Shown here: positions 1 to 64,000 of the stretch, one piece after another
Layout: every line of letters starts with the position of its first letter
Numbering within the stretch: position 1 is the first letter of the stretch
Source: an uncultured virus (IMG/VR IMGVR_UViG_3300037808_001064)
Taxonomy: Duplodnaviria > Heunggongvirae > Uroviricota > Caudoviricetes
Virus record (IMG/VR): IMGVR_UViG_3300037808_001064
DNA length: 64,000 nucleotides
Reading direction: 5' to 3' (one strand)
Notes under the pieces: model-generated
Databases searched by the model: none
What the model was told of the DNA's origin: nothing
Seen by the model: the letters and a program-made list of their open reading frames with translations, nothing else
Translations under genes and position numbers: made by a program

Positions 1-172
1 CTGCGAGCATCGCGGACAGACTTTCCTTTCCGCCAACTTTATCAAGTCGAGGCGTGATCACTGACTGGGCGTGTGCAGCGGTTTCAATCGCAGCGAAGTC
101 ACCGGCATCGGCAGTAGCCTCCATCCCCATTGAGATGATCAGGTTTGCTCGTCTTTGTTGTTCTGGTTTCAT
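1..172 (-). CDS. Hypothetical protein, runs off the window start (MKPEQQRRANLIISMG...)
   Basis: ATG at 172 overlaps the stop of the upstream ORF; frame is open to position 1. Confidence 0.55.
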   Translation of the reverse strand, partial: MKPEQQRRANLIISMGMEATADAGDFAAIETAAHAQSVITPRLDKVGGKESLSAMLA

Positions 173-363
173 TAGAATGCCTCTGACGGTAATTGATTAT
201 TGAGAGCAGTGACTTCCGATGATGTAGCCAATCCGCTCTGTATTTGGGAGATAGGATGAACATGGAGTGAGACTATGACGAACTCATCATTATCAGCTGG
301 GGCAGCGGTCATGGCCTGCATCGTGGCGGACAGGTTTCGGTATTGATCGGTTGTGATTGTCAT
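172..363 (-). CDS. Hypothetical protein, 63 aa
   Basis: AAGGA SD before ATG; co-directional with the virion operon. Confidence 0.55.
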   Translation of the reverse strand: MTITTDQYRNLSATMQAMTAAPADNDEFVIVSLHVHPISQIQSGLATSSEVTALNNQLPSEAF

Positions 364-426
364 TTGTCAGATCCTTTACTTGACTTGTTCTTTTCTCGCC
401 TTGTCCAAAATCGCTCGCACGTCCGG

Positions 427-3400
427 TTATTTATTGCGTTCTTTTTGAGCCTTATCCATGATGGCTCTCAATTTGACAGACGCCCGCAATCGGAATGCTG
501 TGGCTTTATCACCAGATTCTTCGATGGCTTCGATCTCACCTTTTTTCATCGCGTACTTTGTGAATGGGCGAACGCCCATCTCTTTGAAGATGGCATCAAC
601 CTCCGACTGCATCATGGAGTGCCGCTGCTGGGGCGAGATTGTAGTGTATTTGGGGCCTAAGAGTAGATTGACGCCCTTTTGCCACCATGTCTTGCGGTTG
701 TCGAGCAAGGTCCGGGTGGTGCTCAGAAGCCGGGCGGCCGGGCTGTTTGACAGGAGATGCTCGGTTCGAAGTCCGATGAATGGAGCCGGCCGACGATCGT
801 CAGGGTCGGCCATGCCAGTGATTTCTTTGGCACGCTTCAGTATTCGGCCGACAGCTGGGTCCAACTCTGACAGCTCACGTCCACCTGTGGGCCCTCGCAT
901 GAACAGAGATCGCCCTGTGGCCAGCTCCACCGGAGCCTTCAACAACGGGTTCATGTTGCCGAAGATGTCAGCCAGGTCAGGCTTCAGCATGGCCACAGCG
1001 TCTTCGTGCATCAACCCGAGGCTGGAGATGTAGGTTTGATTCCCTTTGTCATCCATCCCGCCGGGGATCGCCGCCTGGTCCCGCATGTGAAACGGAACGT
1101 ACTTGTTGTCCTGAGCGTGGCGTTGAGCGCGAATGGTCATGCCGAGACCGCCGGCCGGATGGCGAATAAGCTCCCTCATCACGTACGGGATCTGGCTCGA
1201 CAGGAATGAGTAGAACGGGAACACCCGCTTCATTACGTCCTTCTCGAATTTACTGAACCTGCGTGGGTCGTAGTCGACCAGCGTGTCCTTCGCGCGACTG
1301 ACGGAGTTCCCGAACGTCTCCCCACGTCGCATCTGATCGATCGTCGCCCATGACCTGGTGACTGCATCTGTGTACCCACCAGCCTCTTCTGCGATTCTCG
1401 CTGGGAGAAACTCCGTTGATGATCGGACTTGGTTCTTTAGTTTTGGATTGACAGTCAGGTAGTGAGGAACGCCGTAGTTGTTGATGGGATTGGCTGCGGC
1501 CTTGACCCCACTTTTTTTCACGGACTCAACTGCTGTTTCGCGGAGGTGACCAAAGATCCCTTTGCCTTTGAAGTCAGGAATGCTCTCCCGAAGACTGTCC
1601 AGCGTGCCGGCCTTTTCTGCGTCGAGCAATGGGTTTGCCATGTCCATCGACGTGTGATGGTACGCACCGCCCTGGCTGTAATAAAATTCTCCCCTCCACC
1701 AGTCGAAAGCAGCTTCAGCTTCCGTGTAGGACTCATCCTTCAGTGACATGCTGTGACGTTCGGAGCCAACAAAGTACCTGCCAGCCTTATCTCCACCTTC
1801 CTTGTATTTGTACGACCCACTCTTCTTCAGCATGTCCACAAAGCCATCGACGAAGTTGCCCGATGCAACAGCGTTTGCCATCTTAAAACTGGTCATGGCG
1901 TGAGCTGGCCGGCCAGCATCAACCATGCCAGACTCGATGGCACGATAGGACGCGGACGTGAAGTCTCGTGAGATTCGTCCAGGCCAGGCGAGCACGCCCA
2001 CCTTGAACAGCCGCGTCATGGCGTCCACAAACTGAAGTGCATTGCTGGCACCTCCGTCTAGGTCAAAGAGTGTTTTCTTCGCGAGGTCCATCCCCCCAGC
2101 GAAGTCCACCCAGTCCGCATTGTTGATTTTTATTTTCTTAATGCGTTGCACTTCCGCCTTCAGGAGTGCCGGCACTTCTTTGCCGCTGCCTTTGAGTTTC
2201 TCCGGGTGCAGCTGCTTAGCGATGTTCTCCAAAAACTTGTTTTCATTAAGAACCGTTTTTTGGTTATCGATCAGTGTCTCAATGCTGTTCATGTCGAGCG
2301 CAGCACGCGGGTCTTTCAACTGATCATAAGTTCTGTTTTCCTTAATGAAGTGCATGACGAACTTCTCGAACACATCGAGCTTCGCCTCAGCCATGTTCAT
2401 GTTGTTTCGACTATCGATGTAGTCGAGGTATGGGTCGTTCGAAAATACTCCGTGCTTGCTGTAGGAGGAAAACGGGCTGTCCGCTTTCAGAAGTTCCGGG
2501 ACGATGTACTTGTCGATGCGAGACTCTGTCTCTTCGTACACCCCATGCCATCCCGGAGTTTTAGCTTGCTTGATGTCGTCGGTGAGTTTGCCTTCTTCCT
2601 TCATCTTCTCGAAGAACGCATTGTCTTTCTTGAGTTCTGCTCCCTGTATCTCAGCATCTTCCCGGAAGTCTCTTCCGAGTCTCGCGCCAAACTCGTCGTA
2701 CTTCGGCATCTTGTCAACGATCGTGTCGTTGTAGAAATCCCGAATGTACTGAGCGACCTGTTCGTGCTGAAGTTTCTTGAGTGAGTCGAGGTCGACTTCG
2801 TAACCTTTTTCCACTTTGCTTCTCAGGGTGTTAGCCTTGCTTCTCAGAGACACCTCGACGGTACTACGGAGCTGGGGCCTGACGATCTCCACCACTTCGC
2901 CATGCGCGTTTCTCAGTGCAGCGATCCCGACTCCGGCCTCTTCTGCCTCGTCGATTGCCTTCATGGCCTGTTCGCGGCCATTCTTCACACGATCAAAAAG
3001 TGTGGTTCTGTTGTACCCCTTCACTATTTTCCTGGCATCTTCCGGAGACACCACTGAGTAGCCTTTTGGCAACGCTTCAATGTAATCTTCATCGGCGTTT
3101 TTGGGCCTAACCAATTGCTCCGACATGAACCCTGTCTTCGTGGGGTCAGGATCTGGCTTCAGGAGATTGTCGAACAGATGCTTGGATTGCTGGTGTCCAC
3201 CAGTGGCCCACTTATAGGCAGGTTCTCCGTCTGTTTTCTGAACTGCCCTGTAGCCTGACCCTTTGATTTTGTCGGCCAGCTTTTCGAGCTTGCCGGCAAG
3301 CTCACCCATCGGAACGGTTCGGTTCTCAGCGTCAACCAAGTCATCAAAAATCTTCGCGAGGCTCTCTCCCCCAGGGTTATCAACAGCTTCCAGTGTCTCT

Positions 3401-6400
3401 CTCAGACCCTTGAGCAGGTCATCACTTGCACGCATACGGCCCTTGTACCCATGAGCCAGCATCTCCCTGTTGACACGATTGATAGCCTCGGCCAGCTGGG
3501 GGTCTCGATAGAACTCGTTGACTCCGGCCGTGCCTCTCCTGTTGCCCAGGAGATGTGGCTGCCGATGGTCCTTGCTCCCAAGTCCAGACTGCAAGACCTG
3601 TGGCTCTCCACCGGTCAGCGACTTATCGCCTTCACCTCTGACAGCTTCGAATTCCTGGCCTACTACCTCAGACTGCCGACGACCCACATGGTGCTCTAGT
3701 TGAGCAGCTTTGTCTTTCCAATTGCCGATCTTCAGGCCGCGATCGATCAGCCCTTCAACGATGACCTCCTTGCTTCTCAGCTTTTCGGCCATCGCCTTCA
3801 GCTCAGGAGTGTTCAGGAGGTGGTAATCGAAGTCCTTGACGCCTTCAGCTGCAGCTCGAATCTCCTGATTGAGCATGAACTGGTCCTTGACCTTGCCGCC
3901 TACCAGGCCAGCATCGTCGAGCATGCGATCGAAGACTTCCTTCAGTGGTTCGCTGACTTCCTTCTCAAGCGGAGTGCCCACAATGTTGTCGTAGATTTCC
4001 TTTATCCAGTTCTTCAGCCTGTCGAAGACGTTTCGCAGTGCGGAGTTGCTGGCCTTGCCGTCACGCAGGTATCGCTCGAACCCGGCAGCGAAACCTTCCT
4101 CAGCTTCGACAGACCACTTGCCGCCGGATTCGACTCCGAACTCCTGCTCAGCTTTGCGCATGAGATCAGCCGGCAGCTTACGACGGAAGACGTGAGCTGA
4201 CTCGTGCATGAAGGTGGAGATGTCGGCAGACTTGAATGCGTGGATGATGGTCTCGGAGTTCTTGAACTCGACTGCACCGCGGCCTTTCTGACGGAGGATA
4301 TCTTTGATGGCGATGTCGGCACCGTCGAAGATGACGTAGTTGTAGTCGCGGGTGGGGGCCTTGAAAGCTCCTGACTCTATCGCCTCGATGGCCTTTTCGT
4401 ATCGCTCGACCATCGCTGGGCGAGGAGCATTCCCGGGCTCGCTTTCCAGAAAACTCATCAGAGGGTCGATGCCAGAATCTTCGCCGGCATCAAATCCCTT
4501 GTTTGTTTGCAGCCCCGTGTCTAATTCCTCATCCAGCTCCTTGCGAACCTCCCTTAACACATCGTCCAGGTTCGGCATTTCGTTGCCTTTAATGGCACGG
4601 TTATACCCAGACTGAACCCGCTGAATTACCCCACTGGACAGTTCACTCTCGTACTTCGAAAACGCCGCATCATCCACATATTGCATCTCATACGTGTGAG
4701 GGTTTCTCCCAAAGCCATCAGCGTATTTGATTCCGCGGATACCCTTGCCCAACAGCTCAAGGGAGGCGGCTTTCTTAGGGTCTCCTTCTTTCCCCATCTT
4801 ACGGCCGGGTTTAGATGAATGCTGAGATCGCATCTTTTCATACAGTTCGCTGCCTAGTTGTTCATCCACCTCCTTTGCGGTAAACCTAAGCGGCTTATCG
4901 CTTAATATCTTCCCTCCGACCTGGACCCCTTTACCACTCAGCTCCTCTCTAAGGCTGAAGTATTTTTCATCGAGCCGGGCCCAGCTGTCGCCGTCACCAT
5001 GAAGCTGCTTCCAGCGTTCGTAACCACCAGCGATTTCTTTACGAACATATTTAATTTCATCTTTAAGTCGCTCAATGTCCACCAAGTCCGACGCTGCCGG
5101 GGGCTTGTAACCGAACGCCTCCTTAACCACCTGTGGTTGCTTCGATAAAGGCAGATCCCAATGTAAATAATCATCATCAGTTGGGGCAAGATCCACGTTG
5201 TAGATGGGAGCTTTGCTTAGACTCACGTCTGAGTCTTTGAGTTTCCCGAGCCAATCCAACTCGCCCCTAAGCACGTCAATGCGATCTCTGGTGTCAGCCA
5301 GGTAGCCCGGTTCTGGCCCCGTTGTCCGCGGGTTTTCAGCTTTGAGGGCCGCGTATCTAGATTCATCCCTTGCCAAGCCGTGGGTGGCTTTGGCAAGCCA
5401 GCTCTTTTTTAATTCAATTTGCTGATCGACAGCACGCCTGATTGTGAAGTCATTAGTGGAGATGTCGTTAATGATGTCGTCGTACAGGTTCTTGTATTTC
5501 GCATCAGTTTCTTTGATGGACAAGCCGTTAATTTTGTATCTTCTTCTTGCAAATTGTCGCTGATACGATTCCGCCACTTTCATCGAGTCAGCAAAGTACA
5601 AGCCCCAGCCATAGACCTGTGCTCCTTCACCACCTCCAATGTTGTCCAGCGTGAACTCATCGAAATCATGCGGTGATGCGTGATGTGCCGGATGCCCCAA
5701 CAGCCCCTCTGGCAGGTCTTCAGGCAGGCTCGTCTTGACCGACATCCCTTTGAAGAACTCGTCGGCCGCCTTGTTGTTGTCCCTCGCCCACACCTTCGCG
5801 AACGCCTCCATGACAGGCATCGACTTACCAGCTTTGTCACCAAAGGAATCAACAGCTTCCTTGGAAAACCGGGCCATCTCACCATCTTCAGGGAACTCAA
5901 ACTGAGGCCCTTTCCTGAACTCACTCAGCTGCTTGATCACATTCGAATCGTGATCAAGGAGCGACTCCATCAGACCTTCCTCAATGTCTGAGAATGCCTC
6001 AGACGCCTCATCCCCGAGCCTGCCTCTCACATGATCGTGAGCCATCTGGAGAGCCTCGGACTTGTTGGCAGCACTCAGGCCATGCACGTTCCCATCCCAG
6101 TCCGTCCCTGGCTTAGCGGGGTCGGGAATCAGGTTTTGTTCTTTATCGTACAGCCTCCATTGTGCTTTAGATTTGCCTGCAACTTTCCCTGCCGGCCTGC
6201 CAATGTGGATCCCCATCTCCGTGTGGGTAAGAACTTCCTCAACGCCCTTAAAGTCTCCCAGCTCTTCCCAGCCAAGAGCACTCGCCACTCCTCTTCGATT
6301 GCCTGGTTTCGTGAGGAAGTCCTCAAACTCTGCACTGGGATCACGGACAGTTCCGCGTACCCCTTCTACGTGACCTGCCTTGATGTCCTCGAACCAGTTC

Positions 6401-7509
6401 TTGAGTGGAGTGAACGAAGCTGCCCCTGAATCTCTAAGGATCTCCTCGAACTGACCAGCGAACTCACCGATCTTTTCTGGCGAATAGTTCAGTCCAAGGA
6501 GTTTTTCTTTGATCGGTTCAAACAGAGTTGGCCCATTGGCCAGGGCTTCGGTGTACACGTTCTCAACTTGCTCGGTGCCAGCGGCCATCTTTTCGAAGAT
6601 GTCGTCGCCGTGCGCGAGCCCGAGCGAGTGATAAAGCTCTCTCTGCATGTTGTCAGCGTCGGCCAATGCGGCGTTCATCCCCATGTTTGTTTTGCCGAAC
6701 AATGTCCGCATCAGAGGCTGGTTCATTGCCTTTGATGTGCCGAGAACCGCAGCCTCAAACAAAGACTTCCTGACGAGGTTCATGCCGGTCAATGCGTCCC
6801 CGGCGACCTGACGTGCCAGTCCGAACGGCTCACCGATACCTTTGGTTTTCTCAAGAGCATCGGCAACGCCTGACATGGTCTTCGCCGTCCGCTGCATTCC
6901 TTTGCGGATGAGTCCTTCACCATCCTTCACTCGGGCACCAGTGCTCGACAGCTGCGATCGGAGGCCCCAGTATTCGCCCAGTTCGCTGAAATGGAATGGG
7001 TCAGTAATGTTGTTGATCAATCCTCGGCCGGCGGGAGCAGCCGCTTTGGCTCCACGAGTCGCATCGGCAGCCGCACCGATCGCCTTGAATGGACGTGACA
7101 GCATGTTCATCGGATCCAGAGCCACTTCAGCCATGAACCCGCCAACGTCTCTGACGCCTTCCATGGGATCGTCGATCCATCCGCCCATGCCCGTTTCTTT
7201 GTTGGCGTTCGTGAGACCCCACTGGGTGAGCATGTCACGGCCGGAGACGCGATCCTCCGCGGAGAATGGGCTGAGCAACTGATCGAACGGGTTGTTGCCG
7301 GTGAGCGTGTCCCTGAGCATCGAGCCGGGGATGTCGAGGAAGTTACCGACCGCTCCGACAGCACCAAGGACGGGCCCTGTGATGTCTGTCAGGAGAGAGC
7401 GTGGCTCTTCATCGTAGGCATATTCGCCCTGTGGATCGTTCCGGCTGAGGAGGGCAGTGGAACGAGCTGCTGGGGGGGAGAGGAGGGCTTGAATACGTGC
7501 GTTGGCCAT
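427..7509 (-). CDS. Large polyvalent / internal virion (ejection) protein, 2360 aa, with ADP-ribosyltransferase-like and zincin metallopeptidase-like segments
   Basis: HASPHDFDEFTLDNIGGGEGAQVYGWGLYFA ... NYVIFD resembles the polyvalent ART domain; ADISTFMHESAH is HExxH with a downstream EEGFA; sits at the end of the structural operon. Confidence 0.75.
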   Translation of the reverse strand: MANARIQALLSPPAARSTALLSRNDPQGEYAYDEEPRSLLTDITGPVLGAVGAVGNFLDIPGSMLRDTLTGNNPFDQLLSPFSAEDRVSGRDMLTQWGLTNANKETGMGGWIDDPMEGVRDVGGFMAEVALDPMNMLSRPFKAIGAAADATRGAKAAAPAGRGLINNITDPFHFSELGEYWGLRSQLSSTGARVKDGEGLIRKGMQRTAKTMSGVADALEKTKGIGEPFGLARQVAGDALTGMNLVRKSLFEAAVLGTSKAMNQPLMRTLFGKTNMGMNAALADADNMQRELYHSLGLAHGDDIFEKMAAGTEQVENVYTEALANGPTLFEPIKEKLLGLNYSPEKIGEFAGQFEEILRDSGAASFTPLKNWFEDIKAGHVEGVRGTVRDPSAEFEDFLTKPGNRRGVASALGWEELGDFKGVEEVLTHTEMGIHIGRPAGKVAGKSKAQWRLYDKEQNLIPDPAKPGTDWDGNVHGLSAANKSEALQMAHDHVRGRLGDEASEAFSDIEEGLMESLLDHDSNVIKQLSEFRKGPQFEFPEDGEMARFSKEAVDSFGDKAGKSMPVMEAFAKVWARDNNKAADEFFKGMSVKTSLPEDLPEGLLGHPAHHASPHDFDEFTLDNIGGGEGAQVYGWGLYFADSMKVAESYQRQFARRRYKINGLSIKETDAKYKNLYDDIINDISTNDFTIRRAVDQQIELKKSWLAKATHGLARDESRYAALKAENPRTTGPEPGYLADTRDRIDVLRGELDWLGKLKDSDVSLSKAPIYNVDLAPTDDDYLHWDLPLSKQPQVVKEAFGYKPPAASDLVDIERLKDEIKYVRKEIAGGYERWKQLHGDGDSWARLDEKYFSLREELSGKGVQVGGKILSDKPLRFTAKEVDEQLGSELYEKMRSQHSSKPGRKMGKEGDPKKAASLELLGKGIRGIKYADGFGRNPHTYEMQYVDDAAFSKYESELSSGVIQRVQSGYNRAIKGNEMPNLDDVLREVRKELDEELDTGLQTNKGFDAGEDSGIDPLMSFLESEPGNAPRPAMVERYEKAIEAIESGAFKAPTRDYNYVIFDGADIAIKDILRQKGRGAVEFKNSETIIHAFKSADISTFMHESAHVFRRKLPADLMRKAEQEFGVESGGKWSVEAEEGFAAGFERYLRDGKASNSALRNVFDRLKNWIKEIYDNIVGTPLEKEVSEPLKEVFDRMLDDAGLVGGKVKDQFMLNQEIRAAAEGVKDFDYHLLNTPELKAMAEKLRSKEVIVEGLIDRGLKIGNWKDKAAQLEHHVGRRQSEVVGQEFEAVRGEGDKSLTGGEPQVLQSGLGSKDHRQPHLLGNRRGTAGVNEFYRDPQLAEAINRVNREMLAHGYKGRMRASDDLLKGLRETLEAVDNPGGESLAKIFDDLVDAENRTVPMGELAGKLEKLADKIKGSGYRAVQKTDGEPAYKWATGGHQQSKHLFDNLLKPDPDPTKTGFMSEQLVRPKNADEDYIEALPKGYSVVSPEDARKIVKGYNRTTLFDRVKNGREQAMKAIDEAEEAGVGIAALRNAHGEVVEIVRPQLRSTVEVSLRSKANTLRSKVEKGYEVDLDSLKKLQHEQVAQYIRDFYNDTIVDKMPKYDEFGARLGRDFREDAEIQGAELKKDNAFFEKMKEEGKLTDDIKQAKTPGWHGVYEETESRIDKYIVPELLKADSPFSSYSKHGVFSNDPYLDYIDSRNNMNMAEAKLDVFEKFVMHFIKENRTYDQLKDPRAALDMNSIETLIDNQKTVLNENKFLENIAKQLHPEKLKGSGKEVPALLKAEVQRIKKIKINNADWVDFAGGMDLAKKTLFDLDGGASNALQFVDAMTRLFKVGVLAWPGRISRDFTSASYRAIESGMVDAGRPAHAMTSFKMANAVASGNFVDGFVDMLKKSGSYKYKEGGDKAGRYFVGSERHSMSLKDESYTEAEAAFDWWRGEFYYSQGGAYHHTSMDMANPLLDAEKAGTLDSLRESIPDFKGKGIFGHLRETAVESVKKSGVKAAANPINNYGVPHYLTVNPKLKNQVRSSTEFLPARIAEEAGGYTDAVTRSWATIDQMRRGETFGNSVSRAKDTLVDYDPRRFSKFEKDVMKRVFPFYSFLSSQIPYVMRELIRHPAGGLGMTIRAQRHAQDNKYVPFHMRDQAAIPGGMDDKGNQTYISSLGLMHEDAVAMLKPDLADIFGNMNPLLKAPVELATGRSLFMRGPTGGRELSELDPAVGRILKRAKEITGMADPDDRRPAPFIGLRTEHLLSNSPAARLLSTTRTLLDNRKTWWQKGVNLLLGPKYTTISPQQRHSMMQSEVDAIFKEMGVRPFTKYAMKKGEIEAIEESGDKATAFRLRASVKLRAIMDKAQKERNK

Positions 7510-7518
7510 TGCAATCTA

Positions 7519-9870
7519 CTAGCCTTCAACAATTTGCCGCGTTTCTCTGCGAATAGTTTTGTATTCATCCCACCAGGCCGACAGCTCCTTATCGCCATGA
7601 GCGTTCTGGAGGTTTTTGAGATGGTCATACATTCTCTTGTCACCATGGCTGTCCGGAAGGAAACTGTCGTCGTGCTCCCAGTATTTTTTATCTGCATGTG
7701 CGGATTTGCCTATTTGGCCTTGGATCTTTTTTAGTTCCTCCGGAGACACTTCGTTTTCTTCATCAGCCAATTTGCTGAATTGGTCACGGTAAGTCCACCA
7801 GTCTGACCCAAACGGCACGCCAAACGATTGAAGCTCTGGGCTGCCATCGTACTCAGCTTGCCCCTCTGCGGCAGCCTCGTTCATTGAAGTTGATGTTCTT
7901 TGCTCAGGGGGAGAGTAAGACTGCTCTTCCTGTCGGCTTCCCTTCCTCCCACCACTCGCCTCTGACAGCAGCCGATTCACCAGCGGCTTATCCTGCAGTC
8001 CGTTCCTCAGCGCGTACGCCTGAAGAGCTTTCGGATTGCCGGCACGTCGGCTGATGTCACGCATCTGTCGTTCAGACAAACCACCACGGGCAGCACGACG
8101 GCTGTCGATGCGTTCCCTGTTGCGGGCAGCGGCATCACGATACTCAGGGGCAGTTCTTGCTGAGATCATCTGGCCTTTGTGTTCGATCTGGCCTGTGATG
8201 TCCGCGTCATCGGAGAAATACCCATTCGACTTGTCAGTTCGGCTCTGGCTTGAAATTCCACCGTCAAAACGGTTTGTGTTACCACGACTCGTCAATGCTG
8301 TCCTGCCGTAGTCAAGGCTGTTCTCCTCCTGATTCACCATGGTACGACCTTCGCCCACACCTCTCTCACCGTAAGCCTTAGCGAGTGCCTGACGGTCTGC
8401 CAGCGTTGCATCGGCAGGCTCTCGACCACCCAGCTGATCTTTCTCTGCCATGCGACCGTACATTGCCATGCGTTCGGGAGATCCCATGCTGGCGTTTCCG
8501 GACATGGCGAACGCTTCATTGGCGTCACGCCGCTTACCTGATGCAATATCTTCTCTGTCGCCACCTTCCTGGCCAACCTGATATCCCAGAGACCCTCCCA
8601 TCGCCACGTCCATCTCCTGGCCGTGCTGACGTTCCATCTCCTTGTCCCGTCTCTGGAAATCCGCAGATTCCTGAGTGGCGATGTCGTTAAACTCAGCCCG
8701 ATTGTTCGCAGCATCCTGCTCCCAATACGCCTTCCGACGAGCTTCATCGTTCGCCTTCATGGACTGCCGACGAGTGTCCTGATCTGCCAAGCCTACTGTG
8801 TTTGGCGACTGCAGAGTTGTCTTTCCCTCCCTCCAGTTCTTCACTTGGGCACCTTTGTACTGTTCGAGCAGTTCTCCGGAATCGGAGGTGTAGTCTTGCT
8901 GGCCCCATGCCTGTCGGCGGTTTGCGAGGGCCTGAGCCTGAGCTTCGGCAGGTTGTATGGGTTGTTCGCCAATCCGCCCTCGCTGCTCGGCAGCCATGCT
9001 TGCCATACGCCTACGGTTACCCGGACTAACTGGAGCAGCACTTTCCGGACCAGCAGAACTCGCCCCATACCGGCCCAGACTTGGCATCATATTCCGGATC
9101 GCATTAATCTGTTCGCCACGCCCCTGTTCGCCACGACCACTGGCCCTCGCCTGTTCAGCATGAGCCACCTGGGCTCCTCTGTCAGCGATGTCGTTCATTG
9201 TCACACCGCCGCTGGGGATTCCACGCTGCCCCATGGCTCCTGCCTGAACAGCCATGGCCTGTCGCTGGATCGCCTCCTGGAGACTCGCTGGTCGGCTTAG
9301 TGGGCCACTCTGGCTCTGTGTCAACGCGCTCTCGTCACCGCCACCCGTAAATGGAGGTGGTGAGTATGGAGCTTGACCAGCAGCCTGAATCCCCTGTTCC
9401 TGCTGAAGCATTCTGCCGTATCCACCGCCAGCGTGTGGGTTCGCTATCCGTGATGGAACAGCTGGAGCCGATACGCCACCCTCGGATAGACCGCCTTGTG
9501 GCACAAGTCCTGCGGCCGACTGGGGCGACTGACCCTGTGCTTGCTGTGACATCCGCTGCTCATACTCAAGGTCACCTTCTTCTTCCTCGCCAAACATGGC
9601 ATTGCCAACAGCAGCTCCCGCACGGCCGACACCAGCAGCGTCCCCCACTTGCCTGATCCCTTCTCCCAGGCCAGAACCAGCCCGGCCTATTCCGCGGGCA
9701 GCGCCACGAGCAATCTGGCCAGCCCCTTGAATGGCTCGCTCTCCGACTCCCTGCATAACATTCGTAGGACTCAAAGAGAACTTGCTCTTCGACATCAACG
9801 GCTTAGAAGCCCGGCTGCCCCCCAGGAGAGTGTTGCCAGGGACGGTATTCTGCACGTTTTTCTTAGCCAT
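7519..9870 (-). CDS. Gly/Ala/Gln/Arg-rich putative internal virion protein, 783 aa
   Basis: Long low-complexity ORF directly upstream of the polyvalent protein; AAGGA SD. Confidence 0.6.
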   Translation of the reverse strand: MAKKNVQNTVPGNTLLGGSRASKPLMSKSKFSLSPTNVMQGVGERAIQGAGQIARGAARGIGRAGSGLGEGIRQVGDAAGVGRAGAAVGNAMFGEEEEGDLEYEQRMSQQAQGQSPQSAAGLVPQGGLSEGGVSAPAVPSRIANPHAGGGYGRMLQQEQGIQAAGQAPYSPPPFTGGGDESALTQSQSGPLSRPASLQEAIQRQAMAVQAGAMGQRGIPSGGVTMNDIADRGAQVAHAEQARASGRGEQGRGEQINAIRNMMPSLGRYGASSAGPESAAPVSPGNRRRMASMAAEQRGRIGEQPIQPAEAQAQALANRRQAWGQQDYTSDSGELLEQYKGAQVKNWREGKTTLQSPNTVGLADQDTRRQSMKANDEARRKAYWEQDAANNRAEFNDIATQESADFQRRDKEMERQHGQEMDVAMGGSLGYQVGQEGGDREDIASGKRRDANEAFAMSGNASMGSPERMAMYGRMAEKDQLGGREPADATLADRQALAKAYGERGVGEGRTMVNQEENSLDYGRTALTSRGNTNRFDGGISSQSRTDKSNGYFSDDADITGQIEHKGQMISARTAPEYRDAAARNRERIDSRRAARGGLSERQMRDISRRAGNPKALQAYALRNGLQDKPLVNRLLSEASGGRKGSRQEEQSYSPPEQRTSTSMNEAAAEGQAEYDGSPELQSFGVPFGSDWWTYRDQFSKLADEENEVSPEELKKIQGQIGKSAHADKKYWEHDDSFLPDSHGDKRMYDHLKNLQNAHGDKELSAWWDEYKTIRRETRQIVEG

Positions 9871-9988
9871 GATGGGGTTCCTTTGCCTCGGATTGTCGCA
9901 AAATCCCCTCCCAGATCAAGAGGACAATAAAACTGCCCGCATCTTCCGCTACGGGCCTCACCGGTCAACGCCGGGCGTAACTATGATT

Positions 9989-10528
9989 TCAGTGTGCCTG
10001 TGTCTCAAATTGCGCTGTGATGTCCTGTTTTTTTCCGTGATCAACCTCCCACACAAACAAACTCAAAGTGCGGCGGGCGCTCTCCACAGGCAACACCTCG
10101 TGGGAGATCTGGGAATCAAAGGAAGCCGCCATGCCTGCCTGCGGAACCAGAATCTCACCGTCCACCACCAACTCGCCACCGTCGCAGTCGTCCAGGAAAT
10201 ACACAAGGGACGCCACTCGCCGCCACGGCCGCTGTGCGTGGTGTGTTGCGTCAATATGCAGCCCCAGCGATGAACCGGGCGGCATCAAGTGCATTCCGGC
10301 CCCGTAGAAGTCGAAATCGTAGAAGGCCGTTCCTGCCGGCGGGCACTCATGGGCCAGATCACGCAGAGCCACCTTGCAGGCCTCCGGTATACGTGACGGA
10401 TCCACGCTGGCAAGTTTTCCATTTCCGTATCGGTGCCACCATTCCCAGTTGACGGGCGGGAACGCGGCCAGCGCCGCCCGGCGGATATGTTCGGGCAGGA
10501 CGTTTGAAAATATGTGTATGTTCATCAT
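9989..10528 (-). CDS. 2OG-Fe(II) oxygenase (prolyl-hydroxylase-like)
   Basis: HxD (HID), distal His (HEV), RRTLS 2OG-binding Arg, GGEL turn. Confidence 0.85.
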   Translation of the reverse strand: MMNIHIFSNVLPEHIRRAALAAFPPVNWEWWHRYGNGKLASVDPSRIPEACKVALRDLAHECPPAGTAFYDFDFYGAGMHLMPPGSSLGLHIDATHHAQRPWRRVASLVYFLDDCDGGELVVDGEILVPQAGMAASFDSQISHEVLPVESARRTLSLFVWEVDHGKKQDITAQFETQAH

Positions 10529-11058
10529 GGTCTTGTTCCTGCTGCATACGTGTCAACAGTTGGCTTAGTGTTGTTTTCCACGACCGACGATTCGGGTACG
10601 CCGCTCGGTCCACTGACTGCCACGCCCGTGAACCCGACCGACTGCATTACGTCCCGCATTTCTTCCTGGCTGATGTTCGCATAGTGCTCGCCGTTCAGCA
10701 GTCGGCATTCTCCGTCGATGGCGGAATGCGGAATACGATCAGGCCCGGCACATGTCACGATCATGCGGCCGCCTGGCTTCAACCATCCGAATGCCGCTTC
10801 GACCATCTTGACCCACCGGGCAGCGTGCTCAAAGACCTCGCAGCACACCACCAGATCAACCAGCTGTTCAGGTTCGTAGTGTTCAGCGTCAATAACGACA
10901 TCGACCATTTCACCGGCAATAATGTCCAGCCCCGTCCACAACGCATTAGGGAACCAGACACGAGACGTGCCGTTGATGTTGCGGCTTCCGATTTCAATAA
11001 CCGTCAGCGGTTTCACTGTCGCGAATCCAGCGATGTACTCAGCGGCTTCATCGTGCAC
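10525..11058 (-). CDS. Class I SAM-dependent methyltransferase
   Basis: VIEIGS..ING, GLD, EVFEH, LKPGG motifs. Confidence 0.85.
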   Translation of the reverse strand: MHDEAAEYIAGFATVKPLTVIEIGSRNINGTSRVWFPNALWTGLDIIAGEMVDVVIDAEHYEPEQLVDLVVCCEVFEHAARWVKMVEAAFGWLKPGGRMIVTCAGPDRIPHSAIDGECRLLNGEHYANISQEEMRDVMQSVGFTGVAVSGPSGVPESSVVENNTKPTVDTYAAGTRP

Positions 11059-11907
11059 GGTTCACCTCGTTCTCGTCTATGAATTTGCCCCATTCCGGCC
11101 AGACCGTTTTAACCCAATAGCCCGGCTTATAGAGGCGAGTGTTGTTATTAAGAAACAAACAATCTGTTTCCTGTGGAACGCACATTTTTCCCGGCCATGA
11201 TTCTGTGCCTGCAAACCACTGATCCACGTCCTGCCATTCTCGCTTGCCGAGCTCTGCCAAACGCCACCAGTAGAACGTGCCGGAGTAGGCCCAGTTTTTC
11301 CACACTCCCAGCAGGCCAAACTCACGGAAGCTACCCGTCATCAGTGACGTTTCCAGTTGCTGCTCAACCAGCGGCCAGTAATCGAGACAGCTCTGATACA
11401 TGAGCCGCGTCCAGTTTCGAGTGAATGAACCATCCTCATACTGAGCACCTTTAGCATGCGCCGAAAACACCACCTCGTTATCAGCCGCTGCTGAAGGAGC
11501 GAGTATTTCCAGCATTGGAATCCACGTTACCGTTTCTCTCAGTCGTGGATTGTTTCTCATGGCCACAACTTGGTCGAATGTCATCCCGTGCTCAGCCGCG
11601 AACTGCACCACCGCATCAGCCGATTCGGTCTTGTTGTCAGTAACAACTCCGAGGATTCGCTGCCCGTTGAACACCTCCCAGCGTTTACTTAATTCCTTGA
11701 GATTCCACTTCCAGCAGTCAGACACGGTCGTGGGCCAAATGTGATATGTAAGATGCCTGATCTCTGATACGAACGGCCCCAGACTGAATTTCGATTCCTC
11801 GTCCGGCTGGCCACGCCACCCGGTATACGGTCCGACCTGTTTGGGACTGGAACGCCGCCTACGTCCCCCTGCCGCAACCGCACCCCCCGGTCGACGATGC
11901 CCCCTCT
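11048..11907 (-). CDS. Putative glycosyltransferase-like domain; frame is open up to the A10 run, probably reached by a -1 slip from the upstream ORF
   Basis: HAKG and YSGTFYW motifs; frame open from about 11940 with no ATG/GTG/TTG until 11725; RHLTYHIWP lies upstream of the track's GTG start. Confidence 0.55.
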
Positions 11908-12405
11908 TTTTTTTTTCTGAACGACTGGCAGCGCACCGGCCTCAATCGCTTCGTCGAACCATCCGCCGATGATGTCCTTGCCGACGTTAAATTTTCCAGC
12001 GGTGGAGACAGACAGCGCCTTGTCGGCCAGCAGCTTTATCTTGTCCTGCCAGCTGGCATGTCCCCAGGCCCGGCTGTAAATGCCGTTCACAACCCTCTCT
12101 CGCTCGCCTTTGGCCTCTTCTACTGTCATCAGGCTCAGGGCGTTGATCTCATTCTCGCACGCCTCACAGGGGACTTTGTGCCCCGTCTCGCGCACGATCA
12201 CCGCGTGCAGCTTCGCACCGACAGACGACTTGTGCTCCGGCAACGTCGTCCATGTCTGGCCGTTGTTAGTGAGCGGTGGCAGCTCGTAGCCCTGCGCCGC
12301 CCATCGTTCACGGTACGCCAGCACCTTCTCAGGCGACAGATCGGTTTCACCCTTTGCTGTTGCTATGCGGCCAGCGCCGGTTAATGGTTTCAGTGTTGTG
12401 CTCAT
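11689..12405 (-). CDS. Hypothetical protein with CxxC, N-terminal part of the putative frameshift fusion
   Basis: ATG 12405 overlaps the upstream TGA; contains the A10 run (KKK). Confidence 0.65.
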   Translation of the reverse strand: MSTTLKPLTGAGRIATAKGETDLSPEKVLAYRERWAAQGYELPPLTNNGQTWTTLPEHKSSVGAKLHAVIVRETGHKVPCEACENEINALSLMTVEEAKGERERVVNGIYSRAWGHASWQDKIKLLADKALSVSTAGKFNVGKDIIGGWFDEAIEAGALPVVQKKKRGGIVDRGVRLRQGDVGGVPVPNRSDRIPGGVASRTRNRNSVWGRSYQRSGILHITFGPRPCLTAGSGISRN

Positions 12406-13796
12406 GCTTCTATCACCACTGCTTGCATTTCTGCGGGTGTTATTCCACCGATACAAATCCCGGACGGAAACATGTCGCCAGGGGAGCCGTCCTGAAAAGT
12501 CAACTCAAACGGGTCACATTCAGACGCAACGGCCGTCATGGTCGTGCTCGCATACTCCGAACAGGAAATAGGCTCTCCCGGCTTTGCTGCCTGAATACAG
12601 TTTTCATACCACGAAATGGCCAGCGTCCACACGTTTGCCGAACACGTCACGGTGACGTGCCACATGAACGGGTTGCCCGTCGGGCCAGCGCACGGCCACG
12701 ACATGAGCCCTGACACCCACATTGATTCGTCATTGCCTAGCCCTATCAGTGGACCGCCGTAAAGCAGCACAGTGACCGCTGCACATGAGCAGTCATCGCC
12801 CGGCCCCATAGTGAACGGCCCCGGCGCGATCTGAATAAAATCAACAGACAGCGTCTCAGAAAGAACAACGTCCGGACAGCACTCACTGTTGATTCCGCCG
12901 CAGGTGTCGCATCTCGCACACCGGACGGAAAACAGAATGTCGTCGTAACCGACCGTTTCTGTCCAGCTGGCCGACAGACTAAGACAGTCTGACACCGCCA
13001 CCGCCGGCAGTGTCACATCGAATTCCACCGGCGTTATCGTGCCGCTGGCCGTGCCCGACATCTCACAGCCGTCCGTGTAGTCGTTGCGACTCAGCGTGAA
13101 CTCACCAGCAACCGTGGTCCCATTGTCCGGGCAGTCGATATCACCGCCCCAGCGTGCAAGCGTTACACGGCCGTCTGCGCAGGTCTCGCCCGTGAATGGA
13201 ATGATCCCGGTACACACCTCGCCCGTCGTTTGATTCGTTGCCGTAAAACACAACGCCGGACAGGTGCAAAAACAATCGTCACCACAGAACGGCCGGGCAC
13301 ATGCTTCTCCGGCGTACCCCTCGTCACCAAGCCGTTTCGCGACTTCCAGATCGTCGCCGCGAGTCCAGGCGAACGTGCCGGTTTCGTAGCCGTTGACGTA
13401 TTCTACCTCACCGTCGAAATTGCGGCAGGTCACATCCGCTTCCGGGTATTCATTACACCCCAGAGTCTTAGACCAGACAGCCACACCATTCAGTTCAACT
13501 GTAATTACACACTCGCCGTATTCGTCTTCTGCCCAGTACGCATAGAAGGTAATGCCGCCGGCCGATCCGTTCCATTCCCCATCAACGATGCTGATGGCTT
13601 TCCCGTAATCCACATCGGGCAGACTGTCAGCGTCATCACCATCCGGCGTCGTCCACGTCAGACAGAGGTCGCACGGCTGAACACGACAGCAGTCACACCC
13701 CGGCGTGAGGCGCTCATTGCATCGCAATACAGGTTCCTGGTCCTGCTGGAATTTTCGCGTACCGAACCCCAGCATTTTGAACGCATTGAGAGGCAT
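12402..13796 (-). CDS. Cys-rich acidic tail-tip / fibre-like protein
   Basis: Many CC/CxC motifs, beta-rich, in the tail module; ATG overlaps the upstream stop. Confidence 0.6.
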   Translation of the reverse strand: MPLNAFKMLGFGTRKFQQDQEPVLRCNERLTPGCDCCRVQPCDLCLTWTTPDGDDADSLPDVDYGKAISIVDGEWNGSAGGITFYAYWAEDEYGECVITVELNGVAVWSKTLGCNEYPEADVTCRNFDGEVEYVNGYETGTFAWTRGDDLEVAKRLGDEGYAGEACARPFCGDDCFCTCPALCFTATNQTTGEVCTGIIPFTGETCADGRVTLARWGGDIDCPDNGTTVAGEFTLSRNDYTDGCEMSGTASGTITPVEFDVTLPAVAVSDCLSLSASWTETVGYDDILFSVRCARCDTCGGINSECCPDVVLSETLSVDFIQIAPGPFTMGPGDDCSCAAVTVLLYGGPLIGLGNDESMWVSGLMSWPCAGPTGNPFMWHVTVTCSANVWTLAISWYENCIQAAKPGEPISCSEYASTTMTAVASECDPFELTFQDGSPGDMFPSGICIGGITPAEMQAVVIEA

Positions 13797-14449
13797 CAGC
13801 AGCCCCCAATCCATTCGACCATCAGCAGCTCCCAATGGGCATCGCAGCCGGGATAGGTATGCCAGCGGATCGCCATCGCCCGGGCTCCGATCAGTTCCGT
13901 CTCGGTCAGCTCAGAGATGAAGCCGAAATAATCTTCGATTTCGTACAGCCCCGAATAGCCGTCGATTCCGGACGGGGTATCACAGCCGGTAAACCGCTTG
14001 ATATTCGCGTCGTCGGTGTACACGAGGCCGTTGACGCAATCGGCATCTGTGATAATGAAGGCCATCTGCTCAACACCGCCACCACCTGACCCCTGCCTCA
14101 GCACCGGAGTCAACCCATCCGCACCGAGATCGCCAATGACCTCAAAACCGGTCCCATCCGCGTCCATCGTCCAACTGCCACTGGCAGGCCCAACGGTGTC
14201 CCCGAACGATGCACCAGCATCAACCAATGCCCGGGTTATTCGCCCCGGATCGTCAACAAAGAAAGTCTTTCCTGTCAAAGTGGGGATAGGACCATTGATG
14301 AAGTAGAAATTGGTTCCACCTTCCGGCTTGATTGCGGTGTACTGGATCTCAGCCTTTGAGGAAGCAGCGGCATTGACCTCGGACAGCCTGACGCATCCGC
14401 CGGCCGGTATCGTTCCAGCATCGGTATTAAGGCACAGGAGGCGTGTCAC
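13796..14449 (-). CDS. Putative tail-tip protein, 217 aa
   Basis: Coupled ORF in the tail module, with a Gly linker. Confidence 0.55.
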   Translation of the reverse strand: MTRLLCLNTDAGTIPAGGCVRLSEVNAAASSKAEIQYTAIKPEGGTNFYFINGPIPTLTGKTFFVDDPGRITRALVDAGASFGDTVGPASGSWTMDADGTGFEVIGDLGADGLTPVLRQGSGGGGVEQMAFIITDADCVNGLVYTDDANIKRFTGCDTPSGIDGYSGLYEIEDYFGFISELTETELIGARAMAIRWHTYPGCDAHWELLMVEWIGGC

Positions 14450-16124
14450 TGACTGACTCCTTTATCACTTTTTTCTTCAGCAACTGAAGGACTTCTTTTG
14501 ACTCTTCTGTCGCGCGGATGCGTCGTTTTTCGATGTATGTCTTAGCCCCGGTGTCCCACTCCATGTGCTGACCGGCCACCGTGATGGCCCCATGCCCCGT
14601 GTCGCTGATGATATGGGTGACCTGATGGATCTTGCCTGTGGGCTTGATGGTGGGCTTCAGCTGGTTGTAGTGGATCACATAGCTCTCATACGCCACCAGT
14701 CCCGCAGCATAGTCACTGACGATCTCGGCAGCCAGGGCATCCAGCTCAGGGTTGTTGTCAGAGTAGCTCACGTAATCGTGAGTGGCATTGTATTCCCCAA
14801 TCACGACTCTCTGTTCCTGAGCGCAGATGGTGATTGTTCCCGTACCGGAAGCTGACAGCTCGATCGTCTTCTCGTACGAGTCTTTCTCCCAGGTGGTCTT
14901 GTTTCGAACATGGTGAGCGACCTCAATGACGATGTCCGGATCCACATTGGAACCGCCACTCACGTCTCTCATGATCTTGTTGAACTTCATGATCCCGTTT
15001 GATGGATCAATGGTATGTCTGACCGGCAGTTCTTCACCACGAGTGGGATTTGTCCCTGGAGCTACCGCGGCAAAGTAGTCTTCACTGTCCTCATCGATGT
15101 AGACAAAGCCCCAGATGCCTGCTGGGAGCTTCTGAGTGTTTTCCCCGGAACTGTACCGAGCTGCGCGGTTGTGGCTGATGGGAAGGATCTGGAACCGCTC
15201 ATCGACCACTGCTGAGCTGGTTGCTGGGTGGAGGTAGCCGGGAATCCTTGTCGCCAACTGGTATGGCCCGTCAACAATTCGGAACCACTTCCACACAGTC
15301 ATGCGTGCCAGCTGTATCTGTTCATCAGTGGTGAGGTCTTCGAAGAACTCGGTATTCGCATAAGCGGCCCACGTCTCTGTGGGTGCGTAGCTCAAACTGT
15401 CGATCGGAAGGATCTCGTGATTGTTCGCCAGCGTCTCCATCCCCACTGGCTCAGTGTCAAACCGAGTCTGGTAAATGGTGGGGCCGAACCTGACCTGAAT
15501 GTACCGCGGAACTTCTGGCGGATTCCATGAGACAGAGATGCGGCTGACAGTGGAGTCGTTTGGAAGTGCGGTCCCATTGTTGACTGGCACCACAGTAACC
15601 ACGTCTGTGTCGTACCCGAGGATTACGCGACACCCCAGAGTCTGGCACAGGTCATCAATCACGTCGACAACATCAACACACTCAACAGCTACTTCGGGTC
15701 GACTGGTGTTGGGTACCAGGCTGACATCAGCAGTAGGCTCACCAATAAGATCGAACAAAGCAGACAGAATATCACGAGGAGCTTTCTCAGTGATCGGCCT
15801 GTAGCCTTTGTTGTCCGGTCGCGATTCGTTGAAGTGGATCGACACTTTCTCGTAATGTCTCCATCGCCACCTCCGGTCGAAAAGTATTGCACGTTCGATG
15901 AACCCCTGCTCGTTAAAGGAGAAAATGCCCTGGTCGACCTTGCAGCCCGGAAGGATGACATCGCTGCCGTTGTACGAAAGAGTGACCGTACCGCCAGTGG
16001 CTATGTTCGCTGTCTGTGCAGTGAACTTCAGCTCGATGCGATCCGGATCCGTTCCGTGAGACTGAGAATAGATCCCCGACTTCGGATCCACGATTCCTGA
16101 GAATGTGTACGTGCCCTGGGGCAT
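14427..16124 (-). CDS. Putative baseplate hub / tail protein, 565 aa
   Basis: Position and size; DRRWRW and DDLCQTLGC pattern of hub-like proteins. Confidence 0.55.
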   Translation of the reverse strand: MPQGTYTFSGIVDPKSGIYSQSHGTDPDRIELKFTAQTANIATGGTVTLSYNGSDVILPGCKVDQGIFSFNEQGFIERAILFDRRWRWRHYEKVSIHFNESRPDNKGYRPITEKAPRDILSALFDLIGEPTADVSLVPNTSRPEVAVECVDVVDVIDDLCQTLGCRVILGYDTDVVTVVPVNNGTALPNDSTVSRISVSWNPPEVPRYIQVRFGPTIYQTRFDTEPVGMETLANNHEILPIDSLSYAPTETWAAYANTEFFEDLTTDEQIQLARMTVWKWFRIVDGPYQLATRIPGYLHPATSSAVVDERFQILPISHNRAARYSSGENTQKLPAGIWGFVYIDEDSEDYFAAVAPGTNPTRGEELPVRHTIDPSNGIMKFNKIMRDVSGGSNVDPDIVIEVAHHVRNKTTWEKDSYEKTIELSASGTGTITICAQEQRVVIGEYNATHDYVSYSDNNPELDALAAEIVSDYAAGLVAYESYVIHYNQLKPTIKPTGKIHQVTHIISDTGHGAITVAGQHMEWDTGAKTYIEKRRIRATEESKEVLQLLKKKVIKESVSDTPPVP

Positions 16125-16882
16125 CAGAGGGTTACCTGTGTTGGGTATGGCGTGCCGGCGATCGTGCTCTCAAGAACGTACCTGTAATTGGTTCGGTACA
16201 GTTCCTGCTTCTGTGTGTTGTTGTTCTTTCGAATGTCTTCAGGCGAAACATCCTCAAGGATTCTCTGTTCGAACTTTTCGTTACCCAGCGCAGTGAGTGC
16301 GGCCGGCGGGTTCAGGTACTGTCCGCGACCAATGACGTACCCCTCCTGAATGTACCGGACTGGTGAATAGACTCTGAGAGTCTGCAAGACGGGAACTCCC
16401 GTGAGACTACCCATGTACTTTGTGACAGGACCACCAGTTCCGATACGGGTAACCTTCTCTCGGTACGCGTAGAGGCTACCTCCACCACCACTGCGAAAGT
16501 CTGCTGTCAGTATGGCCTCGAAGGTTCTCTTGTTCGCGTTGCCTACTCCGTACTCAGTCTGCATATCCCAGCTGCCTTTGGGGTAGCCGAAGTGTGCGAC
16601 CTGAACACCAGAGAACGTGTTGGCGCTGGTGGTGACGTGTGCTGTGTTTGCAGGAGTGTTGTCCTTGAGAGTGATGTCCCCAAAGTCAGTCCCGTATGCC
16701 GCCTCAAGAGCAGTCAAGGCTGTGGTTAGAGCTGCTTGAGTTGCTGCCTGGACAACGCCAGCCACATGCCACGTTTGGACATCGCCCATCCTGCGATGGA
16801 ATCGATCATAGATTGTGCGGTAGTAGATCCGGAGCCCTACCGAGTTCGTGGCGTGTGAATGTGATCCGTAGATGAACTGCAT
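16124..16882 (-). CDS. Putative distal tail protein, 252 aa
   Basis: Coupled ORF, beta-rich; ALTALEAAY helix seen in Dit-like proteins. Confidence 0.5.
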   Translation of the reverse strand: MQFIYGSHSHATNSVGLRIYYRTIYDRFHRRMGDVQTWHVAGVVQAATQAALTTALTALEAAYGTDFGDITLKDNTPANTAHVTTSANTFSGVQVAHFGYPKGSWDMQTEYGVGNANKRTFEAILTADFRSGGGGSLYAYREKVTRIGTGGPVTKYMGSLTGVPVLQTLRVYSPVRYIQEGYVIGRGQYLNPPAALTALGNEKFEQRILEDVSPEDIRKNNNTQKQELYRTNYRYVLESTIAGTPYPTQVTL

Positions 16883-17661
16883 TACTGATCCCGTTTCCGA
16901 CCACTGAACGAGGCCATGAATGGAAGGTTCGACAGCGAAACATCCGTCTCGTCCATGGAACTCAGGGTATCGCTAAGATTGGCAAAATCCGGCAACGGGG
17001 TGTCTCTTTCATCTGTGGAGAAGCTGATCTCCTTCTGGTGTTCCACTGAGTTGTTCAGCGAGTGACCGATCTCATCCTTTATCCCGATCGGTATGATCTC
17101 CAGCATCGCAGACGACTCTTGCATTTGGATGTTGGTCTGAACCGCCTCGTCGTCCCGGAAGATGTTCTGGATCGCGGCAGCCTCCCCGAAGTCATCAAAG
17201 TTTGCCTCCGGACTGGCCGGCTCAGAGTCATCGTCTACGGCGAACTCTGGTGCAGCGGTTTCGTTATCGTCCTCAATTGATCTGGCTGGGTCAGCTTCTT
17301 CTGAATCAAATTCTGGTATTCGTTCATGAGCTGCTGCCTCTTCATTAGATTCTGCAGGTTCGAGATGCACTGCTGGATGTTCAGACTGCTCTGTGAGTAC
17401 TTCGACATCAGCTTCCTCCTGATTGCTTTCAGAATTGCTTTCCACTGCGGCTGCTTCCGGCTCATCCGGTTTGCGGCCCAGTTCCTTCTCAGCGGCTCTC
17501 GCGAGCGGGCTGTCTCCTGACTCCCGGCCGACGCTCTTCGCCACTGCCGTATCCATGGCAACAGCGTCTTCTCGCTGCGTCACGTCAAGCGGATCATTCG
17601 GGTCTGCCGGCTTGGCGGCTGCTTCCGAGTACTCCTGGATAAAGGTTTCTAAGGCATCCAT
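16882..17661 (-). CDS. Highly acidic protein, 259 aa, at the usual tape-measure position
   Basis: E/D-rich ORF between the chaperone-like gene and the distal tail gene. Confidence 0.55.
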   Translation of the reverse strand: MDALETFIQEYSEAAAKPADPNDPLDVTQREDAVAMDTAVAKSVGRESGDSPLARAAEKELGRKPDEPEAAAVESNSESNQEEADVEVLTEQSEHPAVHLEPAESNEEAAAHERIPEFDSEEADPARSIEDDNETAAPEFAVDDDSEPASPEANFDDFGEAAAIQNIFRDDEAVQTNIQMQESSAMLEIIPIGIKDEIGHSLNNSVEHQKEISFSTDERDTPLPDFANLSDTLSSMDETDVSLSNLPFMASFSGRKRDQ

Positions 17662-18292
17662 CTTGTGTGATCCAGTTGAGCATTTTCCAATTCCACCGCA
17701 TCACTGGGCATTCAGGCAGTGGCATTCCGGCCAATCTGTAATCCCAGTAGTGACTCCACGCTAGTCTGTTTTTTTCGCTGAGTGCTTTTGGTTTGTCGAC
17801 AGTGCCACGCGGGCATCCACCTGGTGCCTCGCATAGCAGCTCGTGATGGGGCTCACGTAGGATAGTGAATCCACCAGCACGTTTATAGACCTCCCACTTG
17901 TTGTGGTCGGTGATGTACCTCCGGCAAGTGTCACAATCGTAATCGGCTGCCTTCGGGTTGTCGACTTGCAGCTTTGCTCCGTAAATAAGGTTGTCACGGT
18001 CCTCTTTCTCTGTGGGATTCTCCATGACGGCCTGCCACATCGCCTTCTGCTCTTCGAGTGGAAGGTCTGCGTACCAGAACCCATCATCAATAACCCATGG
18101 CTCGACAAAAACAGCATCGATGGCCCAGCCGGGCCCCTGTCCAAGAGTTGCCTGTATGACATCTGAGGCAAGGGCTCGCGGCATGGAGCGAACGAGGCGT
18201 CCTTCTACCTCGAACGTATAGCCATCATTCAGCTGAGGAGGAATCTTCCGAGACGAAGGGGCTTTCAGATTCTCCTGTGACGACAACGTCAT
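17594..18292 (-). CDS. Putative tail assembly chaperone-like protein with Cys motifs
   Basis: GAGGA SD before ATG 18292; CxxC and CP motifs; lies downstream of the tail tube gene. Confidence 0.5.
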   Translation of the reverse strand: MTLSSQENLKAPSSRKIPPQLNDGYTFEVEGRLVRSMPRALASDVIQATLGQGPGWAIDAVFVEPWVIDDGFWYADLPLEEQKAMWQAVMENPTEKEDRDNLIYGAKLQVDNPKAADYDCDTCRRYITDHNKWEVYKRAGGFTILREPHHELLCEAPGGCPRGTVDKPKALSEKNRLAWSHYWDYRLAGMPLPECPVMRWNWKMLNWITQDGCLRNLYPGVLGSSRQAGRPE

Positions 18293-18536
18293 CTTTCGGT
18301 TCCTCGACTACAAGATCCTCGGGGGCATCGGTAGTTCCCGATCCGCCCACGATAGCATCTGAGGTCGTGACTGTCGTCTCCTCGGTGGCAGGAAGCCGAG
18401 CTTTGAGTCGTTCCACCCTCTGTATGGCCTGCCTGACGCGAGTCCTGGTGAGGTTCAGGTCACCATGGCCATCGTCTTCGAGAGTTTCAATTTCGGCAGC
18501 AGTCTGATTCAATAGGTCTTCAAGTTTATCGTACAA
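18225..18536 (-). CDS. Hypothetical acidic coiled-coil protein, 103 aa
   Basis: AAGGAG SD with TTG start. Confidence 0.6.
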   Translation of the reverse strand: MYDKLEDLLNQTAAEIETLEDDGHGDLNLTRTRVRQAIQRVERLKARLPATEETTVTTSDAIVGGSGTTDAPEDLVVEEPKDDVVVTGESESPFVSEDSSSAE

Positions 18537-18548
18537 AACAATTCTCCT

Positions 18549-19472
18549 TTAAGCAGCATTAACATGAGTGAACGTGAACGCATTCGGAGGCGTGTTGTCG
18601 GTGTCGTTAGCGGCCTGCCACGTAAGTGGAAGACGGATCTCAGACAACTTGCTTACGATGTCCGGAGACTTCGAAACAAACTGACTGTACTTAGCGTCAA
18701 ACGTAAGCGTGTCCTGGCTGGTTGCCCCTGACACTATCGCAAGTTGGACCCACCGGTCAGTCTGGGTGTCCCTGTTGTCCCAGTATATCGCCTTTGATGT
18801 TGAGAGGTATGGGACGCTGACAGCGAGGAACGTCTCCTGAACGGTAACAACCGCGTCGGTCAAAGACGTACTGTTGTTCCACTGCTTGAATAAATTCAGA
18901 TCACTAACAATAGCAAAGCGATCCACCGGGTACGCGACAAGAGGGCCAGCAGTGGGGCCATACTTGAAAGTGGAGTCTGGGAAGGTGTAGATGGAACTCA
19001 GGGTTGCCGCTGGCGTGTAAGTTGTGGCTCCATTGTCTACTTCAGTGGCTGCGACACAGTCCAGCTGAAGAACCGCAGGCATGCTACCACGCTGACCACG
19101 GATTGCCCATCGGCCGATTCGACAGGTTGTGTATTTATGATTGGCCGCCACCTTGTTGACGATAACGTCAAACGTGGTAACCGACTCGTTACTTGTATAC
19201 ACGTTGGCCGCAGGAGCACCTACGCTCATGTGCGGAAGACAAGTGTCAAGCACCTCCGCCGTGAGGTCCAGCAGGATAGTGAACGCAACCATCTCACGGC
19301 CGGGCTGAATTAAATGGCTTGGTTGATGTGCCACGCCACAGATGGAGCCCTTGTTGTTTTGGACTTTCTCGACGGTCGTTTTGTCGATGAACTTACCGAA
19401 GCAGAAAGCGGTTCCGTCAATTGAAATTTCGGCATCAACTGCAACGGAAATGGTAGAGGTTGAAGATGTCAT
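18549..19472 (-). CDS. Putative tail tube protein
   Basis: 307 aa, Thr/Ser/Val-rich beta protein after the neck genes. Confidence 0.6.
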   Translation of the reverse strand: MTSSTSTISVAVDAEISIDGTAFCFGKFIDKTTVEKVQNNKGSICGVAHQPSHLIQPGREMVAFTILLDLTAEVLDTCLPHMSVGAPAANVYTSNESVTTFDVIVNKVAANHKYTTCRIGRWAIRGQRGSMPAVLQLDCVAATEVDNGATTYTPAATLSSIYTFPDSTFKYGPTAGPLVAYPVDRFAIVSDLNLFKQWNNSTSLTDAVVTVQETFLAVSVPYLSTSKAIYWDNRDTQTDRWVQLAIVSGATSQDTLTFDAKYSQFVSKSPDIVSKLSEIRLPLTWQAANDTDNTPPNAFTFTHVNAA

Positions 19473-19993
19473 TCGCGGGGCTCCCGTACGTATGCCGTGA
19501 CCTCAAGACCCGCCCGCATCTGAGCATGGACGCGATAGTCCCTCTCGTTTGCTGGTGTGACTCCAGAGATGTGAATCAAGTAAATGTCGGCAACGCTGGG
19601 AGACAGTTCCGCTCGGTATGGATTTGCCTGGAGTTCTTTCCGGATCGCGCTCAGCCAGAAAGAGTATGTCTTCTTTCGATTCGTGTTCAGTTTAGGGACA
19701 TCGTCAACAAGCTGAATCAGCTGCCGATACACGATGTCGTCATGTTGGTTCTGGCCGGCAGACACTGGAGCCTTGAATCCAATGTCCGTGATAATCAATG
19801 CTGGCCGAGGTATGTTCCGTTCTCCCTCCTTGCTGTCAACATCACTGTCGCCAGTTGTGTCCCGAGTGAGGACGTTATTCTCATTGATCGGCCGGCAAGC
19901 CTCACCTTCCTGCGCAATGAGTTCCTTATTCTTTGCCATGTTCCGCAAAGTCGTATAAGTGACGTTCTCGATGACGTAGGCTGCGGATGTCAT
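19469..19993 (-). CDS. Putative tail terminator / neck protein
   Basis: Position directly before the tail tube; RPALII motif. Confidence 0.5.
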   Translation of the reverse strand: MTSAAYVIENVTYTTLRNMAKNKELIAQEGEACRPINENNVLTRDTTGDSDVDSKEGERNIPRPALIITDIGFKAPVSAGQNQHDDIVYRQLIQLVDDVPKLNTNRKKTYSFWLSAIRKELQANPYRAELSPSVADIYLIHISGVTPANERDYRVHAQMRAGLEVTAYVREPRE

Positions 19994-21156
19994 GTGGTGA
20001 CTGAGGCGATATCGCCAACTCGGTATGGGTAATTATTGGGGATGACGCCTGACATTGGCTTCAGTTTTCGTGAGTCGTCCATCTGGGCCTCGACCAAGGC
20101 CTTCATCATCCAGTGATCTGACAGCTGTAGCGTCTTGGTGTCGATGTCCGCAATCTTAGCATATTCGTTCTCACAGAGCCGCAGCATGAATGTCGTCATG
20201 ACGCCAGCATCAACATCGATCAGCTGAGAGATTGACCAGCCGTTGTCTGTGACGGTGTCGACCGAGTCTGACAAAGTCGCATCGTTCCCGCTGACGGCCA
20301 CAATGACTCGCTCCTGCGAAAACGCGTTCAATCCCCATTCCTGACTGCCGTCGTCCATGCGGCCGATCTGGCTGGTGGGAGTCGTGTCGTCAGAGCTGAT
20401 CCTCAGAACGCAGCCAACGTGGTCCGACGTGAGCTTGCCGGCAGGGAACGTCGCGACCTGTCCAACGGCCGACAAGCTGATCCCCTTGTCGTGCATTGTC
20501 CGCAAGGGGTTATGTCTTGCGTCGTACATGATCTTCACGCTTCTGTCAGCGTAGACCGAGGTTGGGAACCACAGCTCCCACAGCCCCGGATTGTGCTGAG
20601 ACGGGAACATCGTGTACGTCGTGGGGTACGTTTGCGCGTTGAAGTTGTCGATCAGGAACATCGTCGTACGGACATCGATCTGCGTCAGCGGGTGAGGGCT
20701 GGCAGGATCAATAATTTCGGTGATATCTCCCACTTCAAAGCTCAGCGGATATCGATGCTGAGCCCACTCATACGACGTGCCTGCTACGACATCCGCCCCC
20801 GGATTGAAATTCTCAGCCAGCACGAGTTCCGTTGAGGACTCTCGGTACTCGATGTGATACCTGACATTATCGATCGTCAGGTCGCCGTACTGAGCGTCTG
20901 TTGGCCACGTTGCCCCAGCCAGCGTGACGGTCCTCGTGGCGTGAGTGTACGTGATGGTCCCTGTGCTCTCCGTACCGACCACATGAAGCAGCTCGAACCG
21001 CCGAAAGTAATTCCAATCGTGCATCGCGAACAACCGCCTGTACGCCTCCCTGACGGCCACCATGGCGTGCGCCAGAGGCTGCCCGGTGGGAGTGAGCGAG
21101 TATCTCAGCGTGAGATGCTGAACCAGATCATCGTATGTGGTGAAATCGGTGGTCAT
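19990..21156 (-). CDS. Head-tail adaptor-like protein
   Basis: N-terminal T.DDL...L and HDWNY pattern, LWFPT motif; follows the portal. Confidence 0.6.
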   Translation of the reverse strand: MTTDFTTYDDLVQHLTLRYSLTPTGQPLAHAMVAVREAYRRLFAMHDWNYFRRFELLHVVGTESTGTITYTHATRTVTLAGATWPTDAQYGDLTIDNVRYHIEYRESSTELVLAENFNPGADVVAGTSYEWAQHRYPLSFEVGDITEIIDPASPHPLTQIDVRTTMFLIDNFNAQTYPTTYTMFPSQHNPGLWELWFPTSVYADRSVKIMYDARHNPLRTMHDKGISLSAVGQVATFPAGKLTSDHVGCVLRISSDDTTPTSQIGRMDDGSQEWGLNAFSQERVIVAVSGNDATLSDSVDTVTDNGWSISQLIDVDAGVMTTFMLRLCENEYAKIADIDTKTLQLSDHWMMKALVEAQMDDSRKLKPMSGVIPNNYPYRVGDIASVTT

Positions 21157-21753
21157 TTAGCTCACTGCTTCCTTGTCATTGGAACCATGTTTGTCCTTGA
21201 TCGACTCCCGCAGCTCCATGCGATCCATCTCCTTTAGGCTCGGATCATCCGCCACCATCTTCTGTTCGATCCGAGAGACAATTCGCTCGTTTAGCTTCTT
21301 CGGTGGTGTCGGAGCAACATCGGTGTTCGGCGAGAGAGTGACATCCCCGCCCTTCATCATGCCGCCACCATGGCTGGCAATATCACGTCGAACGTCGCCG
21401 GCAGACTGCTTACCGCTCAACCATGCCCTCTTGTCGCCAGGGAACCTTGCGACTGACGAATCGTAATAATCTGTGGCGTTTGGCGTGTACCCCTGTCTTT
21501 TTGCCTGAGCGACACGGTACTCCAAAAGGTTTTCAGCACCACTGAACTGATCGGCCAGTGTGTTACCGCCACGGGACTGGTTGCGTGCTGCAATCTCAGA
21601 CGCCTCAGTACGCAGACCCGGGGCCTGCTGCATGGTGAGAATCTCAGCCATGGACTCAGACTGGCCGCGATCGAGGCAATCAACATAAAAGTCGACGGCC
21701 GCTGCACCCAGCTGGAGGATATCACTTGGAATTTGAGCTGTTGCTGTTGGCAT
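21157..21753 (-). CDS. Hypothetical virion-operon protein, 198 aa
   Basis: Coupled ORF containing ARFPGD. Confidence 0.6.
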   Translation of the reverse strand: MPTATAQIPSDILQLGAAAVDFYVDCLDRGQSESMAEILTMQQAPGLRTEASEIAARNQSRGGNTLADQFSGAENLLEYRVAQAKRQGYTPNATDYYDSSVARFPGDKRAWLSGKQSAGDVRRDIASHGGGMMKGGDVTLSPNTDVAPTPPKKLNERIVSRIEQKMVADDPSLKEMDRMELRESIKDKHGSNDKEAVS

Positions 21754-24145
21754 TCTTTTTAGCTTCCGTTTTTCTCAGAGCCGCTTCTTGGCGCATGAGT
21801 TTGAGTTTAAGGACGTTCTCTTCTTTGGTCATGTCGATCTTCTGATCGTGAGTCTCTTCTGTGTGTTCGAGCCTCTGTTCATGGTCAGTGCCACTGAACA
21901 GCAACTTGCTCAGATGGGACTGCTGGTCGTGCGTGGACTTCATCTCATGGTCGGCAGCCTTCATGGCAAGAGCGAGTTCAGCGTCCTGCCCCTTCAGCTC
22001 CATGCCCTGCATCGCCTCAGCCTGTTTCAGCTGAAGTGCCATCTGGGCCTCCTGCATCTTCAGCTGCATCTCAGCCTGAACCTTTGCCTGTTCAAACTGG
22101 AACTCCATCTGCTTCATCAACGGCTCTGACTTCTTCGACTCAGCGTTCGCGCCGGCCTGCATCGCCTGAGCCTGCTTCAGAGTGGTATCAGCCTGAGTGT
22201 TCTGCATTTCAAGCTGCTGAGCCTGCATCTGCATCTGCTGAGCCTGTGGATCCGGCTGTGGCTGCCATGGGCCCATCTCCCATTCCGTGACATCCTGCTC
22301 CATTGCCTCACCGAAGGACTTCATGAAGCTGTTGATGGGGCCCTGGTCGCCAGTAAGCTCCGCATACTTCTCGAACATCGGGATTGCCCGGTTCGACAGA
22401 GTGTTGAGGTTTGACAGATCGCGTTCCCGGTTGGGCCGCATCATGTCGGTCGCCTCGATGTGGAAGGACATCTCCCGCATCATCTGAACGGTGTCGGCCG
22501 TCGCAACAAAGTGATCCCACAGCAGCACCCCGGTTGCCCCCAGAAGAGGCTCCAGCGACTTGCCTGAAACGAGCGACGACGCCAGCGAAGCCTCATTGCT
22601 GGCCACTCTCTGCATCCAGCCGGCCACGTTCTTGGCCATCTTCTCTGGACGGATGGACGCGTTCTGTTGGCGGTTGTTTGCGTCTGACGAAACCCTGATC
22701 TGATGCGACGACATCGCATACAGGATTTCAGACAGCCCCGTACGCTTATCGAACGACTCTGAGAGCATTGCCAACGCGTTGAGGATGTCGGAGTTCGCCT
22801 GTGGCCGCTCAAGAAAGGTGACCATCTGATCAATGGTCTGGGTGGCAATCGGACTCAGCTCAACATACTCAACCGACTTCCCGGACGTGACAGCCCGCTT
22901 GATGTCATCGGCCGCATTCTTCATGACCGCGATGATCTGCTTACGATTCTCCCAGCTGATCTCCACGTACGCTGTCAGGAGCACGTTCATGGCGATAAGT
23001 TCACCGAGGCCTGGTGCCATCGGAGCCAACGGCCAAGCACTGTTCGGAATCGGGTAGAAATCCAACAGCTCGACGGGCCACTGGCTGTCCCTCCATACTT
23101 CCCACTTGGATCCGTAATTCGCCGTTCTCCAGGCAAACATATCCTTCACGGCCTTCGACTTGGCCTTGTACATCTTCTTCGGTGCAGCGTTCAGGAAGAA
23201 CGGGACTTCCCTTGCGACACAGCAGTATGCGAAGTCACCCAGCTGCTCATCGAGTTTCTCTCCGACAGAGTAGTCAGAGTCTTTGTGCATCGTCCCAATG
23301 CCGCCACGGGACCAAACCTCGTACCAGACGATCAAGTCGTTGGTGTTCTGGTTGTGTGCGTCGTCAGATGCCCGTGCGTTCGCCTCGTTTGAGTTCTTGC
23401 TGGCGTATTCGCTCAGAGCACCCTTCTCAAGGTCAAAAACTCTCTCGACTTCCCAGATGGGCGTGACGTGTTTGCGGGCGATCCACGTCGCGGTTCTGAG
23501 TTCAGGATCTGTGCAGTCTGGGTCAATGAACAGGTTGTCCACACTATCGTAGAAAGTTCCAGTGTAGGTGTCGTCCCGTCCAGGGAACATGTAGTCTTGA
23601 GTCCACCCACAGCCTCTTCCTTTCACAAGAGCCTCAGTGATGACCAGCTCAGCCTCCCGCTGCAGGCCATTGCCCGGCTGCTTCCGCTGAGTCCAGTTCA
23701 GATACATCTGCATCAGCTGGTTACGGACCTTGGCCGTCAAGTGTCGCTTCTCGTCCTCTTCCATCAACGGAACCAGCTGGTCCCCAAGAAGCTCGGCCAC
23801 CATCTCCGGCTCAATGCCGCGATCGGACTTCACTTCCCGGACAGGATAGTCCCAGAACAATGTGGGACCAAAGATTGCGACCAGCTCGAAGGCCTTCGCT
23901 ATCGTCACTTGAATTCCCGGGACATCAAGCCCAGGCATAAACTCATCCCGAAACTCCGACTTCCACATGAAAGCCGTGTCCCCGGTGAAGAATTTTTCAC
24001 ACTGATCCGCAACCTTCTGGAAGCCCTGCTTTGACTGCTCAGCGGAATCAATCCTTTGAATCCACCGGGCAGACAGTGGCCGCAGAACCTTATCCTGAAG
24101 GTCTTGAGCGGAGCTGATGCGTTCACTTGCGATAACAGGTTCCAT
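21722..24145 (-). CDS. Portal protein with a Gln/Met-rich coiled-coil C-terminus (P22-like barrel)
   Basis: Follows TerL; about 807 aa from ATG 24145; FIDPD, WIARKH and RTGLSE motifs. Confidence 0.8.
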   Translation of the reverse strand: MEPVIASERISSAQDLQDKVLRPLSARWIQRIDSAEQSKQGFQKVADQCEKFFTGDTAFMWKSEFRDEFMPGLDVPGIQVTIAKAFELVAIFGPTLFWDYPVREVKSDRGIEPEMVAELLGDQLVPLMEEDEKRHLTAKVRNQLMQMYLNWTQRKQPGNGLQREAELVITEALVKGRGCGWTQDYMFPGRDDTYTGTFYDSVDNLFIDPDCTDPELRTATWIARKHVTPIWEVERVFDLEKGALSEYASKNSNEANARASDDAHNQNTNDLIVWYEVWSRGGIGTMHKDSDYSVGEKLDEQLGDFAYCCVAREVPFFLNAAPKKMYKAKSKAVKDMFAWRTANYGSKWEVWRDSQWPVELLDFYPIPNSAWPLAPMAPGLGELIAMNVLLTAYVEISWENRKQIIAVMKNAADDIKRAVTSGKSVEYVELSPIATQTIDQMVTFLERPQANSDILNALAMLSESFDKRTGLSEILYAMSSHQIRVSSDANNRQQNASIRPEKMAKNVAGWMQRVASNEASLASSLVSGKSLEPLLGATGVLLWDHFVATADTVQMMREMSFHIEATDMMRPNRERDLSNLNTLSNRAIPMFEKYAELTGDQGPINSFMKSFGEAMEQDVTEWEMGPWQPQPDPQAQQMQMQAQQLEMQNTQADTTLKQAQAMQAGANAESKKSEPLMKQMEFQFEQAKVQAEMQLKMQEAQMALQLKQAEAMQGMELKGQDAELALAMKAADHEMKSTHDQQSHLSKLLFSGTDHEQRLEHTEETHDQKIDMTKEENVLKLKLMRQEAALRKTEAKKNANSNSSNSK

Positions 24146-24149
24146 CGTT

Positions 24150-24542
24150 TTACATAGCAGACCAGCTGCCATTCCTCCGGAGGTTCTTGTTCTGGATACC
24201 TGAGAACAACGATTCGTGAGGAACGCCGTACTTTCGCACAGTCTCCCCGCCAGTGAACGGGATGATAACAAGTTCCATCATTCCGTTGGGCGTAACGTCC
24301 GCATAGGCAACGGCGATCAGCGGAGCCCGGGTGTTGCCCTCGGGGTTGTACTTGATCATCTGCCCCCACTTGACCTGCACGGGGAATTCCCGAAGTGGTT
24401 GGAAGCGAACGTCATCCTCAACTGGAGGACTGATTATATCATCCACCTTGCCAAGGCCTGCATGAGAGGCACGGATTTCTTCGAGGGTTTTAGACACGAG
24501 CTGCTCCAAAATAACACGGTTGAGAATCAGGGGTCTGACCAT
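24150..24542 (-). CDS. Hypothetical protein, 130 aa
   Basis: ORF between TerL and portal. Confidence 0.55.
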   Translation of the reverse strand: MVRPLILNRVILEQLVSKTLEEIRASHAGLGKVDDIISPPVEDDVRFQPLREFPVQVKWGQMIKYNPEGNTRAPLIAVAYADVTPNGMMELVIIPFTGGETVRKYGVPHESLFSGIQNKNLRRNGSWSAM

Positions 24543-26217
24543 CAGACCCGAACATTTTCATCTCTTCCTCGAACGCAAGATCCGCTGCGGTTTGTGGTCG
24601 GACTTTCGACAAGGGAGTGACGTACGCTGGTCGCCTACTGACATAATACTCAAGACAAACCATCATGTCGATGACCTCGCCCGGAGCCGGGACTTCCCGC
24701 ATTTCGTCTGACACGATGTGCCGAACGGTCTCTTTCATCTGTTCCACGAGGTTCGGACACAGATGATTGATTATTCGTAATTGAGGCCGACCACACGGAC
24801 GGACCCTCATCATTTCTCTCAGAACCATTCCTCTTGCCACAGGGTCTGGATCACCAGGAAAAAACTGGCTACCAGGCAGCTGCCGACTCGACAGACCAAA
24901 TCTTTGGAACGCGCGAGTATAGTTCTGACCAATCGTCCCAGAGAACCCCATGGGGGTCTGCCGGGCGGCATTGCCATCGATGTAGAACCGCTCAAAATGG
25001 TATCCCCTCTCAGTCTCAAGTATTCCGCGAGCCATGTCGTCAGCTCCTAACCGGGGCTTGTAGATTTCCCGATACGGAATGATGTATGGCTCGTCATGAT
25101 CCCATAGATCCCGAGGAGGAATGGCACACATTAAGAGGCCCGGAGCAACAGTACCGGGGTCAAGAATGAGGTCTCTCGTCCAAGTGTCCGGTGGTATCCA
25201 GTTGTTTTCCGCAAGCACCTTCGACACTTTGTCCCACAAGCTCTCCTGCTCATAGTCGCAGCGATGGATGTCTTCGTTGTATTCCGCGTACAGCCTGATC
25301 AGATCTGTCGTGAACTCTCCTAAGTCTCGGGCACGACGTTCAGCTTCCGACCACCCCGAGAGGGTGTCTTCAACCTGTTTCTTGGTAAAGAATGGATTCG
25401 TTGACATGCGGAGGACTTCTTCCTTCGCAGTGACGTATTCTCTCTGCCCCTTGTCGACTTCCTTTTTCTCCTTAATGCACTGCTTGCTAAGTTGTCGCAG
25501 AGCATTATTTGAGTGGGCCGGCCAGGAGGACCAGAAGAGTCGGCCGTCCCGGTCAACAAGTCGAGCCTGCCACTCAGGATAATGAGCAGCAAATTTGATC
25601 TCTTCGTCAATCCAAATTTCATCAACGGGGTCTCCGGCCTTCACGGGGGCAGACGAGGCAAACGCATAGATCTCTGTTCCATTTTTGAGCCGACACATCG
25701 AAAACTGCCGCTCTGATTTTACTTCCCATGCCCATTCAGAAATCTCTGATGGCGGAATGAGTGGAGGTGACGGCTTGCGATCTTCCAGCGGGATATCGTG
25801 GTCTTCCGGATACTCGATCGGGTTGAATGCTCTCCACATCTTGGTCTTCGGATCCCGAACGATCTGGAACAGACCTGAGCGGAACAGCAGCCTGTGCATC
25901 GTCTGGCCAATGTGGTCAAGCGCAAGCCCCACGACCCAGCAGAGAAGCGGCCGGCCCTTCTGCCTGGCAGCCTGGCAGTGGATGACTTCACCGTCTGTCG
26001 AGCGAACCGGAATGCCCCGGACGATGGATGCAAATCGGACAGCTGCAGTTATGGACTTTCCCGAGCGGTTGCCTCCACGCAGCAGGAACTTCCTCACATC
26101 ACACTTGAGGATCTCGGCCTGAATTGGAGTTGCGCGGAACAATTCCAGCGCGTCCATCTTCCGCTTCTGGATCTCAACGGCCGCTCTCGCGATGCTGTCG
26201 ATGTTCAGCTTGGCCAT
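24490..26217 (-). CDS. terL: Terminase large subunit
   Basis: Walker A GGNRSGKS, Walker B IWIDEE, nuclease LDPG, C-terminal D.MVCLEY. Confidence 0.92.
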   Translation of the reverse strand: MAKLNIDSIARAAVEIQKRKMDALELFRATPIQAEILKCDVRKFLLRGGNRSGKSITAAVRFASIVRGIPVRSTDGEVIHCQAARQKGRPLLCWVVGLALDHIGQTMHRLLFRSGLFQIVRDPKTKMWRAFNPIEYPEDHDIPLEDRKPSPPLIPPSEISEWAWEVKSERQFSMCRLKNGTEIYAFASSAPVKAGDPVDEIWIDEEIKFAAHYPEWQARLVDRDGRLFWSSWPAHSNNALRQLSKQCIKEKKEVDKGQREYVTAKEEVLRMSTNPFFTKKQVEDTLSGWSEAERRARDLGEFTTDLIRLYAEYNEDIHRCDYEQESLWDKVSKVLAENNWIPPDTWTRDLILDPGTVAPGLLMCAIPPRDLWDHDEPYIIPYREIYKPRLGADDMARGILETERGYHFERFYIDGNAARQTPMGFSGTIGQNYTRAFQRFGLSSRQLPGSQFFPGDPDPVARGMVLREMMRVRPCGRPQLRIINHLCPNLVEQMKETVRHIVSDEMREVPAPGEVIDMMVCLEYYVSRRPAYVTPLSKVRPQTAADLAFEEEMKMFGSDGQTPDSQPCYFGAARV

Positions 26218-26840
26218 CAGACACCCTCCAGGTCATATTCACTTTCGGAGGAGACTGTGATCAACTCATGGCCACCAGACTCCCTCAAAAGACGGTCAGC
26301 TATGCCCGGCTCCTCTTCAAGGATCTGTCTGAACAACTCCATGCGAAAGTGGGTGTCCACCTGAAGCCGAACAGAGGCCCCCTGTGACACGATCGCCTGC
26401 AAGTCTTCCTCGTCCAGCTCGCCCATGGAGTCGTGGTCGCCAACCATGGAGTCGCGTTTGGCGAACAGGTCTATCAGCATAGAGTGCCACTTGGTGAGCG
26501 GGCCCTGCTGTATGGTGTGCAGCTTCTTCTGGTCTTCAGTGAGGTCGTCACCGCGGACCTTTCTGAAGTCCTCAACGACCATCTTGCCGTACTCTTCAAC
26601 CCCGCCCATTTTCTCCTTGACGACATCAGCGAGGGTAGTGATGACCGGGTCTTGCTTCTTCAGTTCCCGGAGCTTGGCACTGAACTTGTCTTCAGCGTCA
26701 TCGTTACGAAGGACCGCAAAGTCTGCCAACTGCTCCTCTCGCTTTCTCGAACACACCGTGCATACGTCTTCGCCCTCAGTGAATGAATCATCCAGCTGAG
26801 GTGCATTGCAGACAGTACAGATTTTTCGAGTTCCGAACAT
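26217..26840 (-). CDS. Putative terminase small subunit with an N-terminal CxxC...CxxC zinc finger
   Basis: Directly upstream of and coupled to TerL; helical. Confidence 0.5.
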   Translation of the reverse strand: MFGTRKICTVCNAPQLDDSFTEGEDVCTVCSRKREEQLADFAVLRNDDAEDKFSAKLRELKKQDPVITTLADVVKEKMGGVEEYGKMVVEDFRKVRGDDLTEDQKKLHTIQQGPLTKWHSMLIDLFAKRDSMVGDHDSMGELDEEDLQAIVSQGASVRLQVDTHFRMELFRQILEEEPGIADRLLRESGGHELITVSSESEYDLEGV

Positions 26841-26850
26841 GCTTCATCCA

Positions 26851-26883
26851 AAGAAAAAGGCACTCGGGCAAAACCCGAGTGCC
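26851..26883 (-). terminator. Intrinsic terminator between the capsid genes and terS
   Basis: GGCACTCGGG-TTTTG-CCCGAGTGCC, 10-bp stem, followed by TTTTTCTT on minus. Confidence 0.8.
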
Positions 26884-26937
26884 CCCCGAAGCGGATCTGG
26901 CTCGAACGAGCCGTGCTCTTACGAGCTTCCAAATGAC

Positions 26938-27069
26938 CTATTTGCCAGGCTTGGGATAACCAGTCTTCCCGGCGAACTTATTTCCACCTGACACAACAGG
27001 AACTTCCTGCTGAGGCAGCTTTCCAGTACCAACACGGCTCTCACCGGATGGCTTGTCGGACGGTTTCAC
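26938..27069 (-). CDS. Small basic 43-aa protein (MKPSDKPSGESRVGTGKLPQQEVPVVSGGNKFAGKTGYPKPGK), not in the ORF track
   Basis: GAGGAGG SD before GTG 27069; TAG at 26938. Confidence 0.65.
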   Translation of the reverse strand: MKPSDKPSGESRVGTGKLPQQEVPVVSGGNKFAGKTGYPKPGK

Positions 27070-27126
27070 GATCAACCTCCTCGCGAGCAAAAGTAAAGCG
27101 AATGGGGAACAGAATCAGGCCAAGGC

Positions 27127-27675
27127 CTAATGCTGGTTGGTAGCGTTGACTGACTCGCGACAGTCAATGAGCACGTCAATGGCCGTACCAGCCACCGTTG
27201 TGGTGGTCTGAACGATACCGACGTAACCGGCAGTTGTGGGATCGACGGACGATGCCACAAGGATGCCAGCAGCGCCAGTCTTGACCGCCGTACCAGCAGC
27301 ATGAGTGGTCGCACCAACGATGCAGCCACGAGCAACGCCACCAATAACAACCAGGAAGTGCTCGTCGTCTGCAACCGTGGCCTCACCTGAGTCAGGATCA
27401 ACGATCCCATCACAGTAAGTCCCAGCACCAGAGTAGGCGTCGACTTCCTTCATTTCTGATCCGACCAGATACTGGACGGACTTGCCAATGTCGAGGTCGC
27501 CCCCGCTGCCGTTTTTCACCAGACGGCAGATGACATGTGCGCCGGACTGAACTTCCGCCAGCCGGCGGCCTTCAATCACGTCGGGAAAATGGCCAATCAG
27601 GCCAAGGAGACTGTCATCGGAAGTGCGATTGTTCGCGTTCCTCCGTGACATGATGGTTGACAGATACGAGGACAT
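27127..27675 (-). CDS. Capsid decoration / cement protein
   Basis: Follows the MCP; Gly/Val/Ala-rich beta protein. Confidence 0.6.
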   Translation of the reverse strand: MSSYLSTIMSRRNANNRTSDDSLLGLIGHFPDVIEGRRLAEVQSGAHVICRLVKNGSGGDLDIGKSVQYLVGSEMKEVDAYSGAGTYCDGIVDPDSGEATVADDEHFLVVIGGVARGCIVGATTHAAGTAVKTGAAGILVASSVDPTTAGYVGIVQTTTTVAGTAIDVLIDCRESVNATNQH

Positions 27676-27745
27676 GAATTTTCTCCAGAGAGTGGTGTCA
27701 GGTTTTCAAAGTGAGACAGAATGGACGGGGGAAAATCAGTCCGGT

Positions 27746-28900
27746 TTATGCGTAAGAAGCAATCTTCGCAAAGTACTTCGGCTGGAAGCGGTAGTTGCCC
27801 CAGGCTGAAGCGTACAGCAGATAAGCGGCGTCAGTCAGCGTCCACTGAGGACCGTACACCTTGTACAGGTCGCTGTGAATGTTGAACATCTCCATGTACT
27901 GAGGACACAACACAACACACTCGTCCGTACCACCCAGAGAGTAGTCAGGACAGAGGTACGCTCCGTCAATGTTCAGAGAACCGCCGGGGATGCCGAGGTC
28001 ATTCTGATGAGAGACAGGAACGATCTGACGGTTGCGATCGCGGAAACTGTTCTTGGCTTTCATGAACAGGTTCGGGTCACACATGACCAGCATTGGAGCA
28101 CTCTCGCCATTCATGAAACCAGTACGGTTTGGCATGACGACGGTCAGGAAGGCAATGATGAGTTCGATGTTGTCTTCGAACTTAGCACTGTTGGTTCCCC
28201 ATGCCGTTGAACTCCAGTTCGCAAGAACCGGACTCATGGCGTCGTACTCTGAGGAGCCTGTTCCCCATGGATATGCGTTACCCAGAGCGGCGTTGTAGAT
28301 CTCGCCAGCACTCGGAGCAGCGTCCCATGTCCCGCCAAAGTTGGCAAGGTCTGTGTTGTGACCAGCGTACGCAACGCCCGGCACAGCACAGCGGTCACCA
28401 GCAACAACGGCACCGCCGTCATCACCAAGAATTGTCCCAATGCCTTGATAGTCATTGGTGTTCCCGGCCGCATTCGCGTCCACGTAGAACCGTTCCGCGA
28501 TCAGCTTGTCAAACGAATCTTTCACGTCCTTCGTCAGTCGCTGATAGCGATTAACAATGGCCCGCGGACCCATGTTCGACAACCATTCCAGCTCGGTCAT
28601 CTTGTCCGTGGCCCGGTAGCCACGACGGTCGACGGTGAGCTGTTCGTCGGTAACCGTCGAGTTGAACTCGATCCGGGCACCGTCTGTCGCTGTCTGAACG
28701 GGTGGTTCACGCAGCTTCACGTTCCACGTCAACGAATACTCATTGGCATTGAACTCAATGAGGCCGTATTGACGTAGAATTTTCAACATCTTGTGATTTC
28801 GCATGGTGAGATCACTCTCACCTTTGAAATACTTCGGTGCCGTATCAATTACGATACGGACCTGATCATCAACATCTGTAGGAGCTGCTGGAGTTGGCAT
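27746..28900 (-). CDS. Major capsid protein
   Basis: 384 aa after a scaffold-like gene; YQGIGT and YAG motifs, HK97-like layout. Confidence 0.8.
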   Translation of the reverse strand: MPTPAAPTDVDDQVRIVIDTAPKYFKGESDLTMRNHKMLKILRQYGLIEFNANEYSLTWNVKLREPPVQTATDGARIEFNSTVTDEQLTVDRRGYRATDKMTELEWLSNMGPRAIVNRYQRLTKDVKDSFDKLIAERFYVDANAAGNTNDYQGIGTILGDDGGAVVAGDRCAVPGVAYAGHNTDLANFGGTWDAAPSAGEIYNAALGNAYPWGTGSSEYDAMSPVLANWSSTAWGTNSAKFEDNIELIIAFLTVVMPNRTGFMNGESAPMLVMCDPNLFMKAKNSFRDRNRQIVPVSHQNDLGIPGGSLNIDGAYLCPDYSLGGTDECVVLCPQYMEMFNIHSDLYKVYGPQWTLTDAAYLLYASAWGNYRFQPKYFAKIASYA

Positions 28901-29925
28901 TAGAAGTTAATTCCTTGCTTTTGCGCAGAGTCGTTCGCCAAGGCCATAAAATTGACACGACCCTGAGTCGTGACTGGCTGCGATGTGTCACCAGTCTGAT
29001 GAGCATGCTCATTCAACTGACGTGCCGATCCGTTGTTGCGAGTCCCGCTTTCGTCGATTGCTGCTCCACTGTTGACCTTCTCGACAAACGTCGGGACCGG
29101 AACAGGAGCGGTAGATTCAGGTGGCGGCGTGGCTGGGGGAGTGCCATCGGCCGGTGGTGTTTGCGGTGAATTCAGCAGGAGCAGGTCAGTCTTTGTGGCA
29201 GCCAGTTGATGGACCTGCTTCTGAAAGACATCGGCGGAAGCGTCAGCAAGAATGCCTTCTTCCTTAAACTGCTTTTCAAGTGCAGCTGTGATTTCGTCGT
29301 ACTGCGACTGTCTTGCATTGAACTGGTCGTCTGTATCGTCCTGATGGGAGAAGAAGTACTCTTCCCTCGCGGACGGAGCCTTGACGAACTGAGTTTCCTG
29401 ACTGCTCAGCTGGGCCTTGAGTGGCTCAGTGGCCTTGTTGACCGCATCGTCGATCATCTTCCAGATGTGATCACCCAGATACTCATTGGCGAATTTGCTG
29501 GGATCCCTGAGCGTCTGCATGAGACGCGTCTGTTGCTCGCTATCAATGGCGACCTGCCGGTTCAACAAATCTGCCTGAGCCGAGTGCATCGCATCAGATG
29601 CGGCAAATCCACTGTTTGCATCGCCAGTGATCTTGCCCTGATTCTTCAGGTAATTCGCATACTCCAGCTGCCCTTGATCTATCTCAGGGGCTGCGAATGC
29701 TGCTGGGGGTGGTGCCGGCGCGGGGGGCTCTGGTTCTGGAGTGGGTTCAACTGGAGGAGCCACTGCTGCCGGGGGGTTGGCTCTTAACTCCTTGAGTTCG
29801 GTCTCCATCTGGATGCGAGACTTGAGATGGTTCACCAGGTCTTTGGCGATCGCATCCTCATCTACGTAGCCGTGGCCCTCTTCAAGGATTCCGGCGTTTT
29901 TTAACATCTCAGTGAAATCTGTCAT
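28900..29925 (-). CDS. Capsid scaffolding protein
   Basis: Pro-rich linkers, acidic coiled coil, coupled to the MCP; AGGAG SD. Confidence 0.65.
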   Translation of the reverse strand: MTDFTEMLKNAGILEEGHGYVDEDAIAKDLVNHLKSRIQMETELKELRANPPAAVAPPVEPTPEPEPPAPAPPPAAFAAPEIDQGQLEYANYLKNQGKITGDANSGFAASDAMHSAQADLLNRQVAIDSEQQTRLMQTLRDPSKFANEYLGDHIWKMIDDAVNKATEPLKAQLSSQETQFVKAPSAREEYFFSHQDDTDDQFNARQSQYDEITAALEKQFKEEGILADASADVFQKQVHQLAATKTDLLLLNSPQTPPADGTPPATPPPESTAPVPVPTFVEKVNSGAAIDESGTRNNGSARQLNEHAHQTGDTSQPVTTQGRVNFMALANDSAQKQGINF

Positions 29926-30056
29926 GTCAGCTCCTGTGTTTCGGGGGCTGCATTACAGCAAAGTGGCGTGTACGAATGGTACGGATTGTCTAAACTTGCA
30001 CCAAAGTGACCTTCTGGAGAGTGTGGGAACAGACGGCAAACAGGGAGCACGAGGGC

Positions 30057-30311
30057 ATGGATACCAGCATCAGTGACAGTGAATTGTCGATAAGCGAGTT
30101 AGCTTTGTACGTCAAAAAAAGGCACAAAAAAACCGTCCGAGAACAGACCCTTTACAAGTGGATCTATCGCGGACGGCAGAATGAGCACGGCGAAGTGCGA
30201 TATCTAAGGTCTTCTCAGATGGGGTTCAGTGCCCCTCATTTTGTTCGGAAAGGTGAGATCAACGAATTCATACTTTGGCTAACTGGGGACGAACGGGACG
30301 AACGGCGGTGA
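30057..30311 (+). CDS. DUF1580-like winged-helix protein (excisionase / RDF-like)
   Basis: QTLYKWIYRG...GEVRYLRS..MG...V...EINEF pattern; convergent with the recombinase. Confidence 0.6.
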   Translation: MDTSISDSELSISELALYVKKRHKKTVREQTLYKWIYRGRQNEHGEVRYLRSSQMGFSAPHFVRKGEINEFILWLTGDERDERR

Positions 30312-31815
30312 CGATTGCCGTTTCACGATCCTCCTCCTCGACCAGCTTCAAATATGACTGATAGTCATCCCAGTGACGGGACATGTGGATCATGAACAGA
30401 TAGCGGTAGGTGGGATTGACGAGCTTCTTTTTTGCCCTTGCTTCTCGACACCGGTCCCTGAACCCTTCTTGCCCTTTGCGAGTGTATAGGGAGTTTGGAT
30501 GTTCCAGGAGGTCCGAGTTCCTTTTCATGGCTAAGAGGGGATCCCACCCGGACTTTGACATTGGAAGCCGATGTTCACGGTGTGCGCAGATGGCTTCCAT
30601 CCTCTCAAAAACCTTCACGCGTGACGGCTCCACCTTCATGTGCTCGTTGACCAACCGGCAATCCTCCAGATAATCAAGGTCCGGAACGATGTGCCGCTCA
30701 GGCTCGCCCTTCTCGTTGTTCAGTATTTTAGAGTGAATCCACTTTGGCAAATGGCGGTCAGCTTTGGGAACCAGCCCGGAATCCCACATCCACGCCAGAG
30801 TGTCGCGGACTCGACGGCGATTCTCTTCGGACTCGATCTGAGCCATCAGGACCATGATCTGCATGGAAAGACGGAATGACATGTCACCGGACTTCATCCC
30901 ACCTTCAGCCAGATGAACAATGATCCCACTATCGTGCAGGTAGTCAACGACTTCAATCATGTCTTTCACGGACCTGAACGCTCTTGCCGGCCGCAGGAAG
31001 ACAATGTGGTCGCCCCTCTTCAGCTTCTTCAGGAGCTGAGACGCTTCCGGCCTCTTGCTGAACTGGACCTTCAGTGCTGAGACTCCTTCGTCCCGAATCA
31101 TTCCACCCGGTGACGCCATGTCGGAGTACAGCCTTTCCATGTACCGATAAACAGGGCCCAGCTGCGACTCAACACTCTGCCGATCGGTTGATACCCGAAC
31201 GTACCCATAAACCTTCCCGGCCGGCAGTGGCTCTTCTTCTTTCTTCTCCGGACGAACCATGGAAGAGATGACTCGATTTGATGCGGTACTGGCCAGGGTG
31301 TTATTCAGCTTGGGTGCCCTCTTCCCGTCCGTGTCGTCCATCAGGCCGTCTTCTCTGGCAACCTGATACTCTCGCATCCGCTCACCGACGATCTCGGACT
31401 TCCACTGAGCGTAGGCAGCCATCACATGTGCCGTGAGCTTCCCGTTGGCAGTCGTGAGATCCAAAGAAGGATGCGACACAAACTTCAGGCTGATGCCGGC
31501 ACCGGTCCAGAACTCAATGTACTGCGCACACTGCCAGAGGTTTCTCCACCCGCGGTCGATCGCGTACATGATGACCGTGTCTCCGGGATTAACATGACGA
31601 ATCAGCTCCCGGCCACCAGCTCGCTGCTCAATGGGAATCTTGTAGGCCGACGCAGAGTCAACGAACACTCCGGGCTCATCGACGTTCGTTTCAGTGCCCA
31701 GATCCAGGCCTTCTCGTTTGACAAGATCCAGACAGAGTTCAGCTTGTGCTGACAGAGAACATCCATCAGACCTCTGCTTGCCGGTCGAAACTCGGCAGTA
31801 AATGTAAGTCGTCAT
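30268..31815 (-). CDS. Serine recombinase with two tandem resolvase catalytic domains
   Basis: YCRVSTGKQ...DRGWR and YVRVSTDRQ...RAFR, each followed by a long E-helix. Confidence 0.85.
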   Translation of the reverse strand: MTTYIYCRVSTGKQRSDGCSLSAQAELCLDLVKREGLDLGTETNVDEPGVFVDSASAYKIPIEQRAGGRELIRHVNPGDTVIMYAIDRGWRNLWQCAQYIEFWTGAGISLKFVSHPSLDLTTANGKLTAHVMAAYAQWKSEIVGERMREYQVAREDGLMDDTDGKRAPKLNNTLASTASNRVISSMVRPEKKEEEPLPAGKVYGYVRVSTDRQSVESQLGPVYRYMERLYSDMASPGGMIRDEGVSALKVQFSKRPEASQLLKKLKRGDHIVFLRPARAFRSVKDMIEVVDYLHDSGIIVHLAEGGMKSGDMSFRLSMQIMVLMAQIESEENRRRVRDTLAWMWDSGLVPKADRHLPKWIHSKILNNEKGEPERHIVPDLDYLEDCRLVNEHMKVEPSRVKVFERMEAICAHREHRLPMSKSGWDPLLAMKRNSDLLEHPNSLYTRKGQEGFRDRCREARAKKKLVNPTYRYLFMIHMSRHWDDYQSYLKLVEEEDRETAIVTAVRPVRPQLAKV

Positions 31816-31827
31816 CCCATCCCTTTT

Positions 31828-32151
31828 CTATATGTCACTCAGGTCAAAAAGATCCAACTGAACTGGGTCACTATCAGTTGGTGAGGCAAGCTCCCACACC
31901 ACCGCCTGACGACCACTGTTGGTTTCCGCTGTGAGACCGGAATCCCTAACAATCCCCAACTCCACCAACTCAACACGACGAGGCCGTTGTGTGCTGGGGT
32001 TCATTCCCAACATGAGGTGCATCGATTCATCAGTGGCCCCCCCAGTGTCACGGATCAACCGATACACCATGCCCCGCTGTGTGTCAGCCGATTCCAAGAC
32101 TGAAACGGCCGCGGCATAGCTAGTCTTGCTGTGGCTTTGGAACTTCATCAA
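31828..32151 (-). CDS. Winged HTH DNA-binding protein
   Basis: GATD...LGMNPSTQRPRRVELVELG...SGR.A.VW. Confidence 0.7.
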   Translation of the reverse strand: MMKFQSHSKTSYAAAVSVLESADTQRGMVYRLIRDTGGATDESMHLMLGMNPSTQRPRRVELVELGIVRDSGLTAETNSGRQAVVWELASPTDSDPVQLDLFDLSDI

Positions 32152-32486
32152 TTGCTCCTCATTATGTGTTCAACTCTCATTCGGTCATCCATGTTGTGGT
32201 CCGGGAGGACGTTGGGTGACTTGGTTATCGCCAGCACATTCTTCCCCTGACCACCACCGTGCTCAATCATCGTGTTCTTCATGTCCTCCTCTTCACACCT
32301 CACAAGCAAAACCCCAGCCACAGAGACTCCCCCGATCTCGCTCGGAGAGGGGAAGCCTTTAGTGGTGAGCCCCAGTTGCAGTCGACGATAAAACGAGTCT
32401 TCCACAACAACAACGTCCGCGACAATTCCGTACTCTTCGATGCAGGAAGCAAGGTATCTGACCAACCATATGACATCGCGTTTCAT
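32148..32486 (-). CDS. Hypothetical protein
   Basis: Coupled ORF. Confidence 0.5.
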   Translation of the reverse strand: MKRDVIWLVRYLASCIEEYGIVADVVVVEDSFYRRLQLGLTTKGFPSPSEIGGVSVAGVLLVRCEEEDMKNTMIEHGGGQGKNVLAITKSPNVLPDHNMDDRMRVEHIMRSN

Positions 32487-32734
32487 TAGATGGTACTCAG
32501 GTCGTCATCTTTATCAGGGTCATTGAACACCTTCTTCGTACAAACCCAGTGGCCCTTGGAGACCTCAGAGAATTCCGAGCCCTGTTCCCGCATCTGTTTC
32601 ATCATTCGCTGCACGGTCTTCGGTGATACGCGCAGCTCCTGTGAAGCATGAAGAACGCTCCCGCCAATGACGAGAAACTCCTCCAGCTTCCTGAAGCGAC
32701 GAATGGATTCAATTACAGTGGCCATGGCCAACAC
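32486..32734 (-). CDS. Small HTH protein
   Basis: ASQELRVSPKTVQRMM HTH motif. Confidence 0.65.
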   Translation of the reverse strand: MLAMATVIESIRRFRKLEEFLVIGGSVLHASQELRVSPKTVQRMMKQMREQGSEFSEVSKGHWVCTKKVFNDPDKDDDLSTI

Positions 32735-32742
32735 TTCCTTAT

Positions 32743-33141
32743 TTACAGAATAATATCTGTTGGTGGATTCACGATTTGAATGACGGCAATTGACGTGGTC
32801 TCCGCGTATAGAACTTGAACAACTTTGTCCGGTGTGGCAAGGTCAGCGAATGGAACAATCGTTCCGGCTGTTCGACCCATGTAGTAAGGAACACCCTTCG
32901 TAAGGATCGCCCCGAGATTCACCCTGTCTCCGTTTTGGAGGACAATGCACTTGCCCCCAGATGCTGCCGGCATTGCCGATATTGCGGCCGGAGTGTCCTT
33001 CGTTGTATCGTTAGCCTCAGCCAGAGAGTGATCCCCTTCGTTGTCGTAGAGAACCTCCATCGCGGTGATCGCTTCTGCGACTGCAACTGACCGCGGATTG
33101 GCCTCAACTGTAGTTACTGTTCCGATTGTGAGAGCTGCCAT
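32743..33141 (-). CDS. Putative virion decoration-like beta protein, 132 aa
   Basis: AGGA SD; LTKGVPYYMG.TAGTI motif. Confidence 0.5.
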   Translation of the reverse strand: MAALTIGTVTTVEANPRSVAVAEAITAMEVLYDNEGDHSLAEANDTTKDTPAAISAMPAASGGKCIVLQNGDRVNLGAILTKGVPYYMGRTAGTIVPFADLATPDKVVQVLYAETTSIAVIQIVNPPTDIIL

Positions 33142-33470
33142 GTTTCTATTCCTGAAATGATTAGTGTGGGGATCCGCTTCAGGATTGTAGCCATAGTGTG
33201 TAAGAACCCGCCAGTTCCGCTCCTTATCGACCAGATGTTCCGCGCTGACGGGGCCACGGCGGTCGTTGGTTCAAATTGGGTGATAGTTCACCTTGTCCTT
33301 CATCGGGACGCCGATCTGAGCCATGTTGCTCATGAATGCAGCTGAGAGCCTGTGCAGTTCCAATGGGCTGTCGGCCTTTATTATCTGCCCCATCAACAGC
33401 TCCTGAACAATCAAGTACTGATAGTTCAGCTTCACTTCGTCGCTACCCATTCCACACCTCATCTTTGTAC

Positions 33471-33613
33471 AAAAACGCCCCGGACGGTCATCTCTACAAG
33501 ATCACAAAAAGAGACGATCAGGCCACTGCTTGGGCAGGAGCAACTCAGCTTCAAGGTTACACGCCCATCAACTGAGTCGCTCCCGTAAGGAGGCAGCACC
33601 AACCGTCCGGGGC
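33471..33613 (-). ncRNA. Candidate structured RNA (multi-stem, possible pseudoknot) ending in a U-tract
   Basis: 12-bp closing helix 33477-33488/33602-33613; 14-bp inner helix 33537-33550/33570-33583 with G-U pairs only on minus. Confidence 0.55.
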
Positions 33614-33649
33614 TGGCGACGAACAAGCTCTCTATCTCAACATGTCTTC

Positions 33650-33808
33650 GACCGCCACGCCTAGCCTAGCGAGTGACTGCCATGACCAACCTAGCCCCGC
33701 CCCGCCTTAACGCACCCGGCCGTGCCTCGACCGCCCAGACCTGCCATGCCTGACCGATCCTTACCGCACCATGCCCACCGAGACCGCCATGCCGTGACCG
33801 ATTATCTG
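33650..33808 (-). repeat. Short (GGY-NN)n pentamer array, 3-4 units delimited by GGCRGTC
   Basis: Plus-strand GACYGCC at 33650, 33675, 33729, 33782 separated by NN-RCC pentamers. Confidence 0.85.
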
Positions 33809-34615
33809 CTATCCGGCAAGCGGCTTGCTAGAGTCAACCAACTTGTCGGCAAGCAACTGAGCCTTGCCGCGTTTCTTCACTTCAGCCTGAAACCATCCGA
33901 GCAGTTCCTCAGTGTCGGCATCAACACACTCAGGGTTCTTGATGGCTGCGTCCTGCTGTTTCATGCCACCACTGTCAATGATGCCCTGACACTCTTCTTT
34001 GGTCGACACCTCGAACTGGCCGAAGTTGCCCTTGCCTTTCTCTTGCCGGAAATCACCGACACCAACGATGATTCCGCCATTTGAAAGCAGCTGATAGATG
34101 GACTGCTCGCTCATCTGCGGCATCACATACTGGATTGTGACAGGGATGCACCATTCCAGAAGCATTGCCCTCGTTCGCACATCCGGCGTTCTCTTCATGT
34201 CAGCCGAACGAACGATCGACATGAATACCTTCGGCACGCCATACAAATCACAAGAGTAACCCTGCACCCAAACAAGACGCCCAATCTGCGTTTTGTTTGT
34301 CCCCTTCGTTTCGAGAGCTGCCGTCATCATCGCTCCCTTCACGGCCGGCGAAGGCATTGTTAATCGCGTGGGGCCCTTGTCAGGCCGACGATCCATCGAG
34401 TTCCGGTACTCGTTCATCGGATCGTGCTTTAACGTCTGCTGACGTTCTGCCGAACTCTTCGCCCCTTTCGGGAAAAGCAACTCGTGAACCCCTTTCGCCG
34501 CCATACGATTGCGAATCAAAGGAGTCCGACCTTTGAGCCAGACAGTAATACTGCCAACTCGCAACGGTTCAACTTCAATCGCTTCCAAAACACCCTTCGC
34601 TTTCGCTTTAGCCAT
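33809..34615 (-). CDS. Stand-alone Cas7/RAMP-like protein, 268 aa
   Basis: LKGRTPLI first strand, MPSPAVKGAM helix (compare IPGSSLKGAL), RTRA...EW, C-terminal G-rich loop GVGDFRQEKGKGNFGQF. Confidence 0.7.
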   Translation of the reverse strand: MAKAKAKGVLEAIEVEPLRVGSITVWLKGRTPLIRNRMAAKGVHELLFPKGAKSSAERQQTLKHDPMNEYRNSMDRRPDKGPTRLTMPSPAVKGAMMTAALETKGTNKTQIGRLVWVQGYSCDLYGVPKVFMSIVRSADMKRTPDVRTRAMLLEWCIPVTIQYVMPQMSEQSIYQLLSNGGIIVGVGDFRQEKGKGNFGQFEVSTKEECQGIIDSGGMKQQDAAIKNPECVDADTEELLGWFQAEVKKRGKAQLLADKLVDSSKPLAG

Positions 34616-34704
34616 TACAGCTTCTCCTAAAATTGTGGGACTAAGTCCCTACTACGTGAAGGAGACACGGGAAACATTCCCGCATCAAAAAACTTGCTTC
34701 CATT

Positions 34705-34890
34705 TTAGCTGCCTTGATCAACGAGAGTTAAGTTGAACAGATCAGCCAGTTGATCAATCCTCTCCGATGACATTCCCGTTGACGTAGTCATGAACCGATG
34801 CAACGTCGTCTTTGGTATCCCAGACTCAACTGCCACTGAATTTAACGTGTACTGCTTGACGTGTTTCTTCAGAGTGTCTGTGATTGTCAT
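34705..34890 (-). CDS. Cro/XRE-like HTH regulator, 61 aa
   Basis: TLNSVAVESGIPKTTLHRF...IDQLADLF; AGGAG SD. Confidence 0.75.
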   Translation of the reverse strand: MTITDTLKKHVKQYTLNSVAVESGIPKTTLHRFMTTSTGMSSERIDQLADLFNLTLVDQGS

Positions 34891-35096
34891 GAGACAACTC
34901 CTGTGCGATCCCCATGGAAGGGCAGTAGCCGGAACATTTTGTCGCGTTTCTCAAGCCCCTGAATTCGTCCCGCTTCCTGATCGAACGCCGACCAAAACAC
35001 TGCAGAAAAGTTCATTCGATCTCGGTACTCGTCGACATCTGAAACCCGACATTCAGGGACGTAGATGCCAATCTTCGGTACTGACTTTTTGCTCAT
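34887..35096 (-). CDS. Small protein, 69 aa, possibly ribbon-helix-helix
   Basis: KIGIYVPE strand followed by NFSAVF..A helix; AAGGGG SD at the array end. Confidence 0.5.
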   Translation of the reverse strand: MSKKSVPKIGIYVPECRVSDVDEYRDRMNFSAVFWSAFDQEAGRIQGLEKRDKMFRLLPFHGDRTGVVS

Positions 35097-35100
35097 TAAA

Positions 35101-35748
35101 ATCCCCTTCCATGCCCGACCATTCCATGCCTCGCCTGTCCCAGCCTATCCATGACCGCCTTGACCACACCGCAACATGACTCACCAGACCTTGACCGGAC
35201 GCACCAAACCTGGACCGCCAAGCCTGACCTCGACTCACCGTACCTAACCGTACCTGACCATAACTTCCATGACCGCCTTGACCGACCTAGCCTATCCGAA
35301 CATTGCCTTCCCGTACCTCAACCGCCATGCCCACCGAGACCGACCCTGCCACACCTGGCCAGACCAACCGAGACCGCCAGTCCTTACCTCGCCATACCTG
35401 ACCCGAACTCGCCCTGCCCACCGAGACCGCCGAACCTGACCGTGCCATAACCAGCCATTCCACACCACACCATGACCGCCTAGCCCGACCCCGCCTCACC
35501 GGACCGCGCCGCACCTCGCCTAACCGCTTCTCACCAGGACCGCCTTGACCGACCAAGCACTGCCTAACCCTGCATTTCCAGACCAAGCCGTGACCGCCTT
35601 GACCGACCTCACCACGCCTTACCTGGACGCACCGGACCTTGACCGCCTCACCTAGACCCGCCGCCCCGTGCCTGCCCAGGACACGCCGTGCCCCGACCGC
35701 CCAGCCCGACCAATCCTAGCCTGCCCGAACCTTGCCTTCCGCGACCAA
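35101..35748 (-). repeat. Main (GGY-NN)n pentamer array, about 12 units of 49-64 nt, each ending GGCGGTC; putative guide-RNA array
   Basis: Plus-strand GACCGCC at 35153, 35213, 35271, 35320 (AACCGCC), 35372, 35425, 35474, 35538, 35592, 35641, 35695, with 8-11 NN-RCC pentamers between. Confidence 0.9.
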
Positions 35749-36201
35749 TTATTCCAGCATCGACTCAAGTGACTCTTTCACCTGTTTCAGCTTCCGCACA
35801 ACATCACTGCCAACAATGCCGGCCTTCGACACCGCTATGCCATAAACCCGACACGCATTCCCGTGCAACATCTGAAGCTCCCGCTGCATCACTGCCGACG
35901 TTTTTGCAACCCCACGCATCTTCGGAAGCGACACAAACACTGGCTCGTCATCCGTCGAGGACACGTAACGCACAACGGAACTCGTCACTTCCTCGACAAT
36001 CACCTCGAACTTGCACTTGCGAATGATCGACCGAGCCTGATCTCGCCATCGCTCGGCCGCAGCTGCATGCACATCCCAGGTGAAATCGCCATGACATGGA
36101 TGTCGATCGTCCCTCGCCGCCTCAATCAAATCTTCAGGGTCGACTCTGCCGTCAGACTCCAGCGACCTCACGGCCGCCTCCTTCTCAGTCCATGTCGCCA
36201 T
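35749..36201 (-). CDS. Conserved-looking phage protein, 150 aa, first gene of the RAMP/array operon
   Basis: GGAGG SD with ATG 36201; PEDLIEAAR...HPCH..FTWD...AA...R.QAR.IIR; stop abuts the array. Confidence 0.7.
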   Translation of the reverse strand: MATWTEKEAAVRSLESDGRVDPEDLIEAARDDRHPCHGDFTWDVHAAAAERWRDQARSIIRKCKFEVIVEEVTSSVVRYVSSTDDEPVFVSLPKMRGVAKTSAVMQRELQMLHGNACRVYGIAVSKAGIVGSDVVRKLKQVKESLESMLE

Positions 36202-36330
36202 ATCAGCCTCCAAGTGAAAAATCATTCCTCTGCACCACAATAGACACTCAGGCAAAGTTTGTCCATGGTCATTTTCTGACTATACCAGAAATAAGTGAAC
36301 TCACCGCAACTCACCGCGTCCAAATGGAGC

Positions 36331-36405
36331 TGGGATGTAGCTCAGATTGGCCAGAGTGCTCGGCTTGGACCCGAGAAGTCGCAGGTTCGAATCCTGTCAT
36401 CCCGA
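36331..36405 (+). tRNA. tRNA-Pro(TGG), CCA not encoded
   Basis: Full cloverleaf: TGGGATG/CATCCCG acceptor, CTCGG-CTTGGAC-CCGAG anticodon arm, GCAGG-TTCGAAT-CCTGT T arm, A73. Confidence 0.92.
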
Positions 36406-36414
36406 TCGCGCACG

Positions 36415-36460
36415 AAAAAACCGCTGACTGGTGAGAAATCACTGGTCAGCGGTCTGAATT
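36415..36460. terminator. Probable bidirectional terminator between the tRNA and the convergent gene
   Basis: CCGCTGACTGGTGA-GAAA-TCACTGGTCAGCGG hairpin, preceded by A6. Confidence 0.7.
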
Positions 36461-36482
36461 TCTGAACTGAACTTCTGAGCTT

Positions 36483-36917
36483 TTACCAAACTCGGCAGCT
36501 GTAGCCTCCGAAGTGCGCGACAGCCAGTGGCTCACCGCTTGCCATGCAAGTCTTGCCGCCCGATCCGACGCCAACGAACCTAGCTCCAGCTGGCGTCCTG
36601 CGGAAATGGCCAACTCGGCCGGCCTGAGCCTGCAATCGGCACTCTTCCTCGGCCCATGCCTTCAGGTAGACCGAATGGTCTGTGGTTTTCAGGATGGTCT
36701 TGGTCTTTTCGATCGTTCTCACGGGAGGTCTGCAGACCCCGCCGGAACATGAGGACTGTTTCACCTGCGATACGCCCCGATTCACGCTTTTCAGCCGGTA
36801 ATGCCGCTGAGCCTTCCTTGGTTTGCACGATCGACAGCCCTTTCGGCCGGCATCGGCATCGCTTGAGAACAGGCCAATGGCCACAATCAACGCCAACAAA
36901 CTCCATACACTTCGCAT
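36483..36917 (-). CDS. Secreted basic Cys-containing protein, 144 aa
   Basis: Signal peptide (MRSVWSLLALIVAIGLFSSDADA); CSGGVC motif. Confidence 0.7.
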   Translation of the reverse strand: MRSVWSLLALIVAIGLFSSDADAGRKGCRSCKPRKAQRHYRLKSVNRGVSQVKQSSCSGGVCRPPVRTIEKTKTILKTTDHSVYLKAWAEEECRLQAQAGRVGHFRRTPAGARFVGVGSGGKTCMASGEPLAVAHFGGYSCRVW

Positions 36918-37139
36918 TTCACTTACTCCATTCAGTGAGGGGAAAATTAACAGCCGCGGATTTTGACAGATCGGTTTTTCTCGTCAAGTGGCGGCGTTTT
37001 TTCGTCGACTACTATATAGCGAAAAGTTTTCGTCGGATCCCGGCATCCAATTCCGACTCGGCTCAAACCTAAGGGTCACTACGTATTCTTTCATCGAATT
37101 CCTCCTCACAACTTCATCGCCCAATAAGCAGCCAACTGT

Positions 37140-37246
37140 TGGCACCAAGGGACAGGTGTCGAACCTGCATTGTTAGACCGAGATTAACCGATCATTCAGT
37201 GAGAGGAGACCCCACCGCCGCCTATCGGAATTTACCTACCCTTGGT
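37140..37246 (-). ncRNA. tRNA-like RNA, 107 nt: 8-bp acceptor stem, T arm, G discriminator and CCA, non-canonical core
   Basis: ACCAAGGG...GCAGG-TTCGACA-CCTGT-CCCTTGGT-G-CCA. Confidence 0.7.
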
Positions 37247-37490
37247 TCAGTGTTCTCAAAACATGCTCAACGAATTTCCTGTACGAACCCACATTCGAAA
37301 ACCACGGACGACAGCCCCACCTCAACGGCTTCCACTCACCGTCCGAATCTTTGAATGCACCACGGGGTTCCGTTCGCACCACCGCAGGCTTCCATTTGCC
37401 GTCCGAAAAGACCTCGCCGCTGGGAACGAACCGCTGCCACTTCGCTGGATCACGCTCGATCGCACGTCGTAATGTGTGAAGTTTTCCCAT
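37236..37490 (-). CDS. Hypothetical protein, 84 aa, with an internal DGxWKP repeat
   Basis: GGGGAGAC leader; SDGKWKP and SDGEWKP. Confidence 0.65.
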   Translation of the reverse strand: MGKLHTLRRAIERDPAKWQRFVPSGEVFSDGKWKPAVVRTEPRGAFKDSDGEWKPLRWGCRPWFSNVGSYRKFVEHVLRTLNQG

Positions 37491-37532
37491 CAGTCTCCCC
37501 AGCGTTCTGTGTGTTGCTCTTCTTCCGCTTCC

Positions 37533-37859
37533 TCACAACTTCACCGCCCAATAAGCAGCCTCAGCCTCAACGAACGGATTGGCACGACGCCAGTTCCCAA
37601 CATGCCCCAGCAACAAATGACAATTTATGCCGAACCGTTTCGCCTCGCACAACGGGAGCAAATTCGATACATCCAACTCCAAATCCGGGGCCAGATGAAA
37701 CGGAATAATGTGATGAGCCACCAACGACTTCCGACCACCACAAGACGCACACCGCTTCCCCTTCAGGAATTCATCACGCACCCGTCGCCACTTACCGGAA
37801 CGACGAGCCCCAGGAGGAGCCTTGCCAGATATTCGCTCTGTTAAATCACGCCAACGCAT
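37533..37859 (-). CDS. HNH endonuclease
   Basis: CASC...HHIIP...NLLPLC...CH. Confidence 0.85.
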   Translation of the reverse strand: MRWRDLTERISGKAPPGARRSGKWRRVRDEFLKGKRCASCGGRKSLVAHHIIPFHLAPDLELDVSNLLPLCEAKRFGINCHLLLGHVGNWRRANPFVEAEAAYWAVKL

Positions 37860-37865
37860 ATTGAC

Positions 37866-38213
37866 CTACACCAGGAAATCCAAAATCAAATCAATCGCCT
37901 GACACGTCGTGTCCCGCATCCCATCGAACTCGACCAGATTATTGCACTCAACCTGCTCGGTCTTCTCGCCACCACCCGTCCGAATCGAAAACGTGCAATC
38001 AGCGACCGCAACAACAGCCGCCAACGCTGACGCAACCATCTTCGCCTCGATCTCGCCAGGACAACCACACACGCTCTGAATGCCCCTCGGATGGTGAATC
38101 CGCACCACCCACTCGTCGCCAGCCTCATCGTGATGATACGACGTGACAATGCCATCCAGTGGGGACGCAGGAATGCCTTCAAACTCGCCACTTCCAAAGT
38201 TGTATTCGCTCAT
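37866..38213 (-). CDS. Hypothetical protein
   Basis: Coupled ORF with GAGG SD. Confidence 0.6.
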   Translation of the reverse strand: MSEYNFGSGEFEGIPASPLDGIVTSYHHDEAGDEWVVRIHHPRGIQSVCGCPGEIEAKMVASALAAVVAVADCTFSIRTGGGEKTEQVECNNLVEFDGMRDTTCQAIDLILDFLV

Positions 38214-38416
38214 ATCAATCCCTCGATTGGGTGGTGTTCTGTTACAGGCTGAGTCATCCCGACTCTGGCAATGACTTCAGCAGTCGTCTCCGGCCTCTGG
38301 TTTTCCCGCAGCCGTTCCAGTTCGTCCAACGCCGCGCCCAACGCTCTGCCGGTCGCCGTGTTTCGGATCGAATTCGCGTGACGCCTTCGCAGGTCTTCGA
38401 TGTCGATCTCACTCAT
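38210..38416 (-). CDS. Hypothetical protein
   Basis: AGGAG SD, coupled ORF. Confidence 0.6.
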   Translation of the reverse strand: MSEIDIEDLRRRHANSIRNTATGRALGAALDELERLRENQRPETTAEVIARVGMTQPVTEHHPIEGLI

Positions 38417-38425
38417 CGCCAGCTC

Positions 38426-38713
38426 CTAACCCGATCCATACATCTGTGCCCCCTCACCCGATAAGTCATCCCGCCCGCAGTCGACATCGGATGCCACGGC
38501 AAACTCAATACTCTCCGTCATCGCTGCCACCAGCTGGATCTCCTGCACATGCCGAGTCCAACGCGGTGAGGTCATGATGATCTCCATCTTCTTGCCAGCC
38601 ATCATCATGGTCTTGCCGTCCGGGTGAACGTACTGAACGTCCTCGTCCGGATCCAAGGCCATCAAATGACAGTACCGACGAGCCGCTGTCTCTAATTGGG
38701 CGTCATTCAGCAT
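38426..38713 (-). CDS. Hypothetical protein, 95 aa
   Basis: GGAGG SD before ATG 38713. Confidence 0.6.
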   Translation of the reverse strand: MLNDAQLETAARRYCHLMALDPDEDVQYVHPDGKTMMMAGKKMEIIMTSPRWTRHVQEIQLVAAMTESIEFAVASDVDCGRDDLSGEGAQMYGSG

Positions 38714-39031
38714 CAGGTTCCTCCACCTCAAACAAAAACCAACCGGCCACCGCCGTTTCAAAGGATATATTAGGGGGTCAAAATCTGGGGAGGGAGTGAA
38801 ATTGAGAAAATTCTATACCATTTGAGGTAAATAGGCACCCAGCGCTAATGGGTCCACGGGGTAGGCCCCTGGCCACGATGATTTCCGGTGGTTTCCGGTC
38901 TTCAGTCGTGGTTGACCAGCGTTTTCGCTGCTCAAAGGGCCGTCCCGTGGACTAGGTTACGTCGATTTGTCCCCAGGCCGTGTATCTCAGCCGGGTTTGG
39001 CGTCGTGCACCATGCATCTAACAGCGTTGTC

Positions 39032-39229
39032 TCAGCCTCTCTCAGCGTCTCTGTGCGTCTCGTGGGGGTCATCTGTCGCCCGATCCGATGTTGCGGTCGT
39101 CTCTGTTCGTCGTTTCCTCTCTGCTACGTATGCTGTTAAGGCTGGGTATGTGTGACGTGGTGGTGGGATGGTTGAGGCTGCTCTGCCACTGTTGCGCGCT
39201 GCGGTCAGGTGGTAGTCGGATAGGCTCAT
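39032..39229 (-). CDS. Small early protein
   Basis: CAGGAGACCAAGACC-ATG leader. Confidence 0.5.
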   Translation of the reverse strand: MSLSDYHLTAARNSGRAASTIPPPRHTYPALTAYVAERKRRTETTATSDRATDDPHETHRDAERG

Positions 39230-39265
39230 GGTCTTGGTCTCCTGATGGTTGGTGGAAGTGAAGTG

Positions 39266-39448
39266 TTAGCGGGGAAGCTGTTTGGCTGCACCCTGTGCGC
39301 GGTAGATGGCGTTGGCGGTGATATCCCACTGTTGCCAAGTGTCGGCATTGCCTGGTGAGCGGTTTGCGATGCGCAAAGCTGCTTCAAGGTGTTTTCGGAC
39401 ACGGTCTGCGGCTATTGCCGGAAGTAGTTCTGTGGCGTCGATTCTCAT
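39266..39448 (-). CDS. Small early protein, 60 aa
   Basis: CAGGAGACCGAGACC-ATG leader. Confidence 0.65.
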   Translation of the reverse strand: MRIDATELLPAIAADRVRKHLEAALRIANRSPGNADTWQQWDITANAIYRAQGAAKQLPR

Positions 39449-39494
39449 GGTCTCGGTCTCCTGTGGTTGGTGGTTGTCGTGAGTGGTGAATAAT

Positions 39495-39740
39495 TCAGGC
39501 AAGTGCTTTTTCTGCTTCAGCCCGGACTGCTGCGAGATTGCGGTCTGCGTCGCAAGCTGCTGCTGCTGCGAGTTCTCTTGCGAATACGATAGCGGTGCGC
39601 AGTTCTTCGCGGTATGCGGCAAGTTGGGTAATGGTCACCGACGTGGAGCCGGTCGCAGAATGAAGTACGATTCTGCCGGACGGTTCGGCGTGTGGTCTCG
39701 GCAAAATGCCTGGTCTGATTACTCCGGTTTGACGGGCCAT
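39495..39740 (-). CDS. Small early protein, 81 aa
   Basis: CAGGAGACCGAGACC-ATG leader. Confidence 0.65.
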   Translation of the reverse strand: MARQTGVIRPGILPRPHAEPSGRIVLHSATGSTSVTITQLAAYREELRTAIVFARELAAAAACDADRNLAAVRAEAEKALA

Positions 39741-39839
39741 GGTCTCGGTCTCCTGTGGTCAAGGTTTGGGAAGGGTTCACAGGTCCCGCCCAGCGGTGTT
39801 ATGCGCTGAGCGGGTGCTGAGAGTCCTCTGTGGTGATGT

Positions 39840-40424
39840 CTACGGCACCGCCTGAATTGGTGGTGGTGGTTGGTTGGTGTAGTGGTCTGCGAGTGCTTCA
39901 AGCTGTTTGGATACGTCGTATTCTGCGGTTCGGGTGTAGCCGTTTCCGTCGTGTTCTCCGGCGTTTACTTCTGATGCAATGGCAATGGCGGTGGCGGGTT
40001 GGGAAAGGATCCAGACAATCTGTCCGGGAGTGCACTTCTCACAGAAGCGTGGCGAGCCAGCCACAGTCATTGATCCGGCGGTGGCGGGGCGTGGTTCTCC
40101 TTTCGTGAATCCTTTCCCCGATTTTTTGTATAGGTCGGTATCGTTAAATCCTTTTGAGGCTTTGATGGGAAGTGCAGCATATGCTGCTGCTGCTGCTGCA
40201 AGTCGGGCGTCTTCCTCGACGACGTAAGCGGCGGTTTCTGCTTCAAGGTCCTGACGAGCTTTCACCCACTTGCAAACCAAGTTGAACGGGACGATGTTTT
40301 TTGCTGCTGCGATCGTGAAGGCGTCTGCTCCTGCTCCAATCAGGTGGTTGTACTGTTCCCGACTCCAATCCTTGTCAGTTGCTGTCGTGTCGATTGCTGC
40401 GGGTGCTGTTGTGTTCTTCGTCAT
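39840..40424 (-). CDS. Early protein, 194 aa
   Basis: GGAGACCGAGACC-ATG leader. Confidence 0.7.
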   Translation of the reverse strand: MTKNTTAPAAIDTTATDKDWSREQYNHLIGAGADAFTIAAAKNIVPFNLVCKWVKARQDLEAETAAYVVEEDARLAAAAAAYAALPIKASKGFNDTDLYKKSGKGFTKGEPRPATAGSMTVAGSPRFCEKCTPGQIVWILSQPATAIAIASEVNAGEHDGNGYTRTAEYDVSKQLEALADHYTNQPPPPIQAVP

Positions 40425-40527
40425 GGTCTCGGTCTCCGATGTGCCGATTGTTCGGCGGGTTTGGTTTGGCGGTCGTCCAGAATGGTTGGCCTGCCAGTCG
40501 TTTAAACGTTCCCTACGTATACGCGGT

Positions 40528-41079
40528 CTACGATGCTGTCTGTCGTTGTCTCCTCTCTTGGTTCAAGGTGATGTCAGTCCGGTACTGGAGCAACACTCTC
40601 AAGCTGTACGGGAACACTCTCCGGGATTCATCCGGGAGAAGTTTCCTCTGCGGTGGTCTCGACGTGATGTCGATGGTCCGTTGTCTGTCCAGCAATCTGC
40701 CGATGTGCAACGGAATGAGAAGCCACAACAACTCAACGGCTAGGATGTCCATTCTCCGAGAGCGTGTCTCATGTTCCGGTGGTATTGCTGCTTCGTCGAT
40801 GTCTTCTGGTAGTTCTCCGAGAGATATCGCACGGCTTAGGCTTCGGGATGCTGCTTTACGTTTCTGCTTCTCCATGATATGGCGAGCGGCGAACCAAGCT
40901 GTCTGCGATGGTGTGTAGCTGCTGCGCTTTCCTTCTGCTGCTTCGTCTACTGCTTTGCAGTAAATGTCACCGGGTGACAATTCACTGAGCGGGTATTTAG
41001 TGAGAACCTCCTGGGCTACTCTGACACAAGTCACGGCAAGCTGCCGTTCTCCTTCGATGCTGTTGTGTTCGTGTTCCAT
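40528..41079 (-). CDS. Hypothetical protein, 183 aa, weakly sigma-factor-like
   Basis: AAGGCAGACC-ATG leader; TAWFAARHIMEKQKRK resembles sigma region 2.3-2.4. Confidence 0.4.
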   Translation of the reverse strand: MEHEHNSIEGERQLAVTCVRVAQEVLTKYPLSELSPGDIYCKAVDEAAEGKRSSYTPSQTAWFAARHIMEKQKRKAASRSLSRAISLGELPEDIDEAAIPPEHETRSRRMDILAVELLWLLIPLHIGRLLDRQRTIDITSRPPQRKLLPDESRRVFPYSLRVLLQYRTDITLNQERRQRQTAS

Positions 41080-41348
41080 GGTCTGCCTTTCGTTCGTCTC
41101 TGTCTCTGTTCCATCGGCACCAAAGCGTAGGGGCTTGACGATCTGAACATCTGCTGAGATACAATTACGGCCTGGCTGAGATTCGCGGTATCGGTGGGGG
41201 CGTTTAAACCAGCAGAAAATGCTGCGTTTTTCGGCTGGCGGAAAATGCTGTGTTTTCTTTTCCGTTCCGGGGTGGGGTGGGGTTGGAGCACCGAGAAGGC
41301 GCGACAACATCACCGGCCACTCTTTGTAAAGCCGAAGGAGACCAACTG

Positions 41349-41798
41349 ATGGCTGTGCTGAGCAAACAGGGTGAGGAGATATGGCGTGTTGAGCTGATGA
41401 CTCAAACGCTGTCATATCGCACCAACGGTGTGGTGATGAGGAACCGCGGTGCTGGCTGGAAGATCGCCGGTAGGAAGGAACTGGGTGAGACCGACACCCA
41501 GTGGAGAGACAGGATTGAAAAGATCAGAAGGGGACATGTGAAGTATGCCAACAAGAGACCGTGGTTTGAGGCATTCAAGGTGAAGTTTCACAAGGCTGTG
41601 AAGCTGAGGAGCCGCGGGATGTTGTGGGCCGTGATCAATGGTGTTCCCGAGAGGGACTGTGATGCGTTGTTCGGGGAGCTGGATGATTATCTTCCGGGTG
41701 AGTTCAGTCATGAGGACTGTAGGGTGCTGATGGATGCGTACAACATGTTGGTCCTTGAGAGGAAGAAGAGAAAGGAGATGAGAGATGAGCAAGTTTGA
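41349..41798 (+). CDS. Early hypothetical protein, 149 aa
   Basis: GAAGGAGACC leader; first gene of the rightward cluster. Confidence 0.7.
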   Translation: MAVLSKQGEEIWRVELMTQTLSYRTNGVVMRNRGAGWKIAGRKELGETDTQWRDRIEKIRRGHVKYANKRPWFEAFKVKFHKAVKLRSRGMLWAVINGVPERDCDALFGELDDYLPGEFSHEDCRVLMDAYNMLVLERKKRKEMRDEQV

Positions 41799-42075
41799 AC
41801 CGAAGCCTGGGGACATCGTGAGACACACTGGTAAGTTTCTGAGATCGATCCAGTGGTGTCTTGATGTGCCAGTGAACGGGATGGTGCTGAAGATCAAAAG
41901 TAATGATCAGATCGCTGTTGTTCTGTGGTGCGATCAGGATGAGGAGATGAGCATCAACGTGGGGAACATCGAGATGTGTCCCACGAACAAGGGAGTGACT
42001 GATGAGTATCGTGAGATCCTGATGAAGACGTACGGTGCGGATGGTGTTGTTCCTTTTACTGATGAGGAGATGTGA
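41785..42075 (+). CDS. Early hypothetical protein (SH3/KOW-like start)
   Basis: KPGDIVRH motif, coupled ORF. Confidence 0.65.
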   Translation: MSKFEPKPGDIVRHTGKFLRSIQWCLDVPVNGMVLKIKSNDQIAVVLWCDQDEEMSINVGNIEMCPTNKGVTDEYREILMKTYGADGVVPFTDEEM

Positions 42076-42395
42076 TGAACCGTGTACTCAATGCGATGGA
42101 AGCCTCTGAGAGACGATTGAAAGAAGCAGTGGACAAGGGACAAGCGACCCAGGAGGAGATGGACAAGACCAGCAAGACATTTGACTTCAACCAGGAAGAC
42201 CTGACTATGTTCAAGATCAAAAACTCACAAGCCGCGGCCAATGGAGACCTGAACCACGAAGAGTCCATGACTGTTTACGCACTTCTCCAGGAAGGAACAA
42301 AAGGGCTCAATAAAAGAGGGCTGGGAACCAAGCTAACACTGACACAGTTGATGGTGAAGTTGATGAGTCCTAAAGGGAAAGAGGTGGCGAAATGA
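42075..42395 (+). CDS. Early hypothetical protein
   Basis: GAGGAG SD, coupled ORF. Confidence 0.65.
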   Translation: MNRVLNAMEASERRLKEAVDKGQATQEEMDKTSKTFDFNQEDLTMFKIKNSQAAANGDLNHEESMTVYALLQEGTKGLNKRGLGTKLTLTQLMVKLMSPKGKEVAK

Positions 42396-42640
42396 GCTTA
42401 CGAATGAGTGCTCACAAACCAGAGCTGGATGACTTGACACCAGCCGAGACACGAGTGGTGTGTGAACAGTTGCTCTACACGATGGACAGCGTTCAACGTG
42501 TGAGACTGAGAAGAATGTATCCTGGCTTGTATGCCAAGATCGAGCCGGTTCACGGCAAGCTGGACAGTGAGCAGGAACTGGGAAGTGAGCAGGCTGAGTA
42601 CGAAGTGAAGAAGCTGACTCAACAAGGAGAACTGGAATGA
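42392..42640 (+). CDS. Early hypothetical protein
   Basis: ATGA overlap with the previous gene. Confidence 0.6.
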   Translation: MSLRMSAHKPELDDLTPAETRVVCEQLLYTMDSVQRVRLRRMYPGLYAKIEPVHGKLDSEQELGSEQAEYEVKKLTQQGELE

Positions 42641-42978
42641 GTGATGTAAACAATCGACAGGAGCCGCACTGTGAAGATGGTCACCTGAACATCTTCACGA
42701 AGGACCAGGACTCGTATGTCACTGGGTTTGGCAAGCACGAGAGAGTGGTGTGCTTCTTCAGCTGTACTGGTGACGAACCGTATGCTCGGGTTGACTTCTG
42801 TCATGCACTGAGGTCACCGAGTGATGCTGAGATCGTTGAGGTGTTGAAGAAAGACACGGAGGACATGGGAGGAAACTGGACTCCCACAAAGTGGGGGAAA
42901 GGGTGGAAGGTGAAGCTGAGGATCCCATGGAGAACTCCCTATGAACGGGAGGACGTGTACTTCGAGAGAGTGAAGTAG
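42637..42978 (+). CDS. Early hypothetical protein
   Basis: AAGGAG SD, ATGA overlap. Confidence 0.65.
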   Translation: MSDVNNRQEPHCEDGHLNIFTKDQDSYVTGFGKHERVVCFFSCTGDEPYARVDFCHALRSPSDAEIVEVLKKDTEDMGGNWTPTKWGKGWKVKLRIPWRTPYEREDVYFERVK

Positions 42979-42997
42979 GAGACGAGACAGCCCCATC

Positions 42998-43025
42998 GAG
43001 TGCCCTGTAAGGAGACAGGGCACTC
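42998..43025 (+). promoter_or_regulatory. Intergenic hairpin with AAGGAG loop (copy 1)
   Basis: GAGTGCCCTGT-AAGGAG-ACAGGGCACTC. Confidence 0.6.
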
Positions 43026-43065
43026 ATTGAGTATGTTTTGTGAAACCTTTGAAGGAGACCGAGTG

Positions 43066-43500
43066 ATGAAGACGAAAAGTGCAAGCGAAGTAGTGACGGC
43101 CGCGAGAGAGTTGGCCAGTAAGTTCCCGAAGGCTGTTTACGAGAGGAGCCCGCCGACTGGTTGCGGCAACACAACTGGAAGAGTCATCGTGGATGGTGAG
43201 ACGGTGATGACGGGCTGCATCGTGGGATGTGCTATCAAGCAGTGTGAGCCACATGTTGACGGTGAGAATGGTGCTTATCAATGGATGAAGGAGCATGAGC
43301 ACAGTACTGCCGGTGATGTGCTGAAAGGCCTGAAGATAGATACGATCGAGGATGAAGACCTGCTCTGGCTGTGCGAGGTACAAGAGGGACAAGATGGTGG
43401 GCTCTGTTGGATGGCGGCTGCCGAGAAAGCTGATGCCAGTATTGTTGAGTTCAAGAAGTTGGACGAGTACGACCGACAGGAGATCCTGAACCACCTGTAA
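43066..43500 (+). CDS. Early hypothetical protein, 144 aa
   Basis: GAAGGAGACC leader; GCIVG...QEGQDGG..W motif. Confidence 0.7.
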   Translation: MKTKSASEVVTAARELASKFPKAVYERSPPTGCGNTTGRVIVDGETVMTGCIVGCAIKQCEPHVDGENGAYQWMKEHEHSTAGDVLKGLKIDTIEDEDLLWLCEVQEGQDGGLCWMAAAEKADASIVEFKKLDEYDRQEILNHL

Positions 43501-43579
43501 ACGAGTGAAATCGCCAGATCAAGCTCCTGCTGAGGACAGGGGTTTGTTCAAGCAATTCCGCTTGAAGGAGACCAACGAC

Positions 43580-43969
43580 ATGTGTGTTCCTGTTAAGGAA
43601 ATGCCGATCGGAACGGTGCTGGGGCCTGACCCCGATGCTGAGCCAGGGCATATCAAGTTCATCGTGAAGGGGCTGTATGGGTGGCATACGGTCACCAGAG
43701 CCGCTGATGACGCCGAGGAGGCGTCCACTGAGGCCCATGAGGTTTCGTATGAAGTGTGCTGCCATACGCCACTGAGTGAGATGCTGGGAGCCCTGGGGTT
43801 TACGTTTGAGAAGGCTGCTAAGGAGAGATTCGCAGACAACAGGGGTCGGAAGGACATTAAGAAGGACGGTAAGACGGTTTTCACTGGGGACAGTGGAGAT
43901 GTCTGGATGTGGCTCAGGGATGAGGGATTGCTGATCAATCGGTTTTACAGAGGGGAGAGAGCCAAATGA
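43580..43969 (+). CDS. Early hypothetical protein, 129 aa
   Basis: GAAGGAGACC leader. Confidence 0.65.
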   Translation: MCVPVKEMPIGTVLGPDPDAEPGHIKFIVKGLYGWHTVTRAADDAEEASTEAHEVSYEVCCHTPLSEMLGALGFTFEKAAKERFADNRGRKDIKKDGKTVFTGDSGDVWMWLRDEGLLINRFYRGERAK

Positions 43970-44367
43970 AAGTGTTTCTGTGTGAAGACGGCTACCTGAT
44001 GCACTACATCGACGGAGTGTGGACTGACGGTGACCTGATCTACCATGACCTGAACGGAAACCCGATTGGATACATGGGACAGGCCGTTGAAGGCACTCAC
44101 ATGAATGTGGTTGTCATGGATGGCTTCAAGAATGAGTGGGGATCTCGGTTTAACAGCTGCATGAACCACGGAGTGAGCATCGAGTTCCACTGTCCCGATG
44201 GGACGTGGCATCCTATGGCGTTCGCTAAGGACTTGAGACATGCTGTCGTTCCTGCTGAGCTGATCATGAAGCAGCAGGGAAGAGAGCATCAAACAGAGAA
44301 GTATCGGCTGCTGTGTTGTGGGTGTGAAGGAGTTGTTGAGGCTCCTGAGTTAGAGGAGAGCTGCTGA
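43966..44367 (+). CDS. Early hypothetical protein
   Basis: ATGA overlap, GGAG SD. Confidence 0.65.
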   Translation: MKVFLCEDGYLMHYIDGVWTDGDLIYHDLNGNPIGYMGQAVEGTHMNVVVMDGFKNEWGSRFNSCMNHGVSIEFHCPDGTWHPMAFAKDLRHAVVPAELIMKQQGREHQTEKYRLLCCGCEGVVEAPELEESC

Positions 44368-44419
44368 TGAGCAACATCATCGACATGGACAATGTTATTG
44401 ACATGAGAGGAGAAGACTG

Positions 44420-44656
44420 ATGCTGATTCAGAACGTAGAGATTGACATTGATCAGAGTGTGCCATGTCCGCACTGTGGTGATTCGCTGGTGCTTGATTTG
44501 CCAGTATCCGTCACAACGGGCTACACATACGAAGTGAGTTACGACCATGTTGACTTCGGTGCTGCCCAAGACATTAAACGATGGTCGTGTTGTGAGTGTG
44601 GCGAGTTCGATGGGTTCCCTGAAGATTACAACCAAGAGGAAAGGCTGAAAGCATGA
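44420..44656 (+). CDS. Small zinc-ribbon protein
   Basis: CPHC...CCEC. Confidence 0.6.
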   Translation: MLIQNVEIDIDQSVPCPHCGDSLVLDLPVSVTTGYTYEVSYDHVDFGAAQDIKRWSCCECGEFDGFPEDYNQEERLKA

Positions 44657-45018
44657 TTCTATTTGGAGGTGAGTGGCGAACCTTTGAAGGCCACCAACAG
44701 GAACTTCACAACAACAAGTGGAGGTACTCAAGTCAAGAATGGGACGCGGCTGTTGATGGACTGAGAGATGCTCAGTCTAAGGTGCTGGATGACATCGCCA
44801 ACAGAGAGTCGGTGAGAGCCGCTACTGAGGCACAGGACACCGAGGACAGACAGATTGTTCTGGCAGCGTTGATGTGGTTTCAGGAGTGTCTGAAGAGTGG
44901 GGTGGGCTATGACATGAGCCACCTGAACGAGACGCTGGAAGATGTGGGACTAGATGTCGACACCGTTACTGATGATCATATTGATGGGATCATCGAGAAC
45001 ATCACTTTTGGGAGCTGA
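44653..45018 (+). CDS. Early hypothetical acidic protein
   Basis: Coupled ORF. Confidence 0.6.
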   Translation: MILFGGEWRTFEGHQQELHNNKWRYSSQEWDAAVDGLRDAQSKVLDDIANRESVRAATEAQDTEDRQIVLAALMWFQECLKSGVGYDMSHLNETLEDVGLDVDTVTDDHIDGIIENITFGS

Positions 45019-45524
45019 TGATTATGGGAATGTTTGGTTGGAGTTATCCGCCAGGTGCTGAGAATGACCCCTCAGCGCCGTACAACCAGGACGATGAGGG
45101 TGATTGTGAGGATGGTGAAGACCTGATTCACAACATCAGGGATCTCGCCATCCAGTGCTATGGACACGTTGCTGACGTTACGTCGGAACGTGCTAAGGCC
45201 GCTGTCGAGAAGGGCGTCTACAAATACACCAGCTGTGGGTGTACGTTCAACGACTACGGCACTCACGTATTGGTAGGCGGCTACTGCGAAGGCAGTGATG
45301 CTGATATTGCTCCCCACAGCCTTGAATACCCGTTTAGCAGCAAGGCATTCTTCGAGGCACTTGATGCTGCTGATGCGGCTGGATGCGAGGAATGGAATCG
45401 AACTCACGGCTGTGAGAAGTGCTGGCCTGAAGGCTACTGCGGTGAATGGGAGATGTTGGAATTTGGCAATTGGCCGATCAACCCTGACTGCACTGAGTGC
45501 GGTGGGGACGGTGTGATTCTTTAA
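45018..45524 (+). CDS. Early hypothetical protein with a C-terminal Cys cluster
   Basis: FGWSYPPGA start; CEKC...CTECGG. Confidence 0.65.
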   Translation: MIMGMFGWSYPPGAENDPSAPYNQDDEGDCEDGEDLIHNIRDLAIQCYGHVADVTSERAKAAVEKGVYKYTSCGCTFNDYGTHVLVGGYCEGSDADIAPHSLEYPFSSKAFFEALDAADAAGCEEWNRTHGCEKCWPEGYCGEWEMLEFGNWPINPDCTECGGDGVIL

Positions 45525-45645
45525 CGAAGGAACGACATGATGAAACGCAAGGATGCGATGAAGCTGAGATTACTTTTTGTTTTGCTCTATGCACTGCTGA
45601 CCGTGTGTGTCGGTTGTGGGTGGAGCGCTGAGTGGAGATGGATTG

Positions 45646-46077
45646 ATGCCAAAATACCAAGAGCCGGATACAGTGACCGACGAAGCGTTGATAGCGTTTG
45701 CAAGGATGACGCTACTGAGGCTAACAGCAGATAAGGACTGGGATGAAGCAGGTACGGCTGACGCCATTGCTCAGCTCGCCTCAGAGAGAGGACTGTCCAA
45801 CCTGGACAATGGAGGCATGTTCGAGGCACTGACGGTTGAAGCTCAGGACCAGTTGGAACAAGAGAAGCTGGAAGACTTCCGAGATGCGTATGCCAGAGCA
45901 TTGGAACAGCCACGAAGTGACACTGTTGCTCCAATCTGTGTGCTTGACTTTCCCGGCAAACCTTACTGGAAGATCGGAATATGGAATGAGGGGATCGACG
46001 CCATGGTGGTGATTGATACCCAACGAGTCGTTCCGAGACTGGTAACCCCAGGCAGTGCAGTGGAACTCTTTTGCTAG
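45646..46077 (+). CDS. Early hypothetical protein, 143 aa
   Basis: GGAG SD before ATG 45646. Confidence 0.55.
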   Translation: MPKYQEPDTVTDEALIAFARMTLLRLTADKDWDEAGTADAIAQLASERGLSNLDNGGMFEALTVEAQDQLEQEKLEDFRDAYARALEQPRSDTVAPICVLDFPGKPYWKIGIWNEGIDAMVVIDTQRVVPRLVTPGSAVELFC

Positions 46078-46092
46078 ATAGTCACCTCCATC

Positions 46093-46120
46093 GATTGCCC
46101 TGTAAGGAGGCGGGGCAATC
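46093..46120 (+). promoter_or_regulatory. Intergenic hairpin with AAGGAG loop (copy 2)
   Basis: GATTGCCCTGT-AAGGAG-GCGGGGCAATC, covarying with copy 1. Confidence 0.6.
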
Positions 46121-46156
46121 ATTGGTGTTGATTTCTAACTTTCAATGGAGACTGAT

Positions 46157-46366
46157 ATGGCTCGATGTGAAGACTACCCGTGCTGCGGTCATGAGGCTGG
46201 GTGTTGCCCGGACTTCGACGATGAAGGCAAGCAACTGAACATGAAGTGTGTTTGCGGAGCGACAGTGCCGGTTGACAACGGATCGTCACTGTGTGACGGC
46301 TGCCTTAGAAGGCCAATGGACGGCGACAGCGACTACGACGATCGTGACTATGACAGAGAGTGGTAG
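46157..46366 (+). CDS. Small Cys-rich protein
   Basis: CEDYPCCGH...CC...CVCG...CDGC; GGAGAC leader. Confidence 0.65.
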   Translation: MARCEDYPCCGHEAGCCPDFDDEGKQLNMKCVCGATVPVDNGSSLCDGCLRRPMDGDSDYDDRDYDREW

Positions 46367-46405
46367 TAGTTTGTGTTGATTTATGAAACCCAGAGGAGAC
46401 CAAAG

Positions 46406-46666
46406 ATGAAACTGCGTGACGAACTGAAAAAGAGGTTCGGCGTTGAGGATGACAGCATGTCCAGTCACGAGACTGACCTGTACATCCTGACGAAGAGCCC
46501 TGAACAGGCCGAGAAGGTCACAGGCTACCTGAAGGCCCTGGGCTTTGTCTGGCACTGGTCTGTCAGCGATGTGAAGGGCCAGCCGTGGTATGGCCACATG
46601 TTCATTGAAGTGCCACTGGCACTGATCAGTGAACGGATCGAGAGAACCAGAAAGGCGGTGTCATGA
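46406..46666 (+). CDS. Early hypothetical protein
   Basis: GAGGAGACC leader; HETDLY motif. Confidence 0.65.
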   Translation: MKLRDELKKRFGVEDDSMSSHETDLYILTKSPEQAEKVTGYLKALGFVWHWSVSDVKGQPWYGHMFIEVPLALISERIERTRKAVS

Positions 46667-46884
46667 AAGTACTCGACTACACAGTGAGGTTCACTCGAAG
46701 GAGCTATGGAGGCGGTGTCTGGTTCTGTTGGGCCGAAGTCGAGATGGACGGAGAGTGGTTTGAACTAGGTGACCCTTGGCCGGCAAGGAGCTGGCCGCGA
46801 GAGGATCTGGAGAGAGCCATCAGGTATCTCGAAGACCTGCACAAGGCACCCAACATGTATGAGATGTACCCATTCTCACCGTGA
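46663..46884 (+). CDS. Early hypothetical protein
   Basis: ATGA overlap. Confidence 0.6.
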   Translation: MKVLDYTVRFTRRSYGGGVWFCWAEVEMDGEWFELGDPWPARSWPREDLERAIRYLEDLHKAPNMYEMYPFSP

Positions 46885-46960
46885 GTACTGTGACGTTTGA
46901 TAAGTTAGTGGCGGTCGTCGATTTTGGCGATCGCCGCTTCAACCCTGAAGGAGACCAAGA

Positions 46961-47611
46961 ATGTTGAGACCGGTGTTGGCGTTCTATCTTGTAAGCCCCC
47001 ATGCTGACGTTGCTAAGCTGGGACCAGGCTGTGGAGCAACGTACCGAACAGTGGGGCCAACATGTCCCAAGAGCTGCCCGCTGTTTGACAATGGATGCTA
47101 TGCCCAAAGGGGCCGCGTCTACATGGTGCAGAGATGGCACCAGAAGCGAAGGGATGAGCTGAGGAAGGCTCGTGGTATCGGCTACATTCGCCACTTGGTG
47201 ACAGGAGGATGGATGAAGCCCACGAAGAATGATCGACGTGTCGTTGACCGGGATCATGCCAGAGCTGTCTTTGAATGGCACCTTGAACGAACCCAGAAGA
47301 ACACTGTTGGATGGAGCTACACCCATGCTCCGAGACAGATGAAAGCCGCTGGGTTTGGTCCTGAGAATCAGCCACCGGGGCTGACCATACTCGCCAGTTG
47401 TCACTCACTGGAGGAAGCTGCTGAGTTGCAGAAGGATGGGTGGAAGACAGCGAGAGTGACTGAGGAGATGGACAAGGTGAAGGGTGAGTTGTATTGCCCT
47501 TATGACATGAACAAGTGGAAGGGGATCAGTAACAAAGATACTGACACCAACTGCATGACATGTCGGAAGTGTTTTGAAGGACCAACGAACATTGTGTTCC
47601 TGAAGTTTTGA
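46961..47611 (+). CDS. Gp88-like Cys-rich phage protein (possible Fe-S / radical-SAM-derived)
   Basis: TCPKSCP...GCYA, IRHLVTG, WSYTH, CP...CMTCRKC. Confidence 0.6.
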   Translation: MLRPVLAFYLVSPHADVAKLGPGCGATYRTVGPTCPKSCPLFDNGCYAQRGRVYMVQRWHQKRRDELRKARGIGYIRHLVTGGWMKPTKNDRRVVDRDHARAVFEWHLERTQKNTVGWSYTHAPRQMKAAGFGPENQPPGLTILASCHSLEEAAELQKDGWKTARVTEEMDKVKGELYCPYDMNKWKGISNKDTDTNCMTCRKCFEGPTNIVFLKF

Positions 47612-47621
47612 GGAGACCGAG

Positions 47622-47828
47622 ATGAGTAACGACATGGACATTGTTGTCAGTGACCCTGACGGCAAGAACGAAACCGTATACCGATACTCCAACATGAACT
47701 GGAGAAACAGGTATGCCTGTATGACATCAGGTGGACTGGTTGTGATGTGGGCTCCGAAAGAAGTGAACGAAGGTGGTTACGTAATCACCAGTGGTCGACG
47801 GTGGACACTCAGAAAGAGAAAGGCGTAG
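47622..47828 (+). CDS. Early hypothetical protein
   Basis: GAGGAGACC leader. Confidence 0.6.
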   Translation: MSNDMDIVVSDPDGKNETVYRYSNMNWRNRYACMTSGGLVVMWAPKEVNEGGYVITSGRRWTLRKRKA

Positions 47829-47830
47829 AG

Positions 47831-48256
47831 ATGAAACCGATGACAAGGCTGAAGAAGCTGAAGAAGAAGATGGACTCACTCGCTGGAGATGAGAAGGACG
47901 ACGAATACTGGGGACTGCATGAGGCCATGAAGTTCAAGCTGAAGGAGCTTCTCAATGATCAAGTGTCCATGCTGCTAATGAGCAAAGCAGAGATGCTGCT
48001 GTTCATAAGGTGGTGCTCGTCGTTCCGCCCCAAAGAGCCGCATGTGATCCTGATGAACATCGGAGCACTGGGTGACCTGGACCACGAAGACATCGCCCTG
48101 CTGAAGATGAAGGACAGGTGGGGCACGGAGGGCGTGAAGGACATTAGCATCACGAACAAGACGATCCGGGTGGTCTACGAGGATGGCTTCCGGCCATTCA
48201 TCAACCGGGTAGTGTACTTCGACCGCTACATGAGAATCGTCAAGTACGAAAACTGA
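47831..48256 (+). CDS. Early hypothetical protein, 141 aa
   Basis: Coupled ORF. Confidence 0.6.
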   Translation: MKPMTRLKKLKKKMDSLAGDEKDDEYWGLHEAMKFKLKELLNDQVSMLLMSKAEMLLFIRWCSSFRPKEPHVILMNIGALGDLDHEDIALLKMKDRWGTEGVKDISITNKTIRVVYEDGFRPFINRVVYFDRYMRIVKYEN

Positions 48257-48331
48257 AACACTCCAACACTGTTCCTTGTGAAAGGCAGGGGGCAGGGTTG
48301 GGATTTTTCTTAACCTGAGTTGGAGGATGTA

Positions 48332-48508
48332 ATGGACATATTCACTGTGGCAAACCGCATGAAGCAGCAGAAGGATGTGATGAGTGCGAAGGTGGTGGTG
48401 AGAGCTGACGGCAAGAAGGTCGTCAGAGCGAAGATGCAAAACAGACTGCATGATGGGACCAAGGTGACAAGAGTCCGATTCTACGATGCACATGGCGACA
48501 TGCTTTGA
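48332..48508 (+). CDS. Small basic protein, 58 aa
   Basis: GGAGG SD. Confidence 0.55.
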   Translation: MDIFTVANRMKQQKDVMSAKVVVRADGKKVVRAKMQNRLHDGTKVTRVRFYDAHGDML

Positions 48509-48587
48509 TACTATGAGGTTTCCTGTTGGCTTGGTCTCCGCAGGGTTGGCCCCACGGTGTCGAAAGATGCCGTGGGGTTTTTCGTTT
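48506..48587 (+). ncRNA. Candidate small RNA: extended -10 (TG-A-TACTAT), hairpin with CTTGGTCT loop, intrinsic terminator
   Basis: TGATACTAT 48506-48514; CTTGGTCTCC 48530-48539; CCCCACGGTGTC-GAAA-GATGCCGTGGGG-TTTTT 48550-48582. Confidence 0.55.
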
Positions 48588-48606
48588 CTACAGAGGAGTA
48601 TAAGGG

Positions 48607-48969
48607 ATGAGAGTTGACGTTTACCGAAACCTGAACCGGCGAGATGGGGTGTGGTACTCCATCCGGTACGAAGGAAAAGTACAGGAGTATGCCAGGTATG
48701 TGCTGCTGAAAAACTGTTCATTCAAGCATGCGACAAAGGAACAAATGGCCGCCGTAAGAAGCGGACCACGAGGAGTGTGCCAATGGATCAAGGGTGACCG
48801 CGATCTTGTGATGCTTGAGCCGACTGATGTTGAGTGGAAAGACATGGTCTGCGACCCAAAGAGGTTCGACGGGTTCTGTGATTCAGAGACCGGCGAACAG
48901 CTGGGTGACGTTGACTGGGTGAGGCTCTGGGAGAACGGGAGGGCTCAGTATGCAGTCGTTGCTGTTTGA
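48607..48969 (+). CDS. Conserved-looking phage hypothetical protein, 120 aa
   Basis: VDVYRNL....WYSI motif; GAGGAG SD. Confidence 0.7.
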   Translation: MRVDVYRNLNRRDGVWYSIRYEGKVQEYARYVLLKNCSFKHATKEQMAAVRSGPRGVCQWIKGDRDLVMLEPTDVEWKDMVCDPKRFDGFCDSETGEQLGDVDWVRLWENGRAQYAVVAV

Positions 48970-49240
48970 CTACGACCAGGAAGCAAGCAAGTGGCAGATC
49001 CATGAAGGAGCATGGAGACGCGACACCAATTACCCCAAAGAGGCCGGGTACACACCAGTTTTGGTGCAGTGCCTGGGCTCTGGGTATCTCCGGTACGAGA
49101 TTGGATGTGTTGTCGGAGGTGAGTTGTGTGTTCAGACGAGCTGGTGTGATGAGACTGAGAGTTTTGCTGCTGTCACCGGGATGGTGAGGTGGATTTTACT
49201 GAGTGACGTTCATGAGATTTTGATGAAGGAAACCAAATGA
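48950..49240 (+). CDS. Early hypothetical protein
   Basis: GGAGG SD. Confidence 0.55.
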   Translation: MQSLLFDYDQEASKWQIHEGAWRRDTNYPKEAGYTPVLVQCLGSGYLRYEIGCVVGGELCVQTSWCDETESFAAVTGMVRWILLSDVHEILMKETK

Positions 49241-49518
49241 TCTATGTAGTAACAGGCCGATGCCGTGGTGACGATGAAGACTCTGTTCTTGAAATAAAAT
49301 CGAAGTTTAAGAATGAGGCGATGTCTGATTTCACTGACATTATGGACGAGGATAACCGAAGGGGGACTGAGATTTATGTGAATGAGGTCATGGGCCCATA
49401 CGTCCATGCCGATGAGTTCAAGGCGTTAGAAAAGGAATACAACCACCAAACCAAGAAGATGCAACACGGCTGCTATGACTTTCACTGTAACCTTTGCGAT
49501 GGAGACCCAAATGCCTGA
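49237..49518 (+). CDS. Early hypothetical protein
   Basis: GAAGGAAACC leader variant. Confidence 0.6.
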   Translation: MIYVVTGRCRGDDEDSVLEIKSKFKNEAMSDFTDIMDEDNRRGTEIYVNEVMGPYVHADEFKALEKEYNHQTKKMQHGCYDFHCNLCDGDPNA

Positions 49519-49762
49519 GTCATTCACTGATGAACACGGAACAGTATTTACCCCTATCGTCGAAGGTGGAACTGCCGGGCTAAAAATTGAAGACCCCGAA
49601 GGAAAAGTGTCGTACCTTCGCCTAAACCCATCAGGCGATTCGGATGATGGAGTATCGACTGTTTTTCTGTACCACGACGAGAGATGGGATTCCCTGTGCT
49701 GCCCTGTCTGTTACCTCGATGTCTATTCACCAAAGGAGACCAAGAATGCCGAGTCTGTTTGA
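49511..49762 (+). CDS. Early hypothetical protein, 83 aa
   Basis: GGAGACC leader. Confidence 0.6.
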   Translation: MPESFTDEHGTVFTPIVEGGTAGLKIEDPEGKVSYLRLNPSGDSDDGVSTVFLYHDERWDSLCCPVCYLDVYSPKETKNAESV

Positions 49763-50444
49763 GAAGTACCGACCCAAAGAGTGGAAGGAAGTCGTTGGCC
49801 ATGCTCGCATGAAGCAGCGACTGAAGAAGATGACGCGTGACGACGACGTGTCGGGGAAAGCGTTCATGTTTTACGGTTCCTCGGGGATCGGCAAGAGCGT
49901 ATGTGCTGAGCTGTTGGCAGCCAACGTCTGTGACCCTGACAACATTCAGGTCTATGACGCATCGAAGATCACCACAGCGGTCCTGGACAACCTCGACAAC
50001 CGATCGGGGCAGTTGCTGTTGGGAACCAAGCATGGCCGAGCTGTCATCATCAACGAGTGCCACAAGCTGGACTCTCGATGTATCGGCCGGCTGTTGAACA
50101 TGCTGGATCCTGTGCCGCGGAATGTGGTCTACATCTTCACCACTCAGGCCCATAAGCAAAAGGGTTTGTTTGATGACGATGACAGCAGTGCCCTGGAGAG
50201 TCGATGTACTGTGTTCCACCTGGAGCACAAGAAGTACGCCAAGCTGTTTGCGAAGCGTACCATGGACATTGCGAGGGAGGAGGAGCTGGATGACGGTCAA
50301 GAGCTGGTTGAGTATGTGCAGCTGGCTCTGGACTGTGAGTGTAACCTGCGGAAGATGATCAGCATGATTGATGCTGGTGAGTTCTTGCCGGAGGAACTGG
50401 TAGAGGTTCTTGAGAATCGTGCAACTGCAATACCGGAGGTGTAA
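49746..50444 (+). CDS. Clamp-loader-type AAA+ ATPase (DnaX/RFC-like), 232 aa
   Basis: EKYRP..W.EVVGH, Walker A GSSGIGKS, IINECHKL, SRC motif. Confidence 0.85.
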   Translation: MPSLFEKYRPKEWKEVVGHARMKQRLKKMTRDDDVSGKAFMFYGSSGIGKSVCAELLAANVCDPDNIQVYDASKITTAVLDNLDNRSGQLLLGTKHGRAVIINECHKLDSRCIGRLLNMLDPVPRNVVYIFTTQAHKQKGLFDDDDSSALESRCTVFHLEHKKYAKLFAKRTMDIAREEELDDGQELVEYVQLALDCECNLRKMISMIDAGEFLPEELVEVLENRATAIPEV

Positions 50445-50445
50445 C

Positions 50446-51300
50446 ATGAACAACACAAATTATTCTCAACTGCGGAAAGACGGAAAGCTCTGCGGTACGA
50501 TCAAGGCCGCGAAGGAAAAGCGTGGCAAGCGGGACATGTCGCAGTTCGTTGCGGATCGGCCGAAACGAGTGATTGACCGTACGGTCCTGATCAACGCCGG
50601 ACCAACGCTGGTTCATGCTGCTCGTGACAGAGTTATGTCTATCCATTCCCAGAAATCCAACTGGGAACCTGGAGTGGAGGAAGATCGATCGTCAACAGTC
50701 GCCACAATCAAAACCATTGACAATGGCCGATACAGTTCAAGATGCACCTTCACGCACTACACGTACTCGGTCTGCGTCAGAAGCTGTGGTCGAGTCACAC
50801 GCAATAGGCTTGTGGCACTAATCGGTGACAAGCGGATCAAGATGACCGCTCCCGCTGGCTGGTGTTTTGGGTGTGACGAGTACGGTCTGTACGTTGTCCG
50901 CAAACGTCGAGAACACACTCCGCGGTTCAGGTATCACTTCAATTCTGACAACCTCGCAAGCAAGTCAGCGTTACGAAATGCAGGGATTGCACATGAGCGG
51001 TTTTTGATCGAGACGACCAAGGAAAAACAGCTCTCCGCAAGACACAGACGGCTGGCAATTGAGGCTGGGGTGTTTGTCGGATACCAGGATTCACGGGCAG
51101 CAGGCAATTGTCATGCCGGCACGGTTCAGTGGTTCCGTTCACACGAATTGAACATCTATAAACACTACCCGTTGAGTGTCGCGAAGTCATTCGGTGATTC
51201 ACAATTCGGGGCGGTCCACAGGACGATTGAAGCGGCGATTGTAAGGACGGTCAAGGAACTCAAAGCAGGCTTCTGTAGCCTGGCGAAGATTGCGAAGTAA
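50446..51300 (+). CDS. Basic hypothetical protein, 284 aa
   Basis: GGAGGT SD; DS..AGNC..GT..W C-terminal motif. Confidence 0.7.
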   Translation: MNNTNYSQLRKDGKLCGTIKAAKEKRGKRDMSQFVADRPKRVIDRTVLINAGPTLVHAARDRVMSIHSQKSNWEPGVEEDRSSTVATIKTIDNGRYSSRCTFTHYTYSVCVRSCGRVTRNRLVALIGDKRIKMTAPAGWCFGCDEYGLYVVRKRREHTPRFRYHFNSDNLASKSALRNAGIAHERFLIETTKEKQLSARHRRLAIEAGVFVGYQDSRAAGNCHAGTVQWFRSHELNIYKHYPLSVAKSFGDSQFGAVHRTIEAAIVRTVKELKAGFCSLAKIAK

Positions 51301-51374
51301 CCATCATGAGACGCTGCTCACTCGAAAGGGTGGGCAGAGTCCTGCGATGGTGCAGGGTGAGAGGAGACCGAGGG

Positions 51375-51632
51375 ATGAAAACAGCCGAGACCATTCAGCT
51401 GAGGGCCAGCAGGGACGGGGATGTCCTCATGCCAAATGGGGACTTGTTGTTGCACCAGTATGAAGCTGGCGACTGGGACAAGATCGCATGGCCGCTGACT
51501 GAAGAGCAGAAGCCGCAACTTGCCTCCGCGATCTATGCGGAGATTATGTGCAGTGACGAGAACTACCCAGAAGACTCGACAGTACTGTTGCCCGATGGGC
51601 ACGAGTTTGACCTTTACAAATGGCTACCATAA
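51375..51632 (+). CDS. Early hypothetical protein, 85 aa
   Basis: GAGAGGAGACC leader. Confidence 0.65.
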   Translation: MKTAETIQLRASRDGDVLMPNGDLLLHQYEAGDWDKIAWPLTEEQKPQLASAIYAEIMCSDENYPEDSTVLLPDGHEFDLYKWLP

Positions 51633-51645
51633 GGAGGAAGAAAGG

Positions 51646-51948
51646 ATGAACCCATTCGAAACGACGATGGAGGCGGAAGAAAGACGACGCAGAGAAGAGA
51701 AGAGCATCTACCGCGTCATCTGCGACAGGACTCATTCCAGCAAGGATGGAGCTGACCTTGTCATTAAAGGTACTCACGGCACACTCATGGGCTGGTCAGA
51801 TGACGCCCCACAAACCAACCATGTCGTCGTGAAGTGGGACCACCACATGTACTGCGACAGCTTTGACGAAGACCGTGGGGCAACAGGGGTCGGGCTCATG
51901 ACCGACATTGACCCCAGCCACATCACCCATATAGGAAAAGACGAATGA
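51646..51948 (+). CDS. Early hypothetical protein (SH3-like)
   Basis: AAGGAGG SD; G..G......VVVKWD. Confidence 0.6.
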   Translation: MNPFETTMEAEERRRREEKSIYRVICDRTHSSKDGADLVIKGTHGTLMGWSDDAPQTNHVVVKWDHHMYCDSFDEDRGATGVGLMTDIDPSHITHIGKDE

Positions 51949-52292
51949 CCAACCGCATCTGGAAGATGATACGAAAGAAGAAGCCGCCTCAACCGGACCC
52001 ACAGCTCTTTGACTCTCGGGACATCACGTCACCACTCACGTTGCAGTGTGCAATGCAGAGTGCGGTGTCAAAGAGGTTTGTGATCGACGATGAGTGGCTG
52101 AAGGAGAATGCCAATCTGTGCCCACAGAACCCGCATCCTTACGCCATACTGGGTATCAACCGGACGAGCATCTACAACTCCGAATGCACACTGTGCATGG
52201 CTCCGTACAAGGACGACGGATTCCCTGACATGAGCCATGTGCTGCTGTCGGTGCCGGCCGGGAAGGCGGGTGTGGCAGCCAAGCAGACTTAG
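51945..52292 (+). CDS. Hypothetical protein, last of the rightward cluster
   Basis: ATGA overlap. Confidence 0.6.
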   Translation: MTNRIWKMIRKKKPPQPDPQLFDSRDITSPLTLQCAMQSAVSKRFVIDDEWLKENANLCPQNPHPYAILGINRTSIYNSECTLCMAPYKDDGFPDMSHVLLSVPAGKAGVAAKQT

Positions 52293-52471
52293 TGATGCGG
52301 TATGGGGGACTTGTGTTTGCTGATTAAGTCATTCAGCCTTGCACTGGCCGTCATAACCGATTCTTCTTTAATGGTCTCTTTTTGGAGACGATCGAACAGC
52401 TCACAGGGGGTTTCCTTGTGAGCTGTTTTTTTTTCGACTTTGCTTCCGAACAGTCGTTTGAAGAATCTCAT
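52289..52471 (-). CDS. Small hypothetical protein
   Basis: AAGGTGAGACC-ATG leader. Confidence 0.55.
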   Translation of the reverse strand: MRFFKRLFGSKVEKKTAHKETPCELFDRLQKETIKEESVMTASARLNDLISKHKSPIPHH

Positions 52472-52480
52472 GGTCTCACC

Positions 52481-52783
52481 TTAGATGGCTGATATCCGAT
52501 TCTCGATCTCTCCGAGAATTGTCACCAGTTCAGTGTATTTCGCCAAAGCCTTGGAGTCTCGTACGGCATCTGAATCGCCCAAAGAGGGATTGATGCCGGT
52601 AACCGTCAGATCGTGGATCAGAAGGGCCTTCTGGAGCCCCACGACCAGGATATTAGTGGCCGCTTGTTGCTTGATCAACGACAAGACGAGCTTTTCGTGC
52701 CGGGTTGTCATCCACCAGATGAGCATTCCCAGCATTCCACCAATCGTGGAGGTTTCAACTATTTTCAAAATTACGTCATCCAT
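52481..52783 (-). CDS. Membrane protein with one N-terminal TM and a coiled coil (holin-like)
   Basis: TIGGMLGMLIWWM hydrophobic segment. Confidence 0.55.
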   Translation of the reverse strand: MDDVILKIVETSTIGGMLGMLIWWMTTRHEKLVLSLIKQQAATNILVVGLQKALLIHDLTVTGINPSLGDSDAVRDSKALAKYTELVTILGEIENRISAI

Positions 52784-52896
52784 AGCAATTTCCCCTGTCC
52801 TGTTAGCCCCAGTGTGTGCGATCCCTCCACTGGGTACGGTTTGGTGGCCGGAAACTGTTCATAGCAGTTTTCGGCCTTTTTCATGCGCTATGGGTA

Positions 52897-52956
52897 CAAA
52901 AGAGGGGCCACCAGGTGTTGAGCAGCGAGGGGGATGAGACCTCTACCTGGTGGCCC
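52897..52956 (-). terminator. Long-loop hairpin / terminator after the beta-helix gene
   Basis: GGGCCACCAGGT...ACCTGGTGGCCC, 12-bp stem, followed by CTCTTTTG. Confidence 0.55.
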
Positions 52957-52965
52957 GTAATCGAA

Positions 52966-53919
52966 CTACGCGTCAGTTGCAGCTGTCCAGTTGATCGAGA
53001 TTGATTTCTCGGCAACAGCGTTAGCAACGTGATTCTCACCCATGACAACGAATGTTGCACCAGTGATCGCCTCTGTCAGATTCGCAGCGTTATCCTGCAG
53101 GAAGATGTTGACATTAGGACCAATAATCCCGGTGGACGCCGTGATGGTATCTAGAATGCCAAGGTCTTCCGCGCCTTCTGTCCAGATCTGACAGTCGTGA
53201 ACGCGAAGGCGAACGACAGCTGTGGTTCGGCATTCAATGGCGCCGAGGTCAAAGTTGCCGTAGAACTCACAATTGCGGATGGTGACATCGTCACAGCCCA
53301 CAAGGGCGATCGCCGTGTCACCACCGTCACCAGCGGCACCAATGAACCGCAGGCCATCGATGAGAAGGCGGTCAGCAGCAACAGAGGTGATAATCACGTC
53401 TGTGGCCTGGCCAGTGACATCACGATACTCACAGTCGATGAGTTCGCAGTCAGCGGCCGTCACTTCGATGACGCCAGTTGTGGCGTCGAGGCCACCGAGG
53501 AACAAGACGTTCCGGACACTGGTGGAAGCCGCGGCCAGCTTGAAGTCAGCCGTGACTGCTGTGGTGAACGTGAAGGTGGCGCGATCAGCTCCTCGGCCAA
53601 GACCGATGATTGTGATGCCGGCAACGTCAATATCAACACCACTGTCGGCAATGATGGTCTCAGCATGACCGGGCATCAGGAGAATGACATCCCCTTTGCT
53701 GGCCGTGCATTCCCCGATAGCAAAATCGAGAGTGGCGAATGGCGTATCTTCATTGCGACCACTGCCCGTACCGTCAACGCCGGTAGAAGAGTCGACGTAG
53801 AAGATGGTTCCCGTGGTTCCTCCAACTGCAAGATCGATTGCATTCGCAATTTCATTCGCAGCGCGCCGACTTGCAAGTCCGGAACGAAGGCTTCCCCTCG
53901 CATCGCTGGAAATAGACAT
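52966..53919 (-). CDS. Pectin-lyase-like beta-helix protein (spike / fibre)
   Basis: FYVDS...G.G....PFATLDFAI...GDVILLMPGHAE plus beta-helix repeats; GGAG SD before ATG 53919. Confidence 0.75.
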   Translation of the reverse strand: MSISSDARGSLRSGLASRRAANEIANAIDLAVGGTTGTIFYVDSSTGVDGTGSGRNEDTPFATLDFAIGECTASKGDVILLMPGHAETIIADSGVDIDVAGITIIGLGRGADRATFTFTTAVTADFKLAAASTSVRNVLFLGGLDATTGVIEVTAADCELIDCEYRDVTGQATDVIITSVAADRLLIDGLRFIGAAGDGGDTAIALVGCDDVTIRNCEFYGNFDLGAIECRTTAVVRLRVHDCQIWTEGAEDLGILDTITASTGIIGPNVNIFLQDNAANLTEAITGATFVVMGENHVANAVAEKSISINWTAATDA

Positions 53920-53986
53920 AGCACAGTTTCTCCAAACAAAGATAAACAGACCATCCGCTTCGTACACAGACAGTGTTTTCGTTGTT

Positions 53987-54241
53987 CTACTCGTAGATCC
54001 CGACCATCAGGGTCGCTGTACTGGCGGTTGTGATGACACCGCTGATCGGAAGGATCGTGCCAATCGGAACAGCTGAGAACGTAGTGGTGGTGCCTTCGTC
54101 GTCAAGGACAACGACGTGGCCCGTTCCGCCAACGTACACAGCCCTCATCGGCCGACCATTCACCTTTTGCTCAGCAGTGTCGTGCGGGACAATGGCGGCA
54201 GCCCTGCGCGATGGCGACAGATTTTTAATTGGCGGGGACAT
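53987..54241 (-). CDS. Head spike-base protein (GTA Rcc01079-like)
   Basis: RAVYVGGTG.VVV......TF..VP.GTILPI......T.TA pattern. Confidence 0.7.
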   Translation of the reverse strand: MSPPIKNLSPSRRAAAIVPHDTAEQKVNGRPMRAVYVGGTGHVVVLDDEGTTTTFSAVPIGTILPISGVITTASTATLMVGIYE

Positions 54242-54249
54242 GGTTGGTC

Positions 54250-56004
54250 CTATTGAATACTTTTCATCAGTGATCGGATCTCGCTCAGGCCCGTGAATAT
54301 ACCACTATCAGGAGAAAACATTCCACTGCAAACGCCAAGTAGTTCTCCAGCAGGCGTGAAGAGCCCCCCTCCGGAGCGACCAGTGGCGTGCCGGCCGGAA
54401 CAGACGAGAGAAGATGGGCCAGTGAACTTATTGATACTCAGGAGCTTACAGTCTGAGCGGATCTGGGGCCCAGCGTGATCAAATCCGTACGAAACGAGCG
54501 GAGATCCTGTCGGCGGAACCTCATTGGCCAATGGAGCATACGCGATAAATGTGGTGTTCCCGGTCACTTTAAGAATCGCCAAGTCTGTTGGTGTCGGCAA
54601 GAGGGCCACCATCTCAGCTGGGTATTCTGTCCCGGTGTTCGGGTCGTAGACTGACAGTGTTTTGTGTTTTCGGAACACATGAGCACAGGTCAGGATGTAG
54701 GCGACACCACCTTCTGACTTGACCACCGTCCCACTGCCAGCGTCACCGTTGCCATCTGAGGACCTGGCATGAACTCGGACGGACACCATAGACGCACTCA
54801 TGGTCTTTTGACTGTCTTGTGGATTCAGGTCTCGCTCAATGCCTGCAAGAAGGCGATTGAATACCGACGCTACCCTGTACCCCCACTGGTATTTAGGAGA
54901 CGCGACTGTGGGCCCATCATGCAAGATGTGGTATTCACCGTCACGAAGAACGCCCACCTGGAATGCTGGGTACAACCCCACCCCGTTTTTTCTGCCTTCG
55001 CGTGTTCCGCGGTCAATCACTTCGTATGTCATTTTTGATCGCTCATTTGCCGTCCACTGCCGGCATGCAGCACACCCATCGAAGTGGTAGAACAGAAGGA
55101 CAGGCGTCTCGTGAGCCTTTACCTCTTCGGTCAAGACAGGGGCAGACACGGTCATCGGCACGAACGTGTGGAACGATCTCTTGACTGGCTGGTCAGCTGG
55201 GTCGTCCGTCCATAGCCACACCTCGTCGTGCTCCACCATGTCGAGCCCTTCGATCTCGTGATAAGGCGACACCACCTTGGATAGGCCGGCGAACTTGCCC
55301 GCGACCATCAGCTCTGTCAGCAGCTCCGGGTACAAGTAGGCCAGACCGATCGAGATGTGATACTTGCTGGGGTCAACGTCCCGAACGTCTCGATGCTGGA
55401 CGATGACGGATCCAGCTGCGATCCGGCCGGCGACGACGGCCTCCTGAACATGCTGTCTGGCCTTCTTGACCATGTCGATGTCGATCTCGAACCCATAGGC
55501 ACGCTTGGCACCGGACTCAACGGCGCGAATCGACCACTCAGCGATACCACAACCAAACTCACCGACTGTGTCATAAGGGCCGATGTCGGCAATGCGGATG
55601 CCGGTGTCCATATGGCCGGAGGGTGTGGGGGATTGGCCGACTTCTTTGAGTGCGGCCTTTATCGCGTCAGCTGCCTTCACTGTGGCAGAATGCCGGGCTG
55701 CTGACTTCATGGACTTCCCCTGTGACATGTACTCAGCCTTCCATCCATAAATGTTGTCACACATGTTGCAGGGACAGCGAACGAACCTCTTCCGCCGGCC
55801 GACACCTTTGTTTCTCCCACGACTGTACGACTCAAGGTCGATGTTGGCCGTCTTGTTGTTCTCCGGCCACTTCTGCATCCGAGCAATGCGACCATCCGGT
55901 GTCCGAATCTGACTCCGTGAGTGTGGCATGGTGACAAGAATAAGGCCCAAGATTAACGTGAGCCAGATTCCAAGTGCGACTATGCTCCGTTTTCTCTCGT
56001 TCAT
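54250..56004 (-). CDS. Membrane-anchored fusion: SAM-methyltransferase-like, thioredoxin-like and trypsin-like serine protease domains
   Basis: N-terminal TM; EFGCG...GFEID; CAAC; LTCAHV, DLAIL, GRSGGGLF catalytic triad. Confidence 0.8.
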   Translation of the reverse strand: MNERKRSIVALGIWLTLILGLILVTMPHSRSQIRTPDGRIARMQKWPENNKTANIDLESYSRGRNKGVGRRKRFVRCPCNMCDNIYGWKAEYMSQGKSMKSAARHSATVKAADAIKAALKEVGQSPTPSGHMDTGIRIADIGPYDTVGEFGCGIAEWSIRAVESGAKRAYGFEIDIDMVKKARQHVQEAVVAGRIAAGSVIVQHRDVRDVDPSKYHISIGLAYLYPELLTELMVAGKFAGLSKVVSPYHEIEGLDMVEHDEVWLWTDDPADQPVKRSFHTFVPMTVSAPVLTEEVKAHETPVLLFYHFDGCAACRQWTANERSKMTYEVIDRGTREGRKNGVGLYPAFQVGVLRDGEYHILHDGPTVASPKYQWGYRVASVFNRLLAGIERDLNPQDSQKTMSASMVSVRVHARSSDGNGDAGSGTVVKSEGGVAYILTCAHVFRKHKTLSVYDPNTGTEYPAEMVALLPTPTDLAILKVTGNTTFIAYAPLANEVPPTGSPLVSYGFDHAGPQIRSDCKLLSINKFTGPSSLVCSGRHATGRSGGGLFTPAGELLGVCSGMFSPDSGIFTGLSEIRSLMKSIQ

Positions 56005-56210
56005 TACTCTCGTTTCCATGTGTGAGTTTTCGCGGCTTCTTTACCGTTGTCCGCAATCCCTTGCCCAATCAGGTAAGCCATTATTGTGTTGACGATGTTA
56101 GTGGCCTGATCCTCAGTGAGACCGAGGCCATCCGAAAAGATGATGATAAGGGCAGCGGTCAAGGCCGCGTAGAACTTCTTTGAGTTGAAAAGCTGCTTGA
56201 AGATGTTCAT
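56004..56210 (-). CDS. Two-TM holin-like protein, 68 aa
   Basis: SKKFYAAL...AYLIGQGIAD. Confidence 0.7.
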   Translation of the reverse strand: MNIFKQLFNSKKFYAALTAALIIIFSDGLGLTEDQATNIVNTIMAYLIGQGIADNGKEAAKTHTWKRE

Positions 56211-56212
56211 CG

Positions 56213-57109
56213 TTACTGCTCCGTGTATTTGCCTTTACCAGTCCACACAGCGTGCCGGTTCCCGATTGTCATTGTCCCGTTCACATCGAACAGGCCGTCA
56301 TCATCCGGTGGCGTCGGTTCATCCGGATCCGGTGGTGTCAGACCCAACGGTGGGCCATAGTATTTCTGAGTCCGCTTCTTGTCTGCCGGCTGCAGTCGCG
56401 TGACGTTCGGGTTCATGAACGGACGCATGATAGACGTGCCGGAGTTCGCGTGTGAGAAGCCCATCGTGTGGCCGGTCTCATGAATAATGGTCCCGATCAA
56501 ATAATCGATCGACCAGTTCCGCCTGTCGTATTTTTGCCAGTGGGAATGTACTCGCCGGCTGCCGTTCGACAATAGTGCAATTGCCAGTGTGCTTCCGCCG
56601 AGTCTCTCCGACCACGTCGGGACATGTGCGGCATCGTAGTCGTCGATCATCACCAGGTTCACACCACATGTGTCGTTCCAGTTCTGCAGAGCAGTGTCCC
56701 ACGCCTTCTTTGTGTCCTCCTCATCGAGGCCCTGAAGAGCGCGAAAGCGAAGTGCGAAGGTGACTGGGGTTTCCGGGTTCGGCCATGTGCGAGTGCCGTT
56801 GGAGATGTTCAGCTCTTCGGACTCATTACTGGCCAGGTAGTCCGGGCAGTCGCAGACCCTCTCGTGTCCGTGAGAGTTCCTGCGAAACATCAGACTGTCG
56901 ACGGTGAACCGGCCAAACTCCTGGTCCTCCTCCAGCTCAGCCGTCATCTGATACGAGCTGACTGCCCGTTTGAATATCCGCGAGTTGATGTCCAACTCTT
57001 GCACCTTAAACCACGATGATCTTCCATCGTACTCAGAGTGAAAGTGCCCGAGCTTGTACAGCTCTCGCCTGGATACCTCTTCTTTCGGGGTCCATACGTG
57101 CGCCACCAT
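56213..57109 (-). CDS. Matrixin (M10) metalloprotease with a prodomain
   Basis: HETGHTMGFSH, Met-turn SIMRP, cysteine-switch-like CDCPD. Confidence 0.88.
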   Translation of the reverse strand: MVAHVWTPKEEVSRRELYKLGHFHSEYDGRSSWFKVQELDINSRIFKRAVSSYQMTAELEEDQEFGRFTVDSLMFRRNSHGHERVCDCPDYLASNESEELNISNGTRTWPNPETPVTFALRFRALQGLDEEDTKKAWDTALQNWNDTCGVNLVMIDDYDAAHVPTWSERLGGSTLAIALLSNGSRRVHSHWQKYDRRNWSIDYLIGTIIHETGHTMGFSHANSGTSIMRPFMNPNVTRLQPADKKRTQKYYGPPLGLTPPDPDEPTPPDDDGLFDVNGTMTIGNRHAVWTGKGKYTEQ

Positions 57110-57666
57110 CAGTCACTCTCCGACAATAACGCACGAGCCTCATCGACGGCCGCAACCAAAGCATCGCGGTCCTGATCCCCCTTCGCTGCCTCCATTGCAG
57201 CAACAAACGGTTTCAGCCATGGATCCCACTGTGGTGACGCGAACTCTTCCAGCACAACCTCCAAAGTTGAATTGACCGAGTTGTAGGCGACTCCGAATGT
57301 CATCAGCGAAGGTGGGATCTTCAACGAGAACTTCAGGGTCTCGACCTGCTGATGAAACTTCGCCAGCTGGCCGATGTCCTCCATCGCGTCCTGAACAGCG
57401 CCGATCCGGGATGATCCGTCCGGGGGAGTGGGCCCTTCTGGATCACCCGAACCGACTGGCTTTCCATGCAGGTCAACGGCCTGCAGAGGAGAAAGCGTGA
57501 GTTTGCCGTTTGCTTTGGTAATCTGAACGTAGTAGACGCCATCAGCGAAGGCGTCCGCACAGATTATGAGCGGGGCGGTTTTCGATACGGGCTCTTGTAA
57601 TGCAGTGCCGGCAGGTATGCCCGATAAACCTGCGAGAGCCAAGACGGTAAGGAAGTAGTACTTCAC
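57109..57666 (-). CDS. Secreted hypothetical protein, 185 aa
   Basis: Signal peptide; GGAGG SD. Confidence 0.65.
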   Translation of the reverse strand: MKYYFLTVLALAGLSGIPAGTALQEPVSKTAPLIICADAFADGVYYVQITKANGKLTLSPLQAVDLHGKPVGSGDPEGPTPPDGSSRIGAVQDAMEDIGQLAKFHQQVETLKFSLKIPPSLMTFGVAYNSVNSTLEVVLEEFASPQWDPWLKPFVAAMEAAKGDQDRDALVAAVDEARALLSESD

Positions 57667-58145
57667 TGGTCCTCCCCCCGCAGCTCCTCGATCAATCCCT
57701 CCATTGCGGCAGCCGATGTGGCAGCACCAGAATCAAGAGATGCCTGATAGGACCGGCGAGCGTAGGAGTCACGCAGGATGTTCCGCTCACGGCGAGAAAT
57801 CTTGCCGCCAGTGGGGTTCTTCTTGCGGGTGATGTTCTGCTTGGTTTTCAATTTCGAAATCCGCCACAACTGCTCTTTGTCGTCAGCAGTGGGATTTCGC
57901 GACCGATCAGAAAGCCGGCTGGAATCCTGAAGACCGCCGGAGCTGTCCTTGCACATGGCAATCATCTGCTTGATGCCAGTGAAAATTGAGATCAAGGTGC
58001 CCGGGTCAAAGAACTCCTCTGATATTCCGTTACCGGGCGTCTGCCCAACGAAATTGTTCAGCATTACCGCAGTACTGGTTTGATCGTGACTCATCTCTAC
58101 CTCCGCTTCAAAAAGGTGGGTTTCATCGAACCACAATTCTTTCAT
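57663..58145 (-). CDS. Hypothetical protein, 160 aa
   Basis: Coupled ORF. Confidence 0.65.
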   Translation of the reverse strand: MKELWFDETHLFEAEVEMSHDQTSTAVMLNNFVGQTPGNGISEEFFDPGTLISIFTGIKQMIAMCKDSSGGLQDSSRLSDRSRNPTADDKEQLWRISKLKTKQNITRKKNPTGGKISRRERNILRDSYARRSYQASLDSGAATSAAAMEGLIEELRGEDQ

Positions 58146-58429
58146 TACAGATCCCCATACGTCAAGTCTTCAGCCATGGCGATCTGCTCACGAATCTCAG
58201 ATTTCCGTGCCGCGGCCTTCGCCCACCGAAGCTCCAACCGCAACTTCGCAATCAGAGTGGGGGTCACCCGATCCCATACTCCTGAAGGAATCGTCAGCCG
58301 CTCAGTGGCGATCTCAACATGGTCAGCGAACATATCACCCATGTCGTGGCTGATTAGGGGTTTTGGTGAGGTTCGGATGTGCATTTGGTGGGTTTCTGAC
58401 CGAGGGGACAGCTTTTTGTACCGGGGCAC
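58145..58429 (-). CDS. Hypothetical protein, 94 aa
   Basis: GGGAG SD with GTG start. Confidence 0.55.
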   Translation of the reverse strand: MPRYKKLSPRSETHQMHIRTSPKPLISHDMGDMFADHVEIATERLTIPSGVWDRVTPTLIAKLRLELRWAKAAARKSEIREQIAMAEDLTYGDL

Positions 58430-58478
58430 AAATGGCTGCTCCCAGTTAAACCGTTTGCATCAAAGGAGTTAAGGCTGT

Positions 58479-58752
58479 GGGGACAAGGGGACAACATTCT
58501 GCCGAGAAAAACATATATAGGGAGAAAAAAAACAAACAGTAAATGTTAAAATAGGCAAGGAGGCTCTTTGCTTTTATTTCTCTTCACGTATCTCTCCATT
58601 TATCAATGTCCCATTGTCCCCTATTATTATTATTATCTTTTTTGTCTTCTTCTTCTTCTTCTTTAAGAAGGAGAATCGCTGGGTTTTTGAAACAGTCGGA
58701 CAAAATTTGACTCGGGGACAAACAGGGGACAAAGCCGGGACAGTGGGACAAA
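58479..58752. other. Putative replication origin: GGGACA iterons around an AT-rich core
   Basis: At least 8 GGGACA copies (two inverted), A-tracts, (TAT)n and (TCT)n runs; directly downstream of the primase gene. Confidence 0.65.
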
Positions 58753-58753
58753 A

Positions 58754-61621
58754 CTAGACATTGTCATACTCACTTCCCACCTCCGGAGCCTGCTGGGGCA
58801 TCACATCTGGTGCTGCGAAGTCACCTTGGTAGTCAGCAGAGCCCATCAGGTCGGCCGGCACAAACACGCCTCTTACCGAAGCGCCGCTGAATTTTGACTT
58901 TCCCGTGAACGCCCCGGGCAGCCTCTTGAGCATCGCCTTGATGTTCTGCCGCTCATACTGAGTGCCCTTCAGGAGCCCGCGGACGATGTATGAGGTTTTG
59001 CTGGTGCTGAAGAACACGTAGGCACCGTCGACCGCCTCTTTGTTCTCCATGCCTTCTCTCCACTCCTTAATCGTGTGCATCTGGCTGTACGGATACCGCT
59101 TGATGCCAATCCTCGCCAGCTCGCTCTCAGGAGACGGTGAGAGCCTGTCATCCTCAGCCTGCAGCAATTCACCCACAGACTTCCTGTGCCCTCCTGCGAG
59201 CATCACGAGGCTGTTTGAGATGGCACTCAGCACCAGCTCCTGCTCAGTCTCCTCTTCTTCCACTGTGTTCCTCATCAGCTCCTCCATGAGATCCTTATGC
59301 GACTTGATGGCCTCCTCGTCGGTCTGACCGGTTATGGCCCCGTACACAGCGGATGGGAGGGCATAGGACTCTGACTGACGCGTGTAATTGCCCTCCAGGC
59401 TGCTGGTGATGATCTCAGCCAGCTCTTTGATCCGCTTCCAGCATCGCATGATGACAGCGATCGACGCGTTCCTGAGTCGACTGATCACTTCCGGATCCTT
59501 CGGGATGTGGAAACGTGGCAGTCCTTTGCGGCTGCCCATCTCGAAGGTGATGTACCGGTTCACTTCCGTCTGCTTGTCCATCTTCATCTCAACAGCGGAA
59601 AACCACGGCATCAGCTCGTAACTGGACTCTACAGAGCCCTGCGCAGAGTTCGACCGGTAAGACTTCCCGAACGCCCCAGCCCGGTTCGAGGCCATCAGCA
59701 TGTCGAGAATGGCGGTTCTGTGGGGCGAGTCCTCGAATTCGTCGTGCATAAAGACCCTGCTCGACCGGCCGAGAGTATTCCGCACCGCGGGCTCCGTCGT
59801 GTTTGTCGTGGCGAACGCCATTTTGCCGAAGTAATCCGCCAGAAAGTCCATCAGGATGGTTTTCCCGGACGAGCTCTCACCAGTGATCGCAATCCATGGC
59901 CGCCAGTCCCAGAGCGATTGCCCCCATGATGCCATGGCCAGACAGGTGACAATCTGAGCGCCCAGCGGATGCTTGTGGCTGTCCCATCTGCCCAGAATCC
60001 CGGCCAATTCATTCATGTGTGCTGTTCGCCACTCAGGAGACTGGGCCGAGTCCAGATATTCGTACAGCAGGTCTTTATCGTACCACTCCTCTGCCTGGCT
60101 TCCGAAGTCCACAATCTTGTCGTCGACCATCGGCGCCGTGTAGCTCTGGACGCCGCCATTCACGGCCACCCACTCACCGGAGCCCACCGCGAAGATGCGA
60201 CCACCGCTTTCCCAGAGTCCCACACCCACGGTATTCGTCCGGGACAGCTCTTTCCCACCGGCTTCAGTGGCGATGGCACATCGCACATCATTCGGATCAA
60301 TCATGTCTTCCTGCTCCTTATCTGACTTACTGGGATTGGCGACTTTCTCAGCGGCGGCATCGTTGATGTATATCAGCATCTTGTTGTAGCTGAACTTATC
60401 AATGTCCTTGATGGTGAACTTGGCACACTCGGCCGCGTTAAACACCTCGATGTGACCCTCCTTGGAATGTCCCAGGACAATCAGGTCCAGTGATCGGAGA
60501 GTGAGCTGGTGATCAGTGAGACCGCTCTCCGTGTACATTTCGGTCTCAACCGCAGACTTCACACAGAACTCTGTTTCCTTGACGAGCCTCATGAGGTCGT
60601 CGTACGTGTTGCCCTCATCGAACCAGTCGCGGAGATCCTTGCCCTTCTTTGGGGCGATGTCGTATGGCAGCTGAAGGTTCCGGACGTTCTCAGCTGTGCG
60701 CAGCATGCAGTTTGTCCAGCGGATGGCTCCACCGTTCTTGCTGGACGACCCACCGAACTGGCCGGGCTCATCTGCGTCGTGGATGATGCAGATGTTCTTG
60801 CCCTTACACATGTCAGCAAACGCATGTGGAGTTCGGTCAGCATCACAGCCATCTGAGTTGGTCACCACAAGATGGACGTTCTTAAACTCTTCGGGAATCT
60901 CCTCCTGCAGCCTCAGCATGTCACTGATGCCTTCCACCTTGTAGATGATGGTGGCTTCCTTCCAGTGAGTCAGAGCATGCTTGTTCATGATCCCGGCTTC
61001 ACCGAGAGACATGCTGGTCAGCATCTGAGCCTGGGCAGCGTTGCCCCGGTAATGCTCAATTTTGCCACCGCCAGACTCCTGAATGACACAACCCTTCATG
61101 GGTGCATCGAATCCCAGGGCCGGGTCGTAGATGGGGAACGAGACGACCGACTGTGACCTGTTGGTTCCAGCCTGAGTTCCGCCAACCATCTGCAGGGTTT
61201 CGTCGGAGATCTTGAGCTTCTTACAGAGACCCATCGTGATCGCTGGCAGCCACGGCATGTACCGCAGCTTCGACCTGAAGTTGTCACCGCGACTACTCTT
61301 CGGCTTCTTACTGAGAACCTTCGCCTTCTTCGCCAGGTCATCCCGGCACTCGGTGTAGTTGCCGTACGGGCCATACTGGGCACCGAGGCTAAAAAAGGGA
61401 TACGACGGGCCCGGACCCTCATCGTTGTAGTAGCCGGAGATGCGGTTCACAGCACAGGACGGCTTGTTGTCAGCTCGGTCCATCGCGCGGCAGACCATCC
61501 ATCCCTTTGCTGTTACCGATCCGGTAAACTCAAGCCCCCACTCCCTGCAGGTCGCTTCGATGTCGATGGACTCGATGATTAACTGGTTGTACTCGTCCCA
61601 CTTTTCTTTTTCTGAGATCAC
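58754..61621 (-). CDS. Primase-helicase (TOPRIM plus P-loop domain), 955 aa
   Basis: VEGISD, HDAD..G, KDLRDW; Walker A GESSSGKT, Walker B FMHDEFE. Confidence 0.85.
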   Translation of the reverse strand: MISEKEKWDEYNQLIIESIDIEATCREWGLEFTGSVTAKGWMVCRAMDRADNKPSCAVNRISGYYNDEGPGPSYPFFSLGAQYGPYGNYTECRDDLAKKAKVLSKKPKSSRGDNFRSKLRYMPWLPAITMGLCKKLKISDETLQMVGGTQAGTNRSQSVVSFPIYDPALGFDAPMKGCVIQESGGGKIEHYRGNAAQAQMLTSMSLGEAGIMNKHALTHWKEATIIYKVEGISDMLRLQEEIPEEFKNVHLVVTNSDGCDADRTPHAFADMCKGKNICIIHDADEPGQFGGSSSKNGGAIRWTNCMLRTAENVRNLQLPYDIAPKKGKDLRDWFDEGNTYDDLMRLVKETEFCVKSAVETEMYTESGLTDHQLTLRSLDLIVLGHSKEGHIEVFNAAECAKFTIKDIDKFSYNKMLIYINDAAAEKVANPSKSDKEQEDMIDPNDVRCAIATEAGGKELSRTNTVGVGLWESGGRIFAVGSGEWVAVNGGVQSYTAPMVDDKIVDFGSQAEEWYDKDLLYEYLDSAQSPEWRTAHMNELAGILGRWDSHKHPLGAQIVTCLAMASWGQSLWDWRPWIAITGESSSGKTILMDFLADYFGKMAFATTNTTEPAVRNTLGRSSRVFMHDEFEDSPHRTAILDMLMASNRAGAFGKSYRSNSAQGSVESSYELMPWFSAVEMKMDKQTEVNRYITFEMGSRKGLPRFHIPKDPEVISRLRNASIAVIMRCWKRIKELAEIITSSLEGNYTRQSESYALPSAVYGAITGQTDEEAIKSHKDLMEELMRNTVEEEETEQELVLSAISNSLVMLAGGHRKSVGELLQAEDDRLSPSPESELARIGIKRYPYSQMHTIKEWREGMENKEAVDGAYVFFSTSKTSYIVRGLLKGTQYERQNIKAMLKRLPGAFTGKSKFSGASVRGVFVPADLMGSADYQGDFAAPDVMPQQAPEVGSEYDNV

Positions 61622-61636
61622 TGTTCACCTCCTGTG

Positions 61637-62149
61637 TTAAATATCTTCAAGTGCATGTTCACGCCAAAATCGATCAAGAATGCGGAACGTAACCAGCTCC
61701 GCGGATCTTTTGCTGGGACAAAGCCACCAATGCACATTGGGATATTTATCCATCTGCCACGAGATCATCGATCTCGGTATTGTCTTCGGATCCAGCTTGC
61801 TCCTCTTACACCCTTCCATGATTCGGCCGAGGTCAGCCTCAACAACCACCCATCCGCTTTCCAGTTCGTTCAGGCGGCACAGTTGCTTTTCAAATCGCGT
61901 CCGGTCAGCACCGACGCAGTTGTAAAGATCCTCCATCGACTTGCGTTCAACAGCAACGCGATGCTGAATGCCCTCAATGGAGTAGTCGCCGGTTTTCAGT
62001 CCCAGGCGTTTAGTGCGCAGCACTATTGTTCCACGAGTCTTGTCATCCTTTGTGTCGGCAGGAATGTCCATGAAGTCAAAAGTACTCTGCTCTCTGGTGT
62101 CGATAATCAACACGTACGGCCGGGTGACGAACTCCGTTTCCTTCGGCAT
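61637..62149 (-). CDS. ERCC4-domain nuclease
   Basis: IDTREQ, GDY, ERKS..DL. Confidence 0.9.
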   Translation of the reverse strand: MPKETEFVTRPYVLIIDTREQSTFDFMDIPADTKDDKTRGTIVLRTKRLGLKTGDYSIEGIQHRVAVERKSMEDLYNCVGADRTRFEKQLCRLNELESGWVVVEADLGRIMEGCKRSKLDPKTIPRSMISWQMDKYPNVHWWLCPSKRSAELVTFRILDRFWREHALEDI

Positions 62150-63441
62150 TAAATTGCTCCTGTGTAAAGCTCACTCAGAAAAGTCTTTCGGTCATCAAGT
62201 TTGCTCTTCAGAATCTGACGATTCAGGACACCCAGCTGGCCAATACTCAAGAGTATTTTTTTGGGGCGACTGAACCCGGTGTACACGAGGTTGCGATCGT
62301 TAAGGCCACAGTCATCAACCAAATAGATTGCAACAGGCCAGCCTGAGCCCTGCGTTGAGTGACAGGTCAGTGCGTAGCCGAGGACCACCTCTTTCTCCCA
62401 GCCAGGCTTTGTGTATTTCACAACACCGCCAGCATGTGAGACGTAGATGGCCTTGCCGAATGAGTCCAGGTTGCAAACGATTCCATCTTCGCCGTTGGCA
62501 ACGTAGGTCGACCCATGATCCTTCTGCATCCAATCGCCATCGAGGGTGTGCCATGTCGCACGATGCTTATTCTTTTTGCAGATGACTTTGTCCCCAAGGC
62601 GAAACGGACAGTTTGGTGTCTGCTGCCCATCCGGATTCAGTAGCTCCTGAAGTCGATGATTGACCGTCTTTCGGTCTAACTCTCCGGCGAGGTTTCTGGT
62701 GACAATCACCTGAACGTCCTTGATGGGATTGAACCCACGAGCCTTCATCCGCTCCAACATCAAGTCCAGCGTCTCAAGAATTTGATGGCCTCGGAATCTC
62801 TCCAGGTGCTTATAGTTTTCAGGACCATGGGGCCCAGCATCCGGGTCGAGATCTAACTTTGGGGAAGGCTCAATCTTTTCCCCCATGCGAATGCACTTGC
62901 AAACATGGGCGATCCGGCCGGCATAACGATGGACCTCGGTGAGGTGGGCATGAGGGAACATCTGCGACTCAATCATGTCCTTGAGTGGCTTACCCTTCCC
63001 CACGGGGCTCAGCTGGTAATCGTCACCGATCATCACAACCTGACAGCCTGGCCGAATGGCGGCGAAGAGCCATGACCCCTCAGCGGCAGCGATCATTGAT
63101 GTCTCGTCTACAAACACTCGATCCACGGGCAGGTGGCTTTTGTGGTTGTATTCGAACTCCCATCCCAGCCCGTCGTACCCAACCCGAGTTGGGATCAGAC
63201 CGGAGTGAATTGTCTTTGCTCTCAAGTCGACTCCGCACTCACTGAATGCTTCCATCATCCTTTGAGCTGCCTTGCCAGTGGGCGCAAAACAAAACGTGGA
63301 AATTTCTGGTGTCCGCTTAACCAATTCAGCGAGTAATGTTGTCTTTCCTGTTCCCCCGCCCCCCGTCAGCAAGGAGAACCTCGAATTCTGAATTAGTGTG
63401 ACTGCTTTCTCTTGGCTTTCTGTGAGTGTTAGCACTGGCAT
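62149..63441 (-). CDS. RecD-like SF1 helicase (motor domain only)
   Basis: GGGGTGKT, APTGKAA, VDETSM, GD..QL, YALTCHSTQGS. Confidence 0.9.
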   Translation of the reverse strand: MPVLTLTESQEKAVTLIQNSRFSLLTGGGGTGKTTLLAELVKRTPEISTFCFAPTGKAAQRMMEAFSECGVDLRAKTIHSGLIPTRVGYDGLGWEFEYNHKSHLPVDRVFVDETSMIAAAEGSWLFAAIRPGCQVVMIGDDYQLSPVGKGKPLKDMIESQMFPHAHLTEVHRYAGRIAHVCKCIRMGEKIEPSPKLDLDPDAGPHGPENYKHLERFRGHQILETLDLMLERMKARGFNPIKDVQVIVTRNLAGELDRKTVNHRLQELLNPDGQQTPNCPFRLGDKVICKKNKHRATWHTLDGDWMQKDHGSTYVANGEDGIVCNLDSFGKAIYVSHAGGVVKYTKPGWEKEVVLGYALTCHSTQGSGWPVAIYLVDDCGLNDRNLVYTGFSRPKKILLSIGQLGVLNRQILKSKLDDRKTFLSELYTGAI

Positions 63442-64000
63442 CCCTTAGTTTCGTTGTGTAGTTGAAAATTAGTCGCTCATTGATGGCATCGTCCTTCATC
63501 GCCAGCCATTTTTCGCCGGCCACAGTCTTCACGTTTATGAGCTTGGCCCGGCGTGCCAGCTCAATCGCTTTCTTTGGTTTGATGTCAGAGCCAACAAGCC
63601 GCCTCAGTTCCTTGATGGCCTCCTTAACGCTGAGCCATGTGCTCCCATCAGCCTGCTGAAGCAGATACCACAAGCAGACTGCCTGACGTTTCAGTTTGCG
63701 GGGATTGTGGCCACGAGACTTATAAAGCTCATCGCATCGAAGGAACCCAGCGGACGGATACTTTCTGATCAGCATCGTGAATGGGTCGTCCGCTATTCTG
63801 TCAAAGGCACAGACACCAAAATCGTCAATGGCACACTGGACGACGTTCGAACCGAACCCCCTGCCTTTTAGCAGCTGGTTCAGCTCAATTGCGGTGTCCT
63901 CAAAAGCCTCAGCCTGAGTGACTATGTCGCTACAAACCTTAGCCTGCTCTGTGGAGATCCCTGTGATTTCACACACCGTCTCCAGGTCTCCCTTGAGTGT
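63326..64000 (-). CDS. RecD2 N-terminal HhH-like protein, start lies outside the window
   Basis: ITGIS, I.DDPF.......GF...D pattern; frame open to the window edge. Confidence 0.65.
   Translation of the reverse strand, partial: TLKGDLETVCEITGISTEQAKVCSDIVTQAEAFEDTAIELNQLLKGRGFGSNVVQCAIDDFGVCAFDRIADDPFTMLIRKYPSAGFLRCDELYKSRGHNPRKLKRQAVCLWYLLQQADGSTWLSVKEAIKELRRLVGSDIKPKKAIELARRAKLINVKTVAGEKWLAMKDDAINERLIFNYTTKLRDASANTHRKPRESSHTNSEFEVLLADGGRGNRKDNITR

Follow-up and report, generated by a model that had tools for sequence, protein, structure and literature searches.

A phage Vipr locus with staggered guide arrays and predicted anti-satellite targets

Why would a tailed phage carry a single protein with the hallmarks of a CRISPR effector backbone and no CRISPR system around it? 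The gene that raises this question occupies positions 33809..34615 on the minus strand (268 aa plus stop; the plus frame across the same positions is interrupted by stops) of a 64,000-nucleotide stretch of DNA, here called the window, which belongs to a 73.4-kb virus record (IMG/VR IMGVR_UViG_3300037808_001064). The phage carries genes for a large terminase, a major head protein and a serine recombinase, and a tRNA-Pro. As the original prediction had it, the gene lies outside any cas operon: a Pfam scan found no cas gene among the 57 ORFs within the first 64000 bases, and no 23-mer is repeated in the 73-kb record, so that no CRISPR array is seen. An Rfam search near the cassette returned the tRNA-Pro only. 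Our answer, which we hold with a probability of roughly 0.88, is that the protein, a Vipr, likely binds and silences matching DNA in competing mobile elements, guided by RNAs from the arrays that flank its gene.

The motifs first noticed in the ORF, said to follow the order typical of Cas7/Csm3/Cmr4-type RAMPs, are all present: TPL (residues 31-33), P88-x-P-A-VKGAM (last element at 92-96), R147-T-R149...W155 and a C-terminal loop, G185-x-G187-D-F-R190...G194-x-G196-N-FG199-x-F201. Most of these positions are invariant or nearly so in an alignment of 118 sequences, made up of the query and 117 of the 120 listed matches; at E 0.001 or better the ORF has 1525 homologues. Pfam assigned it to no family. 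In an AlphaFold model (mean pLDDT 83.5), the RAMP fold, with a single RRM core, a thumb and a G-loop, spans about residues 17-207, and helices extend the protein beyond it at the C-terminus (about 207-250). A structural search with this model listed only CRISPR RAMP chains in its first 21 rows, the best being Csm3-type chains (Z 8.8, rmsd 3.7, 150 residues aligned), and Foldseek likewise placed Csm3 chains at the top (E 1e-5), so the best matches are RAMPs and not unrelated folds. Identity to class 1 RAMP backbones is 9-17% at Z 8-9, and the middling Z of about 8 is offset by the presence of a single superfamily in the list, in concordance with the sequence motifs. Vipr chains were absent from both fold-search lists; the Foldseek library predates the posting of Vipr structures.

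Sequence profiles are more specific. When a profile of the homologues was compared with PDB sequences, the only match was the Vipr of phage SUSP1 (36pp; E 2.7e-4). The ORF (P0001) matches PHROG 4652 at E 3.6e-13 over model positions 5-192, the same family is matched by SUSP1 Vipr at E 1.4e-96, and a direct hhalign comparison of the two proteins gives a probability of 94.7. The residues D177, W178, R179 and R138, with which SUSP1 Vipr grips GGY, correspond to D188, F189, R190 and R149; all 114 homologues keep both arginines and 113 keep D188. The remaining GGY-binding residue of SUSP1, H17, has N36 as its equivalent. Of the DNA-clamping residues of SUSP1, K88 corresponds to a conserved R113, whereas K33, R39 and K82, which are important there, fall in poorly aligned stretches where no conserved residue is matched. 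The helical extension after residue 207 is found in 113 of the 114 homologues and is missing from the Vipr proteins of Gordonia phage Pipp and of SUSP1. Of the named relatives, the nearest (59-75% identity) come from genome bins of Planctomycetaceae and Thermoguttaceae. Remote homologues of vipr and of its accessory gene occur together in the Gordonia phages Pipp and UmaThurman (L132:2486-3795), which may offer a cultured test system. On this sequence evidence the ORF is a member of the Vipr family; the RAMP assignment holds for the fold, but the protein is a Vipr and not a Cas7, Csm3 or Cmr4 subunit. The identity of the nearest solved relative also bears on an alternative raised at the outset, that a lone Cas7-like subunit acts as an anti-CRISPR decoy, poisoning the class 1 complexes of the host or soaking up crRNA. 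Its RAMP fold, its location in a phage and the lack of a cas operon would suit such a role, but the relative in question is a Vipr and not a Cas7.

Two arrays of five-base units accompany the gene on its own strand. The upstream array (35106..35745, minus) holds guides g1-g12, each of 9-12 units, and the downstream array (about 33650-33800, minus) holds two guides, d1 (33736-33784, minus) and d2 (33682-33731, minus), and short segments. At a lag of five bases there are 45 pairs of GGY in 35107-35746, where shuffled sequence averages 4.4 (maximum 13 in 1000 shuffles), and 12 in 33650-33800, where it averages 1.1 (maximum 6). Over 133 units, position 1 is G in 98%, position 2 is G in 75% or T in 24% and position 3 is a pyrimidine in 89%, while positions 4-5 (NN) are near uniform. 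A GGCG unit of 4 nt recurs after every 9-12 units and moves the register by one base, giving GGCGGT joints (11 upstream, 3 downstream), and the guides are joined without tails of their own. The joints presumably mark the boundaries of single guides. In the clade (115 loci), a 4-nt unit terminates 617 of 654 runs, and at least two such runs occur at 93 loci. Same-strand arrays are found at 67 of 80 related viral loci and opposite-strand arrays at none of the 80. As far as the legend of fig. S18 in the discovery preprint defines it (10.64898/2026.04.26.720920), a staggered array runs on without a break while its guides are displaced from one another by one base, and the window arrays fit this published layout in their unit pattern.

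The make-up of the guides themselves also shows some regularity. Guides g7, g8 and d1 (35327-35427 and 33736-33784) open alike, with a first unit followed by a 4-nt second unit; a one-base-short second unit is seen in several guides, and the same-opening pattern also occurs between loci L006 and L009. In a further locus, two neighbouring guides are near-identical with few units changed (L002:6440-6537), which hints that guides may arise by tandem duplication and drift.

In published VIPR, each subunit hides GGY and presents NN, so that the target is read by twos with every third base skipped. Whether this code applies to the clade was examined by comparing guides of at least 9 units (215 of 263 unique guides) with related loci whose arrays were masked. 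Matches at 90% or better were obtained by 7 of the 215 guides with a skip of 1, by none with skips of 0, 2 or 3, and by 0-1 guides in five unit shuffles. The contrast was weaker with a second parser (398 guides; 7 matches with skip 1, 2 with skip 0, 1 with skip 2 and 0 with skip 3). Seven guides of sister phages lie on terminase genes (PHROG 5989), on the sense strand and with the skip at the third codon base, and all seven fit another phage better than their own (for example 20 vs 16 of 20, and 23 vs 19 of 24). These matches show apparent kin warfare on terminase with self-avoidance among the sister phages, and, as judged from sequence matches, the one-base-skip code, with the skip at the wobble position, holds in the clade. 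No link between the skipped target base and the preceding triplet was evident on inspection. One guide (L022:5773) is a 20/20 match to the thumb-coding part of the vipr of another element (L111).

Three guides of the window phage match genes of other mobile elements. Guide g5 (35481..35540, minus) had a single match among 401 genomes from the class to which a Planctomycetaceae bin belongs; this match is codon-aligned, pairs at 23 of 24 positions and has its only mismatch in a synonymous arginine codon. The matched gene encodes an HTH_17 excisionase, whose homologues, read in that register, match at 22, 20 and 19 of 24. Under an independent-base model 0.003 such matches are expected, a figure that may be about four times higher because a reversed-pattern control gave 10 matches at up to 3 mismatches where 2.3 were expected. 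Since this control outnumbers the guide itself (10 vs 1), the match carries weight through its lone mismatch and the surroundings of the gene. The gene lies in an element that adjoins a tRNA-Arg and encodes an integrase, a ParB-like protein, a D5-type primase and a capsid protein. None of 15 ORFs there gave a match to a large terminase, a portal or a tail gene, and the layout resembles that of capsid-forming PICI satellites.

Guide d2 gave 6 matches in 301 genomes, against 1 for its control. It matches the DTRANGGY motif of Prim-Pol genes at 18/20; five of the six matches lie in frame in this one motif, and four adjoin related HTH_17 genes. The short stretches examined around the d2 targets showed no integrase. 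Guide g2 (35648..35697, minus) matches at 18/20, codon-aligned, a motif of a primase family in integrated elements. Its total of 16 matches is uninformative, being at the level of the control (13); five of the 16 fall in frame within a single motif of the family, and matches that share a conserved motif depend on one another. Across 58 loci selected for such elements, g2 sites scoring at least 80% numbered 16 with a skip of 1 and 0-1 with other skips, six of the 16 coming from loci picked by g2 itself and one being counted twice. The family was matched in 73 of the 301 genomes. One member lies in an 8-kb element with a tRNA-Met, an integrase, an excisionase homologue (L194) and a capsid gene, and one genome (G541) has matches to g5, d2 and g2. 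The genes matched by g5 and g2 were seen in small tRNA-integrated, capsid-encoding elements that look like phage satellites. Elements of this kind, which are inserted at tRNA genes and carry genes for an integrase, an excisionase, a primase and a capsid, occur in planctomycete-class genomes (G162:C1:2357600-2373980 and G559:C15:180-8510) and possibly represent an undescribed satellite family; the G162 copy contains an insertion-sequence-like ORF, and no att repeat was found for it. In the phage itself, homologues of the matched excisionase, the Prim-Pol and the g2 primase were not detected, no relatives of the excisionase were found in viral contigs, and its full-length guides gave no match to its own genome above wrong-skip controls (best 15/20 and 17/24).

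Since three guides match excision and replication genes of parasitic elements, the phage likely uses Vipr to silence its competitors. The original prediction, in which the RAMP serves the neighbouring arrays as effector backbone with a subunit to every five nucleotides, is borne out to the extent that array linkage, skip code and natural target matches agree with one another and with the published mechanism, fold and family of VIPR. The decoy reading fares differently. It leaves the tight same-strand linkage to pentamer arrays without a part to play; the arrays do not resemble crRNAs, and under a specific code their variable bases fit competing mobile-element DNA, so that we find it unsupported and regard it as extremely unlikely.

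For the remaining guides the searches were largely negative. No target was found for 11 of the 14 guides, four guides having been searched in at least 301 genomes. Guide g11 had no match in 301 genomes; d1, g4, g7, g12 and g10 had none better than 3 mismatches in five genomes, and g1, g3, g6, g8 and g9 were compared with related loci only. Several partial matches were set aside: the 26 matches of the g11 core (best 19/22, no target accepted), the single match of the g5 core in viral contigs (19/24 once extended), the 11 matches of the g12 core (best 18/20, in unrelated contexts) and the four matches of g10 in metagenome contigs, which lie in AT-rich unrelated DNA and never match the first unit in full.

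Could the cassette then be a passenger, real by descent and inactive in this phage? The many guides for which no target was found would agree with decay, as would several units that are degenerate or one base short and two unrelated small ORFs that separate the upstream array from the leader (69 aa and a 61-aa HTH; 34705..35096, minus). These ORFs have weak HTH matches and no homologue in 80 related loci, and are probably passengers themselves. On the other side, vipr and the accessory gene are intact with their residues conserved, similar degeneracy is general throughout the clade, and three guides still match conserved targets. We consider decay very unlikely and retain an active silencing system as the preferred reading.

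By analogy with SUSP1, Vipr would coat short RNAs from both flanking arrays, with a subunit on each five-base repeat, and the complex would thread double-stranded DNA and block transcription. RNA expression, filament assembly and repression rather than cutting are all carried over from that phage. According to the satellite preprint, silencing of the excision recombinase keeps the satellite in the chromosome (10.64898/2026.10.15.759431); the targets predicted here (excisionase and primases) would affect the same early satellite steps, and the phage may benefit in the same way if satellites are kept from excising and replicating. With the same guides and code, the complex might instead act mainly on RNA or, together with the accessory protein, cut DNA or block its replication. 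SUSP1 Vipr is reported to pair with ssRNA as well (10.64898/2026.04.26.720927), and the additional C-terminal helices and the different accessory protein leave room for another activity. However, all confident mobile-gene guides are in mRNA sense and so find their complement in the DNA template strand and not in the transcript, which favours DNA targeting. We therefore rate action on RNA or by cutting as improbable.

The accessory gene (35749..36201, minus; 150 aa, PHROG 15946) has a homologue at 64 of the 80 related loci. Its product differs from the Vap1 of SUSP1 (PHROG 5926, no profile match) and is modelled as a small N-terminal domain with a C-terminal helical hairpin. A fold search with this model, a weak test, returned generic helical hairpins only and no nuclease match, which also speaks against cutting. 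We infer that the protein may help silencing. A PADLOC match (E 2e-4, 56 residues) was set aside as functional evidence; PADLOC gave no match for the Vipr ORF. In this clade the additional helices of Vipr and the clade's own accessory protein may serve the tail-less staggered arrays.

A second, more tentative layer of the system may be self-regulation. A leader of two hairpins (34616..34692, minus) precedes vipr; the hairpins are common to 14 aligned close loci, and 9 of 12 predicted pairs have changed on both sides. In L002 this twin-hairpin leader is duplicated (L002:4615-4690 and L002:4920-5001), the second copy standing before an inserted ORF, which suggests that the leader belongs to gene starts and not to the array end. 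In the downstream array, a mini-segment (33654..33677, minus) has fixed NN values in 12 of 17 close loci. Under the skip-1 rule, 5-8 of its 8 positions are complementary to the linker between the hairpins (site 34647-34657), with 7/8 in the window phage. The sole locus with an altered third pair, the window phage, has a matching linker change, as does the sole locus with an altered fourth pair (L010); the covariation has a permutation p of 0.008 among loci that are related. The site was picked out by visual inspection, the complementary stretch is short, and the core is mismatched in 5 of 12 loci. It is a possibility that we still doubt that a mini-guide of 4-5 units sends Vipr to the leader site and so imposes negative feedback on Vipr supply in the clade. 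Unlike the other guides, the mini-guide would pair with the sense strand, possibly with mRNA. The discovery preprint found no self-targeting match at 80% in the clades tested (10.64898/2026.04.26.720920), and the available text of the satellite preprint makes no mention of autoregulation (10.64898/2026.10.15.759431). Neither leader nor mini-guide appears in the main text of the discovery preprint, whose figures, type tables and data files may list the clade, type or leader.

The targets of the phage's guides support a planctomycete host, which we infer for this phage. Four public sequencing runs hold at least half of the words of the locus; all are seawater metagenomes, and two are possibly the source. 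Their contigs contain no array variants, and no run with RNA is listed as holding the locus. Beyond the cassette, the phage and related cassette-bearing loci have almost no genes in common, so the cassette appears mobile between phage lineages. No relatives of the phage's terminase were found in viral contigs or in five records. The genome has further features of its own. A tRNA-Pro(TGG) (36331-36405, plus) sits just upstream of the cassette and on the other strand, and a 515-aa serine recombinase with two tandem Resolvase domains (30268-31815, minus) lies beside the head genes. Genes for a trypsin-like peptidase, an M10 metallopeptidase and a 2OG-Fe(II) oxygenase are found at 54250-57109 and 9989-10528 (minus). 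A short repeat at 39171-39753 and 40403-40437 recurs where several small ORFs begin, at intervals of 219-684 bases; its copies end in the same 15-17 bases and may be a common ribosome-binding or early-gene element.

VIPR was described in 2026 and has been tested mainly on two type II systems. The locus is, by its gene, arrays and guide matches, a VIPR member with staggered arrays and predicted natural, anti-satellite targets. It shares with the published staggered VIPR, as far as that is described, a phage-borne vipr with one accessory gene, GGY/NN pentamer arrays, a one-base register shift, the skip-1 code and codon-aligned targets in other mobile elements. The predicted targets here are planctomycete, and none such is mentioned in the main text of the discovery preprint, where RNA sequencing confirms the ribozyme and single-guide layouts and not the staggered one (10.64898/2026.04.26.720920). 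With the type II system of SUSP1 the locus shares PHROG 4652, the D/aromatic/R of the G-loop, the thumb arginine and, as reported for SUSP1 and predicted here, the targeting of the excision machinery of a satellite-like element (10.64898/2026.10.15.759431). In contrast to SUSP1, the Vipr here has 268 aa rather than 195, with the helical extension; guides abut without tails whereas each SUSP1 guide is followed by a structured tail; the accessory families differ, position 2 of the unit is T in about a quarter of cases, and g5 matches an HTH excisionase where SUSP1 targets the recombinase. The class 1 CRISPR backbones (Csm3, Cmr4, Cas7 and type VII Cas7) have the same RRM core, thumb and G-loop, but here there is neither cas operon nor CRISPR array and the guide is non-contiguous. 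CreR and crRNA-like regulators of cas promoters (10.1101/2023.03.10.532045; 10.1101/2023.03.03.530964) resemble the mini-segment in being short guides with limited complementarity to the upstream region of the effector; as described there, they are CRISPR-derived and tested, whereas the mini-segment consists of VIPR-type units and its role is suggested by covariation only. If true, the mini-guide would be the VIPR counterpart of CreR-type cas autorepression. The directly joined guides, if they work, would provide a compact multiplex format, and the predicted targets would extend anti-satellite targeting by VIPR to marine phages with probable planctomycete hosts.

What the first reader, a model, noticed from the sequence alone, without database searches (positions are those of the whole stretch)
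35101..35748. Main array: fixed trinucleotide, variable dinucleotide code in units of 9+5n nt
Seen: spacing between GGCGGTC boundaries is 60, 58, 49, 52, 53, 49, 64, 54, 49, 54 nt, mostly 9+5n with occasional 1-nt indels. Example plus-strand unit at 35474: gaccgcc ta-gcc cg-acc cc-gcc tc-acc gg-acc gc-gcc gc-acc tc-gcc ta-acc gc-ttc tc-acc ag. Minus-strand NN strings: 35474 CT GA GC TA GA GC GC CC GA GG CG TA; 35592 AA CC GC CA AA GT GA CG AA; 35641 GG AC GT CT CA AC GC GG TA GA; 35425 AT GT GT AT TG AT AC CA TC; 35271 GA AC AA AA TC TA TA CG AA; 35538 AC TT CT AA AG TA AG TT CG AA. No two units are alike, unlike a slippage microsatellite. Inference: each unit carries 18-24 nt of target information. 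A 2-on/1-off register would skip codon wobble positions.
Basis: partly seen in the sequence, partly recalled or inferred. Interest (0 to 1): 0.9.

Follow-up and report, generated by a model that had tools for sequence, protein, structure and literature searches.

The report
Phage VIPR guide-RNA array (GGY/NN code)
This repeat tract is the guide-RNA array of a VIPR system, a recently described phage RNA-guided gene-silencing system, found here in a marine phage whose closest relatives lie in Planctomycetota genomes, so it is a new example of a known kind.

Summary
Window 35101-35748 is a non-coding tract whose minus strand reads NN-GGY pentamers punctuated by GGCGGTC.

It is a VIPR locus (bioRxiv 10.64898/2026.04.26.720920). 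The 268-aa gene at 33809-34615(-) is a Vipr/RAMP homologue. Its profile hits PDB 36pp "SUSP1 Vipr protein" at E 4e-4, with the GGY-contacting thumb Arg and G-loop Asp-aromatic-Arg conserved, and Foldseek returns CRISPR Cas7/Csm3-type complexes.

The same gene-plus-array pairing recurs in at least 16 viral contigs, and 19 of 25 genome loci show such runs. GGY is conserved and NN carries almost no information.

Under the published rule (NN read, one base skipped), guide 35474-35537 matches 24 of 24 read bases in two diverged metagenome copies of an HTH_17 excisionase-family gene. Skipped bases fall on codon position 3. About 0.02 such matches are expected by chance.

Not found in the text I read: there is no long 3' tail, and guides abut, separated by one 4-nt repeat (GGC-R-GKC). 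That gives unit lengths of 5n+4.

The parts
35749..36255 (-). Candidate vap (vipr-accessory) gene, 168 aa, directly upstream of the main array
   Evidence: phrog_15946, E 7e-12. Homologues lie beside vipr or the arrays in L031 (57% id), L129 (53%), L050, L055, L150, L130 and L148, and more remotely in alignment A2. No Pfam, NCBIfam or PDB assignment. The AF2 model is poor (pLDDT 47), so its role is inferred from conserved neighbourhood only.
35101..35748 (-). Main vrRNA array: 11 delimited units plus a terminal undelimited run. Each unit is NN(GGY NN)n ending in GGCGGTC.
   Evidence: It is intergenic and on the same strand as vipr and the vap-like gene.
35695..35748 (-). Unit 1 (first after the vap stop codon); its 5' pentamers are degenerate
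35641..35694 (-). Unit A, 54 nt, 10 NN (GG AC GT CT CA AC GC GG TA GA)
   Evidence: No exact NNx match in viral contigs.
35592..35640 (-). Unit B, 49 nt, 9 NN
35538..35591 (-). Unit C, 54 nt, 10 NN
35474..35537 (-). Unit D, 64 nt, 12 NN (CT GA GC TA GA GC GC CC GA GG CG TA); the only guide with a predicted natural target
   Evidence: 24 of 24 read bases match under the 1-nt skip rule in L189 and L162. The match covers codons 31-42 of an HTH_17 gene, with the skip base at codon position 3.
35425..35473 (-). Unit E, 49 nt, 9 NN
35372..35424 (-). Unit F, 53 nt (one base short of 5n+4)
35320..35371 (-). Unit G, 52 nt, degenerate motifs, ends in the variant delimiter GGCGGTT
35271..35319 (-). Unit H, 49 nt, 9 NN
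35153..35270 (-). Units I (58 nt) and J (60 nt), each off the 5n+4 rule by one base
35101..35152 (-). Terminal GGY/NN run without a delimiter, running into the ribosome-binding site of the 69-aa ORF
34887..35096 (-). 69-aa ORF between the array and vipr; no family and no homologue in the related loci
34705..34890 (-). 61-aa ORF with weak Cro/C1-type HTH hits, below Pfam cut-offs; no homologue in the related loci
33809..34615 (-). vipr: 268-aa RAMP homologue, the protein that would bind the GGY motifs
   Evidence: phrog_4652, E 4e-13. Profile A1 hits PDB 36pp_D 'SUSP1 Vipr protein', E 4.3e-4, with R149, D188, F189 and R190 aligned to R138, D177, W178 and R179. Foldseek hits are CRISPR Csm/Cas7-type complexes. 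Homologues at 38-46% identity sit beside arrays in 11 viral loci, and at 74-75% identity in two Planctomycetota MAGs.
33650..33808 (-). Downstream mini-array: three GGCGGTC delimiters with units of 53 and 79 nt, starting just after the vipr stop codon

Best explanation
The tract is the main guide-RNA (vrRNA) array of a VIPR system (Viral Interference Programmable Repeat) carried by a marine tailed phage. The closest Vipr relatives lie in Planctomycetota genomes.

Inferred mechanism, by homology with the characterised E. coli phage SUSP1 system:
- The minus strand is transcribed, probably together with the vap-like gene, the two small ORFs and vipr.
- Vipr protomers polymerise on the RNA, one per pentamer. 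They flip out and hold each GGY and present each NN.
- The presented dinucleotides pair with double-stranded target DNA, reading two bases and skipping one.
- The filament then silences transcription of a competing mobile element.

Each unit between delimiters is one guide of 9-12 NN, that is 18-24 read bases. Guide D is predicted to silence an excisionase-family HTH_17 gene of another mobile element.

Shown here: the array anatomy, the Vipr homology, the conserved synteny and strand, the conservation pattern (GGY conserved, NN free), unit turnover between relatives, absence of self-targets, and one codon-phased perfect target.

Inferred, not shown: transcription, processing at the delimiter, RNP formation, silencing, and the role of the 168-aa neighbour as vap.
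For: Vipr homologue next to the array:
- Profile of 12 family members hits PDB 36pp_D 'SUSP1 Vipr protein' at E 4.3e-4. It was the only PDB sequence at E<=10.
- In that alignment the residues the structure paper names as GGY contacts (thumb R138; G-loop D177, W178, R179; read) align with R149 and D188-F189-R190.
- R149, D188 and R190 are invariant, and F189 nearly invariant, in the 12-sequence family alignment.
- AF2 model pLDDT 68. The listed top ~50 Foldseek PDB hits were all CRISPR effector complexes with Cas7-family RAMP subunits (Csm, type VII, Cas7-11, Cascade), prob up to 0.98.

Recurrence:
- A scan for three delimiters found arrays of the same build in 16 viral loci and 3 more.
- The vipr family is adjacent in 12 of them.
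- In 25 genome loci found with the Vipr profile, GGYNN x4 runs lie on the vipr strand in 19 and on the other strand in 1.

Conservation:
- Over 166 boundary contexts the first G carries 1.1-1.8 bits and NN carries 0.00-0.13 bits.
- All 16 dinucleotides occur at NN, 21-60 each of 646.

Units behave as cassettes:
- Close relatives share 3 of 8, 2, 2 and 1 units. The window shares 0 with L128 and L129.
- In shared units NN differs at 5/124 positions against 11/165 for GGY.

Target:
- 84 exact hits to a 9-NN core of guide D in metagenome contigs.
- The 6 remaining read bases match 6/6 in 2 hits and 4/6 or fewer in the other 82. The expected number of 6/6 matches is 84/4096 = 0.02.
- Both hits lie in phase 0 in an HTH_17 gene (PF12728, E 2e-18 and 2e-7).
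- The two genes are 72% identical in protein. They differ at 6 of 11 skipped bases and at 0 of 24 read bases. The site lies in the longest run (21 codons) of identity at codon positions 1-2.

Other:
- No self-target in the window at skip 0-2.
- The tract folds no better than shuffles.
Against: - The sequence link to a characterised Vipr is local (52 residues) and modest (E 4e-4). Foldseek TM-scores are low (0.24-0.34 normalised to the query), and only 1 hit has E<=0.001.
- Only 1 window guide has a predicted target. Its two hits are homologous, so they count as one event. After about four guide searches the chance level is a few percent, not negligible.
- Blank searches: exact scans of two other guides, and of guide D's inner 10 NN, in viral contigs; guide D at up to 3 mismatches in 401 genomes of the order of G002; and cross-searches of 68 guides against all fetched loci, which showed no excess over shuffles (9 hits against 12.3).
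- The target element's nature and host are unknown. No relative was found in viral contigs, in 201 genomes, or in the window and fetched loci.
- Four of the 10 spacings in the window break the 5n+4 rule, and several pentamers are degenerate (GTC, GAA, TGC), so some units may be decayed.
- The ~40-nt 3' tail with pseudoknot of the characterised type II vrRNAs is absent.
Confidence: 0.92

Rival explanations
1. A DNA-level protein-binding array, such as a partition centromere, iteron origin or operator, bound by a small DNA-binding protein encoded beside it (for example the 69-aa or 61-aa ORF).
For: It is a long array of short phased motifs directly upstream of small ORFs, one of them weakly HTH-like. 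This was my first working idea, and in several relatives a gene starts just after the array.
Against: - The small ORFs have no homologues at the other arrays. The gene that always accompanies the arrays is the RAMP/Vipr homologue.
- The arrays are strictly strand-specific with respect to vipr (19 loci against 1), as expected for an RNA rather than a duplex site.
- No ParA, ParM or Rep family was found in the window.
- A perfect NNx target exists for one unit.
Confidence: 0.03
2. Real vrRNAs that act mainly as decoys or redirectors of a competitor's Vipr, or a largely decayed array, rather than as this phage's own working guides.
For: The third VIPR preprint reports satellites and phages carrying vrRNAs that redirect or target other VIPR systems (abstract and passages). 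In the window 4 of 10 spacings are off-rule and unit G is degenerate. Most guides have no target found.
Against: An intact vipr with conserved RNA-contact residues lies in the same operon-like block. In shared units of relatives, NN is at least as conserved as GGY. Guide D matches an excisionase-family gene in codon phase, the kind of target reported for working guides.
Confidence: 0.04
3. A neutral pentanucleotide minisatellite or a composition artefact with no function.
For: It is a period-5 repeat with frequent indels and has no Rfam family.
Against: - The same build recurs beside the same gene family in viral contigs and in genomes of several phyla.
- Information content alternates sharply, with GGY conserved and NN free, unlike slippage products.
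- Unit lengths are quantised at 5n+4 under three different delimiters.
- The sequence was identical in pieces recovered from four further seawater metagenome runs.
Confidence: 0.01

Closest known systems
VIPR type II systems of Escherichia phage SUSP1 and a Pseudomonas fulva prophage (bioRxiv 10.64898/2026.04.26.720920; structures in 10.64898/2026.04.26.720927, PDB 36pp)
   Same: - Phage-borne and minimal: a vipr RAMP gene, one conserved accessory neighbour, and flanking intergenic arrays both upstream and downstream of the genes.
- The RNA is made of GGY/NN pentamers with hypervariable NN, 9-12 repeats per guide here against 9-16 there.
- The GGY-contact residues are conserved.
- No self-targets.
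- A predicted target lies in a mobile-element excision or regulatory gene, with skipped bases on wobble positions.
   Different: - No ~40-nt conserved 3' tail or pseudoknot. Guides abut and are separated only by GGCGGTC.
- 11 and 3 delimited units here, against four ~100-nt vrRNAs there.
- Vipr is 268 aa against 202 aa, with only local sequence similarity.
- The accessory gene has no detectable similarity to anything named.
- The host lineage is probably Planctomycetota, in seawater.
- None of the biochemistry was tested here.
'Staggered vrRNA arrays' mentioned in the same preprint (fig. S18; I could read only the legend)
   Same: [quoted passage not shown] That fits a boundary made of one 4-nt repeat, which shifts the pentamer register by one.
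   Different: I could not see the figure, the type assignment or the supplementary data tables. I therefore cannot say whether this clade or its delimiter is the one shown. The text says only the ribozyme-interspersed and single-vrRNA architectures were confirmed by sRNA-seq. 'GGCGG' does not occur in the text.
Class 1 CRISPR-Cas effector backbones (Cas7/Csm3 RAMPs) and CRISPR arrays
   Same: The predicted fold matches RAMP subunits. One protomer binds per RNA repeat and flips out bases periodically (paper). The array holds many different guides, and whole units turn over between relatives.
   Different: There is no repeat-spacer structure, and no cas1/cas2 or other cas genes in the window. 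The guide is non-contiguous (2 read, 3 held in the RNA; 2 read, 1 skipped in the DNA). No acquisition mechanism is known.
TRAP-type ring proteins binding (G/U)AG triplets spaced by 2-3 nt (recalled, not from a call)
   Same: A fixed triplet and a variable 2-nt spacer in RNA.
   Different: No TRAP-like gene is present. The number of triplets per unit varies from 7 to 14 in the family, which does not fit a ring of fixed size. The associated protein is a RAMP homologue.

Membership tests
VIPR system | A Vipr protein (minimal RAMP: RRM core, G-loop, thumb) encoded at the locus | tested here: met
   Family profile hits PDB 36pp_D 'SUSP1 Vipr protein', E 4.3e-4, over thumb to G-loop. R138, D177, W178 and R179 correspond to R149, D188, F189 and R190; R149, D188 and R190 are invariant and F189 nearly invariant in 12 sequences. 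Foldseek hits are CRISPR RAMP-containing complexes. The strength is modest: local alignment and low TM-scores.
VIPR system | Intergenic tandem YNNGG (GGY/NN) repeats, at least 4 units, flanking vipr on the same strand | tested here: met
   Arrays at 35101-35748 and 33650-33808, both on the minus strand like vipr. The same holds in 19 of 25 genome loci, against 1 of 25 on the other strand.
VIPR system | GGY conserved, NN hypervariable | tested here: met
   Logo over 166 contexts: first G 1.1-1.8 bits, NN 0.00-0.13 bits. All 16 dinucleotides are used. No units are shared with 74-75% identical relatives.
VIPR system | Natural targets obey the 1-nt skip (NNx) rule, typically in coding sequence with the skip base at the wobble position | tested here: met
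   Guide D matches 24/24 read bases in two homologous HTH_17 genes in phase 0, against an expected 0.02. This holds for one guide only. Other searches were blank. The 0, 2 and 3-base skip rules could not be compared on the large collections.
VIPR system | No self-targeting by its own guides | tested here: met
   Best scores in the 64-kb window for 9 guides at skip 0-2 equal those of shuffled guides.
VIPR system | A vap accessory gene beside vipr | tested here: inconclusive
   A conserved 160-170-aa neighbour family is present. It has no recognisable DNA-binding or nuclease domain, and the AF2 model is too poor to search.
VIPR system | Carried mainly by viruses or proviruses | tested here: met
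   The window encodes a large terminase (phrog_2), a capsid-like protein (NF033394, below cut-off), an HNH endonuclease and a serine recombinase. Relatives lie in IMG/VR contigs.
VIPR system | vrRNAs are expressed, processed and bound by Vipr | not testable with these tools
   No run on record as RNA holds the stretch.
VIPR type II (SUSP1 clade) | Each vrRNA ends in an invariable ~40-nt 3' tail with a pseudoknot | tested here: not met
   Units abut, and only the 7-nt delimiter is conserved. Positions next to it carry 0.02-0.31 bits. The tract has no excess structure. The locus is therefore not filed under type II. Its type (I-VII) could not be assigned because the figures and data tables were not readable.

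The most novel reading that the evidence does not exclude
In this Vipr clade, guide boundaries are written by a register shift alone. A single 4-nt repeat (GGC+R) followed by G[GT]C, which is GGCGGTC here and GGCAGGC or GGCAGTC in sister clades, breaks the 5-nt phase.

On this reading the Vipr filament or a nuclease ends one guide and starts the next without any structured tail or ribozyme. That would allow very dense arrays (up to 38 guides in 2.5 kb in L055) whose units turn over as cassettes, as CRISPR spacers do.

If true, phasing by the protein filament itself would be the measuring and processing device. It would be a simpler solution than the repeat handles of CRISPR or the pseudoknot tails of type II VIPR.
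Probability: 0.35. Interest if true: 0.6.

Novelty: new member of a known kind. Interest (0 to 1): 0.45.

Why it matters
VIPR was described only in 2026 preprints, and it was characterised in enterobacterial and Pseudomonas phages.

This locus extends it to a marine phage whose closest Vipr relatives sit in Planctomycetota genomes. It also shows, from sequence alone, a compact tail-less array. In that array unit length is quantised as 5n+4 by a one-base-short repeat. The preprint text says this "staggered" class was not confirmed experimentally.

The locus offers a concrete, testable guide-target pair: guide D against an excisionase-family HTH_17 gene, with skipped bases on wobble positions. 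That matches the published idea that VIPR immobilises rival mobile elements at positions they cannot mutate silently.

For the scan itself, a reader without tools re-derived the published code from raw sequence. The finding is correct but not new.

Tried and rejected
Ideas dropped once the neighbouring gene proved to be a Vipr homologue:
- RHH/ParG/omega-type centromere or operator.
- Chi-like protective array.
- T7-type primase recognition sites (GGTC).
- TRAP-like ring-protein RNA.
- Two-tier G-quadruplex.

Database and motif searches with nothing useful:
- Rfam: only a tRNA at 36331-36405(+) and a sub-threshold snoRNA match.
- Promoter and terminator scan: nothing above shuffles that explains the array.
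- Literature search for the 7-mer returned only primer lists.
- Earlier findings of this scan: none by place or by sequence.
- No whole genome is held for the window.

Target searches that were blank:
- 68 in-register guides from all arrays against the window plus all loci then held: 9 hits at >=90% for skip 1, against 12.3 for shuffles.
- Guide D inner 10 NN, guide A, and a 10-NN stretch of the mini-array guide in viral contigs: 0 hits each.
- Guide D at up to 3 mismatches in G001 and G002 and in 401 genomes of the order of G002: 0 hits. The tool's reversed control pattern gave scattered single hits that I did not tally.
- Other window guides on the two target contigs: shuffle level.
- Relatives of the target protein: none in viral contigs with one sequence or with the 2-row alignment, none in 201 genomes at E<=1e-12, none in the window or loci.

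RNA evidence: no RNA holder is listed.

Population variation: contigs of four further seawater runs lie on 33600-36300 without any difference or indel, at low depth and with gaps in cover. No array variation could be read from them.

vap fold: the AF2 model has pLDDT 47 and was not searched.

Typing: assignment to types I-VII was not possible. The figures are not held, and the supplementary PDF gave legends only. The data tables S1-S4 were not available and may already list this clade.

Full report
**What is there.**
- Window 35101-35748 lies between two minus-strand genes: 35749-36255 (168 aa) and 34887-35096 (69 aa).
- The + strand is C-rich (301 C of 648).
- Read on the minus strand, the tract is a chain of pentamers, GGY followed by two free bases. 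It is cut into units by GGCGGTC.
A skip-3 search recovered each at its own place.
- Six of the 10 spacings fit 9+5n. Three miss by one base and one by two.
- GGCGGTC occurs 25 times in the window against 9.5 +/- 2.8 in shuffles, and none of 100 shuffles reach 25. Thirteen of the 25 lie in this array and in a second small array at 33650-33808, all on the minus strand.
- Runs of four or more G[GT]Y-NN pentamers occur on the minus strand only, essentially only in these two places.
- The tract has no long ORF, no Rfam family and no more RNA structure than shuffles (z -0.47).

**Surroundings.** The window is phage-like.
- Large terminase at 24490-26217, HNH endonuclease at 37533-37859, serine recombinase at 30268-31815, and a weak capsid match at 27746-28900.
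- No genome is held for the window.

**Recurrence.**
- A periodicity screen picked out 16 loci with the same build (two of them, L118 and L125, are the same sequence). Three more turned up later.
- Unit lengths in these loci are 34, 39, 44, 49, 54, 59, 64, 69. One array (L055) has 38 units over 2.5 kb.
- In 11 of these loci a full-length homologue (38-46% identity) of the window's 268-aa protein (33809-34615, minus strand) lies directly beside the array, and a partial copy in a twelfth.
- In most loci the array begins right after that gene's stop codon, as the window's mini-array does.

**Identification.**
- A profile of the 12 family members hits one PDB sequence only: 36pp_D, "SUSP1 Vipr protein", E 4.3e-4.
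- That name led to three 2026 preprints on VIPR systems (listing).
- What I read of each:
  - 10.64898/2026.04.26.720920: Results, Methods sections 18, 20, 26 and 27, passages, and legends from its supplementary PDF.
  - 10.64898/2026.04.26.720927: abstract and sections 5-6.
  - 10.64898/2026.10.15.759431: abstract and passages.
- What they report:
  - Phage-borne loci consist of a minimal RAMP protein (Vipr), an accessory gene (vap) and intergenic vrRNAs made of GGY/NN repeats.
  - Vipr protomers bind one repeat each, hold GGY and present NN.
  - NN pairs with DNA while every third target base is skipped.
  - Natural targets are rival mobile elements, often with the skipped base on the codon wobble position.
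- The PDB alignment covers thumb to G-loop. It places the window protein's R149 and D188-F189-R190 on R138 and D177-W178-R179, the residues the structure paper names as contacts to the two guanines and the pyrimidine. R149, D188 and R190 are invariant and F189 nearly invariant in the family.
- An AF2 model (pLDDT 68, pTM 0.64) gives Foldseek PDB hits that were all CRISPR effector complexes with Cas7-family subunits among the top ~50 listed. These hits are weak: 1 at E<=0.001 and TM 0.24-0.34. That library predates the Vipr structures.

**Wider family.**
- The profile finds 25 loci in species-representative genomes.
- The closest are a Planctomycetaceae MAG (75% identity) and a Thermoguttaceae MAG (74%). 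The rest (41-51% over full-length matches) are mostly Alphaproteobacteria, plus Binatia, Myxococcota and others.
- GGYNN runs lie on the vipr strand in 19 of 25 loci and on the other strand in 1 of 25.
- The two Planctomycetota loci have arrays both upstream and downstream of vipr. L129 also has a homologue (53%) of the window's 168-aa gene between arrays, the same layout as the window.
- That 168-aa family is the best vap candidate. It has no recognisable domain, and its model was too poor to use.

**Conservation pattern.**
- Across 166 boundary contexts the first G of each pentamer carries 1.1-1.8 bits, the second and third positions 0.3-0.9 bits, and the NN positions 0.00-0.13 bits.
- Only the base after the delimiter shows a slight purine bias (0.31 bits).
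- All 16 dinucleotides are used at NN.
- Close relatives share only some units: L002/L004 share 3 of 8, and three other pairs share 2, 2 and 1. The window shares none with L128 or L129.
- Inside shared units NN is no more changed than GGY (5/124 against 11/165).
- NN therefore behaves as content kept with the unit, not as neutral spacer.

**Delimiter.**
- Nothing beyond the 7-mer is conserved, so the ~40-nt tail of the characterised type II vrRNAs is absent.
- In sister clades the delimiter is GGCAGGC (3 loci) or GGCAGTC (2 loci) instead of GGCGGTC (11 loci).
- In all of them the spacing is 4 mod 5, for example 10 of 10 in L128, 5 of 5 in L131 and 6 of 6 in L132.
- The common reading is one 4-nt repeat (GGC plus a purine) followed by a normal G[GT]C pentamer. 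That shifts the register by one and explains 9+5n.
- This fits the preprint's legend for "staggered arrays" (1-nt overlapping vrRNAs). The text says that class was not confirmed by sRNA-seq.
- I could not see that figure. The string GGCGG is not in the text.

**Targets.**
- Applying the published rule, the window's guides have no self-target.
- A 9-NN core of guide D (35474-35537) has 84 exact hits in the metagenome collection.
- The six remaining read bases match 0-4 times in 82 of the hits, close to binomial expectation. They match 6 of 6 in two hits, L189 and L162, where 0.02 is expected.
- Both sites lie in frame, with the skipped base at codon position 3, at codons 31-42 of a 79-codon HTH_17 gene (PF12728; excisionase-family DNA-binding domain by my knowledge of that family).
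- The two genes are 72% identical in protein, 82% at codon positions 1-2 and 46% at position 3.
- They differ at 6 of the 11 skipped bases and at none of the 24 read bases. The site sits in the longest stretch (21 codons) identical at positions 1-2.
- This parallels the published targeting of a satellite's excision recombinase at wobble-aligned sites.
- The two hits are homologous and so count as one event. With the other guide searches I made, the chance level is a few percent.
- All other target searches were blank. The element carrying the target could not be placed.

**Expression and population.**
- No RNA run holds the stretch.
- Pieces from four further seawater metagenome runs are identical to the window where they cover it.

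**Verdict.**
- The thing is a VIPR locus, already described in print, so it is a new member of a known kind.
- Three points go beyond the text I could read: the delimiter rule, the clade's spread, and one predicted guide-target pair.

Noticed in passing
window 36331-36405 (+): A tRNA gene (Rfam 60.7 bits) on the strand opposite to the surrounding phage genes, just upstream of the vap-like gene.
   Followed up: no
window 427-7509 (-): A 2360-aa ORF with a sub-threshold ART-PolyVal hit and a phrog_9880 match. It looks like a phage 'polyvalent' giant protein.
   Followed up: no
window 30268-31815 (-): A 515-aa protein with two separate resolvase N-terminal domain stretches (residues about 3-150 and 192-343), which is unusual for a serine recombinase.
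   Followed up: no
L055 3001-5509: A viral contig with 38 delimited units in about 2.5 kb, the largest array seen. Here vipr and the vap-like gene are adjacent and the array follows both.
   Followed up: partly
L131, L132, L139, L140, L144 (genome loci): Sister clades use GGCAGGC or GGCAGTC instead of GGCGGTC as the unit delimiter, with the same 4-mod-5 spacing.
   Followed up: partly
window 33809-33830 (-), and L061/L108/L071 between vipr and the array: A short GC-rich hairpin lies between the vipr stop codon and the first downstream unit (GCAAGC...GCTTGC in the window). L128 and L129 share two conserved hairpin-like stretches just upstream of vipr.
   Followed up: no
window 35538-35560, 35592-35610, 35271-35290, 35153-35170: Four units end in the same 17 bases (GGTCGGTCAAGGCGGTC on the minus strand). 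This may mark recent duplication of unit ends or a preferred 3' end. The family-wide logo shows no such conservation.
   Followed up: partly
L189 886-1302 and L162 711-1141: The predicted target gene is preceded by a second HTH_17-like reading frame, fused in L189 and separate in L162. The target element therefore carries tandem excisionase-family domains.
   Followed up: partly
(401 genomes): Guide D's pattern gave 0 hits at up to 3 mismatches, while the tool's reversed control pattern gave scattered single hits. This is unexplained, and may reflect codon or composition asymmetry.
   Followed up: no

Follow-up and report, generated by a model that had tools for sequence, protein, structure and literature searches.

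A CCA-ended RNA with the outline of a tRNA lies on the minus strand at positions 37246-37140 of the window, by which we mean the whole 64,000-nucleotide stretch of an uncultured virus (Caudoviricetes; IMG/VR record IMGVR_UViG_3300037808_001064) analysed here. Is it a tRNA, the remains of one, or an RNA with another role? The initial annotation, made from the letters alone, had proposed a tRNA mimic whose central loop is antisense to early-gene leaders. We conclude that the element is a genuine, conserved RNA of tRNA shape, and that it is not a tRNA, either ordinary or decayed. Together with the small protein encoded beside it, it is best read as a previously undescribed RNA family that forms a two-gene phage module in uncultivated phages. 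The two components overlap in the window:

37141..37245, minus strand: core of the tRNA-like RNA in its version with a 7-bp acceptor stem (covariance model R1, 83.2 bits, E 2.6e-19)
37236..37490, minus strand: partner ORF of 84 aa, MGKLHTLRRAIERDP...YRKFVEHVL, from a protein family of 234 clusters at E <= 1e-3

The limits given to the element by the initial annotation, 37140-37246, extend this core by a single optional A-U pair and by the final A of the CCA. The window also encodes a terminase, a large serine recombinase and a Dda-like helicase; against GenBank phages it shows resemblance only at its tRNA-Pro gene.

Standard tools pass over the element. Default ARAGORN reports a single gene, the tRNA-Pro(UGG) at 36331-36405 on the plus strand, leaving the element uncalled and finding no tmRNA. 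Rfam likewise returns only tRNA-Pro when the whole window is searched at gathering thresholds, with no family reaching threshold on the element, and at E <= 10 over the 1.5 kb from 36200 to 37700 the element is without any match. When introns are permitted and the threshold is set to 80% (-i -ps80), ARAGORN renders it as an implausible tRNA-Glu(ctc) with a 36-nt 'intron'; this relaxed setting makes two equally odd calls within the same 2 kb. Taken in isolation, the 107 nt have an unremarkable fold energy (z = -1.4).

Relatives of the element were found through the 84-aa ORF that ends inside it. Homologues of this ORF occur in two viral contigs. Directly behind each lies an RNA that shares a 5' motif, has a canonical T arm and keeps its acceptor stem complementary although the sequence of the stem is different. 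A profile scan of three collections with alignment A1 gave 30 metagenome, 2 viral and 2 MAG loci; L034 and L035 proved to be protein-scan false positives that resemble nucleoside hydrolases. The RNA is present at 27 of the 32 true protein loci, three others (L025, L027, L031) are truncated where the contig ends, and the remaining two (L033, L036) are ORF remnants of 15 to 22 residues. Counting the window, there are 22 distinct RNA sequences, about 100-200 nt in length across the family, the shortest being L014 at 97 nt. Model R1, built from 16 distinct relatives, finds its sole copy in the window at 37141..37245 and scores the tRNA-Pro gene at 23 bits. It finds one copy apiece in the two MAG genomes, where its other matches are ordinary tRNAs, and only the seed genome when applied with strict filters to 151 genomes of one phylum. 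Pattern TAGGCANNGCCGATGNGGGG returned from the viral contigs the two known loci together with L004 and L005, which are chance matches inside coding DNA; a gapped RNA pattern had 0 matches in those contigs, and an exact 29-mer search also had 0. The small ORF is the only gene common to distant loci, which were themselves collected through it. Adjacency of the RNA to one protein family is obligatory.

The architecture of the window RNA, read from 5' to 3' along the minus strand, is as follows:

37239..37245, minus strand: 5' strand of the acceptor stem, CCAAGGG, which also codes for the last ORF residues; six of its seven pairs change on both sides (n = 16)
37227..37238, minus strand: U8-A9, then a mini hairpin GG(UAAAUU)CC that replaces the D arm; T8, A9 and G10 are invariant
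37224..37226, minus strand: invariant GAU, the candidate pseudoknot partner; 97.9% of cells paired, no covariation
37197..37217, minus strand: variable hairpin CGGUGGGG-UCUCC-UCUCACUG, which carries GGUCUCCU; the least conserved arm
37176..37193, minus strand: hairpin 2, at the position of an anticodon arm, with a 5-bp stem GAUCG/CGGUC and the 8-nt loop GUUAAUCU
37152..37168, minus strand: T arm GCAGG-UUCGACA-CCUGU; pairing in 100% of cells, with changes on both sides in three of five pairs
37140..37151, minus strand: 3' strand of the acceptor stem, CCCUUGG(U), followed by G and CCA; the CCA is not kept in L007 and L008

Full acceptor pairing in the window joins ACCAAGGG (37246-37239) to CCCUUGGU (37151-37144). 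The mini hairpin shows changes on both sides in one of its two pairs, and pair 11:29 does so in 1 of 16 sequences. Hairpin 2 is paired in 100% of cells, with changes on both sides in three of five pairs, and is followed in the window RNA by a 7-nt linker to the T arm. Positions that never vary in the family include U8, A9, G10, the CGAU that follows the mini hairpin and a large part of the hairpin-2 loop (GUU..C), for which the alignment of 16 gives the 8-nt consensus G-UU-N-R-Y-C-K. The loop is probably tied back to GAU as a 3-bp pseudoknot: its pattern suits a predicted GAU:R-Y-C contact, with an unconstrained N, A or G at R, mostly U at Y and an unvarying C. The contact lacks covariation because GAU never varies. 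The variable arm ranges from about 18 nt with a 3-nt loop (L014) to about 45 nt, without a conserved loop. Its minimum-free-energy fold has 8 bp and a 5-nt loop in the window, and 8 bp and a 3-nt loop in L007 and L008.

This fold was read by eye and evaluated against A2, a MAFFT alignment of the 16 distinct copies. Cells pair in 97.7% of cases compared with 78.5% in shuffled alignments, 13 of 22 pairs change on both sides, and the covariation score of 0.594 exceeds both the shuffles (0.209; 0 of 500 reach the observed value) and slid partners (at most 0.161). Covariation supports four helices, namely the 7-bp acceptor stem, the 5-bp T arm, the 2-bp mini hairpin and hairpin 2, and the compensatory changes indicate selection that acts on the RNA fold and not on a DNA site. 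As to whether the element would score as an ordinary or decayed tRNA, a test that the initial annotation had set, the answer is no. It fails default ARAGORN and Rfam, and its conserved, covarying structure opposes decay, which rules out both identities.

Several features that the initial annotation had read from the sequence hold, some of them for the window copy only. The 5-bp T arm is present at 37168-37152, and the absence of a UCA loop and of a clear D arm is correct from the sequence. The 8/5 geometry that it likened to tRNA-Sec could arise in the window through the eighth A-U pair, but this pair can form elsewhere only in L007 and L008, and the family geometry is 7/5. G73 and an encoded CCA are found at 37143-37140 as described, yet they are specific to the window copy: L007 and L008 have C-CCU where the window has G-CCA, and N-CCA stands in register in 6 of 16 aligned members. 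The window CCA also lies inside a small hairpin, 37143-37131. tRNA-Sec itself (RF01852) was rejected, since there is no UCA loop and no match in the window, and L013 reaches only 21.5 bits against a threshold of 47. tmRNA, including forms with the tRNA-like domain only, was rejected as well (best Rfam tmRNA match 13.4 bits, threshold 84).

How close, then, is the RNA to a tRNA? Like a canonical tRNA, it stacks an acceptor stem of 7 bp on a T arm of 5 bp whose loop reads UUCRANN. In place of a D arm of 3-4 bp it has only the 2-bp GG/CC hairpin and the variable hairpin, and in place of a 7-nt anticodon loop with U33 and purine 37 it has a loop of 8 nt. The shortest member, L014, comes to 27.7 bits on the Rfam tRNA model (RF00005, threshold 29), in an alignment that places hairpin 2 on the anticodon arm and a 34-nt insert where the D arm should be. 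This near-passing score and the position of hairpin 2 argue that the RNA is, by descent, a tRNA derivative that cannot decode normally. An unusual decoding tRNA, reading for example four-base or special codons through its 8-nt loop, might be suggested by the 5-bp stem that precedes the T arm by 5-7 nt, as an anticodon arm does, and by the one locus that sits inside a tRNA cluster. However, the loop has C where purine 37 would be, the would-be triplets vary (AAU, CAU, UAU, GAU, AGU, CGU, GGU, GGC), and the discriminator base and acceptor pairs vary with no common identity set. Pair 3:70, for instance, is CG in 8, AU in 3, GC in 3, UA in 1 and UG in 1, so that the G3-U70 alanine identity is absent. 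With the missing D arm and the lack of a call by default ARAGORN or Rfam, we regard decoding as the most improbable of the functions considered.

The position of the RNA relative to its ORF differs between copies. In 8 distinct copies the ORF stops 4-8 nt upstream of the RNA, and in 12 it stops 10-60 nt inside it; in six of the latter, including the window, U8-A9-G10 is itself the UAG stop codon. L010 forms a class of its own, in which the RNA ends 12 nt before the ATG of the ORF, within a cluster of 16 tRNA genes, and L023 could not be placed. We propose, with a probability of roughly 0.5, that the RNA is a non-decoding tRNA mimic which tRNA-processing enzymes release from the transcript of the ORF and which acts together with its protein. 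ORF and RNA would be made as one transcript. RNase P would cut at the 5' end of the acceptor stem, thereby also ending the ORF mRNA, and 3' trimming with CCA addition would yield a stable tRNA-shaped RNA. The mature RNA and its dedicated protein would then form a small ribonucleoprotein that acts in trans on some host or phage factor that recognizes the tRNA shape. RNase P and the CCA-adding enzyme recognize a tRNA by its acceptor/T-arm minihelix, and compensatory changes have kept this minihelix across 16 relatives, so maturation by tRNA enzymes is plausible and, we infer, a reasonable expectation. Binding of the protein to the RNA we infer from their linkage. A cut at the 5' end of the acceptor stem would deprive the ORF of its stop or last codons in 12 of 22 copies, which is awkward for a simple model in which the transcript is cut and both halves are used; the overlap may instead couple the fate of the protein to maturation of the RNA.

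The same arrangement could be explained by a purely cis-acting 'punctuation' signal, a fold that marks a cutting site and stabilizes the 3' end of the ORF mRNA, the released RNA having no function. Precedents exist in the mascRNA of MALAT1 and in mitochondrial and archaeal t-elements, acceptor/T-arm mimics whose excision defines the end of the transcript to which they are joined. In 20 of 22 distinct copies the RNA adjoins the 3' end of the ORF or overlaps it, and the Rfam mascRNA model gives weak matches on the acceptor/T-arm part (15.7-20 bits, threshold 42.5). We nonetheless consider such a signal unlikely. The element differs from mascRNA and t-elements in its extra conserved arms, invariant loops and exclusive protein and in the one RNA that lies upstream of its ORF. 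The invariant interior and covarying hairpin 2 are unneeded for cutting. A generic end-maker would also be expected beside many genes, and the ORF is the only gene shared, within a set of loci collected via that ORF. The UAG, the CGAU and the GUU..C loop are invariant though unnecessary for RNase P, and therefore a specific partner seems favoured; these internal positions, with the reversed order in L010, favour a putative trans-acting particle over a cutting signal.

The partner protein is small (55-100 aa), basic and defined by an invariant N-terminus, MGKLHTLRRAIERDP. In A1 (11 sequences), 13 of the 15 N-terminal residues are invariant, with A10 and D14 conserved in at least 90% of rows. 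In an alignment of 125 sequences, the positions conserved at 90% or above are M1, K3, L4, H5, L7, R9, I11, R13, P15, W53, Y70, F73 and L78. Even where the hosts belong to different phyla, the first 15 residues hardly vary. An exhaustive profile search recovered 234 clusters (50% identity) at E <= 1e-3, 108 of them at E <= 1e-10, and nearly all are 55-100 aa long. Synonymous sites vary between copies of the ORF, so selection acts on the peptide. AlphaFold2 with the 125 sequences predicts an N-terminal helix, a small sheet and a C-terminal helix (pLDDT 81), an earlier prediction from 11 sequences having been too weak for use (pLDDT 53). A Foldseek comparison of the pLDDT 81 model with the PDB was uninformative (best E 0.25), VIA-align over 48,161 chains detected no fold relative (best Z 3.7), and neither Pfam, PHROG, NCBIfam, PADLOC or PDB sequences nor the ESM Atlas offered a match to the protein, in the case of the Atlas a usable one. 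A tblastn search of two family members against 50,697 GenBank phages found nothing.

ORF and RNA travel together. The closest relative of the window, L008, matches window positions 38713-37530 at 96% and 37133-36421 at 98%, and at the equivalent site it lacks the intervening segment, which in the window is bounded by direct repeats:

37530..37560, minus strand: copy 1 of a 31-nt direct repeat, comprising the end of an HNH gene and a leader
37134..37529, minus strand: 396-bp segment (leader remnant, ORF and RNA) absent from the equivalent L008 site
37103..37133, minus strand: copy 2 of the 31-nt direct repeat, including the ribosome-binding site for the small ORF that follows (ATG at 37094)

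In this empty site the equivalents of 37530 and 37133 are joined via a single 31-nt repeat (4550-4580). L008 carries its own ORF and RNA, 90.7% identical to window positions 37490-37136, about 1.7 kb away in a stretch absent from the window. Its partner protein is 85% identical to that of the window, and that of L007 is 100% identical by tblastn. In L009 and L039 the cassette occupies a third place, behind an ORF of 72 aa of which the window has a truncated form, and contigs from other samples diverge at 37133 and 37136 into contexts of the L007 and L008 types. Homology of the cassette starts at the ATG or immediately ahead of it and stops about 7 nt beyond the acceptor stem. At L033, a 45-nt ORF remnant is fused to unrelated DNA. 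Judged by these junctions, ORF and RNA move as one unit, both between and within phage genomes. The region around the cassette is generally mosaic and made of small genes, and L008 differs there by several genes.

Such behaviour might point to a selfish mobile element or recombination site, whose tRNA-like end would serve, as DNA or as RNA, as an attachment-site-like or priming structure and whose ORF would serve mobility. The sharp limits of the cassette, from ATG to just past the acceptor stem, its four different downstream contexts, the 31-nt direct repeat that flanks it in the window and the L033 remnant joined to unrelated DNA would all fit. The cassette, however, contains no integrase, reverse transcriptase or nuclease, its protein being just 55-100 aa, and in L008 the HNH gene has kept its place, with the cassette found at another site. 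Mosaicism extends to the surrounding region in general, and the compensatory changes point to an RNA fold and away from a DNA site. We therefore judge a selfish element improbable.

The antisense function proposed by the initial annotation rests on the variable arm and hairpin 2. Both motifs that it had named are found where it placed them, GGUCUCCU at RNA positions 36-43 and UCUCGGUCU at 64-72. The hairpin CGGUGGG-GUCUCCU-CUCACUG, described as 7 bp with a 7-nt loop, is one folding option, but the minimum-free-energy fold is the one with 8 bp and a 5-nt loop. UCUCGGUCU is mostly the 3' strand of the family-conserved, covarying hairpin 2. Their complements are abundant in the window: AGGAGACC has 13 sites against 2.3 expected, and AGACCGAGA occurs 5 times against 0.6 expected. 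Of the 13 AGGAGACC sites, 11 precede an ATG by 3-6 nt and are on the same strand as the local genes, so AGGAGACC is the extended Shine-Dalgarno sequence, a ribosome-binding site of the window phage. Only the site within the element runs antisense to local transcription.

An antisense anti-Shine-Dalgarno regulator would pair with the AGGAGACCGAGA leaders and shut off or steer the translation of many genes, and the presence in the RNA of complements to both AGGAGACC and AGACCGAGA agrees with this. So do the raw duplex energies against 12 leaders, at -27.2 for the window RNA, -26.6 for L007, -25.6 for L009 and -25.4 for L008, compared with -20.7 to -24.7 for other family members on the same leaders and -20.8 +/- 2.1 for 100 shuffles, none of which reaches -27.2. 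By duplex energy the window lineage lies beyond all 100 shuffles. In a cross test, every RNA was scored against the leaders of every locus and the values were double-centred, reading only loci with at least five predicted genes; loci with one or two 'genes' (L012, L009, L024) were left out as spurious antisense ORFs overlap the RNA there. Own-leader values were -1.7 for the window, -0.6 for L008, -1.7 for L001, -0.3 for L017, 0.0 for L028, +0.7 for L015 and +1.6 for L029, with an off-diagonal standard deviation of 2.0, so that own leaders paired no better than foreign ones. Complementarity to leaders is not a conserved feature of the family.

The arm is also variable in nature. In three of four seawater runs, all consisting of DNA contigs only, position 37208 is changed from G to A (C to U in the RNA) and 2 nt are deleted at 37201; L008 has the same two changes and has lost the exact complement of AGGAGACC. 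The loop is unconserved, and the arm differs even between near-identical seawater populations. The C-to-U variants in L008 and L009 could still pair via G-U wobble. Both motifs are largely base-paired, at an opening cost of 4.0 kcal/mol for GGUCUCCU and 3.9 kcal/mol for UCUCGGUCU. The 13-nt identity emphasized by the initial annotation, in which the plus-strand sequence GTGAGAGGAGACC recurs at 51357-51369, is exact and within chance, since among 300 random segments of 105 nt drawn from the window, 61 match another place exactly over at least 13 nt. The CU-rich strand opposite the family's conserved G-rich strand resembles an anti-Shine-Dalgarno sequence by composition anyway. With other lineages showing no complementarity to their own leaders, we consider an antisense regulator very improbable; in the window lineage, a lineage-specific antisense side effect may exist. 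What stands of the earlier proposal is the non-decoding tRNA mimic, and what lacks support is the antisense shut-off of early genes, which would depend on the least conserved and polymorphic arm.

Against this background the element can be compared with known systems. For decades phages have been known to carry tRNA look-alikes, T4 rnaC and rnaD among them, which to our knowledge have no assigned function. Both are annotated in NC_000866, where a T arm is visible in the sequence. Like the element, rnaC and rnaD (the stable RNAs species 1 and species 2) are small phage RNAs near tRNA genes with a tRNA-type T arm, but they are not homologous to it, the R1 score of rnaC, 19.4 bits, falling among those of T4's real tRNAs (10.6-22.1), and a linked MGKLHTLRR protein is found neither in T4 nor in any of the 50,697 GenBank phage records. 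The ends of the bacterial Y RNA YrlA form a Ro-binding stem and not an acceptor stem. In the accessible part of its description, YrlA is a non-coding RNA with a tRNA-like module that forms a ribonucleoprotein with Ro60 (PMC4201824). The Rfam Y RNA models do not match the element, and no Ro60 gene lies near it. Phage DS6A, according to the available portion of the report, encodes a form of tmRNA, reduced to the tRNA-like domain, that lacks the tag reading frame and inhibits the host tmRNA (PMC11915505). As far as that text describes it, this is like the element a phage-borne tRNA-like RNA without decoding, from which the element differs in lacking G3-U70 and a tmRNA call, in its interior and in having its own protein instead of SmpB. 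Canonical tRNAs, tRNA-Sec and the allo-tRNAs, the last as characterized in the accessible text of PMC5389517, share with the element the acceptor stem, a UUCGANN T arm, U8 and, in the place of the anticodon arm, a stem of 5 bp; the element departs from canonical tRNA and tRNA-Sec in its D arm, the lack of a 7-nt anticodon loop and its scores below threshold, and the geometry of its family is 7/5 instead of 8/5. VIPR guide RNAs, described in the available part of a preprint as arrays of GGYNN repeats (bioRxiv 10.64898/2026.10.15.759431), are unrelated. None of the nearest analogues, whether T4 rnaC/rnaD, processing signals, DS6A tmRNA or Y RNAs, has the architecture or the partner of the element. 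A search of the literature on phage tRNA-like RNAs, mimics and decoys returned no mention of MGKLHTLRR and no description of the module. New here are the RNA family, the protein family and their behaviour as a cassette; phage tRNA mimics as such were already known.

Our main reading, a non-decoding mimic that acts with its protein, can be carried further only tentatively. In one version, to which we give well under an even chance, the pair would represent a new class of phage ribonucleoprotein that, with its anticodon loop tied back, would decoy or occupy a universally conserved tRNA-binding factor. Its fast-evolving variable arm would be tuned to each pair of phage and host, and the anti-Shine-Dalgarno complementarity would be functional in the window lineage. 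Candidate factors include a tRNA-targeting immune nuclease, a toxin that modifies tRNA ends and a part of the translation apparatus.

Our findings indicate that tRNA finders and Rfam overlook a whole family of tRNA-derived genes. The module offers a cleaner handle on phage tRNA mimics, as it combines an obligatory protein from a 234-cluster family with sharp cassette limits and a structure backed by covariation, and it can be synthesized and tested in the laboratory. If the pair indeed acts on host factors that recognize tRNA, it would add an RNA-protein tool to the means by which phages counter host defence or take over translation.

The inserted segment that carries the module, comprising the tRNA-like RNA and its partner ORF, is bracketed by a short repeat and lies directly downstream of an ORF with an HNH endonuclease motif.
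37103-37133 and 37530-37560, minus strand: 31-nt direct repeat in two copies with one mismatch, bracketing the inserted segment.
37131-37143, minus strand: small hairpin GCCAA-CAG-UUGGC with a U-rich run after it, where the tRNA-like RNA meets the repeat.
37533-37859, minus strand: ORF of 108 aa that matches an HNH endonuclease motif in Pfam at E 1.5e-4.
The 'CCA' of the tRNA-like RNA lies inside this small hairpin. The stop codon of the HNH ORF immediately precedes the 31-nt repeat. Within this repeat is the ribosome-binding site for a short ORF beginning MKEYV, which encodes 36 aa in the window versus 72 aa in L009, another locus of the partner-ORF family. In L008, the closest relative of the window, the position of the HNH ORF is unchanged and the module is located elsewhere.

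Other loci of the same family show the following features.
L033, 1167-1211: partner-ORF remnant, first 45 nt (15 codons) only, joined to unrelated sequence.
L009, 880-905: nested hairpin in a longer variable arm (for example, GGCUG-GUUGAUU-CGGCC), found also in L015 and L011.
L010, 1-5171: metagenome contig with 16 tRNA genes in 5 kb.
A comparable remnant of 22 codons is present in L036. The nested hairpins of L009, L015 and L011 have UUGAU-type loops, and the structure looks like a second T-arm-like module. On the L010 contig, the module sits amid the 16 tRNA genes in reversed gene order, with an RNA of 202 nt upstream of the partner ORF.

Elsewhere in the window, we identify the following features.
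36331-36405, plus strand: genuine tRNA-Pro(UGG), 60.7 bits.
39236-51369: extended ribosome-binding site AGGAGACC(A/G)A.., 3-6 nt 5' of ATG in 11 genes.
427-7509, minus strand: single ORF of 2360 aa.
30268-31815, minus strand: serine recombinase of 515 aa, matching DNA invertase or integrase in PHROG at E 2e-45.
About 740 nt separate the tRNA-Pro(UGG) from the tRNA-like RNA, and the leftward genes around the tRNA-Pro(UGG) are on the other strand. Leftward and rightward genes diverge near 38-40 kb, where GC skew changes sign. Because it encodes the serine recombinase, the phage may be temperate.
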